A stretch of DNA of 59,536 nucleotides, the filler included, from Jimgerdemannia flammicorona (Eukaryota), in assembly GCA_003990765.1 (NCBI GenBank). It is 3 parts of 3 records of this genome, joined end to end, with 100 filler letters (N's around TTAATTAATTAA, not from the genome) between each part and the next. Parts side by side here need not be neighbours in the genome. Positions count along the whole stretch, not along the records: positions 19,888 to 39,664 come from RBNJ01001853.1; 2 more parts are not named here. One strand, 5' to 3'. Position 1 is the stretch's first letter. Each line of letters opens with the position of its first letter. The notes beneath the pieces were generated by a model. That model did not search any database. It was not told where the DNA came from and worked only from the letters and a program-made list of their open reading frames with translations. The position numbers were made by a program, and so were the translations under genes. This document shows positions 1-59,536 of this stretch, piece after piece.

Positions 1-1912
1 GTCTAACACTATCTCCACCCTTCCACCACTCTGCTCACAGATCCTTATCACCAAACTGCAATGTTGCCCCCCCTGAGGACCCCAACCCACCCACCCACCA
101 TCCAGTCAGCAGATCCCCCAACAGCTCCTTCTACCTTAATACCTTCTCCCACAGCTCCAACCACTGTCTCTCCTCAAATACAAAAAGCCAATGTCCTACC
201 AGTCCCACTCACACTACTAATACCTACCCTACAGTGAGCCAACTATCACTCACCCTACCCACAAGCCAAGATCTCAAGTCCTCCCATCAACCCCCCTCCC
301 CCACCAGCCTATGCCCCATACCCAGTCTATTCTCTATTTCTATCCAAAATTCCCCCAAAACCTCACACTCTCCCAACCAATGTTCTGGCATCTGCACATA
401 ATCCCCAGCTTACCCAATATCATAACACTCCTCACAATTGAAATGGCCACTGTCTATCAGATGCCTAGTGTGGAAATTCAATATGACATTCCTCTGCAGC
501 ATTCTCCACCATACCACCCAGAACTTGGGAGGAAGCCACCTCCACACCTCAGCACTCCAAGACCAGATACCTGTCCAGTCCCACTCCTTGCTAATCCCTG
601 CCACCTGTCAGCCACTTGGCTAAGAATCCTGGCCAAGACCCTACTGATACTCCACTCTATCCCCAATATCAAACATAGCAAGTGGAGTACTCCCCAGGAG
701 CAGTCTATCCCATCACCACATACTAGGCCCCCACATCACCTCCCCCTCATTGCCTTGCCAGTGCAGGTCAATTCAGTGTGCTCCATCTACCACTTCTCAC
801 CAAAAGCCCTTAAACTACAGCCACCAAATTCCATTCAACTCTACCAAAGAGAGCAAATCTCCTGAGGACCCTTGAGGGGAGGTTCTCATCTCCCACACCC
901 TCTGCAGCAGTGGCACCCAACCCCCTCCCTGCAGTTCAGTAGCTCTCTTCAACCACCAGACTCATAAGCAGTGCAACCTCTTAGAGAAATCCATAAGGCC
1001 AAGACCTCCCCTGATCACCAGTGTTGCAAAAGTATCCCAACTGATCTAGGATCTCCTTTATGCTCAAATTCAATCTCTAGCCACCTTCGTCAGCCTCTTC
1101 ACCACCCAAGCTAGAAAGTCTAGATGATAGGCCACGTACCACAGCTTGAGGAACCAGTATACATTCAGAATTGATACCCACCCTGCCAGAGAGATATGGT
1201 GGCCTCCCCAACCTTGAAGGGCCTCCCCCCAAATGGTCACTCTGCTCTCCCACCACACTCATGGCAAGACAGAATGATATATAGAAAGAAAGATACCCAG
1301 ATACTGCACCACCTCACCAGTAGGGACAATTATTCCAATGACATCCCCACTCACTAGCTCATTCCCAAGCACCATTGTCTCACACTTATGCCAGTTGAGC
1401 TTTGCCCCAGAGTGAGCCTCATACCATTCTACTGTCTCCCTAAGTATCTCGACATCTGCCACAGACCCAAGTCCAACTACCATGTCATCAGCAAAGGCCC
1501 CCACCTTCTACACTATACCATATATAGAGAGTCCTGCCACCTTCCAGCGAATTCTATCCATCAATAGCTCTAACAAAAGGGCATAGAGAATTAGGGACAG
1601 AGGGTCCCCCTGAGGCACTCCTCTCTCCAAGGAAAATACCAGACCATAGTGACCATTACACATCAGTACCACCTGACTGCTCTCTAGCAGATTCAATATA
1701 GAAGCCCGAAATCTTGGAGGAATACCAATTTGATCCAAAATCTTGCCCAGCCAAACTCACCATATATAGTCATAGGCCTTCTCCTGGTCCAAAATGACCA
1801 ACCTTCTATCCAGTCTATAAGCCCAGGCTTCTTCAATGACACCATACACCCATACAGTCCCATCTCTTAAGTCTGCCCCCAACAAAGCCCTGCTGCTCCT
1901 CCCTCAGTAACC
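1..1912 (-). mobile_element. Degenerate L1-clade LINE fragment (ORF2 RT and C-terminal Cys/His region)
   Basis: Minus-strand frames give QQGFVGGR, LDQEKAYD, GVPQGDPLS, GAFADD, LNWHKC, YLGI and CEEC; many stops and frameshifts; close paralogue of 58103-59510. Confidence 0.93.
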
Positions 1913-2806
1913 ATGATATAGTTGCACCACCAGATGACTACATTTCCTTGGAGAAGTGTGGCAGCAAATTGGACTTACATATCATCTTCCATTCTTGTGA
2001 GTTCAAAGTATTGGTCTAATTAGAAGGTCTATGTATCTGTAGATAGTCCTCTTCAATGGCTATTGAAGATATCTAGCTTGAGTGACTTGAAACTGACTAG
2101 TACTATAGCAGGATGTGATGTTCCCATAGTTTGTATTTTCTGATATTCTAGTTATACTTGAAGTTCTTGAATTTAGTGAGTCATAGCATTGATCATATCT
2201 TCTATATTGAGCTGTGATCCTCCTACTTCTTCTGTAGTAGAGGGGTCTGGCTGATAGACTGACTCTTCATGGCTCATTTTGGGTTTGTGTGACTAGTTGT
2301 GACTGGTTTCCGAATTCATGTGAGGTTTCTTAATAAGGCAAAGTATAATGACACTACTGCTACCAAGTGTAATAGTTCTAGTTTCTTTAAGAGAAAGTGA
2401 CTAAATCTGGAAGTTCTAGTTGACCTAAAGTAGCTCAAAGAGATACTTAAAGGTTCAAGTATTTTTGAAGGATTTCTAGGAGAAAATATTCTGAGCTTTA
2501 TTCAGGCAGAGAATAAGGATATTTATATATGATCTAAAAAAAAGATCTGAAAGGATCTTGGAAAGAAAGAGAAATGCCAAGAAATAGATTCTTGGAAAAG
2601 CTAACTAATACTATTCTACAATGTTCTAAAAGATTCCATAACTAGCTAAGACAAGAATGTTCTAATAATATCTGAGTGCCAAGAGAAGGTTTCTAAGCAA
2701 GTAGAAGATGATGAAATATAGTAGAATATTTAAGAAATAATAAGAAAAGACTAACTAAAAGATGTGAAAATGTACTAAGACTAAATATGACTATAAAATC
2801 GTTATA
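1913..2806 (-). mobile_element. Truncated Ty3/Gypsy element: 5' LTR (~2368-2806), PBS and gag N-terminus
   Basis: Minus strand reads LTR end TTACA then CTTGGTAGCAG (TGG-type PBS); gag start MSHEES near 2277; VQFAATLLQGNVVIWW retrotransposon-gag motif at ~1925-1978. Confidence 0.7.
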
Positions 2807-3327
2807 ATACTCAACAGAAACTGAGAGCTGATATGGTAATATAATTAAGGCCTATAGACTCAAAGAGTAGGAGTGGGGTCTTTTTAGACCTTAGCTCATA
2901 TATAAGTCCTTTTGAGGATATCTTGATTATAAGTTCTTTACTCACCTATTATGAATCTATTCTACTTCTTATTGGTTGATTAGAGATGTTTTTTTTTTAT
3001 CTCTGGCTTTATTTGGAGTCAGAGAGATTATATTATTTAGTTCTGATATCACTGAATCTAATGTATAGATGTACTCTCATGGGTATTAATCTCAATGATC
3101 TAGTTTTAGTAAATAGACAAATTTGGTCTATATAGTGAGAGTTAATATAGCTAATGTTTAACATATATAGCTGAGATAGTGAAACTGTAGATTCTCTTTA
3201 TAATCTAAGAATAATAAAAGAGTAGTACTCAGAGAGAGGTGGGAGAAGGTTTTGGCCTATAAAGTTTAGGTTCTCTTCTAATAAAAATATACAGAGACTT
3301 GATTCTATTAAATATATATATATATAT
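2807..3327 (+). mobile_element. Tailed retroposon family with antisense ORF, copy A
   Basis: Homologous to 4651-5472 and 9940-11147; same 3' end AATAAAAAT...TCTATTA followed by (TA)n; the homology starts directly at the edge of the preceding LTR. Confidence 0.75.
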
Positions 3328-3329
3328 TC

Positions 3330-4310
3330 TGAGGGTAGTAATTACTTATTATTTAGCTTAAAAGTAAGAAATTTATCTTAAATTATCAGCCAATAGGTAC
3401 TAAGTTATAATATAGTAGATATATACTAACTAGTACTCAAAATAAATTAAATTGAATCAAATTTGCCCTCAATTTAATTTAATTCAAAATATTCAAATTA
3501 AATTAAGAGTTAATTCTAATTCAATTCAATTTAAATCAAATCAAGATCCAATTTGATTTAAAGTCCAATTTAAATCTAATTTTCAAAATTCAATAATTTA
3601 ACCAAAACATATCTAAATTTAATAAATTTTAACTTATTCAATATATCTTATAATAAAGAATCTAATATAATAAAGAATATTAGATTTAGACATATTTCTA
3701 TTGAGTTATTATATTTTGAATTTGGAATAAATATTTCAAATTAAATCAGACCCCAATTCAATTTAAATTCAATTTGAATTCAAAAATTCTCAATTTGCTT
3801 TAATTTAAATGAATCTTAATTTACTTTGATTCAAATTGATTTAATTTATTTGAGAGTACTAATATTGACAGAAGTGTGATAGATTTCTTTATCTTAAATA
3901 CTTAATCTTCTTTAACTTCTTAGAGTTCTTAGATATAGGAGTAGATAAGTTCAAAATATATCTACTTTCAGATTTACTAGTATCTTATCTCTTTATTTAA
4001 ACTATTTTGATCTGAGATTTATTTACTCTAGATATTAGAAATATTTATATAAGTTTGCTAGCTATATAGTAGTTAAGTTGAATAACTTTTTCTATAAGTT
4101 ATTTTATATAGTTGAGAGATTTATATATCTGTACAAATTATATATCTGTAAAATCTACATAATTATAAGATTATATAATTATATTTTTTATATAATATAT
4201 AAATTGTATAACTGTAAGATCAAGCAATAGCTAAACCATATATAATACTATATATACTATATCAGAAATCAGATTTAGATACTATGATCAAATATCTATT
4301 CTCTGATTAT
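3330..4310 (-). mobile_element. Gypsy-type LTR fragment, interrupted by a MITE
   Basis: Reverse-complement homologue of 9038-9513; minus strand has TATAAAT...GAGTAAATAAATCTCAG, the TATA/poly(A) motif shared with other LTRs in the window. Confidence 0.65.
3431..3861. mobile_element. hAT-like MITE
   Basis: Termini TAGTACTC...GAGTACTA with longer imperfect TIRs; 8-bp TSD atactaac/atattgac differing only by transitions; the homologous LTR copy at ~9415-9422 shows the empty site. Confidence 0.8.
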
Positions 4311-4650
4311 TATATATAATTTAGATCATATATTATAATAGTTATTTTAATCTTATACTTATTTAGTTTATTTATATATCTTTATTATTATTTTTAATAA
4401 ATATTATAATTTTATCTTTATTAATACTAGTAGTTATATATATTTGATAACTTATTATTATTAAACTATTGATATTAATTTTATATATATCTTTATTAGT
4501 TAGTCTAACTTAGTAACTTCTAATCTCATAGCTTAGTAAAATCTATTTAAATAATCTTAATATTAAATATAAATATATTTTAATTAATTTGTTATATAAT
4601 TATTTAAGAGATCAAAACTATAATTATCTATAAAAGATCAAAAAGATTAG

Positions 4651-5438
4651 CTCTCTGAGCTTTGATAAGCTTTCTAATAAGTATGGTTCTAATATAAGTA
4701 ACTGTTTTTTGGGTAAGATCAGAATAGAAGAAGAGATGGCTATTACAGATAAGTAGATAAGTAATTACAGTAGACCAGTTGGATATCAGACTAGTAGTAA
4801 TCATTAGGGCTAGAGCAGATACTATATTAGTGAGATCTTCTAATTGGTGTAGAGTAGTTAGGTAGTAGATATTACTTTCAGTTATTTTTAGTATACTATA
4901 GTATTACTTGGGAGTTATTGGAGGACTTAGACTATCTAGGTCAGATGTTTTGACTGTACTTAACTAGAACTAGAAGCTGATATAGCAATATGATTAAGAT
5001 TCATAGGCTTAAGTAGTAGGATATTGAGAGTCTCCTCTCACCTCATATATAAATTCTCTACTTATCTTATTAGAGATAACTAGGTTCTACCCACTGTTCT
5101 ATATTTTTTAAAGGATTTTTTCTTTATCTGTTACTCTATTTAGAATAGCAGAAGCTGTTCTATTTAGCTTAGATATAGTTATATATATATATTGGGTTTT
5201 CAGATATATACTTTCAGTCATTAGTATATGACTACTTTCTCCCTAAAAATAGAGAGAGTATAGTATATAAAATGAGATATGGGTAATTATATCCTACTAT
5301 GTCTAATATAGTTGAGCTACTGGATAATAATTAGTCTAGATTAATAGAGATATAATATTTAGGAGAGAATAGAGGAGAGTTTTGACCTATATAGTCTAGG
5401 TTTTCTTTCAATAAAAATCCACAGAATATAGAGTCTAT

Positions 5439-5472
<34 letters not shown>
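4651..5472 (+). mobile_element. Tailed retroposon family with antisense ORF, copy B
   Basis: Aligns with ~10311-11110; ends AATAAAAATCC...GAGTCTATTA plus (TA)n; minus frame reads (M)DSIFCGFLLKENLDYIGQN. Confidence 0.78.
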
Positions 5473-5477
<5 letters not shown>

Positions 5478-6011
5478 ATCTGAAATTAAAGAAGCTTATT
5501 ATTTGAGTTGAAAACTTTACTCTTATAATTAAGAAAGCTCTCTTAGAATTGAAAATCAGAAAGTTTTTAAATTACTAGCTATATATTAGAACAAACTAAA
5601 CAGATATTAAGAAACTCTGTTTAGATATATATTACTATCAGCCAAGAGTATATAAGATAGAAATCTTCTATAAGTAATATATTAAACTATGCTAAAAGTA
5701 TCAAAAGTTAAAAATTACATATTATAATATATATTTATTATCTATCTATATTATTTTATTATATAGCAGATTATATCTACATCTATATTATCAATAATTT
5801 ATTTGATTTTAATATTACTATTATATAACTCATAACAGTACAATATTGTTAGTACTCTATAGAAAAAATTAGTTGAGATTTCAACTATTTGAATTTATTA
5901 TTATACCAAATTAAAAGAATAATATACATTAAATCCGTGAAGCACTAATTGTGCTGGTTGCAGAGATCGATATATTTCCAAATATAGTTCCGAATGATTT
6001 TTATTATTCTG

Positions 6012-6188
6012 CGTTCCGCAGATAATCGTCGTTCTGCAGATAATCGTAGTTCTGCATATAATCGTTCTGCAGATAATCGTAGTTCCACAGATAATCGTTG
6101 TTTTGCTGTTCTGTAGATAATCATCGTTCTGTAGATAATCGTTGTACGGATAATCGTAATAATCGTTCTACAGATAATCGTTCTGTGA
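6012..6188. repeat. CpG-rich minisatellite with 15/18-bp units GATAATC(GTN)GTTCTGCA, about 10 units
   Basis: Directly visible tandem units. Confidence 0.9.
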
Positions 6189-6834
6189 ATGACCTCATGA
6201 ACCGTCACATGATTATTGCGTCAAACATTTTTTACAACACGTGGCCTGCGGGCTGCTTTCGTCAAATCACCTTTTGAATCGCCCTTGTCAGTCAATCGAA
6301 ATTGAAGGATTTCGTAAATTGGCCATACATCAGTTAATCGCGACATTGCGATAGGTAAAATTGGTTGATTGATGTTACAGGAACGGATCTATTTATAATC
6401 ATCATTGTCAACTTGGTTACACAATATGACGATTACATGATATGGCCGTCAGTTTGGCTTAGTGCCACAAATTACCAATCACGACGAGATAGAACCTACA
6501 ATTTGTACCGTCAGTGGATCTTTTGTCTTCTTGAATGCTCGCAGACTTTAGTGCTTGTGCAATACGTGTGGACATATCGTTTATTACAATGGAAATTTGC
6601 AGTATTTATTACAAATTGACATAATATGAGCTGACTAAGACACTGGATCTACTAAGGTGGACGGAATGGCGGTTTGGTTTATCGAGTGCTTCGGACCTAC
6701 CCAGAGTGCACCAAATATATTAAGACATACGCTGAGCATGAGTGGAAAGAAGAAACGTATACATGATAACTAGGAAATACTATACATCGCGAGGTTTGCT
6801 GTTTAAACGGTTTTGTCGAGTCGACGTGATTAAC

Positions 6835-8478
6835 CTACTTTCGCTGAAGGTCGGCGTCAAGTAAATCCCATAGCTTGACGAAGCCATTTGAAGGGGAACG
6901 CCTGAAGGAAGCCAGAAAGTCAGATAATGAATTTAATGATAAACGATACGCAATGCTCGCATTTACCAGTTTTTTCTCTGTGTCCAGTATATGCTCAAAT
7001 TTGTTCAGCTTCTGTTCATATTCCTTGTATTTGGCCTCCTGCGCCTCAACGTGGTCTATATATTTAGTCACGATCCGCTCATGTTTGCCAGCAAATCTAT
7101 GGTTTAAATACGAAAATAGAATTTAGTAAGACGTCAGAGAATCTCAACATGTTAACCCCCTTTTGATGAACAAATTAATAATTACATTACAAATTGATCC
7201 TCCGTCATTTCATTCATTCTAGGTATGGAATACAGGAAGAAGTGTGGGAAATATTAGGTGAATAACAATGCTGATCTCAAACGTCAAACAAGATTCGACA
7301 ACGGATCGTAGTGATTTCACTATACATTGCAAAGATCTTTTCGTCACTATGTATTGCATAGATCTGTTCGTCGGTCTTATTGAGAAACTCGTTGAAGTCA
7401 TTGCCGTTATTGTTGCCATCCATCCGCACTTCAATAAAGGGTTGCTCGCCAGACGATGAACCATTTAGAGGTGGCTGACAATCTTCAATTACGTGAGAGA
7501 TATATATATATATAACTTCCGTTTCCAAGAAAAGAGCAGAGGACATAATCTGATCAAAAATATTCAAAACTAACCTGTTATGGAATTTTTGGTATTGAAA
7601 GTCATCAGCAACGTGCCAGAGGAATCTGAAGCAACGGAAGAGGAGGGGAAGTCACCACTGTTGGAAGAGGCAACGTTTAGAGGAGCGGTTGTTTCTGTGA
7701 CTGTTTTAGGATTTTCAAGTCCATGAAGTGCCGAAATGATCTGTCCAATGTACTTCTGATGCGGTTGACGAAACATCTCTTCGTAGATCGTTTCACATTT
7801 TCCAATAAACTGAAATTCATCTTCAGTGGTGTACTCCATGATGACACGAGGGAGTCTCTCTTGGGAATCGCAGCAGGTGACGCCAACTACGGGCATCGAA
7901 CCATATCGTTCGGTGAAGGTGGAAATCAGGACCGAATAATACACCTGCAAAAAATAATTTCGTGCGGAAGAGAAGTTAGTAAGGCATTACAATAACGAGG
8001 TGTTATAAAGATTAACAATGTTGAGACGGACCTGAAACTGACGCAAACGATCATCGGGTACATCAAACTTCCTCAAAATGAATTCTTTACTTTTACTTTT
8101 ATCCCTACCCGGCATGTCCTCGCTTTTGATTGTCATTCGCCAATCTAACGAGAAGGTACTCTTCTTCTCCTTCTGTGAGGTGGAAAACAGCTCGAAAGGG
8201 ATGTAGACAAGATAATCCCCCATCTTGTCAATTACACCGAGCTGGTTCATACATGTTGAGAGATTCTTCGTGTCGGGAAAACACCTTTTGTAGGAATTTA
8301 CGCGTTTCTTATTCTTCTGACTTCGTGCTTTGTCGACAAGTCGCCCTGGGAACACGTCCTTCAGCTCATCGAGAGTCACGTGGTACTTGGTAGCTGGTTT
8401 GCTCTTATTTTGAGGACATCCCGGACTGTACTTTGGCGGAGGCTTGCCATTCAAGAGAGGTGTATCCGGCGATGGCAT
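6835..8478 (-). CDS. Orphan protein of ~423 aa with a degenerate kinase-N-lobe-like region and a C-terminal coiled coil; exons 8478-8032, 7944-7575, 7482-7326, 7218-7186, 7096-6835
   Basis: CpG-intact island; four GT-AG introns with consistent phases (0,1,2,2) link the ORF-track pieces into one open frame; the 3' end could extend through a further GTAGGT donor at ~6838. Confidence 0.72.
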
Positions 8479-9037
8479 AATCGAGAAAGAGTTGATATTA
8501 GGGGATCTGGTTTAAGATTTATATTGTCATCGTACCGTTCGTCGTTATAACTACGGAAACCACATGACCAAAGAAAATGAAGCCATATTCTCTCACGTAG
8601 CTGTTATCGGCTATATCAAACACGAAATTTGACAATCCTACTTAAAATTGACAAAAGATGTCACAAACCCCTGTAAAATTCTCAGCCACTACTTTAGCCA
8701 AAGCTTAACAGTCACTTCTGACATCAAAGTTATTATTCAAACTCTTTAAAAGTTATATATATTTAATAAAACTAATATAATATATATATAATCAAAATAA
8801 ATAGATCTCAAGACTATAAAAACAATAATATAATTTGAACTCTGTTATTTAAAAATTATAACTAATATTTTTGAAAATTTTTGATATATAATAATAATAT
8901 CAAAAAAAAATATCAAGATAAAGTCTCAGCTAAGAATAATAAAATTTTTTATAATTAGCTAAAATAAGATCTTAATCTTAAGAAATAATTTTTAGATATT
9001 TAAAATATTATAATAGTTAATCTAAATAAAGATTAAC

Positions 9038-11106
9038 TATCAGAGAATAGATATTAATTATGATATTTAAATCTAATTTCTAATATAGTATAGTATTATA
9101 GTTTAGTAGTTATTTAATCTCATAGTTATACAATTTATAAGATTATATAAAAAGTATAGATATATATGTAGAGCTCCTAACTATATAAATAACTTATAGA
9201 AAAAGAAGTCTTAGCTTAGCTACTATATATAGCTAATAAACTTATATAAATATTTTTAGTATTTAGAGTAAATTAAAATAGTTTAAGTATAAAGATAAGA
9301 AACTAGTAAGTCTGTGGATAGATATACTTTGAACTTATTCACTCTTATATCTAAAGACTCTGAGGAGTCAAAAAAGATCAAGTATTCAAAATAAAGAAAT
9401 CTACTATACTTTTGCTAGTATATATCTATTATATTTTAACTTAGTATATATTAACTAGTAATTTAAAATAAATCTCTCACTTTTAAGCTGAATAATAAAC
9501 AATTGATATTACTCAAATACACACTCAAATTAAATCAAGCTACTTAAAAAAGATAGATATGAGACTACTAATATTCTATAGATATATATCTAATAAATCA
9601 ATTATTATTTCCTTAATAATTTTGAATAATATATTACTTTAAGAACTCTATCAGTATAACAATAAGTGGCTCTAATACTATTTAGTCTCTGAGGACTAGT
9701 AAGAGCTATATTTATAGCTATGAATTATATTAGAAATAATGATACTATAATATTAATAATACAGAAGGTCTAATTGTAAACCACTTACTATATATATAAG
9801 ATAAAATCAAATAGGCTCTGAAAGACTAGCTTAATAGTATTTGCTAAGAAATAAATAAAGATCCAAATATCTTCTATACCAGAATCAACTATCAAATAAT
9901 CTTAGCTGATTATACTAATACTATTAGAGATCAAATAGCATACCTCTTTCTCTGCTACCTTACCAGTTACAAGGTTTGGTAGGTAACCTTCTGAGTCCCC
10001 TTTCCCCTATTATTATTCCCTCTACCTCAGGTTGGTTTGCTGTGCCTGCATGGGCATAGTGAGAGGAGGGCAATGGTGATGAGTTACCTCTTTATCAGTG
10101 TCAGATCAGTGTCTTCTCTACTTTTTTGCAGTTTCTGATATCTTTGGCTATATCTGGAGTATATCTGTTTTGGTGTGGCACCTTCTTCCTTTTACCATCA
10201 CCAATAAGGTACTGTCTCAGTATGTCTCAGGCTACATAGGGAGTCAGCTGACCTTGGGCATTAAGTGCTCAATATAGGTTATCTGTAGGTCCTTGGTGTC
10301 TATGGTGGGGCTCTCTGGCTTTGGTGAGCTTCCCAGTGAGTACAGTTCTGGTGTAGGTGACTGCTCTTTGGATGTTGTTGAGATGGGAGGGGAGATAGCC
10401 ATCACAGATAGGAAGAAGGGCAATAATGGTGAACCAGTAGGGTGCCAGGCTGGGGGTGGTCATTGGGGCTGGGGCAGGTGCTACTTTGGTGGGGCCTTTT
10501 GATTGATATAGCACAGTTAGGTAGTAGGTATCACTCTTGACTTCTTTTGGTAAGTTGGTGGGTTAGGCTTCAGTCATCAGAGGGAGTTGGGGGCCCAAGG
10601 CTACCCATTTCAGGTGTCTTGGCTGCACTCAACTAGAACTGGGAGCTGATATGATAATGTGATCAAGGCCCACAGGCTTGAGTAGTAGGGTATTGGGGGT
10701 CTCCTCCTACCTCACGTATAAGTCCTTTACTTATCTCAACTGAGAGAACAAGGCCCTACCCACTGTGTTGTACTTTGATGAGAGTTTTTCTTTACCTGTT
10801 ATTCTCTTTGGGATGGCAGGGACTATTCTATTCAGCTTGAGCATGGCCTTGTATATATGTTGGGTTCTTGGGTATGTACTTTTAGTCATTGGCATATGGT
10901 TGAGTTTTTTCTGGTAGTAGGGAGAGCATGGTGTGCAGAATGAGGTATGGGCCACTATAGGCCCTGCTGTGCCTAATATGGTCAAGCTGCTGAATAATAG
11001 CTAGCCTAGATTAATAAGGAGGCAGTGCTTGATGGGTGGTGGGAGAGGGTTTTGGTCTATATATTCTAGGTTCTCTTCCAATAAAAATCTATGGAACATT
11101 GAGTCC

Positions 11107-11151
<45 letters not shown>

Positions 11152-11520
11152 GAGATCAAATAGCTAAAGTAATCTTTATGAAGAAATTTACTCAGAAATA
11201 GTTATAATAATTTAATTAATACTAATAGTTCTAAACTTAGTACAAAAGAAAACTTATGCTCAGTAATATTAAATAGTCAGATACTCTCAAGACTATATAA
11301 TAGAGAGAGTCACTAGAGTCAGAATTGAAGTACTCAAGATGACTAGTATAATTTCTATAACTATAATTAATAGAAATATATACATCTCATCTAAAGACCA
11401 CAGAGCAATAGAGAAATATGATCCTATGAAAGAACTTGTAAAGAAGTTCACTAAAATGACTGCTTATCTAGGAGATATAGTGAAGAAAATTAGAAAAAGA
11501 GATTGTTACTTAGTTTAGAA
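9038..11520 (+). mobile_element. Highly decayed Gypsy LTR fragment (9038-9513) plus gag remnant, interrupted by retroposon copy C
   Basis: Plus frame FLNNFE*YITLRTLSV*Q*VALILFSL*GLVRAIL parallels the gag at ~17000-17160; PMKELVKKFTKMTAYL near 11423. Confidence 0.6.
9940..11147 (+). mobile_element. Tailed retroposon family with antisense ORF, copy C (best preserved)
   Basis: 17-bp TSD attagagatcaaatagc (9923-9939) / atcagagatcaaatagc (11148-11164); AATAAA at ~11080; A-tail 11110-11147; minus-strand decayed ORF begins MDSMFHRFLLEENLEYIDQNPLPPP at the tail junction. Confidence 0.88.
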
Positions 11521-12794
11521 GTTTGCAGTAGGTCTGGATATCCTTGAAGAGATTATTTCTAGTCCTTCTGGTTCTATGATTACTGATTCTGATAGTAGTT
11601 CAATAGGGGAGACTAGTGGAGTTTCTGAGAGAAACTGAGATTATATAATGAGATCTTTAAATTCTTATATGTATAAGCTTATTGAAGTTTTTGACAAAGC
11701 TATCTATATTGTCTGATTGATCTGATTGGATCAGGTCTTCTAGTGATAAGTCTGTCAGTACTGGTTTAGAATTTTATACTATACTGACTTCTGATTGAGA
11801 TTCTTTTAATACTAATAATTAGTAGGAAAAGTAGAGCTAAGATTATAATATACTCAGTATAGAGAGTATTTATATATATTTGAGACTATAACTAAATATA
11901 GTATGCTGGATATGTCTCTGCTAGTTAGAAATTTTGTAGAAATTTTTGTTAGAATTTCTAGTGACTTATAGATATATAATAATTCATTATAATAATTTTA
12001 CTAAAATAATTATATATATAATTCTAAATATATAAAATCTATAAGTAAATAAATAATAGTTCTTTATTTTTATATAAGCTATTTCTAAATATTAGTAAAA
12101 CTATATTATTTAAAATAAGTATAAATAAAGATAAAAATTTATAATAAATATTTAAATAGAGTTTAATAATTTTTATTTATTCATTTTTTAATTTGTTATT
12201 TATTTTATATCTAGCTAAGTCTAAGATATTTTTTATTAATTTTATTAATATTATTAATTATTAAATTAATTAAAATTATTAAATTTATTAAGATTATTAA
12301 GTTAATTGAAACTAATCCTTAAGCTAATAATAAGTATTATAGAATACTTGAGGAAAGATAGGTAGAGAGAAGTATTGTTTATTGATACTAGTAAATCATA
12401 CCTTTATATATTAAGATTGATAATATTTATATCATGATATAGTTAGACTATACTACTATATATTGAGTTACTATATAATTAAGATATTTCAATATCTCTA
12501 TTTAATATAAAAAAAAATAAAATATCAATAAAATAAACTAATTATAACTAATGTAATATTATCTAGATAACTAAAAAAAAAAGATTTAAATTCCCTACTT
12601 ATAAGTATAAAAAGAGGTAAAGAATATAGTAGAAATTAGTAATATAGATCTATTTATAAATAAAGAGATATAAGTAATATTGAAGAGACTTATTAATACT
12701 TCAAAAGACTTCCTATTATTGTCATATTATTATTATTACTATTACTTACTGTTTACTAGTATAGAATTATCAATAAGTTCTATTTCTTATATAT

Positions 12795-14131
12795 TGTAAT
12801 ATGTCTGGCTCAATAGAGACAAATTATAAGATTGAGGTTGATGTAGTTTGGCTTGAGCCCCCAGTTACTTTGTCAAAAGCAACAAAATGTTCTTAGTGTT
12901 TAGTAGTATAATAGTTAAAAGCTGAATATCTGTAAGTGATTTATGTATTGATTTCCTTATTGAGACAGTTCTCTGGATATAGCAGTAATTTGTAAATGGG
13001 TTTCCTTTTTAGGTCAACTGGAAATTAGTAGAATTTTATATGTAGTATGAGTAGTTCCTTATATGGTGTGATTTGGCAATTTAGTGGTTTTCTTCTTGAG
13101 TGATGATTTCTGATTTCTATGTAATGATCTCTATATAGTGCAACAATCTCTAATTTCTGGTATGACAATCTTGTGTAGTGTGATAATCTTCAAAAGTATA
13201 TGATTTCTGGCAGATAACTTGATTTAGGTACAGCTTCCTGAAATTGCAACTTACTGGAAATTATTCTGATGGCAGATTCTTCTGTACCAGACTCACTGGA
13301 AATAAATAACTTGGATATTGTAGATTCTTCTAAATCAGGCTCCTCTTGGAATAATAACTTAGGTGTTGCAGATTCTTTCTGAATTGGCAGAGTTCTCTGG
13401 GAATGTAGATAACTCAGAAATGGTAGCTTTAACTGAGAAATATACTGGCAGCTTTTGGAAAAGGGTCTCTTGGCAAAGTTGCATCAAAGACTGACTTTAT
13501 TTGTACAAATGAATCACTGTAAAGTTATATCAGAAACTGGCTTGAGCAAGGTAACTTTCTCTTAGGTGGCAGAAACTTAGGTTTTTCAGACTTATCTGAT
13601 AAGCATATCAATAATAATAATTCTAAAGGTGATGAAGTTCTTCCTTAAACTTAGGTAGTAAACTCGAATTCTTCAGACTTAGTCTGGCAAGTGTACCAAA
13701 AGTGCAGCTTATTCCTTAAGCAGCAGGTTTCTCTTCAAAAGGTGGTGAAGTTCTTCCTCAAACTTGGTAGTAAATCTTCAGCTTTGTACATATCAGAAAG
13801 TGGACCAGAGTGGAAAGAGGACCAATGCTCAATCTTTAGAGACTTTTTTGGTATTTATATTTCAGACTGAGGTTTATTCACTCTTATCTCTGGGGTAATT
13901 TATACAGTTGTGATTACTATCTATGGTAAATATACAGATCTTGCACAGGTGTACAGGTCTTATATAGGTATGCAGATCTTGTACAGGTATATAGATCTTG
14001 TATAGATATATCTTATATGGTAGTCTGGCTATTTATACAGCTTTCTGCAGTAATGGTTGCTGGTTACTATGCTATGTGTTTATGTCATCTGGCTAAGTTA
14101 TAATTCAGGTGGTACATTTTGGTTTATCACA
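12795..14131 (-). repeat. 3' LTR of the 12795-19035 element
   Basis: TGTAAT...ATCACA; direct repeat of 17717-19035; homologous to 47385-48713. Confidence 0.92.
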
Positions 14132-17100
14132 TCAGCCCCTACTAAAGGATGGTCTGTCCTCAGGCTATCCTTTAGTCATCATCCCAGTGTGGGTAAGCAT
14201 CTTCTGTATCAATATCTGTTTCATCATCTTCATCATCTATACTATGGTTGCTCCATTCCAGGGGTTCTTCTTCCTGGCTTTTTGGCCTGGCTTTTTCGGA
14301 TCTGGCTTCAGTTATCTCCTCTCTTCAAAGTGTGGATTGCAACATCATGACTGAGATGGATCTTCTGATGCCTGCAGTCTCAGCAGTCTGAGTGTCTCTC
14401 ATGATTGCAATATTCTATTACTCAGAAATGATATTCCTGGTTGTTGATCTCTTGTTGTCTCAGGAATCAGTATACATCTTAGTTATATGTTAGTAGAAGA
14501 GTAGACAAGGAGTATACTTCTGTCTGGGTAAAAAGGCCTTGTTCTCTGAATCAGCTTTGCAACTTAGTGGTAACTTCTTGGAAGGTAGTTGACTGTACAA
14601 CTGTATTTGGAGATTCTGGTCTCTGGGGTCTCTGTCTCTCCTATTGGTCTAGTAGATGGCACTGATAGCAGTAGTCTCGGGGAGAGTTGAAGATCATTTG
14701 GTATAGATATCTTCCTAGCTAAAAAGTCTTCTCCTAGTGAGTTTCTTTCTTGAGAATAATAGTGATTGTACTGAGTTCTTCTTCCATATTCCAAGGGTCA
14801 TTTTCTTCAGGTGGTATCCAGTGAGAGTCATCCCAGAGAATGAGTTCAGGGACTTCTTCCTCTTTGGATACTTCTTCTTTCTTGGATGATTCTTGTCTCC
14901 AAATTGCTTACACTTCTGCAGCTTCAGCTGCAGGTGTTTCTGGAGTATGTCTGCATTTCTTCTTCTTCTTTCTATACTCAGAGTAGGTTATACTAGGCGA
15001 ATTCCTTTTTCTAATAATCTTGAAGGAGTGCTTGGAGCACTTGTATCTCTTGAGACAGGTGGGGCATTCTTTAATTTCTCCTGCAATAGCTCCAATGGTA
15101 ATAGGGACAGTGTTCTTAGCCCATACATTGTCTTCTGGTCTATCATCTACTAGGTTAATTCAGAGGTTGAGTCTGGGATCATTTCCATCTTCAGATTCTT
15201 CTTCCTCCTCTGTGGTAGACTCTTTACTACTGGCATATTCTTCTTTAATAGTGACCTTCTTCTTCTTCTTCAATTGCTCATAGCTGGTCATCTTAACTCT
15301 GTACTTCTTACCTCAGTAGTCAAACTTGAGTACCTGTTGACTGATGTCAACAACTGCATTTATTTCCTTCATCCAATTGGTGTCAAGAATCATATTATAG
15401 GTAACAGCTTCAGTAACAATAGCTTTTGGGATGGAGAACTGAATGTGTCTCAGAGAGATAGTGATATTTCATACTTCTCCAAGAGGTTGAGTTTGGGCTC
15501 TATCTGCTATTATGATGCTGAGGTTTGATGGTCCATCAATGGGCCATTAAAGGATATCCAGAAACTGTTTGACAATAATACAGACAGCTACTCCTGTGTC
15601 TATGAGGATTTTTGCCTTTTATCCTCTAATGTCTCCATATAGATAGGTGCTGATATATCTTTCAGCTGCTTGGATAGGGATAGGAACTGGTTCTTGCTGT
15701 GGGATTGGAACTCAGCCAGTGCTAGACCTGGTGGTTCTCAGCAATTTGTTTTGGACTCTAGCTAGTATCAGTTATAGGAACTGCAGAAGAGAGACTTTCA
15801 TCTTGGCCTCTTGAATCTTCTACCAGACTTTATTATAGATGTCTCTAGGTATGGTCTTTGGGATATACTTCCTCTTGGGCTTTGAAGCAGCAGGTTCCTG
15901 TTCTTCTTGTTCTATTTCTTCATCTTCTGGTAGTAGCTCATTTGTCTCAGAGACAAAAGGTAAAGGAGTCTGGAGAGGTGTTTCTATTTGTTCCTCTTCA
16001 TGTTCTTTGTCTTCCTCTTAGATTATTCTTCTGCTGATATTCCTGGATGGTCTTTCTATAGGTCACTTCTTTTTCTCTGCTAGATAGACTGTTTTCTGAG
16101 TAGTAAACTTAGTAGAGTATAGATCTAGATCACTATAGTCTTTACTGTTACTTACTTCCTTGAAATCTTCAATAGGATGGGCTTCAGCCTTCTTGTACTG
16201 AGTGTCATTTCTTCAATTTGGTGGTTCTGAGTCTCTTTGGTCATTTCTTTTGTTGTTACATTCAGTAGTATAGTATCTGAATTGTCCACAGTAGAAGCAT
16301 TGGTCTTGTGCTCTGTCTTGGACAAGGTACCTTCTTTCCTCTTACTGGTAGCTCCTATTATCTCTTAATGGATAACCTTGGCTCCTCTGTGGTGGGTATT
16401 CTCTGTTGTCTTGGTAGCTCTGATTTTCACATATGGTGAGTTTTTCAATCTGTCCAACCAATTGATCCAACTTGGAGCTGAGGTCTTAGATTTTACTTCT
16501 GTCCTTCTTTCCTTCTTTAGCTGGCCTTCTTTTCTCAGATCTTTCTTGTCCTTGAAGGAGTCCTTGTAGGGCTTTGACCAGGATGTCTTCTTTATCTTCT
16601 TTCTTGTCATGATCACTTCAGGTAGTTCCTTTCCTAACATCAAAAAATCCTTAGACTGTATTTACTTGCTCTTCAGACCTTCTAATATCTAGGGTGTAGA
16701 CATACTGAGCAATATTTGGGGAAATTCCATTCATTAAGATCATTGGACCTATGATGTCCTGGTTGGTGGCATTGAACCCAGCAGCATACATTCTCTTCTG
16801 GATTCTTGTAAAGAAGGCTCTGGGCAATTCTCCAAGATTCATCTTCATCCCCATAATAGATTCTTGAGCCTTGTGGTGAGTTTCATTTTCTGCATACTTT
16901 TTAATGAGCTAGTGGACCATGACCACATATTCTAGCTTATAAGACATTGCTGCTTATATCTGTCTTGCCAGTTCTGAATTTGGATCATTTGCTATTTGGT
17001 GGAAAATTCCTCTAGCTGGTCCTCTGAGCTGAGTCTTATAGATGGCAATTTTTCTTTCATCTGAGAGATTCCTCAGGGCTGTGATTCCTTCAATTCCATT

Positions 17101-17716
17101 AAGAAATTCTCTGGGGCCTTCCTCTGGATATTTTGCAAAGGTTGGCAATGAGGTGGCCATTTTATTATCACTTTCTTCTGATTCTGATTCTGGTCTGGAT
17201 TCTGATTCTGATTTACTTTCTGAGCTGTCACTGGAGATAGGAATACTTGGGTATCCTGAGGATAGTATTCTGGACCTTAGATGAGGTAGAATAAGCTTAG
17301 GTATACTTGTAGAAGCTACTTCTAATTCTGCAAGAGCTTGTGGTAAAGATTCTATTGGTAAGATTGATGGAACTAGTATGGGGTATCTAGCTGTAAGATC
17401 TCAGGCTTGTGTAATAAGATCTTCTAGTTCTTGTATAAGTTCTTTGAAATCTCCAACAGGGCCACTGGTGTTTTCTAGTTGATCTGGTTGGAAATTTCAG
17501 ACTATACTGGCTTCTGGTTCTGGTTATGATTCTTCTGATACTGGGTAGTTGGTAAGTCTTGATGTAATTACTTCTCTTCTTGTCCAGATACTGGTGATAA
17601 CTAGTTCTTCTGTAGTAGCAGAGATTGGTATTGTATCAAATATATCCAGTTTGACTGTGGTTCTTGTGAGCTGAAATATTATGTCAATTTTAAAATCTTC
17701 TCAGTTGAGCCCTCAA

Positions 17717-19035
17717 TGTAATGTGCCTGACTCAATAGAGGTAAATTACAAGGTTGGGGGTTGATGTAGTTTGGCTTGAGCCCCTAATTACTTTGTCAAA
17801 AGCAACAAAATGTTCTTGGTATTTAGTGGTATAATAGTTAAAAGCTAGATATCTGCAAGTGATTTGTGTGTTGATTTCCTTATTAGGATGGTTCTCTGGG
17901 TATAGCAGCAATTTGTGAATGGGTTTCCTTCTTGGATCAACTAGGAATTGATAGAATTTTGTATGTAGCATGAGTGGTTCCTTATGCAGTGTGATCTGGT
18001 AATTTAGCAGTTTTCTTCTTGAGTAACAATCTCTGATTTCTGTATAATGATCTCTGTATAGTATGACAATCTCTAATTTCTGACATGATGATCTTGTATA
18101 GTATGATGATCTCCAAAAGTATGTGATTTCTGGCAGATGACTTGATTTAGGCATAACTTTTCTGAAACAACAGCTTACTGGGAATTATACTAACAGTGGA
18201 TTCTTCTATACCAGACTCACTGGCAATAAATAACTCAGGTGTCACAGATTTTTCTGAATCAGGCTCCTCTAGGAATAATAACTTGGGTGTTGTGGATTCT
18301 TCCTAAATTGATAGAGTTCTTTAGGAATGTGGATAACTCAGAAATGGTAGCTTTAACTGAGAAATGTACTGGTGGCTTTTGGAAAAGGGTCTCTTGGCAA
18401 AGTTGCATCAAAGACTGGCTTCATTTGTACAAATGAATTACTGCAAAGTTGCATCAGAAACTGGCTTGAGTAAGGCAACTTTCTCTTAGGTGGTGGAAAC
18501 TTAGATTCTTCAGGCTTATATATCTAGCAAGTGTACCAATAACAATAATTCCAAAGGTGGTAAAGTTCTTCCTTGAACTTAGGTGGCAAACTTGAATTCT
18601 TCAGGCTTAGTCTGGCAAGTATACCAAAAGTGCAGCTTATTCCTTAAGTAGCAAGTTTCTCTTCAAAAGGTAGTAAAGTTCTTCCTCAAACTTGGTGGCA
18701 AATCTTCAGCTTTATATTGAAAAGTAGACTGAAGTGAAAAGAGGACCAATGCTCAATCTTTAGAGACTTCTTTGGTATTTGTATTTTGGACTGAGGTTTA
18801 TTCACTCTTGTCTCTGGGATAATTTATACAGTTATAGTTGCTGTCTGATTACTACATTACTAATTATAGATTACTATCTATAGTAAGTATATAGGTCTTG
18901 CACAGGTATATCTTATCTGGTAGTCTGGTTATTTATACAGCTTTCTATAACAATAGTTGCTATTTACTATACTATGTATTCACATCATCTGGCTAAGTTA
19001 TAATTCAGGTACATAGTATATTTTGGTTTGTCATA
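17717..19035 (-). repeat. 5' LTR of the 12795-19035 element
   Basis: TGTAAT...GTCATA with terminal CA decayed to TA; PBS immediately adjacent at ~17700-17716. Confidence 0.92.
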
Positions 19036-19787
19036 ATATATAAGTTAGATCTTATCTTTAGAAGAGCTTTAGATAATAAATATGCTTCATATACTCCAAT
19101 AGGGTATACTCTAGATATATAGTACTATTTTCTATATATTCTTATATAAAATAATACTATATATTAATATACTTTATTCTAGTATATATATAGAGTTCTT
19201 TACTAGAGTAAATATAAACTAGTTGTTTTGCTAGAGTAGTATAGAGTGCTATTGATTATATTCTAACTCTTTTAGAAGTTTACAAAGCTATATATATAGT
19301 TTCTTTTATCACTATAGATAATACTTAGTACTTTGCTTGTATAGATAATATTGCTACTAAAGATTACTTATATATTTACTATAAAATGACTTCTTTACTA
19401 ATTTTAAAGAAATATCTAATCATAAATTATCTATTATCTATATTACTAGCTCAATTAGTATTGTATATATTAAAGAGGTTTATAGTACTTCTACTTACTT
19501 CTTTGTTATTATTATTACTATTATTCAAAATAAGTATATAGTTCTTTATATTTTTTATATATCTGAATATATTATTACATAGTGGTTACTAAGTTCTTTA
19601 AATATGTCAAATTCTCTTCAAGGTGTATCTCTTAGACTAACTCAAGTTTGTTATAAGTAAGTTCTTATTGAAGTATCTTTCTAAGGTCTTATAGTCCTCA
19701 AACTTCTTATTTTTAACTGTCTTGTTATCTCTTAGATGGCTTGCAAGGAAGTGTGTATATTGCACTGAGAGGAACTGACTTTATTTC

Positions 19788-19887
19788 NNNNNNNNNNNNN
19801 NNNNNNNNNNNNNNNNNNNNNNNNNNNNNNNTTAATTAATTAANNNNNNNNNNNNNNNNNNNNNNNNNNNNNNNNNNNNNNNNNNNN
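19788..19887. other. Assembly gap with TTAATTAATTAA filler
   Basis: N runs around a 12-mer that is identical to the one in the second gap. Confidence 0.95.
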
Positions 19888-20063
19888 AAAAAAAAAAAAA
19901 AAAAAAAAAAACTATCAGGAGATTTTAAAAGTACTGAATGCTTAGCAGAGAGAGATAGATGAGCTTGAGGTAGAGTGGAATCTAGATATTACTGGTAATA
20001 TGAGTATGGAATTGCAGAGTAAGTACTTATTCTCTAAATATTATTCAATATGAACAGTATAAC

Positions 20064-20359
20064 TAGAGATCTCAGATAGTTAGCCATATGACCAATAGTT
20101 AGCCAGAGTGACTCAGCCTTAAATTTAGCCTAGCCAGCTAGTCAATCTATAAATTTAAGGCTGAGTTACTCTATCTTGACTTTAAATTTACAGCAAACTG
20201 GTCAAGTAGTATTTATGGACCTTTTATTTAATTTGGAAATTTTGGAAATCAAAATAGCTAAAGAAGACTAACTACTTGACCAACTAGCCAATCTATAAAT
20301 TTAAGACTGAATCACTCTGGTCAGCCATTGGCCATATAACTAGCTATCTGAGATCTCTA
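20064..20359. mobile_element. hAT-like MITE (296 bp)
   Basis: TAGAGATCTCAGATAG...CTATCTGAGATCTCTA with ~60-bp imperfect TIRs; perfect 8-bp TSD AGTATAAC (20056-20063, 20360-20367); removing it restores LINE ORF2. Confidence 0.93.
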
Positions 20360-20803
20360 AGTATAACTAGAATCTTCTCTTTGAATATTAATGAATTGAG
20401 AAGTATGACAAGATATTGAAATATTTTTAGCTAGTTAAAGAGACTAGATGTAGATAATGCTAGCTTGAATATATAAGACTGGATAAAAGAATAAAGAAAT
20501 ATAGCTACATAGTAGAGTCAGATGGATATTCTGGTTAGGAAAAGCAAGGGAGACATTGGGAACATTGGACATTGGGGGGGCAGAGTAGTATAGAGAGTGT
20601 GGAGGAGGCCAGGCTGAAGTCTTTTGACTATTGAGTTATATTATTGCTTAGTAGAAAGAGAGGAGTATGTGGAGTAGATAAGTGAAGTACAAAATACTAG
20701 TATTATAATAGCAAAAGAGATTGACTATCTGGAAAGTAACTTTAATATAATACATAATAGATAGCTAGACAGAACTAATAGAGGAAAAGAGATGGCTGAC
20801 AGA

Positions 20804-23800
20804 CCTTTCTCCAGTAATATTCAGATTATACAAACTTCTGGCAATACTTACAATATTGTTTTTAGAGAATAAGTATTAGTAATATGGTGATCAATAAGTA
20901 TTCTGAGATACATGCTGAGCAGAGTGGTTCTAGTGTATTCAATTAGCAATATATGGAGAAGAGTCATAGCTTAGAGGGGAGTTTACTAGGCTCTCTTATA
21001 GGTAGAAAAAGAAGTGGTAAAAATGGAGCTAGAGCTAGTAGACTGAGACCTGTAAGGATGAACTTTGCTGATAAGGTAAAGGTGGGATATCTATCAACTA
21101 GATTAGAAAGTTGGCTGACAAAAGACAAGAAGATGGCAAGAGCTACAGGGCCTAGTAGAGTAGCCTATAGTAGTAAAAGCAGTAAGGCTGGGGGAGTAGT
21201 AGCTGGGGAGAGCAGAACTGCTGATGGCAAGACTGCTAATCTGAAGAAAAAAAAAATCCAGATGTGATAGTTGATAGTAAATCTGGACAAGGGGTGGGCA
21301 CAAGGCTTAGTGATCTGGTAGATAGTATAATAGATCTGATAGTAGTATTATTACTTAAGAAATCAAGATCAGAATTTACTATCACATTGTGTTTCTGAGG
21401 CTTAGTAGTAATAATAAAGATGATTCAGAGGCTTCTGGTTCAGAAGGTAAAAGAGATAGTCTTAGTGAAATTTTTGAAGAGTTTGGAAGAGGTGGAAGTG
21501 GGCTTTGAGACAGAGGATATACTACTGAGAGCAATAGAGAAGAGAGTGATGGTAGGGGGGGGATGGTGATTTCTATAGCTTAGTGCTTATGCTGGGACCT
21601 CTGAGTAATACAGTTGATGATAGTGGATGTTATAATATTGAAGGAGATGGAAAGAGGGTTAATTGTAGAGGCTATTAAGGAGTATAGAGATATCATAGAT
21701 ATTGGATTTTAGGTCTGAGAAGATATAGATTTCAGAACAGAGAATGTAGATATTAGAGTAGAACTAGCAGATAAGAAGAATATGGAGAAAGCAAGAGACT
21801 GGCCAGTAGTCCTCAAATGGGAACCTATAGAGTATAAGATCTCAAGAGTAAAAAGGATACTGGAGGAAGATAAGGACTTACTAGAGATATTGAAGGATTT
21901 GACTGGGGTTATTAAGAGGAAGAGATTGGCCTAAAAAGAGTTTTAGGCTAAAACAGTAGTGAAGATCATAAATAGTAAGAAGGTGTGGCTAGATTGGATA
22001 GCCTAGGAGAGGATATAGAAGAGGTGAATTTAGAAAGATCTGTTGGCAAAGTTAGGAGGAGGAGCAGAGAGGAGGACTATTACTGCAGATATTAGATTGA
22101 AGATGAGTATCTGAGTAGAAAAGAAGAAAGCAGTACCAAAGAAGACTCCAGGGGAGAGTAGAGGCTCAGAACAGAGTACAGTAGTAGAAGATGAGAAGAT
22201 AGAGGAGAAGGAGCACTCTCAGTATAAGGTGCCAGCAGAGACTAGAGGGGATGATAAACTGCAGGATATATTGAAGAAAAATTAGAATGAGTTAATAAGG
22301 ATGAATTAGAAGAGATAGTAGATGGAAGGGATGAAGAGGGTGGTCCAGAGAGTGGAGAAGGCTATTGATGAGATGAAATGACTGTGAAAAACACTAGTGA
22401 ATATAGTAGCAGAGAAGCTAGAGGAGGAGGACTTTTGAGTGCTTAGTGAGAGACACTGAAGAGAAATTCTATAAGATAAGAAGGTGCTATAGAAACTCCA
22501 GGATGAGATAATGGTAGCTTTTCTAAAAGCTGAAGCATATTAAGTAGATGATGAAAGAGAGGTAGTATTTTTGATAATTGTAAATAACTAGGCTGCTTAT
22601 CTGTAGAGTCTGAGAAAGAGACTGACAAAGTAGTAGGTAGTATGTAAAGAGTACTAGATAGATATAGAAGCTGTGGATAGTGTGGATTATAAAGAGATCT
22701 TGGAGGCATTGGAGGTATAGTAGAGAGAGATAGATGAGCTTAAGGCAGAGAGGAATCTGGATATTACTGATAATGCAGTGAGTATTAAATTGTAGAGTGA
22801 GTAGCTGTTCTTTAAAAAACATTATTCAATATAAATAGTATAACCAGATTTTTTTTTTTAAATATCAATGAGCTATAAGGAGTAGTGAGATATAGAAATA
22901 TCTTTTGCTGACTAAAGAGGCTAGAGGTAGATTTGTTTCTACTATAAGATATTAGATGTGATAGAGACTTAGATACTCTAAACTAAATGAAAGAATAGAG
23001 TGATGTGACTGTTTGATATGGGTATATGGGTATTCTGATTAGAAGAGGTAAGAGAGATATTAGAAATATTAGATATTAGGGGAGCAGAGTAGAGTGGGAG
23101 TTTGAAAGAGACCAGGCTAGAGATCCTTGACTATTGGGTTATATTATTGTCCAGTGGAGGGAAGAGAGAGTAGAATAGATTTAAGAGCTACTAGAGTCTA
23201 GAGCATTAATGAAGGTAGGGATTGACTATTTAGATGGTGACTTTAATATGATATGTAATGGGAAGGTAGATAGAACTGATGGAGAAAGGGAGATAGCTGA
23301 TAAGAGTAGTAGTATAGAAGCCTGAGAGGAAGTTGAATATCTGAGTTCACTGAGAGGTTTAGATGGAGAGATTGTAGGGTCTATACTTACTGAGTGACAG
23401 AATTAGACTTAAGAATTGACTGAATGTTGACTGCAGAATGCTGGAGAGTTAATATTTAGAGAACTTTGAAATCTGTTTAGTATCTGTAATCAGATCACTG
23501 GGGTCTTCTAAGAGGGGGATGTTTTGGGAGAAGCAGGGAGGAGCCTAGACATTGACATCTGAATATCTCATTTCTAGAGGAGAACTCCTTATAGGATATA
23601 TGGGTAATAGATATGTATTAGCTCCAGGATACTTGGCTGGAGAGTAAAGGGACTGGTGATTGGGGATCACTAGAGGAGATTGAAATCAGATATACAATAC
23701 CACTAGGGAGAGACAGAAAGGATATAGGATACTTAGAGGAGAAAGTGAGTGAGGTGGATCTTTCAGAAGTTGGTAAGGTTGTTAGTGTTATGGGCAGATC

Positions 23801-26567
23801 TGTTAAATGATGGCAAGGAGAGAGATTGGAGGATCCAGCAGATCAGGCTAAAGGTAGAGAAGTTGAAGAGGTTTCTGAGACAAGAGGAAGATCTACAGAT
23901 AAAGAGTATAGTAGCTCAGCTGTGATAGTAGGAATTAGAGAAGAGAGAGAGGTCTATAAAATTTTATCTTGACTTCTGCAGGTGAGGAGAGTATGATAGA
24001 GATGGGAGAGTGTGTTAGATGAGATAAGAGAGTTGGTAGTTGAGATACCAGAGATTTTGGACTAGCTGAGCAAATAGTGGAGACAATTATAAAGTAAGAA
24101 GGAAGGAGAGGTGGAGGTGCTGGATATTAAAAGGTATCTGAAGAATAGTACTCTAATCTGACAGAGGGCTTAGGTGACCTTGATGCTTCTGTCTGAGGAG
24201 AGGAGATTCAGCAGATACTAACAATAATGAGCTTAGAGATAGTACCAAAGAAAGATAGCCTACCATGAGATTTTTGAAAGAAGATGACAAGAGTTAAGTT
24301 AGTTCTAGAGGAGATAATAGAGATGTATAATGAGGTCATTAGCTCAGGAGAGTAGATTGGGGGACAGTGCTTGGGTCTTGTGGCTCTGTTATTTAAGAAT
24401 AAGAGAAGAAGAGAGAAGTGGAAAAACTGGATACTAATCATGCTTCTGGATATGGATTATAAGCTAATCATGAAGATACTAGTGGCTAGGCTATAAGAAG
24501 TAGCTCAGCAAGTACTGGAGACTGAGCAGTGAGGGTTTGTAGAGAGATGGCTGATCAGAGATAAGATAGCCTGGATATATGATATCATCAAAGAAGCTTA
24601 CACTACTGGAGTAGATAGATATCTGATTTTTTTGGACCAAGAGAAGACCTATGATAGAGTCTGACAAGTATGGTTAAAAGGAGTACTAAAGCATATAAGG
24701 GTCCCCCCAGGGGTCTGGTGGATCTTGGTCAGTCTGCTAAAAGGGAGTTGGACAGTAATTCTGATAAATAGCTATAGAGGGGTTTCATTCTCTCTAGGCA
24801 GAGAAGTGTCATAGGGGGATCTACTGTTACCAATTCTGTATATATTGTCCCTAGAGCCTCTTTTGGATAGAATTCAGTAAAAGGTGAGGGGGTTGAATAT
24901 TCTGGGGATTAATTGGAAGATGAGGGCCTTTACTAATAATATAGTAGTCAGATTAGGGTTGACTGAAAATATAGTGATGCTGAAAGGTACAGTAAAGTGA
25001 TATGAGGAGTACTTAGATATTAAGCTCAACTAGTATAAGTATAAGACCTTAGTGTTAGAAGGAGAGATAGTAGATAGAGATGTAATTAGAATAATTATTC
25101 CTATAAGAAAAGCTGTTTGTTATCTGAAGATCTACTTCTTGGTATATGGTTTCTTGTTAACTCATAAATAGTGGGAGCAGCAGTTAGCAGAGTAGGAGAG
25201 TACTCTCTTGAGATAGGGTGATCATTATATATCTCTGGCAGAGAGGGTGATAGTATTGAATATATATATACTGATTATCTAAGCTATATTATCTGGAATA
25301 TTACTTGGACTTTCCAGTATAAGTAGTTAAGAGATTATTGAAGATGATCAGGACCTGGATATAGATAGGACAATAGAGTCAGATTGGCTAGGAGGTATTG
25401 ACCTTACTAGTAGATTAGAGATAACTGGGTCTGATGGATTTTTCCAAGCACCTTCATACTTGTGAGCATGATGGCTGAAGTGAGCTAGTGAGTTGAGGAG
25501 TGGAGAGTGAGTATCTCTCATGCAGAGAGTGTGAGAGGCCTGGTTCTCTCTCTGTGGTGTGACTGGAGATCTACTATCTCTAGTGACTTTGGAGAGGAGT
25601 CAGAGGATGTGCTTTTGAGGATTCTGGTGGAGAGTGGTTGATGGGGCTCATTATATTGATCTCTGATAATGGGGTAATGAGGGGGAGAAGAACTGGGGGT
25701 CTCAGATGTAAAGGTAGAACTGCCTTCTATTGGGCAGGGTACCAGTGGATGACTTCTGTTTAGAGGATAGCATGGAGTGTCTTTGGGAGCATGAGAGGGA
25801 TCTGTGGCCTAAGATATAGTAGAGAGAGAATTAGAGAAGAGTGGAATTAGAATGGCATTTAGTTATAGAGCAAGCAGACAGTAAGATGGATTTCCCTAAA
25901 GTTCTGAGTAGTATGGTGGAGACTTCTATAGTGTAATATAATATTAAACTACCAGTCAGATCATTTGGTAGAAAGAGATATCTGAGAGTATGAAAAGTGT
26001 CTAAATATCAGATAAGAGAGAAGAGTAGTATAGATATATATCTAAATATTAGCTAGAGAAGTGTGAGGTAATGAGAGACTTTTGAAGAGTAATTAAGGAG
26101 TAACTAAGAGTATGCTCACTAGAGCAGATGGTGGAAGAGAGGTGAGATGACCTCTGGAGGAGACTGATAGGGAGGTTGGGAGATAAGTGACTGATGTTAG
26201 AATGAGTACTGGTTATTTAGATCAGACTTATCAGATATTAATTATATGTATTTGAGGAAGGTCAATAGCTGATACTAAGAATGAGAGTTGCTAGATAAGA
26301 GTGGCTAATGTTGGACTTGTTGAATGGGTGGTAGAGAGGGTGAAGTACTAGTTGAGAGTATTAGTAGTAACTGATAGAGACAATTTGTAAGAAGAGTGGA
26401 GGAAGGATTGGGGTAGTAGAGAGGATGGTAGTATTTTGGAGAAATGGTGAGAGAAGGGAGAGGCTTTCTTGTGAGATTGGATGAGAGATTCATTGGTATT
26501 AGTATAATATAGATGGTTTGATAATAAAGTAGAAGTCTTTGTGACTATATGTAAAAAAAAAAAAAAA
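20804..26567 (+). mobile_element. Apparently full-length (5.76 kb) decayed L1-clade LINE: ORF1 ~20953-22834, ORF2 ~22831-26500, poly(A) tail
   Basis: ORF1 has NFADKVK and RRM-like EAIKEYRDIIDIGF; APE FLNIN and SDH; RT DQEKTYDRV; A-tail 26553-26567; 17-bp TSD 20787-20803 / 26568-26584 differing only by transitions. Confidence 0.9.
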
Positions 26568-29500
26568 GGGAGATGGTTGATAGGAGTGGAGAGATGAATG
26601 ACTGTGAGAAGATTGAGAGGTTGAGCTTACTAATAGATATAGGACACCTTGGGTAGAGAGATCACAGGATCTATACTTATTAGATAGTAGAGCTGAGATC
26701 AAGAATTGATTAGATATTGACTGCTGAGTGCTGGGAAGCAGATGTCTGGAGTTCTCTAAGGACAGTTTAGTATCCTTAGTCTGACCATTAGGATTTACTG
26801 GGTTGCAGAAGATTTAGAAGAAGTGGGGAGAGATCTGAATATTAGTGTCTGAATACTTCTTTACTAGAGGAACACTTCTTGTGAGATACATAGGTAGTAG
26901 ATATTAGCTCTAGAATTATTAGCTGAAGGACACAGAGGCTGGAGATTGGAGATTGTTGACAGTACTTGAAATACTTAGTAGTTCTTAGGTAAGACTAGGA
27001 GGGAGAGGGGTACTCAGAGGTTGGAGAGACTACTGAAGAGGTAGGCAGGATCTTTAGATAACAGAGAAGAAGGGAATTAGAGGGTTCAATGAATCTGACT
27101 AGAGGTGGAAGAATTGGAGAAGCTGCTCAGACAGAAGGAGGAATTGCAGATAAAGGGTATAGTAGCTTAATTGAGGTGGCAGGGCTTGGAGGAGAGGGGG
27201 AGGTCTATAAAGTTTCTGTTAAGACTACTTTAGATAAGAAGGACAAGACAGTGGTGGGAAGAAGTATTAGATGAGACAGATGATATAGTGATCAGGATAC
27301 TGGAGATTTTGGGCCAATTGAGATCTTAATGGAGACAATTATAAAGTAAGAAGAAGAATAAAGAGGATATACTGAACATTGAATAGCATCTAGAGAATTA
27401 ACACTCAGACCCAGCAGAGGGCCTAGATAATCTTGGAGTTTCTATCTATGAGAAGGAGGTCTATAGAGTTTTAGTAATGATGAGTCTTGGGATGACTCCA
27501 GGAGAGAATGAACTGTTTTAGAATTTTTGAAAAAGGATGACTAGTATGAAGGTGATACTGGAGGAGATAATATAGATATATGATGAAGTTATTAGCTCAG
27601 AGGTCTGAATTGGAGAGCAGTGCTTGGAGCTTATAGCTCTGTTATATAAGAATAAGAGAGGGGGGAGAATTGGAAGAATTGGAGACCAATTATACTTCTG
27701 GATATAGATTGCAAGTTGGTGATGAAGATACTGATAACTAGGTTGTAAAAAATGACTCAATAGATATTAGAGATAAAGTAGAGAAGCTTTGTCAGAGATT
27801 ATTTAATAAGAGATGAAATAGTATAAGTCTATGATATCATTGAAGAAGCTTGTACTACTGAGTTAAATAGTTGACTAGTATTTCTGGACTAAGAGAAGAC
27901 TTATGACAGAGTTTGGCATATATGGCTGAAGGGAATACTGAAGTGAATGGAGGTTCTCTCAGAGTTTAGAAAATTACTAATCAGTCTGTTGAAGGAGAGT
28001 TAGGCAGCTATTATAGTAAATGAATATAGGAGAGAGTTATTTCCCCTAGACAGAGGAGTGCTGCAGGGAGATTCACTGTTACTAATCTTTTATATCCTCT
28101 CTCTGAAGTCATTATTAGACAGAATTAGGTATAGGGTGGGAGAGTTGAATATTCTAGAAATAAACTAGAAGGTGGGGATCTTTGCTGATAATATAATAGT
28201 AGGACTGAACTCTGTAAAGGATATAACAGTGCTGAAGAGTATAGTAAAATAATATGAGAGGTACTCAGATACTAAGCTTAACTAGTATAAGTATAAGACT
28301 CTAATCTTAGATAAAGGAATAGTAAAAGAAGATATGATTGAAATAATTGTCTCAGCAGGAGAGGTAGTCTAATACTTGAGAATTTACTTCTTAGTATATA
28401 GTTATATATTGTCTCAGAAATAATAAGAGCAGTAGCTGATTGAGTGAGAAGATACTCTCTTGAGATAGAATAGTTAATATGTATCTCTGATAGAAAGGGT
28501 GATAGTGTTGAATATATATTAGCTATCTAAGTTATAGTATCTGGAGTATTACTTGGACTTCTCAGTATAGGTGGTTAAGAGGCTTGAAGATAGTCAGATT
28601 GACTGAAAGATGTTGACATTGATAGTAGACTGAAGAGAACTGAGTCTGGTAGACTTTACTAAGTATCTATACTACTTGAAAGTATTGTGGCTGAAGCAAG
28701 CTAGTAAGTTGAGGGATCAAGAGTGAGTATCTCTTATATAGAAAGTATGGGAGATAAATTTCTCTCTCCAGAATATATCTGATGACTTGCTCTCTCTAGT
28801 AGTACTGAAGAGGAGCTGGAAGATATACTATAGGGAATTCTGATAGAGAGTAGTTGATGGTACTCATCAAATTGGTCTCAGATGGTAGAATGATAAAGAG
28901 AAGGTAGACTGGAGATCCCAGATATAGAGATGAGATTATCTTCTATTAGAGGACATACTAGTGAATAATTTTAGTTTAGAGAATAGCTTGGAATATTTTT
29001 GGAAGTATAAGAGAGATTTATAGCCAGAGATCTAATAGAGGGTAAAAATCAGAGAGAAGTGAGACTGGAACAGTATTTAGTCTTAGAGCAAGTAAGTGGT
29101 AAGATAAATTCTTCCCAAGTTTTAGATGATATAATAGAGACTCTTGTAGTATAATGTGATGCTGAATTATAGGTTAGGACATTTAGTAGAAAGGGGTGCC
29201 TTAGAGTATAAGAAGTACTTTAATATTGGGCAGGAGGGTAGAGTAGTACAAACTCCTGAGCATTGGCTAAGAGAGTGTAAGATTATAAGAGACTTTTGGA
29301 GAACAATCAAGAATCAGTTAAGGATATAATCTTTTAGATAGATAGAGGGTAAGAGGTGAGGTGATCTCTAAAGAAGACTGATAAAAGAGGTGGAGGATGA
29401 GTGGTTGACTATTGGGTGAGTTCTGGCTATCTGGGTTGAGCTTACTGAACATTGACTATATGTATTTGAAAATAATCAGTATTTGGTACTTAGGGCATAA

Positions 29501-30334
29501 GTTGTAAGATAGAAATAATTATTACTAGACCTTTTAAATAGTTAGTAGTAGGAGTGGAGACCTAGAGAGAGGCTCTATAAGAGGCTTGTGGAGTATATTT
29601 GTAAAAAGAGTAGAGAGAGAGTTAAGGTTACTAAGAGGTTGGTGACTCTCCAGAGAGATAAAGAAAGAGAGAGAGAGAGAGGGAGAAGAAATTCTATATA
29701 GAATTGGGTGAAGAGTACATTTGTATATCTGTATTAGTATAACATAGAATGGAAGGTAATAAAGTGAAAGTCCAAGTAACTAAATATATATATATATATA
29801 TATATATGTGGATTTGTTTTTGTTCTCTTACTATGGAAAAAAAGACTATTTAAGACTAGTCAAGTGATTTTAACAAATTTGATAGTCAATATTGATCACG
29901 ATTTTTTGAGCGGCGTTGAATACCAATTTAATTAAGCGCCTCTACATTTCTCTATCTGCTCAGTATACTTTTGGGTGTTGTCTTTATAAGCCAGAAATGA
30001 GGATAGGGAGTGACAAGCCCTGACTTTAAGCAGAGCAGTTAATACATTCAAGAGGCGATTTGGTCCAGGCTCCAGAAACAGCATCCACTCATCTCCCCCT
30101 GCAAAGAAAATAAAATCCCCCCGAAAGCGCCACCTTGCATCGCAAGCCTGCTCGGTCATACGCTTGCTTTTGGACTCTTCCGACGCCTTGTGCAGTTGAA
30201 TCAACGTATTAGAACAGCTGAATGCATGACGTCACCCTGCCTGTAAACCCAAAATTGTTTGCCGCTGGCTACTTCTGTCTCTAGATTTTTCTTTCCATTT
30301 CGACGCGTGCCGCCCATAAAAAAAATTAAACAAA

Positions 30335-31284
30335 ATGATTCATAACGACGAATGGCGCCCGGAGCCTGAGATCAGCGCAACACACCAACCTGAACATGGA
30401 GAGGTTTATGAAGAGGAGACTCACGCCGCGAAGCATCAACCCCAACGGGGCCCTGCAAAACGTGTTGCAACTGGCCCTGTGAGGAAGCTAACTGAGGAGG
30501 AGCAAAGGCTGCGTGACATCGAGAAATACGAGGCCCATATCTTCTATTCGAACCGCTACTATGGTAGGCAGCTCCGCTTCGCCTAGCATTGCCCTCACAC
30601 GGGTAGTGGATGGCGACATTGGACAAAGAATCACCTTTCATCGTGTTTTTTGCTACTCGTTGTTACGATTATGCTCATACCCGTTGTTTCTCTGCGTATT
30701 GGTGTCGACGTTATTTGCACGTGTAGACGATGAATGCGAATATAGGCAAGCCGGGTTTCTATTTTGCTCAGCAACAAGAATGCCACCATACTCTTTCTTT
30801 TTGCTATAGTCAACTTATCGACTTGAGTCATATTTTCTCTTGACACTGCATTTGCCTCTGCAGGCACGTTTCCCTCCCCAAGACCTTGCTTAAATATGTA
30901 CCTCAGGGTCGGCTTTTGTCCGAGCCGGAATGGCGCGGCCTCGGGGTGAAGCAGTCGCAGGGATGGGAGCATTATATGGTGCATGGTGAGCATGAAATCG
31001 GATTTGGGTCGTTGAAATATTGTGTCATTTGTCGGATTCTATCTCATGATTATCTATTACGATTTAGCGCCCGAGCCTCACATCCTCCTTTTCAAGCGTG
31101 AGAAGGACTATCAGCAAAAGGTGAGTGGCGGCATGTATATTGAATATTTGACAGATACGAAAGCTTTGCTAAAGAGAGAACGACTGGAAAACCTCTGCAA
31201 TGCTGTCTCTATAATGACATTTGCGGGAACACTACTTCACCCTTACAGTATCCCAACGGCAAGCCAGATAATGTAGAGGCGTGA
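30335..31284 (+). CDS. CKS1: Cyclin-dependent kinase regulatory subunit (Cks1/Suc1), 152 aa; exons 30335-30563, 30727-30745, 30864-30985, 31068-31120, 31249-31284
   Basis: Spliced product has [56 protein letters not shown], the CKS signature; exon lengths sum to 459 nt. Confidence 0.96.
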
Positions 31285-31710
31285 CCATACATCACGCTGA
31301 TGACCTAATCGGACTTTCATTAGACCCTTATGTGGGGACCCAAATACTGAACAATCTGTCTTTTTGTACTGATGGGTTGATTGACAGAATGGAAGATCTG
31401 TTGCAATTGATGCGAGCTTTCTTTACTGCTTATTCCAGCCGTATCCAATTGTTCACTTTCCTTTTTGCATTATCCAACACCCTTTGCTCAAAACATAGTA
31501 CGTTGTGGCTGAACATATTCGTTTTGGAGGGTTTCATTGAGGTTTCTCTTTCTCACTTTTTATACCAATGTAAATGACTCTCATTGTTTCGTCGTTCATG
31601 GCTTTCCCACATAAAATATTGTTGTGACTGTCTCACTCTTCGAGTCACACGTCACATGACCCCTTTCTTTTCTTTCAGCGGTTTGTCTTGTTCGTCTCCC
31701 TATGTTAACT

Positions 31711-33225
31711 ATGGCTGACGAACAATTACTGGCGACACCCGGCTCTGAGCACGATGAAGACTATCTTGGTGTGTTTCAGCTGCTTTTTCACTCTATATGT
31801 TCGAACTCGTACCCCGTTCTCACTTATCCCGTTCCCTTTGATCGTAGTAACTGATAATGAGAATGCTCAGGTCCCTCCTGTTCACTTCATTGTCACTCAC
31901 GGAAAGATCCCATACGAGCTTGAAATGTCACCACTCTCCACTGTGTTAGAGCTAAAACAGGAGATCGAACAGCGGACTCAGATTCCTCCCACGATGCAGA
32001 AGCTTGTTTACAAAGGTACCTTCGGCTTATAAAACGGAAATACTGCGTAAACTGCCACAAGCCCTAAGTTAAACCGCCGTACTTCAGAAGAATGGTTTCT
32101 TAACAGTTGTCATTGCCCCAGGCATGCTTAAAGACGACATGACCATCGATTCCTCCAAAATCAAGGAGGGTGTTAAGGTCATCCTCATAGGTTCTAAAGT
32201 TGAAGACGTCCTCAAGATGGCAACGTCACAAACGACCACGAAGGAGGAAACACCTGAAGGTATAAATGGGTCTCGTTACTGACGAAGTTACTACGTGATG
32301 GTGACTCGTAGTTAATCGACATATAATTTTCAGTCCCAGAGAAAATACCGTTGAGCGAATTGACGGTAGGGTATCATGCGGTATCTCGGTTATAATTAGA
32401 AACGGAGGCCGGTGCCCTATTAGTTATCATAACTCGTCTATTGCTTTCTTCCCTAATCCCAATTATCTCCACCTTCCTGTACCCAAAAACATCTTTCGGA
32501 AATTAGGAGCACAAAAAAATTATATCTAAAGGCAAGCCGGACGACATCGAACCTAGTATCATCGGCAGGAAGGTGCTATATTCCGGCAATTAACTTGTGC
32601 TATGTTATTTCTCAAAAATGTCTTTTTTTTTTAAAAAAAAAAGAAACCCCTGTTTTTGTTTCTCTCCGATCGATGGGATATTCAGTTACCTCTACCTCCA
32701 GGTAAAAGCATTAAAGGCATGCTCAATTCCCTCGGCCAGCGCACGCGACTGACCTTCAAGGACGATCTTGAGCAAGTGTGGATTGGGACAGCTGGTAAGA
32801 TGGATAGACTTGTCGAAGCTGAGGAGCAAAGTTATTCCTTTAGTAGGTGTTGCACATCATGTCATTCGCGTAGACTGAATCATATCATCTTCACATTTTT
32901 CAGAACGGACACAAAAGATTGCGTATGACAGCATCAAGGCCGTGCAATCCGAACCCATCCAGGGGGATGAGACATACTATATCCTGAGTCTGCAACTCGG
33001 GCCGACAGAGAAGAGCAGATACTTCATATACTGGGTGCCGGCGCAGTATGTCGAAACGATCAAAGTAAGTTTGCTGCTTTTGAATGAGGCCAAACCTAGT
33101 TTCGGTCACTAGGGTCTTATTTAATTTTATTCCGCCCATCTGCTATATTCACGCACACACCCCAAACAATATTCAAATAACCCTTAAATAAGGACACCAT
33201 TATGGGAGGCTTTGTCTACTTCTGA
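31711..33225 (+). CDS. UBFD1: UBFD1-like ubiquitin-domain protein; exons 31711-31768, 31848-32015, 32122-32259, 32334-32365, 32507-32572, 32686-32794, 32904-33064, 33193-33225
   Basis: UBL domain ELKQEIEQRTQIPPTMQKLVYKGMLKDD; C-terminal RLTFK, LQLGPTEKSRYFIYWVPAQYVETIKDTIMG typical of UBFD1; all introns GT-AG and in phase. Confidence 0.9.
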
Positions 33226-33557
33226 GCTGCCCCAAGTCACAGGGATGAATGGTGGAAACAAACATATGGTCTTGAAACTTACATGACATTTCGCTAGTCT
33301 AGAAACTTTGCCAATTTGTGTGAGTAAGGGGGTGGTCACCGTTGATTGATCTTTTAAGCGAGACGTGGAGTCAAAATATATAATTGTTTTCTTTAATTTT
33401 GGAGGATTCGTACATATCCGCACAGAACCTTTGATCCTATGAAATTCATCAAAAAGCATCTCTTACCTGAATACACCCACCCAACTCGCAACATCGCAAA
33501 TACCACAAGTCAACTATTTCCCCCCATTCTTGCAATTTCCAATCGTTTCACACGTCG

Positions 33558-33672
33558 GTCTTCCACTTTATCATGTATTTGCTTTCCCGCGCCTACGATC
33601 ACGCCAAAGATATCAAGTTCGTCTTCGACTTTGTCATGTATTTGCTTTCCTGCGCCTACGATCACGCCAAAG
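33558..33672. repeat. Tandem duplication with 63-bp period
   Basis: 33558-33609 is nearly identical to 33621-33672. Confidence 0.92.
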
Positions 33673-34181
33673 TCGTCGCATCTGGAAAGGATTACAATTT
33701 TCAGCGCGAAAAATCATGATCACTGACAACGTAACTGCGAGAGGTGGTAGCAAAAATTCGGACAAACCCCACTGTGATGACCAAAAACCCCATTATCCCC
33801 ACATATCATAATACTTACACGGCCATTGTGGACACCCAAAGTGAGAAGACGGCTCTATCGACTTGTATGGGATGTGACCTAGACGAGAAGCCGTGACATT
33901 GGTGCTCTACCCGAGCTTCGCGCGAACATCCGAATCATCGAAAAAGGACATCTCCGATTAGCTGACAGACAACCGCTTCTTTTTATTATTATTATTTCCA
34001 ATAAAATAAAATAAAATGCGAAACATCGGATTTCTGATCTTTGAATTGGCCAAACGCGAAAGGCTCGAAAATAGCTTCTGGGCTCAATAGAATATACATT
34101 GTGCTTTACGATAAAAAGAAAGAGTACCGTATTGCTATTGCTAACATGGGCACCAGTAGCCACCTGCATTTTGTTGTCGCA

Positions 34182-35594
34182 TTACGCAAAGATCAATTCC
34201 TTCACCTTGTCGTGCCTCGGGATAAAACTGACCTTATATGGTTTGGGCCTCATGACAATACCACTCTGCCACTCGTTAATGTTTGGTGCTTTTCCACCTT
34301 TCTCCACCTCAATCCTGTACGACCACAGCAGCAGCGCCGTCCCCATGAATAGCTCCGCTTCCGCCAAGAAGATTCCGGGGCACATCCGCCTTCCCCAGCC
34401 GAACGCCATATTATCTCGTTTCGCGATCGGCCCATTTGCAGATGCAGGAATAGATTCGGTCATGTCGAGGTAGCGATCAGGGTCGAATCTTTCCGGGTGG
34501 GTCCACCGCGAGGAATCCATGTGCATGGCATGCACATTGATCACGATACTTGTGTCGGCGGGGATATGATAACCTTCGTATGTGTCATCCTGAACCGATT
34601 GATGCGGGAAATTGAGCCATCCAATAGGGGGGCGGAACCGTAATACCTCGCGAATAATGGCTCGGATGAAAGGTAGGTTGGCTTCATCGGCTTGATTAGG
34701 GAGACGGTCTCGGCCAACCATGGCATCGAGTTCAGCATGTGCGCGTTCTTGAACAATAGGGTGTAATGCAAGAATCGCAGTGATCCAAGAAAGAGTAACT
34801 CTGTGCAATGGAGTGGTCAAGATTAATTGACATTTGTGATATTAGATGTTGACTCTAGGCAAGGTGTTATAGTGCATCGTCCCGTTTCTTCATGAATAGA
34901 GAGACGCCAGAAAATAAATTCATTAATTACATACGCGCTTGTATCCAACCCTCCGCCAAAAAGATCAATGAAGAGATTGTGCACATCAAAGTCATCGATT
35001 CCTTCCTCTTCCATGTGCTCTAAAATATACTCGGCTACGCATGGCTGCGTGATCCCGCACTTCTTGTCCTCTTTGAATTTGTCGAACAACTTTTTCGTTA
35101 ATGAAAAATAGCCATCCATAATCTTCTTTGCTTTTTTGTCCAAACCGATAGGCAGACATTGTAGAAAGGGGAGTAGATTGACGACAGCATCCGCTTCTGT
35201 GGTTGTGGACACGAAATGGCCGTTAATGAGTTGCTCAACTCTGGGTTTGATTTTATTGAAAATAAAACGCAAGAACTTACCGATAACTTGAAACGTGTCT
35301 AAGATATACTTCAGCAGGTCTTTGACCACTAGGTCATCAGAAGTCTCGAGCCGCTTGCCGTATATTACTGTGTGAATGACACCAAGCGTGCCTCGATGGA
35401 AGCTACCTTCAGGATCTATAGTGGCGTCAAATAGTTGTCGCATCGTCTCTATGCTTTCTATTTCGATGAGGGGCGTGTACGATTCTACCGCTCTCTGCGA
35501 CATGGCGTGGTGCACTGAGTGTCGGATGTCAATAAGGAATAAGCATCATCGGAACATATACACTCGATAACAAATGCACGAGCTCACTGTTCAT

Positions 35595-35638
<44 letters not shown>

Positions 35639-36262
35639 AGTTAGGGATAGCCGCGCAACCTACCGATTCGACGCATTTTACGCCAGTAGTCACCTAGATG
35701 ATATTCAGCAAGGGCAGCAAAATTTAGGACTCTCATGGACGTGTCATTTCTCATTTTTCCACATTTTTACTTCGGATGCGATACCTACCAGACGACGCCA
35801 ACACCCCCCTACTTTCAGGGTGGACTATCTCGTTCATAACGACGGTTTTATCCCTGTTGGAGTAGTTTGCGCCCCGTTTCACCAATAATTCATGGGCGAT
35901 ATTCGGGTCGCTAATGATCACCCAACGCTTGACGCCAAGCTGGACCTGAAAGATTGGTCCGTACATTTTCGCCCATTTGTTGAAAGTGAGATATGGTTCC
36001 AGGCCGACTTGAAAAATGTTGCCTGATGAAACAGAATGGTCAGAAGAATCGCAGCATTCGATGCATTTAGAAACAGGTTTGCAACATATACTAAGATTCC
36101 CAAAATCGAATGGGGAATATATTAATTATATATACCAAAAATTGGGAGTCCCTTTGGCCTAGGAAGAGGCCTACTTCCGTTGGGAAGAATTTTCTTGCTT
36201 GTCGAAGCATAGTAATAAAGGCCACTGACAAGCGACAGGAAGACAAGGATGGAAACGAGCAT
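34182..36262 (-). CDS. Cytochrome P450, 501 aa; exons 36262-36136, 36022-35789, 35693-35664, 35514-35281, 35196-34935, 34800-34182
   Basis: N-terminal membrane anchor, PRPKGLPIFGN, WRKMR, GGLDTSA (I-helix), EVLR, PERF, FGWGRRMCPG heme motif; exons sum to 1506 nt. Confidence 0.96.
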
Positions 36263-37053
36263 GTCGTTATCTTTTGCTGAAGTTAAGAGATGGCGAAACC
36301 TGAGCGAACGATGGGTGCGTTTAAATACTATTCCATTTGTGCACAAGGTTCCAGAAGAGGCAGTGACGGTAACTCTATTTCTTCCTATTCGGGAAGGGTT
36401 TTCGCCCTCTCTCCGTGAGACTTTCGCTCCTTCTCCGTGAACCCAGCCCGAGTTCAATGATGATACCGCGTTGATTTTGTGCATGTCATACAAGTTAATG
36501 TGGCTAGGGTTGATTCGAGGGCGAATGAGATTCTAAGGGAAGACGTCGAGCTTTGACATTCGCCAACATGATCTGATGGATTACAGGCTTTGAGTAGAAA
36601 GTTAGCGTGGGTGGGTGAGGGCTATATGAAATATAACTTGTTTTTGGTTATATTATCCCTTAGTGCGACACATTATGCAGGCAAATTTGCCTGCCAGATG
36701 TACTACTAACATAATTATGATCTCGTAAGATTTCGTAAAATCGCGTAAATACCCTTCATTTTTATGATGAAGGGTAGAATTTCCAACAGAGATTGGCAAC
36801 GATCTTCCTGCCGTGCACGGCACTCTGTGCACCGTTTCGTAAATCCATCCGGTTTCAATTCATTGGTGGTCCATAGTATAGTCATCGCGTTTTATAAATG
36901 GAAGGGCGAGGTACATGTCCATAAACCCAAGAGAAAAGGCACAGTTCGGAGGAGTGCACGATTAACAAAGATACAAAGACACAAACATAAAGAAACAAAA
37001 GGAGCGCTACGCTACGCCGGATGTCTCAGCTCCGGATAAAATTATGGGATAGA

Positions 37054-37140
<87 letters not shown>

Positions 37141-37529
37141 AGGGCTACCAAGATTTCGAAGGGGGCGAGGGTCGCATTGTCGTAGCAAAAATATGGTCGA
37201 TAAACCCGAGATTTAATAAGTCGCCAAAAAGCTAGGCAGACATAGAAGCGAATAAAGAAAAGGACAAGGGGGAATCCTGAATGCGAGTTGTAGCTGATCA
37301 AAGTCAGAAGTTTATATTTCAAGGTGAAACAATCAAAGAAAAACACCAATTGTCCAATGCCATCCATCACCTTTCTTACATCCAACACAAATCTGGCCAG
37401 AAAAATAGATGAAAAATAACCGAAATGTACATTCAAGCGAGGTCACACGAGCCTATCATTCACCTACCCCTGTACCGATCACCATTTTTTTTTTTTTTTT
37501 TTAGTTTTATGTTTCCACCAATCCTCCGC

Positions 37530-39479
37530 TTATTCCGGCCAGTCGTAAAGTTGTCTGACGAATTTGCCTAGATCCACGTTCGTATTTTCCCACTTCTGTA
37601 TGAATGCATGATTGAGCATCATCGCGGGGCCTGGTCGTTTGGCGGGATCTTTGGTCAGGCTAATTGGGTTATGGGGATTCAAGACAATTCGAGAAAGCGT
37701 GTAAGGATGTAGCAAGATTATGTTCAATATGGTAAACATGAGTCAACCGGTGATTCGTTCACTTTGTCACTCTTCTTTCTTATACTAAATAATTCGAACA
37801 AAAAGTAATGCCACCACTTACCAAACTCTAACGAAATCCCTCAACTCTGCAGATCGGTCATCCGGCAGTTCCTCAATAGGTTGATGTACGATGAAATCCA
37901 GCAGCTCGAAAATGGCGAGCTGCGAATACCCCGGTGGGGGCAAGGCAGGGCGATTTTGGGCTACTTCGATGATCGTCAAGCCCAACGACCAAATATCCGA
38001 TTGCACCGCATAAGGAGCACCCTGAATGCGCTCAGGCTGAATAGATAACAAAAATTTACATGACGTTAGTTTGTGATTCTGAATTAACAAGCTACTAGGA
38101 ATGTATGAAAACATCTCGTATTTCACTTAGTAAGTCAAAGTGGATTTGGAACTCACAGCCATGTAATATTTGGTGCCCGTAAACGTCTGCGCCAACGAAT
38201 TGATGAGCTCGCCCGAAACACCAAAATCGCACAACTTGATTTCACCCGACCTTGTCATGAGAATATTGGAAGGTTTGATATCTAATTGACAGAAAATTGA
38301 TGGGTTGAGTTTTGATGTATTAATCGAAATGTGAGATATACCAGTAGGATGACGAGGATCACAGGAAGGAATAAGAAATATGAAAGGTCTGGCTTATGCC
38401 AAGGAAATAAATACCCCTATGAATTTTTTTCTGCTGATGAAGATACACTAAGCCTTTTAACACCTAAGTCACCATTGTGAAAGGAATGAGCGAAATATCA
38501 ATAATAAGCAATTATTCTCAGTTTTATAGTGGGAGATCTTGGTCATGTATTGTGCCACGCCGAATTATATCCATTTTGCCGCCCTGAGAGCCGCGTACCG
38601 GATAATAATGGTGTCGTGATAACCCCCACCCAATACCCATATTTTCTAAATTGGTAGGGATCAATGAAATGATGCTTACCGCAATGGCGAGCTTGCCCAA
38701 CACTCCTTCCCCGATGACAGCACCAAGTTCCTTGCACTTTTTGTAGATATCCTCAAGACTGCCAGCCTCGCAATATTCCATACAGATGGCAATCGTCGTG
38801 TCCTCCTCATCCAAAAAGGCACCATAAAAGGAAACAATATAAGGAGATACGCAGGCACGCAGGAAAGCGAGTTCGCGCAGGATTTGACGCTGAATAGCTG
38901 TGTCGGGATCGGCTGTTATGGACTGGAAAGGATAAGGTATGAATCAGTAACAATCGGCCAGATGTATAATTTAGGTCATTTTCGTTTATCGAGTCGGTCC
39001 AGAGCGGCGAAATCGGAACCAACCTTCTTTGCCATGACAATGCCGGAAGGCCGGTGTAAAACTTGGCGCACGGTTCCCGCAGCGCCCTCGCCAAGCCTGC
39101 TCAAAATATCGAAATCTTCAGGCTTGAGCTCTCCTATGTGATCTTCCACCACCATGTCTCCGCTAGTCATACCAGAAATCTTGACGTTAACATCACTAAT
39201 CGCGGAAGACCGACTGTTCCCAGGTGCATCAACGCTCTCGGTGGTCCTATAAAAGGCCTCCTTAAACTCATTGGTCCGGTAGGGATTCTGCGGGTTCGAG
39301 GTGGTTCCAGGAGAACCAGGAGAATGGGGACGATTGTGGATGGGAGTATGGAGTGGGGATAGGGTTACTTTCAGGCCTGGTGGGTTGGAGAGCTTCCCTT
39401 TTCTACCTGTGCTTGTTGTAGCGTTCGAGCGGTCGATGGTAGAGCCATCGCCGTTTTGATCTGGGGATAGCGAAGCCAT
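37530..39479 (-). CDS. MKK1: MAP kinase kinase of the MKK1/MKK2/Pek1 (cell-wall integrity) type, at least 405 aa; exons 39479-39024, 38922-38680, 38463-38415, 38281-38157, 38036-37822, 37659-37530
   Basis: [56 protein letters not shown]; the start may extend upstream through an acceptor at ~39536 toward the gap. Confidence 0.92.
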
Positions 39480-39612
39480 GGTATGAAGGTGCGGGAAGGA
39501 GCCAACTGCGGCTGCGGAAGGGGAGATGCTGGTAGCTTTGTGTGTGAGAAGAATGACAAGACAAAATTTATGACGTATGTAGCACCACCGGCTTTACCGG
39601 CTTTTGTGCCTG

Positions 39613-39664
39613 CGCCCACGCCCGCCCACGCCCGCCCACGCCCGCCCACGCCCGCCCACGCCCG
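39613..39664. repeat. (CCCGCCCACG)n tandem repeat of about 5 units running into the gap
   Basis: Directly visible. Confidence 0.9.
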
Positions 39665-39764
39665 NNNNNNNNNNNNNNNNNNNNNNNNNNNNNNNNNNNN
39701 NNNNNNNNTTAATTAATTAANNNNNNNNNNNNNNNNNNNNNNNNNNNNNNNNNNNNNNNNNNNN
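39665..39764. other. Assembly gap with TTAATTAATTAA filler
   Basis: N runs. Confidence 0.95.
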
Positions 39765-39801
<37 letters not shown>

Positions 39802-39805
<4 letters not shown>

Positions 39806-42800
39806 TAGACTAGAGAGTGGGAGGGAGTAGCTGTGTGATTTGGGTAGATGGGTATCTTAGTGCAAAAGGGGATGGGGGACATTGGTGACATTGGACATTG
39901 GGGGAGTTGGTTGGTATAGGGAGCATGGAAGAGGCCTGGATAGAGCCCATTGATAGTTGGATCATATTATTGTCTGGCAGAAAGGGGGGAATAGGTTGAT
40001 TGGATCAGAAATTTAAAAGAGGCCGGTGTCATGGATGGGGCAGGGATCAATTGCCTGGGGGGGGATTTCAATATGGTAAGAGATAATGTAGTGGATAGGA
40101 CCAATAGTAGGAGAGGAATGAGAAGCAGAAGTGGTGGGTTGGAGGATTGGATGGAGATGGAGAGGTTGAGTTCTTTGGTTGATTCAGGGAGACAGTTCTG
40201 GAGAGAGTATCAAATTTATACTCACTGGACGGCAGGACTGGATTCCAGGATTGACTGGATATTGATGGTAGAGTGCTGGGGAGCTGATGTCTGGACTACA
40301 CTGGAGGTGGTTTAGTGCCCATGGTCAGATCACTGGGGTCTGCTAGGGGGGGGGAGGTTTGGGGGAAGTGGAGATGGGCCTGGACATTAGTGACTGAATT
40401 CCTCTTTGTTGGAGGATGGTGCTTTATGGGCAGTCTGGGAGGAGAAGGTTATTGGGAAAATTGAAAGATGGTGGGAGCAAGGCCTGGTGATTGGAGATTA
40501 CTGGCAGAGGCTGAAATTGAGTGCTCAGGGATACTGGAGGGAGGCAGGGAAAGAATAAAGTATTCAGTAGTGGCAGAGGGTGCTTTGGGCTTCACAGTAG
40601 CTGGCAGTACTCCTGGGGAGATAGATGAGAGTGCTTGAGGATTGGGAGGTGGCAGACTGGCATATTGTACAGATTCAAAAGGAAGTCAAGGAGCTTAAGG
40701 AAGTGATATGATTGAAGGAAGAGGTTAACCTGAAGGAAATAGTGGCGAGGCTGAGGTGGCAAGAGTTGGAGGAGGGAGAAAGACCCACTAGGTTTTTATC
40801 ATGGATGCTACAGGCATGGAGAACTAAACAGTAGTGGGATGGTCTCTTGGATGAGGATGGAGAGATGGTGGTGGGGACTCCAGCGATTCTGGGAATGCTA
40901 AGGTCCTGCTGGGAGGACCTATGAAGTGAGGAAAAAGGGGGTGAGGATGCCTCAGTCATTGAAAGGCTGTTAGAGGATTGGTATCCAGACCTGGTGATGG
41001 GTCTGGGGACTCTGGGGAACTCAGTGAGGGGGGAGGAAATTTGTAAGGTTCTGGCTTCAACAAGCAAAGAGATAGCTCCAGGAGAGGATGGACTTCTCTG
41101 GGATTTTTGGAAAAAGATAACTGGGGTGGAGGTAGTATTGGAGGAGTTGATAGCAATGTATGATGAGGTTCTTCAGTCCAGAACTTGGATTGGGGGCCAG
41201 TGCCTAGAGCTGGTCTCCTTGCTCTATAAGGATAAGGAGAGAAGAGAAGATTGAAAGAACTGGTAACTGATTATGCTCATTGACATGGACCACAAGCTGG
41301 TGACAAAGGTCTTGGTGACTAGACTGCAGGGGGTTGCTCAGCAAGTACTAGGAGTAGAGCAGAGAGGATTTGTTGGTGGTGAGTTAATTCGAGATGGGAT
41401 GGCCTGGGTCTATGGTATGATTGAAGGGGCTCAGACAGTCAGGATTGATGGCAGATTAGTATTTCTGGATCAGGAGAAGACATATGATAGAGTAAGGAGG
41501 ATCTGGTTGGAGGGGGTGCTGAAATGAGTGGGTGTTCCCTCAGGATTCAGGAGGTCTCTAATCAGCCTTTTGGAAAACAGTCAGACAGTATTGGTAGTCA
41601 ATAGACATAGGGGTGTGACCTTTCCACTTGGTTGGGGGGTGCTATAAGGTGATCCTTTGTTGCCCATCTTATATACCCTTTCCTTGGAGCCCTTATTAGA
41701 TAGGATCCAGTATCGAATTGGGGGTTTGGACATTCTGAAGATTAATTGGAAAGTGGGGGCATTTGTGGATAATATGGTGGTCAGACTGGGTTCACTAGCA
41801 GACATGGAGGAATTGAGGAGGACTGTGGAATGGTATGAGAGGGGCTCAGGTGCTAGACTCAATTGGCACAAATGCAAGACTCTGATACTAGGCAGTAGAA
41901 TAGTTGGTGGTGATGTAATTGGAAAGGTAGTGCTAGCAGGAGATCCAGTTTATTACCTAGGGATCTACTTCTCAGTATATGGGTCTCTCCTACCCCATGC
42001 TTGGTGAGAACAGCAACTCCTAGTATGGGGTGATGTGCTCTTGTGGTGGAGTGGTTGGCATATATCCTTGGCAGGAAGGGTGATGGTACTGAATGTGTGT
42101 TGGCTGCTGAAGCTGTAGTATGTAGAGTATCATCTGGACTTCCCAGCATGGATGGTCAGGACTTCTGAAGATAGCAAGATCATGGATCTGGGCTGGGCAG
42201 CGAAGTCAGATAGGATGGGAGGTTCTAACCCTATCTGTGGACAAAGGCAGGCTAGGCTTGGTGGACTTTATCAAATGCCTTTATTGTTTGTGAGCATGGT
42301 GGTTGAAGAGAGCAAGTGAGTTAAGGGGTCAGGAGTGGGTCCTACTTATGCAGAGGGTATGGGAGGCCCAGTATTCCCCTCATAGAGTATCTGGTAATCT
42401 GCTTGCAATGGTGGCCCTGGAGGGGAGCAAGAGGATATAGTATAAAGGCTTTTGGTGGGGGGTGGTGGATGATACTAGGAGGATTGATCTTTGGTAGCAG
42501 GGGGCTGAGAGAGAGGAAGATTGGGGTCTACAGATGTGGAGATGGGACAGACTATTGCTGGGTGGTACTTTGGTGGAGGATTTCTGGCTTGGTGATGGAA
42601 TGGAGTATATGCAGGGCTTAGAGAGAGATCTGTGGACTGAGGCATGGCAGAGGGTGGGGATTGGCAAGGAGTGGGACTGGAGGAGTCTTTGGCTTTGGAG
42701 CAAGTAGGTGATATGGTGGCTTCCCCCCAAGTTCTGAGTAGTGTGGTGGCAGTTTCTAAGACAAAATGTGATATTGAACTATCAGTCTGGGCACTTGGTG

Positions 42801-43393
42801 GTGGATGGCATGTTTGAGTGTGAGGAATGTTTGGATGTTGGACAGGAAGGGGGAGTACTACAAATGCCTGAACATTGGCTTAGTGAGTGTGACATTCTAG
42901 GGGAGTTTTGGTACTACATTGTGGACCAGTTAGGACTGTAGGCCCTGGTGGGAGAGGACAGGGAGAGATGGGAAGAGCTTTGCTGAAGGCTAGTGGGAGG
43001 GGTTGGAGATGAATGGTTGACCCTGGGCTGGGCTCTGGCAATTTGGGTTGAGCTGGCCAGACATTGGTTATATGTATTCAAGGAGGGCCAGCAGATTGGG
43101 GTCAGGACTAGGGTAGTATATTGGGAATGGCTATTACTGGACATTTTGAATGGCTGGTAGAGAGAGTGGGGACCAGGTGGGGGGAGCCACCAGAGTCTGG
43201 TAAATTATATTTGCCAGAAGAGTAGAGAGAGAATTCAGGTATTAGATGACTAGATTATCCTTCGATAGGGAGAGATAGAGGGTGGCGAGAGAGATCTGAG
43301 GGATATTGGTTGAGGGAATGCAGGTGATATTATATTATTATTATAGATTGAGATAATAAAGGGAAGTCCAAGTAACTATAAAAAAAAAAAAAA
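39802..43393 (+). mobile_element. L1-clade LINE (APE-RT-CCHC) lacking its 5' part; among the least decayed copies
   Basis: CLGGDFN, SRIDW, SDH, FLDQEKTYDRV, GAFVDN, LNWHKCK, CEEC...HWLSEC; 3' AAGTCCAAGTAACTATA plus A-tail. Confidence 0.94.
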
Positions 43394-44784
43394 TAGAATA
43401 TATATCTATAATATATATATTACATATTATATATATATAATATATAATATTATTAGCTATCAGATTATAATATTAGAGTTATAATTATTTACTTTTTTTA
43501 AAAATTCTTTTAACTTTCTTATTGACTATATTTATAGAGAAAAATACTGTAGAAAGAATATAAATATTGATATTACTTTATTTAAAAAATAGAGAGAGTG
43601 TGAGAAGGTCTGATAGATATAAGATGAGTTTAAGAATTGAGCTATTGATAGATACTTAGTAGTAATAGTGAATGAGTTTTCAGATATTGATATTTTGGAT
43701 TTATTTCAGATTTAATATATTTTATTCATCTTTTTTTATTATATATTGAAGCATCTTGAAGATAATATTCAAAAATACTCAAATGATATTTCAGAGAGAT
43801 TAAAGAAATAAGTTCTATATTATATATTTATAAAAAATTAAAAATTATTACAATTTAGTAAAAATCATAAGTATCTAAATAGAATATTTTTTTTCTTTAA
43901 TATTATATTTATATTTATAATTATCTCTTCCCCCATAGTGCAGGCAAATTTGCTTGTAAAAATATTCGTATAAAATATCTCATTCTACACTACATTTACT
44001 CAGAGTATAAGCATGCATACTATAACCGCCATTGTAGGCAAACATCCTGTGAAAGTTTGGAGTGAAATACTGCAGTCTACGCTTTATAATGTTTATGTAA
44101 TTATGGGCAATCTATATCCGGAATGCAGGCAAATTTGCCTGCAGCTTCATATCTTGGCGAAATGGCATCCGATCTTAATGTACCTAGGCTTGCTAGAAAG
44201 CCCTGAATCGTGGCTTTCCAACGAGCCTAAGTATATCAAAATCGGACATCATTTCGCTATGTTAAAAGTGAAAACGGCCAATACATCAAATGTCAGACAT
44301 ACATGTACTATTCATGAACAACCATAAAAGGGTACCATGCATGCAAATGAAACCTATACCCATGTTGTTTCTATAACAGTACTAGTCCCAATGTAGCAAC
44401 TAACTTAGACCAGTGAAGTGGCAATAAAAATGAGAAAAATAAAACAGCAACAATGAATGTGAAATGAACATCTCACCATAGCATACATTGTAACCAAGCC
44501 CTTGTTTTGACCCTTTGTTTATAAGCTCTTGTTTTATCACTACAAAAGGGAGATCCGAACATCGGGTGTTTGGTCATAGTAAAATTACCACAAATAGGTT
44601 TGCAAGAAGAAACTACTGAATAATTACTGAATAATCACCAAGTCAGTTTTGTACCTTATGGTGAGAAGAAATCACCGCCATTATGATGAATAATCACCAA
44701 GTCGAAGAATCTGCTCTTCACATTCTTCATACTCTTTCACATTCTTCATAATCTTCTACACTCTTTTACATTCTTTTATATCAA

Positions 44785-45334
44785 ATGGCCTCCTCTTCTG
44801 CTTTAGTAAGTAATAATATATATATGCCAAATGTCAAATACAAATTCTGAACACTAATAATGGACATCTTTTCACCAGTTTACTTCTAAAGAAGAGATCA
44901 AGAATGAAATCCACTACCATACACATCATTACTACATTTATCATATGAGTGGTGGAACAATATATTTCAATGATCAACCTAAAGAATCTGTTGCCTCTGG
45001 TGCCAAGGATCTGGTGAATGAATCTGTTGGCAACCCAATGAATGAACCTGTCAGTAGCAACTCAACAAATGAACCTGTCAGTAGTAACCCAATGAATGAA
45101 CCTATTAGTGGCAACCCAATGAATGAATCTATTAGTGGTAATCAAACCAATAAACCTGTTGGTGCTAGTGAGGATCCATTTATGGCAATAAGCCAGCTCT
45201 TATGAATGTCTCTTTGTCAGGGTGACTGATGTCATTCTTCCTTAGTTGAAGATGAGAATAATGATTATGAGATGATTGGAGGATCTCCGCCCTCAGCTGT
45301 ACAAAGGAAGTCAAAGGGGAAGAGTAAGCAGTAA
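44785..45334 (+). pseudogene. Spliced cargo ORF with 9-aa repeats (NEPVSSNPM-like) and two in-frame TGA stops
   Basis: Exon 44785-44805 (MASSSAL), GTAAGT...CACCAG intron, exon from 44879 in frame with ORF 44945; 27-bp repeats. Confidence 0.55.
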
Positions 45335-45638
45335 GAACCTTTGAATATTTATCTTGTTAATTCATGAACCTATATTACTAGTATGGAGGTAGATGTACAG
45401 ATACATCCCAGTAGTATATTTGGTATATAAAACCTATATATGTAGAGATGGATCATTTATCCCAGCAGTGCATTTCATATATGATCCCAATATATAGAGG
45501 TTGGATTGTATGGTCATGTATCCCAGTAGTGCATTGATGCATGAAATCTATAGATATAGAAGTAGATTGTGATGATGAATAGTCAGAGTTTGTACCATAT
45601 ACTTGCCAATCTTTCTTCATTCTCTTCAGAATATTGAT

Positions 45639-45753
45639 GCCATACTGAACAAGCTATCATTGCTATACCGAATAAACTGTTATCACTATACTGAATAAGC
45701 TGTCATCACCATATCAAACAAGCCATTGTTGCTATACCAAATAAGTCATTGTT
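45639..45753. repeat. 23-bp tandem repeat, 5 copies (GCCATACTGAACAAGCTATCATT-like)
   Basis: Directly visible. Confidence 0.85.
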
Positions 45754-46429
45754 ACCATATTGCTAGGTTGTTGGCCACTTGGATAATAGTAATAATGCCT
45801 CAGATAGACAATTGTATATAGGAATAATATTTCTTATCTCTTGAACATCATCTGGCTTATATTACCCAGGCTCACTTTTCAATTACCTGACTGCACTTAG
45901 ACATTATACAACCTCACTTCTCCAATGCATCATCCAGCCTCACTTCTCAGACATCACTTGGCCTCACTTAGATATTGCCTAGCTATCCGGCTCATCACCT
46001 ATTATATATATTGTAACTAATCCCTCTTGATTGATGAGGTCTGACAATTATGGCATAGTTAAGGAGATCAAAGGGCATGTAATAGAATAGAATACACATA
46101 ACCTGTAACTGTAATTAAATAAATAATTCTGCATATATTTTATCTGGTAGTTTGTCTTTATCTTGACCTTATATGAAAGATTGATGACATCATGCAAATT
46201 TGCCTACACATAACTATGGGGTAAGAGATACTATTTATTTATAATTATTTTATATAATCTTTCTTTTATCTTTTAACTATTACTATCTATTTTAATAATA
46301 AATAAAATAATACTAATATATATTATATAAGAGTAAAACTATAGCTATTCAAAATCTAGTAGTCTGTATAATATTCAGATAATAGCTATTCATAAATAAT
46401 AATAATAATAAATAGTTTATTAATAACTA

Positions 46430-49100
46430 CTATATATTTATAAGATTGAGACTACTATATATATAGATTGACTTAAGCCCTTAGTTACTTTGTCAAAAAG
46501 CAATAAAATGTTCAGTAGTTTCTCTCAGAAATAAATTTCTCTGATTTACATAATATAGATAATTTTGATAAGTTTTCTAATTAGGTAATTTGATATAATG
46601 TGATGAATTCAGCAGACTTCTTAAGTAGTAGATATAGAATTCTCAAATATAGCAGATTTCTCAAGTTCTTCAAACTTAGTCTGACTAATGTATCAAAATA
46701 GCAGATTTCTTAAATAAAGCAGATTTCTCAAAAATAATAAATAACTTGAATAAGGTAGATTTTTTCTGAATTAGTAGACTTCTCTTAAAAATGACTTAGA
46801 TAATATAGATTCTTCTTAAATTAACAGACTTCTCTTAAAAATAGTAGCTTTTCTTAAGTAATGAGTTATTTAATAATATTCTTTAGACTTAGTCTGATAA
46901 GTATATCAAAATATAACAGACTTTTCAAAGTTATATCAAAGACTGTTTTGTTTGTACAAACAGATTTACTATAATAATATATCTTATACTAAACTAGCTT
47001 TGAGTAGTAGACTTCTTCTTTATATTAAAAAGTAGACTAGAGTGAAAAATAACTCACAACTTTCTTAACAGTGACTTGTTAGCAGGTTTCTCCTCTTAAG
47101 TATACTAGATGATTGATTTTTTCTTTAATTTTTAGACTGAGGTTTATTCACTTAAATCTCTAGAGTATTTTATATAGTTATAATTGCTATCTGATTACTA
47201 TATAACTAACTATTGATTACTATTTCTAGTAATGTTTAGCTGTTTCTATTAGAAATATAAATCTCATATTCTGATATAGTATATTAGCTAGGAATATTAA
47301 TCTCAAATTCTAGTATAGTATATATATTAGCTAAGAATACTTTGTGTCCTTATTTGGCTATCTGGGTTATTTATATATTAGTATTGTAACATGCCTGGCT
47401 CAATGGAGGCAAATTACAAGGTTGGGGGTTAATGTAGTTTGGCTTGAGCCCCCAGTTACTTTGTCAAAAGCAACAAAATGTTGTAAGATTCCTGAGGTCC
47501 TTGTTGGTGTTTAGTGATATGATAGTCAATCTGGATACAATGGTTGATTTTGTCAGGTTTCCTTATTGGGATGGTTCTCTGGGTGTAGCAGCGATTTGTG
47601 AGTGGGTTTCCTTCTTGGGTCAACTGGGAATTGGCAGAATTTCGTGTGTAGTGCGAGCAGTTTCCTTCTTGAGTAGTGGGTGATTTCTGTGTAGCACGAC
47701 GATCTCCTTGTGCATGACGCTCTGGCAATTTAATAGTGATTTCTGTATGACGATCTTGTATAGCGCGGCGGGTTCCTTATGTGTGACAATCTGCCAATTT
47801 AACGGTTTCCTTCTTGGGTGGTGGCGATCTCTAAAAGTATGTGATTTCTGGTATATAACTTGATTTGGCTCACTGGGAACAAATGAATAACTCAGATGGT
47901 ATGGATAATTCAAATAACTTAGATAACTAGGATGCCGCAGATTCTTCCTGAATCAGCAGGTTTTTTGGGAATAATACTCAGGTGGTGCGGGTTCTCTGGG
48001 AATGCGGATAACTCGAAAATGGTGGCTTCAACTGAGAAACATGCTGGCAGCTTTTTGGGAAAGGGTCTCTTGGCAAAGTTGCATCAAAGACTGGCTTCGT
48101 TTGCGCAAACAGGTCACTGTGAAGTTGCATCAAGAGACTGGCTTATGGTAAGAATGGTGGCGAATAACTGAAAATGGTGGCTTATTTCTTAAGTGGCAGG
48201 TTTCTCTTCAAAGGCAGCAAAGTTCTTCCTTGAACTTAGGTGGCAAACTCAAATTCTTCAGGCTTATCTGACAAGCAAACCAAGGCTTTGTATCAGAAAG
48301 TGGACCAGAGTGGGAAAAGGGGACTAATGCTCACAATCTCCTAATAGTGGCTGTAGAGTTCCTCTTGAAGTGTGGTAGGCAGACTTGACTTTTGCTTTTT
48401 AGATTCAATTTTGGACTGAGGTTTATTCACTCTTGTCTCTGAAGCATTTTATATAGTTGTGGTTACTATCTGGTTACTATGTTGCTAATTATAGATTGCT
48501 ATCTATGGCAAGTATGCAAGTCTTGCATAGGTGTACAGGTCTTGTATAGGTGTGCAGGTCTTACACAGGTATGCAGGTCTTATACAGATATACCTTATCT
48601 GGTAGTCTGGCTATTTATACAGTTTTCCACAGCAATGGTTGCTGGTTGCTATACTATGTGTTTATGTCATCTGGCTAAGTTATAATTCGGATGGTATATT
48701 TTGATTTGTCATAGTATAGTAGGATAGTTCTGATTGTCTAGTAAATCTGATAGTATATATATAGTTAAATTATAGTAACTAATTTGGATAGTATATTTCT
48801 CTGCTGGCTTATCATATTAGCCCCTACTAAAAGATAGTCTGTCCTATACTGTTCTTTAGTTATTATTCCAATATGAGTAGACAGCTCTTATTCTATTATT
48901 TCTCTATTTCAGAACTACTTCTTTCTAAGAAGTTTTCTTCTTTTTCAGAGAATAGTATCTTGATAGATAGTGGAGATTATTCTTTAGATATCTCTAAGAT
49001 AAAATTGGATCTAAATTAATACTTCTATATTTTACTTATAGATGGTATAAAGTCTATTTACTATAATAATATTTCTTTAAGTAAGACCTGTGAGATATCT
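46430..49100 (-). mobile_element. Older Gypsy 3' LTR plus PPT and adjacent internal region, related to 12795-19035 and split by a solo LTR
   Basis: TTAAGCCCTTAGTTACTTTGTCAAAA and GACTGAGGTTTATTCAC match family LTR motifs; 48817 onward matches 14132 onward (TCAGCCCCTACTAAAGG); outer limits approximate. Confidence 0.7.
47385..48713 (-). mobile_element. Solo LTR related to the 12795-19035 family
   Basis: TGTAAC...GTCATA; perfect 4-bp TSD GTAT (47381-47384, 48714-48717); retains many CpGs. Confidence 0.93.
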
Positions 49101-49436
49101 AGTATAGTATACTCAGAAGTTGAAGATCTTTCAATAATATAGTATATCTATAGCTAGTAGATTTCTAAGAGTCACTGGGCTATAGTGAGGTTTTCTTGAT
49201 AAATCTGGATCAATTAGAAGTAGTTATCAATAGTTTCTCTAAACTGAGATAAGAGAATTGATAGAGCTTAGAGAGAACTAAGAATAAGAGTCTAGAGATA
49301 CTGATCAAATCTCTAAATTATTAATAGATAGTAGATATATCTTGAGGCAATTGATATATACTAGAGTTATCAGGATATATCTATCTATACTTCTTATATA
49401 GATGCTTATTTCTCTGATATTATATATAAGATAATA

Positions 49437-51440
49437 TCTTTTTTATTTTTTTTTATTTTTATAGTTACTTAGACTTCTGTATTCATTACCAATCAATCTA
49501 TATCTGATATAGTACAGAAATCCTATCTCTACTCAATTCTTCTCAAGAGACTACTCTCTATCTCTTTATAATAAAAGGCTACCTAACTATCAATTATTAC
49601 AACTCTCTCCCCACTCTGCTTACAGATCTCTTCTATAAGACAGTAGTAACACCTACTCTAGAAACATCACTCCACCCACCAACTAGCTATAATCTCTTTC
49701 AGTAAACCTTCTCATCTCACCAAATGCTCTTCCAAACTCAGCTATCTTCTCTCAAATATATATAACTAGTATCTAGCTAGCCCTATCTAAATCACTAAGA
49801 TCTATCCAATAGTAAGCTACTCATTATCAATATAATCCACTAGTTACTTCTACAAGTTATCCCACTGATCTCTCTCACCATTCTCTCTTCTCACTACTTT
49901 TAGGTAATTCCCAATAGCTATCTAGAAGTTACTAAGAATCTCACACTCTCTTAGCAAATATTTAGGCATTTATACAAAGTCTCTCTTCTGCTCTACATTA
50001 TAATACTCCTTACAATTAAAGAGCCCACTATCTATCAAGTGATCTGACCAAAAGTTTAGTATAATATTTCTCCTTAACAAATACCACTTCACCATTCAGT
50101 ACTTTAGAGAAAGCCATTTCTTCACTTCAGCACTCTAAGACCAGACATCTTCCCAGTTCTACTCTTTACCAATCTCAGCTAACTATCGGCTTATAGGCTA
50201 TAAATTCTGATCCATCTCTCTTTAGTACTCTACTCTAGTACCAATATCAAAGTCTACTCGAGAAGAACTCTCCAAAAGTAACTAATCTCATCACTATATT
50301 GCAGACTCCATTCTATCTCTTCCTTAGCTCTCTACTAGTATAGTCTAATATAATGAATACTATCAACCACTCTCTACCAGAAGCTTTTATACTACAAGTA
50401 CCTACTGCCATTTAGTTCAACCAATAATAGTAGATCACCTGAAGAGCCTTTGGGGAAAAACCTCCTCTCCCAGATCTTCTGCATTAGTAGTACCCACTCA
50501 CTATCTCATAATTCAATAGCCTACTTCTTCAGGTAATATAACTTTTTAGAGAAGTCCACTAGACCAAGACCATCTCTATTTACTAATATAGTCAAAATCT
50601 CTCATCTTATCTGATACTGTCTTCTAGCTCAGATCTAGTTCTTAGCTAACTTCAATAATCTCTTTATCACTCAGACTGAAAAGTCCAAGTAATATATAAG
50701 TCAGATATCACAGTTTTGACAATCAGTAAACATTCAGAATTGACATCTGCTCTCTTAGAGAGAGATATATAATACCTCTCTCAGCTCTGAAGAGCTATCC
50801 TTCAATCTACTACCTTTCTCTCTTACTAAATTCTGAGCAAGACAGAACTATATACTGATAAGAAGATACCCAGATATCTCATAGCTTTTCCTATAGAGAC
50901 AATTGTTCTAATTATACCTCTATCTATCAGCCTATTCTCCAATACTATCATCTCATATTTATACTAGTTGAGCTTTACTCTGAGAGCTCCTCATACTATT
51001 CTACTATTCTCTCAGTACTTCTACATCAGTAACTGAGCTAAGACCAATTACTATATTATCTATAAAGATCCCAATCTTCTACATTATTCTAAAAATAGAG
51101 AGCCCAGTCACTCTGTAGTGAATCCTATCTATCAATAGCTCTAATGATAGAGTATACAGAATAAGAAATAATAGATCTCTCTGAGGAACCCTCTCTCTCT
51201 AATGAGAATATGATACTATAATAATCATTATATATAAGAGCTATCTGATTACTCTCTAGCAGACTAATTATTGAAATCTAGAACTACTGAGAAATACTAA
51301 TCCTGTTCAGTACCTTTTTTAGCCAAACTCTTTAAATCTAATTATAGGCCTTCTCCTAATTTAAGAAGACTAGCTGTCCATTCAATCCACTTACTCTCAT
51401 CTCTTCAATTATGCCATGTACTCAAGCTGTCCCATCCTAT
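49437..51440 (-). mobile_element. Decayed L1-clade LINE 3' half, ending at a Copia LTR
   Basis: T-tract plus ATAGTTACTTAGACTT (reverse complement of the family 3' end); EKAYN, VPQRDLL and YLGIF remnants. Confidence 0.88.
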
Positions 51441-53750
51441 TGTAGAATACTTAGAAAATGGTAGATAGAGAGAAGTAGCAATTGTTTATTGAACTTATGT
51501 ACTTTTATATATATATATGTTGATGATATTTATAGAATAATATAGTTAGACTATACTACTATATATTGAGTTGCTATAACTAAATTATTTCAACACTCTT
51601 GCTCAATAAGATATATTTCAGAATATATAAATATAAGAACTAATTGAGTAAATTAAATATATATAACCAACTGAGTGCTATTTAGATGACTAAAAAAGAT
51701 TAAAATTCTCTGCTTATAAATATGAAAATAAATCAAGAATATAGTAGAAGACTGATAATATAGATTCAGATCTATTCACAAATGAAAAAGATATAAGCAT
51801 AATATGCAAGATATAGTGAGAGGCTTCTAGTGCTCTAAAAAACTTTTTATTATATTCATATTATCATTATTGCCATTGCTTACTACTTACTGGTATAGAA
51901 TTACTACTTACTGATATATAGTTTCTGTTTTCTAGTATAGAATTGCCCATAAGTCTCATTTCTTTTATACATAAGTCAAACTTTGCTTTAGGAAGAGCTT
52001 TAGTCAATAAATCTATCTTTATATATTCTATTAGGATATATTCTAAGTATTTAGTATCATTTTCTATATATTTCTATATTAAATAATATTATATATCAAT
52101 ATATTTGGTCTTTGCATAATATATAGAGTTCTTTCCTATAGTAATTATAGATTGATTGTCTTATTGGAATAGTATAGAGTACTATTGATTATATCTTAAC
52201 TTTTTTTATAATTTCAAAAGCTATATAGCATTATTTGTTACCATGTATAGTACTTAATATTCTGCTTATATAGATGATATTATCACTGAAGATTGCTTGT
52301 ATATTTGTTATAAAATAGCTAATTTTAAAGTAGTATCTAGTTATCGACCATTTATAATCCAGGTTATCAGTCTAATTAATATCATATATATTAGATAACC
52401 TTATATGTAGTACTTCTGCTTAATCTATTATTACTTAAACATAATATATAGTATTCTATATCTTTAATATATCTAATATATCTTAAAATGTATTTTATTA
52501 CTATCTAATGCAAATTTTCATAATAGAATAAGTACTGTATCATTTTGTTAACTATATATTATATTGGGCCTCATTCTAAGTATAAGATATATGAGAGATC
52601 TCACAGCTTACTAATAGGTAATGTTGTTATCTTTAGATATATCTGATTTTCTTAGTCTCACAGATATCTTTGTAGGGGTTCTGATAGACTTATATTTACT
52701 TATATTAAATTATTTGAGTATAGTCTGAATATATGTAGCTTATAATAGATATATTATACACTTGTATCTATTATATATAATTAATATTCTAAGAAGATAG
52801 GATACATTATCCATATTTATCATCTTGAATTCCTGATGTAGTATTATCTTTATGTCATTAATCTTACTTGCTATTTTGATCAGAATAATATCATTAATCC
52901 AAATTTCTAGATACATATATAATTCTTGAGGATATATACTAGATATATATATATATATTAGCTTCACAATACTTAAATCTATTATCTAAAGATATTTGTC
53001 AATTTTTTAATTCCACAGTCTTATTACTTGTTTGATACTATAGCAATATTTATATAATTTGTATATAAGCTTATTTTTATTATTATAGTTCATATTCTTA
53101 TAATTGATAAATATATAACTCTATATTTATATCACTATTTAAGAAGACTGTTTTAATATCTATTTGATAGATTTCATAGTTATATTTAGCTCCAATTGTA
53201 AGAAGTATTCTAAGTAAAGTAAGCTTGAATATTAGAGAAAAGGTCTCATCATAGTCTATATTATATTCTTATAAATATCTCTTTGCTATAAAATAAGTCT
53301 TATATTACTCTATATCACTATTGCTATTATAAATATTTGACTTTATATATCTTACAGAATTCTATTGCTTATCAATTTACTAAGAGAGAGACTAGATCTC
53401 AAGTATCATTCTTGATAAGAGAATCATATTTCTTATCTATAGCCTTTTTCCACTCTTTTTTATATATCATCTAAGTATATAGCTTTATTATAGTTTGCTG
53501 ACTCACTAGTCATTACTATGTAGATACACTTATAGGTATAGTTTATATGATATTATTTATAATGAGATATCTTCAATATTCTTCTAAATTTGCTTCAACT
53601 TCATTTTGTAGTCTAGATTTGTACTTTTTCTTATCTTTTAGAGAGAGATTCTCATCATTATCCTTATCTATAATTTCTATAATTCTTGGCTCTAATAACC
53701 TTATTGGTATATATATTATGATGATATCTTTGAAACTGATGATATCAGAA
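51441..53750 (-). mobile_element. Decayed Ty1/Copia: 155-bp LTR (51441-51595), PPT, RNase H and RT
   Basis: TGTAGA...TCAACA; EWKKAID, IDYDETFSL, YQIDIKTVFLNSD, IWINDI, KTKYIDI, DLLTKAL. Confidence 0.9.
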
Positions 53751-54869
53751 TCTAAAGACTGCTTAGACTTAGCAAGTCACCAGTTATAAGTTATGACTCA
53801 ACCATGACTTATCTTAATCATAAGATGATCTGCAACTGAACTCATGATGACTCATAATGACTTCAGCAGTATACTACTCAAGTCAGATGACCCTATACTC
53901 TAGACTAAAGGAGCAGACCCTTAAGATATAAAAGAAGTATTAAGAGAAGAAGGACAAGGCATCAATTATAAAGCTTACTACAAAATAAGATATCTATTAT
54001 CTGCCAAATAGTAAGGTCAAGGAGCCACCCAGATCTATCAGTCTAAGAACAAATATTTACTGATATTAAGAGAATAATGAGACTATATATAAGAAAGACT
54101 CCTAGTCTGAACCTCTATATAAGAGAGCCCTACCACTATACCCTCAACTGCTGGGAAATAGAGATAAGAATTACTACTACCACTGAGTACCTCTGGATAT
54201 AGTAAGAATATAAAAATAGGATATTATCTCTACCAGAAGTTCTCACAGACCAGCTCTCAAAAAATTGAAGACACTACATATATGGACAGATATGAGCAAA
54301 AACTGGTCAGAAGATTCCACCAGATCTTCAGACATACACCCTGGGCTATTCCCAACCTCAAGTATGTCAAGATCTCTGATATTTAAGAATTGACAAGCTG
54401 CCATACAGACCATCTCAAGAAAATGGTTGCCAAGGAGGCCCAATCCACTATCATAGTCAAGAGTGATGAAGTTCAAGATCTTTGAAACCCTATTCTAGAG
54501 AACAACTCAGATCAATTTCTTCATAGTCTGATTGCACTATTTCAAGGCTCTTCTCTAAGAGTCTGTTATCTTCAGAACTCCACAGATATTCCCTACTTTG
54601 TGGATGACCTCACTATTGACTAGAAACCTCAAGAGCAGAATGATATCAATACTCCAGACAACTTAGAGAATAATGATAACCCACTTATTCTACTAGAAGA
54701 TGATGCCTATAACTTTCTTTCCCCCTTCCAAGACCCTCTCACTGACCCCACTACTGCTGTAGAGAATGCAGAAAATAATTTGGCCAGACTCCCTGAAGAA
54801 AATAAGAAAGAAGATGAGAATGACATAATCTCTGTCATATTGAACTTTAAGATGTATGAGGACAGCTCT

Positions 54870-57800
54870 ATTAGTTAAATTTAAGTAAGTTAGTGACTAC
54901 ATATTTAACTAGCCATATTCAGGTTAGTTAGTTAGTTGCACAAATAGTGACTACACTTTAACTAGCCAAATTTATTATAAATATAAAACTAGCCTTTTTC
55001 AGTTAGTTAATCACCTGAATTCCAAAAGTATACTAAATAATATCTTCTAGTAATTGTGAGTTTTAACCAATCATCCAGTCTTATATATAGTCTAAAATCT
55101 GTATAAATATCTCTCCTAATCTGTAGTGAATAAATCTCAGTCAATTGGTATATAATATAAGTCAATTAGTTTATAATACCAACTTAAGTTCTGAAAGACA
55201 AGAGAAGTCAAGTGTAAGAACTTTGAAAAAAGACTCCAAGAGCTGAAGGAAATCACTCTTGCTGCCATCACAAAAATTGGATACAAGACCAGAAAATACT
55301 GCTATAAGAACAAATTCTAAGGATCAAGATATCTATCTAAAGTATAAAGCTTGAAGATTGAGAAGATGAATCACTCTTACCACTACTGCTAGTCAAGTCA
55401 GCCAGTTAATCACTATCATGGAAACCCATAGAAATCAGAAATCAAGACCCACAGAATTTAAGTCAGTTAGCTAAACACTGATTCCAGAGAATATCAGAAT
55501 GCCACCAGAAAACATAGAGAACCCATGAAATAACTACTAGCCAGGAAACTCAAGAATAATATATAAATGAGTCAATTGAATATGCTACTATAAAAATTAG
55601 TAACCAAGACTATATATTCAAAATATAAGTCAGAACTACACACTCAAGACAGTCAGTTAAAATTACTATAGAAATAAGGTATCAGACTCAGAAAATATTA
55701 TGAAACTCATCAGAAACTTAGCCAGGAATATCAGAATAATTGTCAGTATACCAGAATCCACAATATATATTCTTTTAATTTTTGCCATTCCAAATATCTG
55801 GTCATGTGACCAATGACTTACAATATCTAAATTCTAATCTAATATGAGAAATGTAAACAAATCAAACAGTAGTTGAACTGAACATTGAGCTAGTAAAGAT
55901 ATCAATAGTCTATATATAATTAGTGATACTATTGAGCTGTATATATCAGCATCTATCAGCAACCAGACCCATATAAATCACATGTCACATTTTGAGAGCT
56001 CAACTGGAAAATTTTTCTAAAGACTTGACCATTTGGCTTAAGAACCCAGCAGCCATCTACAGTGGAGAATTCAGGAGAAACTAGTCAGCAACAAGACCAG
56101 GACTAGTAACAGCCCACCTTAGAAGAAGAAGCTCATACCATTATCAGGACAGCCCTCACCCTGTTCAGGATCAGTAGTCAGAAAACTGAATTAGAAGAAA
56201 GAAGTGATATAGACTATGGTTTGATCTTAAAAAAGAAGACATCTCAGAGGACAACCTGAATCCATCTAGATCTAAGGCTCAGAATAAGAAGAAGATTTTC
56301 CTGAAAAATACCAGACCCTAATCTATAGAAGAGATTTAGACAGAAGTGATTATATTACTACTGTCATCACCTGAGCCACTCTACTAGACCAAGTATACTT
56401 TGAAACATCTGAAGGAGAAGAAGACTACTATCCTTACCTTCCAGAACCAGAGGAAGATAATGATTGGAGAAATTGCTCAGACTATTCAAGGGATGAATTC
56501 AATCTTTATTACTATTCAGACAGAAATATAGATCCTTGGCAAGATGAACAGAACCCCACTACTTCACAACAGCAAGAGGCAGATGAACTGAGTATCAGCT
56601 ATATCAGTTCTATCCCAGTTATTAGAACTCCAGTACTCTGGTCCTTCATATCCCAGTATTATCCTCAAGAGACAAGAAGCTCTACTCCTCTCAGAACCTC
56701 AGTATTTAGTGATCACTACTACTTAATTAGAGAACCACCACCATCAAGAATCTCTATCCCAGCTTTAATTAGAAGGGCCAGATTCTCTACATCTCTACCA
56801 AGACACTGCTCTCTGCCAGTACTCCTAGTTCATCAAGCACCTCCACATCTTCTTCTCAAGAATCATCAAGAAACCCTACTCCAGTACTAGACTCAGATAG
56901 TGAAGGTGAACCAGACATGAGTTATCTCCAGAAATTCCATAGTGTAGACAGTAAAGATATCAAGGAATTCTTTGAAGAAATTGAAGTACAAGCAGCAGCC
57001 AAGCAGTAAGATGCCCAGAGAAAGCTCAGAATTATGAAATCACTCTTAAGAGGCCCTGTTCTATAAAAGTACAACCAAGAAAAGCAAGTTGGAGGAGAAA
57101 TCCATAGAGCAGAATAAGTCAATAATCTTCAAGCAAATAGAGACCATGTAGATAGATATAATATCCATAAGACCTAGCTCCACACTTAGTTTAATAGTCT
57201 TGAGTATCAATAAGAAGTACAAGAAGCTTTGATCTATATGAGTCAAGCTGTCAATAAAACTCCAAAAAGTTTCTATCACTGAATTCAAGCTCAAATGATC
57301 AAGACAAACTTACAACCTACAGTCTAACTAGCTCTGGCCTCAACCACCTTTCTCAATAGAATATTTCCTAAGCTTAGAAGGTAAGTCATTAGGATGGGCT
57401 ATTGAAGCATTGAGCAATAAGTTGCTAGAGAACAAGGATGTTGGAAAGCAGACTATAGATCACCTCAGCAAGTACAAGAATATCAAGAATCAGCTCAAGT
57501 TGAAACTCTAAGAACCTATGGCACAACTATAGAATAAGAGAATGCTTACTTGAGAGCTCAGTTGGCCAACTATGAGACCAGATCCCTACTCTCAACTCTG
57601 AGCCAATATAGGCAACAGCAGCAATAGCAGCTACTACTAAGAATTCAAGAGGACCCCATAACAATGCTCATCAAATAAATGAAAGACCTAGCCATTGCAG
57701 TTGCTCAGTTAAAGAATCAAGGAGGAAGACAATAAGATTATTATTGAGATAATAGATTAGACTACTGATAATAAGACAACAGGAGTTCTACTCAGGCCCC

Positions 57801-58099
57801 ACCAGCTACAACTGAGTTCACCAGCAACAGGTCTCTATACCCCAACTTGCTTCAACTGTAGAAACCAAGGTCACATTCAGAGGTTTTATCTGAAGAAACA
57901 AATTCTGTCTAATGATCAAAATGTCAATCTTATTTAAATAGATGAAGAGACTTAAGAAATAGAAGAAGAACCTACCTGACTTTATAGTCAAGAGGACACC
58001 TATCTATACTATAAAGCCTTTTCCTCTAAAGTGACTTGGGATGTAGCACTTGTACAGACCAGAAGATGAGAAAGACCTCCAAAAACCCCACTCTTACTA

Positions 58100-58102
<3 letters not shown>
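54870..58102 (+). mobile_element. Decayed Gypsy-like element: probable LTR (~54870-55745) and gag, cut by a LINE
   Basis: TATAAAT...AGTGAATAAATCTCAGTC LTR motif; gag DIKEFFEEIEVQAAAKQ*DAQRKLRIMKSLLRGP; zinc knuckle TCFNCRNQGHIQRFY at ~57845-57890. Confidence 0.75.
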
Positions 58103-58138
<36 letters not shown>

Positions 58139-59510
58139 GTCACTTGGACTTCCTTCCTTTATTATGCCCATCTAATCCATATGAATACAGTGTTTCCACC
58201 CCCTATCTGATCCCCCTAGGGGGGTCTCCCCTCCCCTCTACCCTTTCCCAATGAAAGGTCACTTTGTCTAACACTATCTCCACTCTCCCACCACTCTGTT
58301 CACAGATTCTTGCCACCAAACCACGATGTTGCCCCCCCTGAGGACCCCAACCCATCCACCATCCAGTCAGCAGATCCCCCAACAACCCCTCCCACTGTAA
58401 TACCTTCTCCTGTAGCCCCATCTGCTGTCCCTTCTCGAATACATAAAGCCAATGCCCAGCCAGTCCCACCCACACTGCTAACACCCACCCTATAGTGAGC
58501 CAACTATTACCTACACCACTCACTAGCCGAGATCTCAAGTCCTCCCAGTGGCCTCCCTCACCTGCTGGCCTTTGCTCCACATCCAGTCTAATCTCTATTT
58601 CTATCCAAAAGTTCCCCAAAACCTCACACTCTCCCAGCCAATGTTCCGGTGTCTGCACAAGTCCCCTAGCTTGCCCTATATTGTAACACTCCTCACAATC
58701 TAAACAGCCACCATCCACCAGATGCCCAGTGCAGAAATTCAACATGACATTTCTCTATAGCATTCACCACCATACCACCCAGAACTTGAGAGAAAGCCAC
58801 CTCTGCACCTCAGCACTCCAAGACCAGATACCTGCCCAGTCCCACTCCTCACCAATCCCTGCCACCTATCAGCCCCTTGGCCAAAGATCCTGGCTGAGAC
58901 TCTGCTGACACTCCACTCTATCTCCAATATCAAACTCAGCAAGTGAAGCACCCCCCAGGAGCAGTCTATCCCATTGCCACATATCTGGACCCCACACTAC
59001 CTCCCCCTCATTGCCTTGCTAGTACAGGCCAATTTGGTGTGCTCCATCTACCACCCCCCACCAAAAGCCCTTAAATCACAGCTGCCGAGTTCCATTTAGC
59101 TCCACCAAAGAGAGCAGATCTCCTGAGGACCCTTGAGGGGAGATTCTCATCTCCCACACCTTCTGCAGCAGTGGCACCCAACCCCCTCTCTGTAGTTCAG
59201 CAGCTCTCTTCAACCACCAGACTCGCAAGCAGTGCAACCTCTTAGGGAAATCCACAAGGCCAAGACCTCCTCTGACCACTGGTGTTGCAAGAGTATCCCA
59301 ACTGATCTGGAATCTCCTCCCTGCCCAAATCCAATCTCTAGCCACCTTCATCAGCCTCTTCACCATCCAAGCTGGGAAGTCTAGGTAATAGACCATGTAC
59401 CATAGCTTGGGGAACCAGTAGACATTTAGAATTGACACCCACCCTGCCAGAGAGATATGGTGGCCTCCCCAACCTCGAAGGGCCTCTCCCCAAATGGTCA
59501 CCCTGCTCTC
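58103..59510 (-). mobile_element. L1-clade LINE 3' portion, bounded by T-tracts on both sides
   Basis: T-tract plus ATAGTCACTTGGACTT; CEEC...HWLGEC; RGGLGL; close paralogue of 1-1250. Confidence 0.93.
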
Positions 59511-59536
59511 TTTTTTTTTTTTTTTTTTTTTTTTTT

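Follow-up and report, generated by a model that had tools for sequence, protein, structure and literature searches.

The locus raises the question of whether the repeats of a fungus outside the Dikarya have been hypermutated from C:G to T:A beyond CpG, in a RIP-like manner, as the initial annotation had proposed. In print, RIP-like hypermutation is viewed as a trait of the Dikarya, mainly of ascomycetes. The window, i.e., the whole stretch of 59.5 kb analyzed here, joins three contigs of Jimgerdemannia flammicorona, each of ~19.8 kb, and holds a handful of repeat families. This species, an early-diverging mycorrhizal fungus, belongs to the Endogonales (Mucoromycotina) and is not an ascomycete, in line with the taxon first proposed. 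The window is laid out as follows:

1..19787, contig piece 1, followed by a linker
19888..39664, contig piece 2 (19,777 bases), which carries the finding
39765..59536, contig piece 3, after the second linker, with a LINE family common to pieces 1 and 2
19788-19887 and 39665-39764, artificial linkers N(44)-TTAATTAATTAA-N(44), located by mapping the N runs, the second also read directly

CpG Distribution

Two gene islands interrupt the transposon DNA:

5936..8623, gene island 1, CpG observed/expected (o/e) 1.17, 130-131 CpGs
7987-8511 (-), gene in island 1 with a product matching BC938DRAFT_474602 of J. flammicorona
29899..39664, gene island 2, CpG o/e 0.99, with Pfam matches for a UBFD1-like gene (+), a P450 (-) and a MAPKK-like kinase (-)
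34182-34841 (-), P450 exon, 100% identical to BC938DRAFT_474607 of J. flammicorona

Both islands are expressed, and spliced RNA contigs with GT..AG joints cover gene island 2 (runs X1 and X2). Their CpG content is normal, introns included: the 14 introns defined by RNA joints (1,692 bases), which serve as the non-coding control, have a CpG o/e of 0.97 and a CpA o/e of 0.98. Of the 678 CpGs in the window, 5936-8623 accounts for 131 and a cluster at 29899-40230 for 480, the remaining 67 being scattered. Between 14998 and 29899 (14.8 kb; 14,812 non-N bases), not a single CpG is found, versus 432.5 expected from base composition; the 10,011 bases of 19888-29898 all fall in this desert. Overall, CpG o/e is 0-0.09 in transposon DNA versus 0.97-1.17 in gene islands and introns, and CpA o/e is ~1 in the islands. 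Within the window, the mutation is thus confined to transposon DNA and the genes are spared, as the initial annotation had described in opposing nearly CpG-free repeats to CpG-rich islands. The loss of CpG, the first tier of its scheme, is complete even where transposon copies are otherwise GC-rich.

The sharp CpG borders that had been noted are real at 5936, 8623 and 29899. The first CpG of island 2, at 29899, is located ~270 bases beyond the last LINE homology (29628, BLAST) and ~90 bases beyond a (TA)n run at the LINE 3' end. The border at 39.7 kb is artificial, because the linker at 39665-39764 joins two contigs there.

Mutation after Insertion

Repeats that were identical or nearly so when they inserted are provided by one LTR retrotransposon and by the target-site duplications (TSDs) of LINE copies:

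12795..14129 (+), 5' LTR of a retrotransposon spanning 12795-19033
17717..19033 (+), 3' LTR of the same retrotransposon
47382..48711 (+), third LTR copy, less mutated, GC 0.43
9939..11147 (+), 5'-truncated LINE fragment with poly(A) tail, GC 0.47, one CpG
9923-9938 / 11148-11163, TSD pair of this fragment, 16 nt, one T/C difference
20803..26567 (+), LINE copy 1 (A24), hypermutated, GC 0.38, no CpG, poly(A) tail
20787-20802 / 26568-26583, TSD pair of LINE copy 1, 16 nt, four differences, all transitions
19888-20802, left part of LINE copy 2 (B27)
26584..29785 (+), right part of LINE copy 2, GC 0.36, no CpG, the older host

The two LTRs of the retrotransposon are 82.8% identical, with 178 transitions to 24 transversions. 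Their differences and those of the TSDs show that the hypermutation arose after insertion. Of the three TSD pairs said to differ by transitions only, 9923/11148 and 20787/26568 stand, the third (3423/3862) being just a 5-nt candidate (ATACT/ATATT). The reported change of the LTR terminal CA to TA is also present (..TCACA at 14129 versus ..TCATA at 19034 and 48712). The third LTR copy still has 19 CpGs clustered in 47592-48161 and one more at 48688, which correspond to TG, CA or TA in the other two LTRs. In the alignment, the younger LTR has CpG at 13 sites for which the others show transition derivatives only; none of the 26 alleles of the other two LTRs retains CpG there, each having become TG, CA or, in seven cases, TA.

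LINE copy 1 is nested in LINE copy 2, with LINE sequence on both flanks; for LINE copy 2, 26582-26871 is homologous to 40127-40416 and 27496-29628 to 41076-43240. The host copy is more mutated than the inserted one in all contexts. The truncated fragment at 9939..11147 differs from a relative at 4650-5442 (GC 0.30) by 204 transitions and 40 transversions.

Sequence Context of the Lost Cytosines

The remaining LINE copies span a wide range of damage:

1..1785 (-), LINE copy E1, GC ~0.5, CpG-poor, RVT_1 match at 1259-1507(-)
58122..59510 (-), LINE copy F59, sister of E1
49918..51357 (-), LINE copy D50, hypermutated, of the E1/F59 subfamily, GC 0.34
39995..43393 (+), LINE copy C41, least mutated, GC 0.48, CpG o/e <0.1, first tier only, with endonuclease and RT Pfam matches

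E1, which also matches other LINE copies, is 85.8% identical to 58266-59510, and its distance to F59 is 0.009 in transversions and 0.115 in transitions. This pair (154 transitions, 22 transversions) and the LTR pair both have a ratio of ~7:1. The non-CpG transitions first noticed between paralogues are therefore real and well above chance in repeat-pair alignments. When these two young pairs are pooled, C/T differences affect 9 of 9 C sites in CpG, 102 of 331 in CpA (0.31), 64 of 247 in CpC (0.26) and only 21 of 304 in CpT (0.07); CpA and CpC both differ from CpT (Fisher, p = 4e-15 and p = 1e-9). The base preceding the C matters little (0.17-0.25), and the +2 base hardly at all (0.31-0.35 for CAA, CAC, CAG and CAT; 0.04-0.08 for CTN). 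The order of C loss, CG > CA ≈ CC >> CT, is set by the 3' neighbor.

CpT is the context with the lowest rate in 11 of the 13 repeat pairs. In the other two, GC-rich LINE copies from different subfamilies are compared, and transitions are about as frequent as transversions, indicating ordinary divergence; this control is not a neutral baseline, as the elements were under selection. The direction is from C to T: sites that are C in two GC-rich copies are T in AT-rich copies at 0.31-0.52, versus 0.04-0.11 for the reverse T>C. In older LINE copies, CpT sparing is weaker (CpA 0.52, CpC 0.36, CpT 0.31), and the CpC-CpT difference is not significant there (p = 0.29).

Base composition follows the same order. 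The share of surviving Cs that are followed by T rises from the gene islands to relics below 25% GC (0.25, 0.33, 0.49, 0.57, 0.62), and across the four CpG-free composition classes o/e decreases for both CpA (1.27 to 0.76) and CpC (1.37 to 0.70). Context-free C>T mutation simulated from the least mutated copy yields a CpT share of 0.41-0.44 (sd 0.01) and a TA/AT ratio of 0.92-0.96, many standard deviations from the observed 0.52-0.60 and 1.13-1.24; a simulation sparing CpT five-fold comes much closer. The composite RIP index exceeds zero in 0 of 26 CpG-rich, 29 of 70 CpG-free and 3 of 18 intermediate windows, the conversion of CpG to TpG/CpA inflating its substrate term. C>T and G>A changes showed no strand clustering in four copies (runs observed/expected 51/48.5, 42/36.3, 43/44.2 and 23/27.0). 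This fits many independent events; runs would also be erased by the superposition of many events.

The two-tier scheme of the initial annotation, CpG first and then CpA/CpH, is thus retained in its succession of CG to TG/CA to TA, but its second tier consists of CpA and CpC, since CpT is hit 4- to 5-fold less in the two pooled young pairs.

Parallel Changes in the Reverse Transcriptase Motif

The RT motif was recovered in its intact and mutated forms exactly where they had been reported:

41861..41875 (+), unmutated AAT TGG CAC AAA TGC, in an ORF, RVT_1 match at 41648-42007
25028..25042 (+) and 28280-28294, mutated AAC TAG TAT AAG TAT (AACTAGTATAAGTAT)
50955-50969 (-), mutated AAC TAG TAT AAA TAT (AACTAGTATAAATAT)

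E1 has TGG CAT where its relative D50 has TAG TAT, a parallel change. Among 297 sites, the sister copies A and B share 59 mutated sites (49.6 expected), and copies of different subfamilies share 53 and 67 (42.5 and 55.7 expected); the excess is no larger in the sisters than across subfamilies. Different LINE subfamilies acquired their common TAG/TAT changes independently and did not inherit them from one ancestor, the possibility that had been raised against the proposal.

Origin of the Hypermutation

The hypermutation is probably explained by the deamination of heterochromatic repeats that had been methylated in a DIM-2-like manner. Heavy non-CpG methylation, which the initial annotation had itself named as an alternative, is the best-supported reading because the context order equals the methylation preference of Dim2 and three DIM-2-class enzymes are listed for this species. 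According to the available part of Möller 2021 (PMC8016269), Dim2 of Zymoseptoria tritici methylates CG, then CA, then CC, leaving CT nearly without 5mC. In transposons, it favors C>T changes at CpA during mitosis, with no need for RID. The consulted sections of Navarro-Mendoza 2023 report DIM-2-like enzymes in the Endogonales; part 234 of its Dataset S1 lists three DIM2-class proteins for J. flammicorona, all carrying a C5-methylase domain, with BAH rows for two. Part 229 has no row for the species under DNMT1, and parts 238-239 have none for any Mucoromycota under DNMT5, but the published assembly is ~70% BUSCO-complete, which limits any inference of DNMT1/DNMT5 absence.

The transposon DNA of J. 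flammicorona would be packaged as methylated heterochromatin, in which one or more DIM-2-like cytosine methyltransferases would methylate CpG, CpA and CpC, and hardly CpT. 5-Methylcytosine would then deaminate, spontaneously or with the help of the methyltransferase, giving C:G to T:A changes on both strands after insertion. CpG sites would be lost first and completely, CpA and CpC more slowly, so that copies would drift from ~50% to ~20% GC with age; the unmethylated gene islands would retain their CpG, introns included. Methylation would be the cause and a DIM-2-like enzyme the writer, and no homology sensing would be needed. From the mutation pattern alone, 5mC may be expected at CA and CC in J. 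flammicorona. A point against this reading comes from a 2026 review (PMC13297926), which, in the portion available, describes 5mC as near-undetectable in early-diverging fungi.

Methylation of CpG only, combined with the neutral, AT-biased decay that old transposons undergo and with changes inherited from mutated ancestors, would agree with CpG loss as the strongest component and with a RIP index above zero in a minority of CpG-free windows. It would also agree with the kingdom-wide screen of Badet & Croll 2025, which in its available parts finds the signature in ascomycetes only and labels J. flammicorona "no_rip" (supplementary file 12). This reading is extremely improbable and is already contradicted in this window: non-CpG C/T differences vary 4- to 5-fold with the 3' base, the composition departs from context-free decay, the 7:1 transition excess occurs in pairs identical or nearly so at insertion, and TGG CAT in E1 versus TAG TAT in D50 shows parallel change, the excess of shared mutated sites being no larger in sister copies than across subfamilies. 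Poor repair of heterochromatic repeats, or a cytosine deaminase that is not a methyltransferase (AID/APOBEC-like), would likewise produce a transition excess confined to transposons. The specificity of AID/APOBEC enzymes is set by the 5' base, however, and here the 3' base decides. With LTR and TSD differences that are post-integration and on both strands, not on cDNA, and a context order coinciding with a published methyltransferase preference, a methylation-independent origin is highly unlikely.

True RIP would be homology-sensing and probably premeiotic, a DIM-2-like enzyme deaminating duplicated DNA as in the RID-independent DIM-2/DIM-5 branch of Neurospora. The restriction to repeated DNA, the dominance of transitions with a 3'-neighbor bias as for a methyltransferase-like enzyme, and the strongly mutated LTRs, which are linked direct repeats, would all fit. 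Furthermore, the Endogonales are sexual and form zygospores. A DIM-2 pathway of RIP is described in the accessible text of Badet & Croll 2025, but RID is exclusive to Pezizomycotina according to the sections of Navarro-Mendoza 2023 cited above. The prime target is CpG and not CpA, C>T and G>A lack strand clusters, and damage rises with relative age. Moreover, copies with just 63-70% identity to all others in the window have nonetheless come down to 20-38% GC, and homology dependence is beyond what one window can reveal. True RIP is thus considered unlikely, and DIM-2-like methylation with deamination remains the preferred explanation.

Implications

For a fungus of the Mucoromycotina, the window documents C>T mutation that is strong, specific in its context and restricted to transposons. 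It adds a RIP-like signature, obtained by alignment-based spectra, in a lineage scored as RIP-lacking by a published survey. Dallaire 2021, in the part available, relays that Mucoromycotina are without a detected RIP signature, and the accessible table of Badet & Croll 2025 gives, despite the "no_rip" label, a 4-fold enrichment of TATA in non-coding DNA of J. flammicorona. Window indices miss the process because conversion of CpG to TpG/CpA masks the loss of CpA.

It is conceivable, and put forward here with reserve, that cytosine methylation in Endogonales is carried out by DIM-2-like enzymes alone, which would act as mutators on the CG, CA and CC sites of repeats. The heterochromatin/DIM-2 branch of RIP-like defense would in that case predate the Dikarya and go back to the ancestor that they share with the Mucoromycota, and RID-dependent RIP would be a later ascomycete addition. 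Were the pattern general, methyltransferase-linked repeat mutagenesis would be dated before the Dikarya, a testable role would follow for the DIM-2-like genes of Endogonales and Glomeromycotina, and the process would bear on transposon silencing in a genome reported to contain 73-77% repeats.

Comparison with Known Systems

The canonical RIP of Neurospora crassa is RID-dependent, with a second branch dependent on DIM-2/DIM-5, and prefers CpA first. J. flammicorona shares with it repeat-confined C:G to T:A changes, a dinucleotide preference governed by the 3' base, AT-rich relics and transposon genes interrupted by new stop codons (TGG to TAG). In contrast, its order is CpG >> CpA ≈ CpC >> CpT, it lacks strand-coherent runs, and RID is reported, in the source parts used here, as absent outside Pezizomycotina. 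The CpG hypermutation of Basidiomycota reportedly involves TpCpG. As a transposon-restricted loss of CpG in fungi without RID (Horns et al. 2012, PMC3318451, available portion), it resembles the first tier; J. flammicorona, a member of the Mucoromycotina and not of the Dikarya, has in addition a CpA/CpC second tier and TA at former CpG sites. Outside the Dikarya, RIP-like composition also occurs in the Entomophthorales, which have DNA methylase genes (Stajich et al. 2024, PMC11105155, in the part consulted). There, the signal, 24.2% of the genome of Zoophthora radicans, comes from window indices only, without an alignment-based spectrum, and from a different phylum, the Zoopagomycota.

Z. tritici is an ascomycete that also has RIP. 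The analogy with its Dim2 is partial, since CG in Z. tritici is methylated but "not mutated at high rates" in the available part of PMC8016269, and CpG is wiped out first in J. flammicorona. As here, Dim2 mutation targets transposons, with C>T set by the 3' neighbor, and the order in which Z. tritici methylates is the order in which J. flammicorona has lost its cytosines, mutation in the latter serving as a proxy for methylation.

Composition of the Window and Source Organism

The window is composed of pieces of 19,787, 19,777 and 19,772 bases, with linkers of the form N(44)-TTAATTAATTAA-N(44) at 19788-19887 and 39665-39764. These runs indicate that three near-equal contigs were concatenated, and features across 19788-19887 or 39665-39764 are therefore artificial. 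One LINE family is common to all three pieces, which are three small samples of a single repeat-rich genome. The proposed origin in a non-Dikarya fungus is borne out: the P450 exon at 34182-34841(-) shows 100% identity to a protein of Jimgerdemannia flammicorona (Endogonales, Mucoromycotina), and a second protein of this species is matched by the ORF at 7987-8511(-). An assignment of the P450 to Basidiomycota, based on a Protein Atlas pointer, was contradicted by the exact J. flammicorona protein match.

Transposable Elements

The stretch in which the hypermutation was noted consists of two nested LINE copies. The elements compared are as follows:

20803-26567 (+), LINE copy 1, with a poly(A) tail and 16-nt target-site duplications, inserted in copy 2
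19888-20802 plus 26584 to about 29785, LINE copy 2, the host of copy 1
39995-43393 (+), least mutated LINE copy
1-1785 (-), LINE copy E1
58122-59510 (-), LINE copy F59, sister of E1
49918-51357 (-), LINE copy D50, hypermutated
12795-19033, LTR element (5' LTR 12795-14129, 3' LTR 17717-19033)
47382-48711, third, less mutated LTR copy

The variants of the RT motif were found exactly where the initial annotation had placed them, and the target-site duplications have indeed diverged by transitions only. In every context, mutation has gone further in the older host LINE copy than in its insert. No Pfam matches were obtained in the interior of the LTR element, at 43.9-45.2 kb or at 52-57 kb.

The LINE sense strand displays an extreme excess of G over C (GC skew +0.25 to +0.57 at 20001-30000, 40001-43000, 1-2000 and 58001-59536), which is mirrored in the minus-oriented copies. 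The least mutated copy already has a skew of +0.38 to +0.53, which suggests a feature inherent to the family and not a result of later hypermutation. An intermediate CpG content (o/e about 0.45) is kept at 43967-44703 (15 CpGs), which has neither a Pfam match nor a partner in the window, and at 47592-48161 (19 CpGs), the younger LTR copy. Both stretches may represent the latest insertions or the elements with the least methylation.

CpG Distribution and Gene Islands

The CpGs of the window are strongly clustered: 611 of the 678 lie in 5936-8623 (131) and 29899-40230 (480). Between 14998 and 29899, none was observed in 14,812 bases, against 432.5 expected, and the described contrast between CpG-free repeats and CpG-rich gene islands is real. 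The borders, said to be sharp, are genuine at 5936, 8623 and 29899, the latter within about 100-270 bases of the LINE 3' end; the one at 39.7 kb is a contig join.

The islands contain genuine genes, as two runs yield RNA contigs with GT..AG splice joints across 30.9-33.2 kb and across 37.6-39.0 kb, and ubiquitin/UBFD1, P450 and protein kinase domains were identified with Pfam. Coding constraint is not the cause of the CpG contrast, because 14 introns (1,692 bases) have a CpG o/e of 0.97, with CpA at 0.98 and TpA at 0.88. In the transposon half of the same contig, these values are 0 for CpG, 0.85 for CpA and 1.10 for TpA, and CpT reaches 1.68. RNA contigs of the three runs X1-X3 give next to no cover on this half (19888-29787), which says nothing about silencing.

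In the root metatranscriptome run X3, eight contigs fall on gene-island exons (30400-39530), five of them at ≥99% identity, and the spliced junction 30984/31067 is present in all three RNA runs, which indicates transcriptional activity of this fungus, or of a very close relative, in the root material. Loose ends of X1 and X2 contigs at 29838-29913 and 36667-36704, continuing into unlike sequence, suggest either a short element also present in other transcripts or the use of alternative transcript ends. A CpG-rich tandem 10-mer (CCCACGCCCG-like, 39613-39664) lies upstream of the kinase gene and reaches the very end of piece 2. Long homopolymer T and A tracts occur in the intergenic DNA of the island (37026-37442 and 35571-35650).

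Mutation Spectrum and Sequence Context

A clean reading was limited to two young pairs: the LTRs of 12795-19033, identical at insertion, and the LINE copies E1 and F59. The LTRs differ at 202 of 1,307 aligned sites (178 transitions, 24 transversions) and the LINE copies at 176 of 1,245 (154 and 22). Contexts were counted only at sites with the same neighbours in both copies, pooling both strands and both pairs. C/T differences affected 9/9 C sites in CpG, 102/331 in CpA, 64/247 in CpC and 21/304 in CpT (CpA vs. CpT, p = 4e-15; CpC vs. CpT, p = 1e-9; CpA vs. CpC, p = 0.23). The CpA and CpC counts uphold the claim that non-CpG transitions occur in the repeats.

Rates range only from 0.17 to 0.25 among the 5' bases, and the base following CpA is without effect (0.31-0.35). 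The pattern amounts to a dinucleotide rule in which the 3' neighbour decides. A cytosine methyltransferase would be expected to act in this way, and the rule is not a symmetric CHG one. AID/APOBEC deaminases, on the contrary, follow a 5'-neighbour rule.

In 11 of 13 repeat pairs, CpT shows the lowest rate of change. The other two pairs are comparisons of GC-rich LINE copies belonging to different subfamilies, with transitions to transversions of 256:240 and 238:204; here the copies differ by the ordinary divergence of their source elements. This comparison is an imperfect internal control, because the elements were under selection. Polarisation of the LTR pair with an outgroup (G>A 68 and C>T 30 vs. 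A>G 26 and T>C 19) was set aside; the reverse class is probably due to parallel mutation in the outgroup, and undirected rates and GC-rich reference copies were relied upon instead.

Direction and Order of the Changes

At positions where C is common to two GC-rich LINE copies, T is found in three AT-rich copies at a frequency of 0.52 in CpA, 0.36 in CpC and 0.31 in CpT; where T is common to the two, the AT-rich copies have C at only 0.04-0.11. The context contrast is weaker in these older copies, CpC vs. CpT not being significant (p = 0.29), and saturation and subfamily differences probably contribute to this.

The third LTR copy keeps CpGs, 13 of which align with older LTRs carrying transition derivatives only. 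CpG is gone in 26/26 alleles of the two older LTRs, replaced by TG or CA, and by TA in 7, including sites with TA in one LTR and TG or CA in its partner. At about 48-53% GC, copies have already lost their CpGs (o/e 0.02) and show a high CpA o/e (1.27). Below 25% GC, the o/e of CpA falls to 0.76 and that of CpC to 0.70, TpA rises to 1.20, and 62% of the remaining Cs precede T. The proposed order of CpG first and then CpA/CpH thus stands in that the two tiers are seen directly, and has to be narrowed in that CpT is spared. When context-free C>T was simulated on the least mutated copy, the CpT share was 0.41-0.44 and TA/AT 0.92-0.96, compared with 0.52-0.60 and 1.13-1.24 observed; sparing CpT five-fold brought the simulation much closer.

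Inheritance of the common TAG/TAT changes in the RT motif from one subfamily ancestor is contradicted. By transversion distance, D50 groups with E1/F59 (0.11) and not with the nested copies 1 and 2 (0.15-0.17), and E1 keeps TGG CAT where D50 and both nested copies carry TAG TAT. Among 297 sites, mutated positions common to sister copies number 59 (49.6 expected), and those common to different subfamilies 53 and 67 (42.5 and 55.7 expected). The excess is equal in both cases, and the sharing is explained by hot contexts.

Origin of the Hypermutation

With the 39.7 kb border corrected, the initial observation is confirmed: this non-Dikarya fungus has a C>T process that is context-specific, restricted to transposons and organised in two tiers, as seen in a small sample of three contigs. 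Judged from sequence, its most likely cause would be heavy non-CpG methylation by DIM-2-like enzymes. These would methylate heterochromatic transposon DNA at CG, CA and CC, after which deamination would convert the sites over time, CpG fastest. This is the best reading and a reasonably probable one. Dim2 of Zymoseptoria tritici has a site preference of CG > CA ≈ CC >> CT, the same order as the losses here, and, in transposons, increases mitotic C>T at CpA (PMC8016269). Navarro-Mendoza et al. 2023 confine RID to Pezizomycotina and report homologues of the DIM-2-like type from Endogonales and Glomeromycota; in their Dataset S1, three proteins of J. flammicorona are assigned to the DIM2 class. 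Proteins of that class are also listed for Endogone, Gigaspora and Rhizophagus; DNMT1 is reported to be missing from Mucor and Rhizopus. Parts 229, 234, 238 and 239 of this dataset contain no DNMT1 row for J. flammicorona (Endogone sp. has one) and no DNMT5 row for any Mucoromycota, which is weak evidence, since four table parts are covered and the published assembly is about 70% BUSCO-complete.

The RIP-like genome-defence reading of the initial annotation is retained in part. The two-tier, context-specific C>T in transposons agrees with it, but a homology-triggered process is unlikely given the CpG-first order and the continued decay of copies no longer resembling any other copy in the window. 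Moreover, in a strand-run test, C>T and G>A were interleaved along each copy as by chance, and without strand clustering, a few processive events are unsupported. A process independent of methylation would account for C>T as such but does not predict the context order, making it quite improbable. CpG methylation alone, combined with ordinary decay, would produce the first tier and is contradicted by the second, leaving it hardly credible.

Comparison with Known Systems

Published accounts run counter to these findings. No RIP signature was detected in Mucoromycotina, as relayed by Dallaire 2021, and the k-mer screen of the kingdom by Badet & Croll 2025 reports the signature only in ascomycetes. 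In their supplementary file 12, J. flammicorona carries the label "no_rip"; 23 k-mers are enriched in its non-coding DNA, but none in repeats over non-repeats. In file 13, TATA is 4.0-fold enriched in its non-coding DNA. That screen considered scaffolds above 50 kb only, and the J. flammicorona assembly (S1) consists of 73% repeats, with an N50 of 10.9 kb and no sequence longer than 94 kb; hence, the contrast between repeats and non-repeats had little material. The composite RIP index exceeds 0 in 29 of 70 CpG-free windows, being blunted because CpG conversion feeds the CpA/TpG pool.

Literature searches returned no report of RIP-like mutation in Endogonales or Jimgerdemannia and, as far as they reach, there is no precedent for the combination of tiers, for the CpC component or for the lineage. 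The first tier resembles the CpG hypermutation of basidiomycete transposons, and the second resembles Dim2-linked mutation and RIP.
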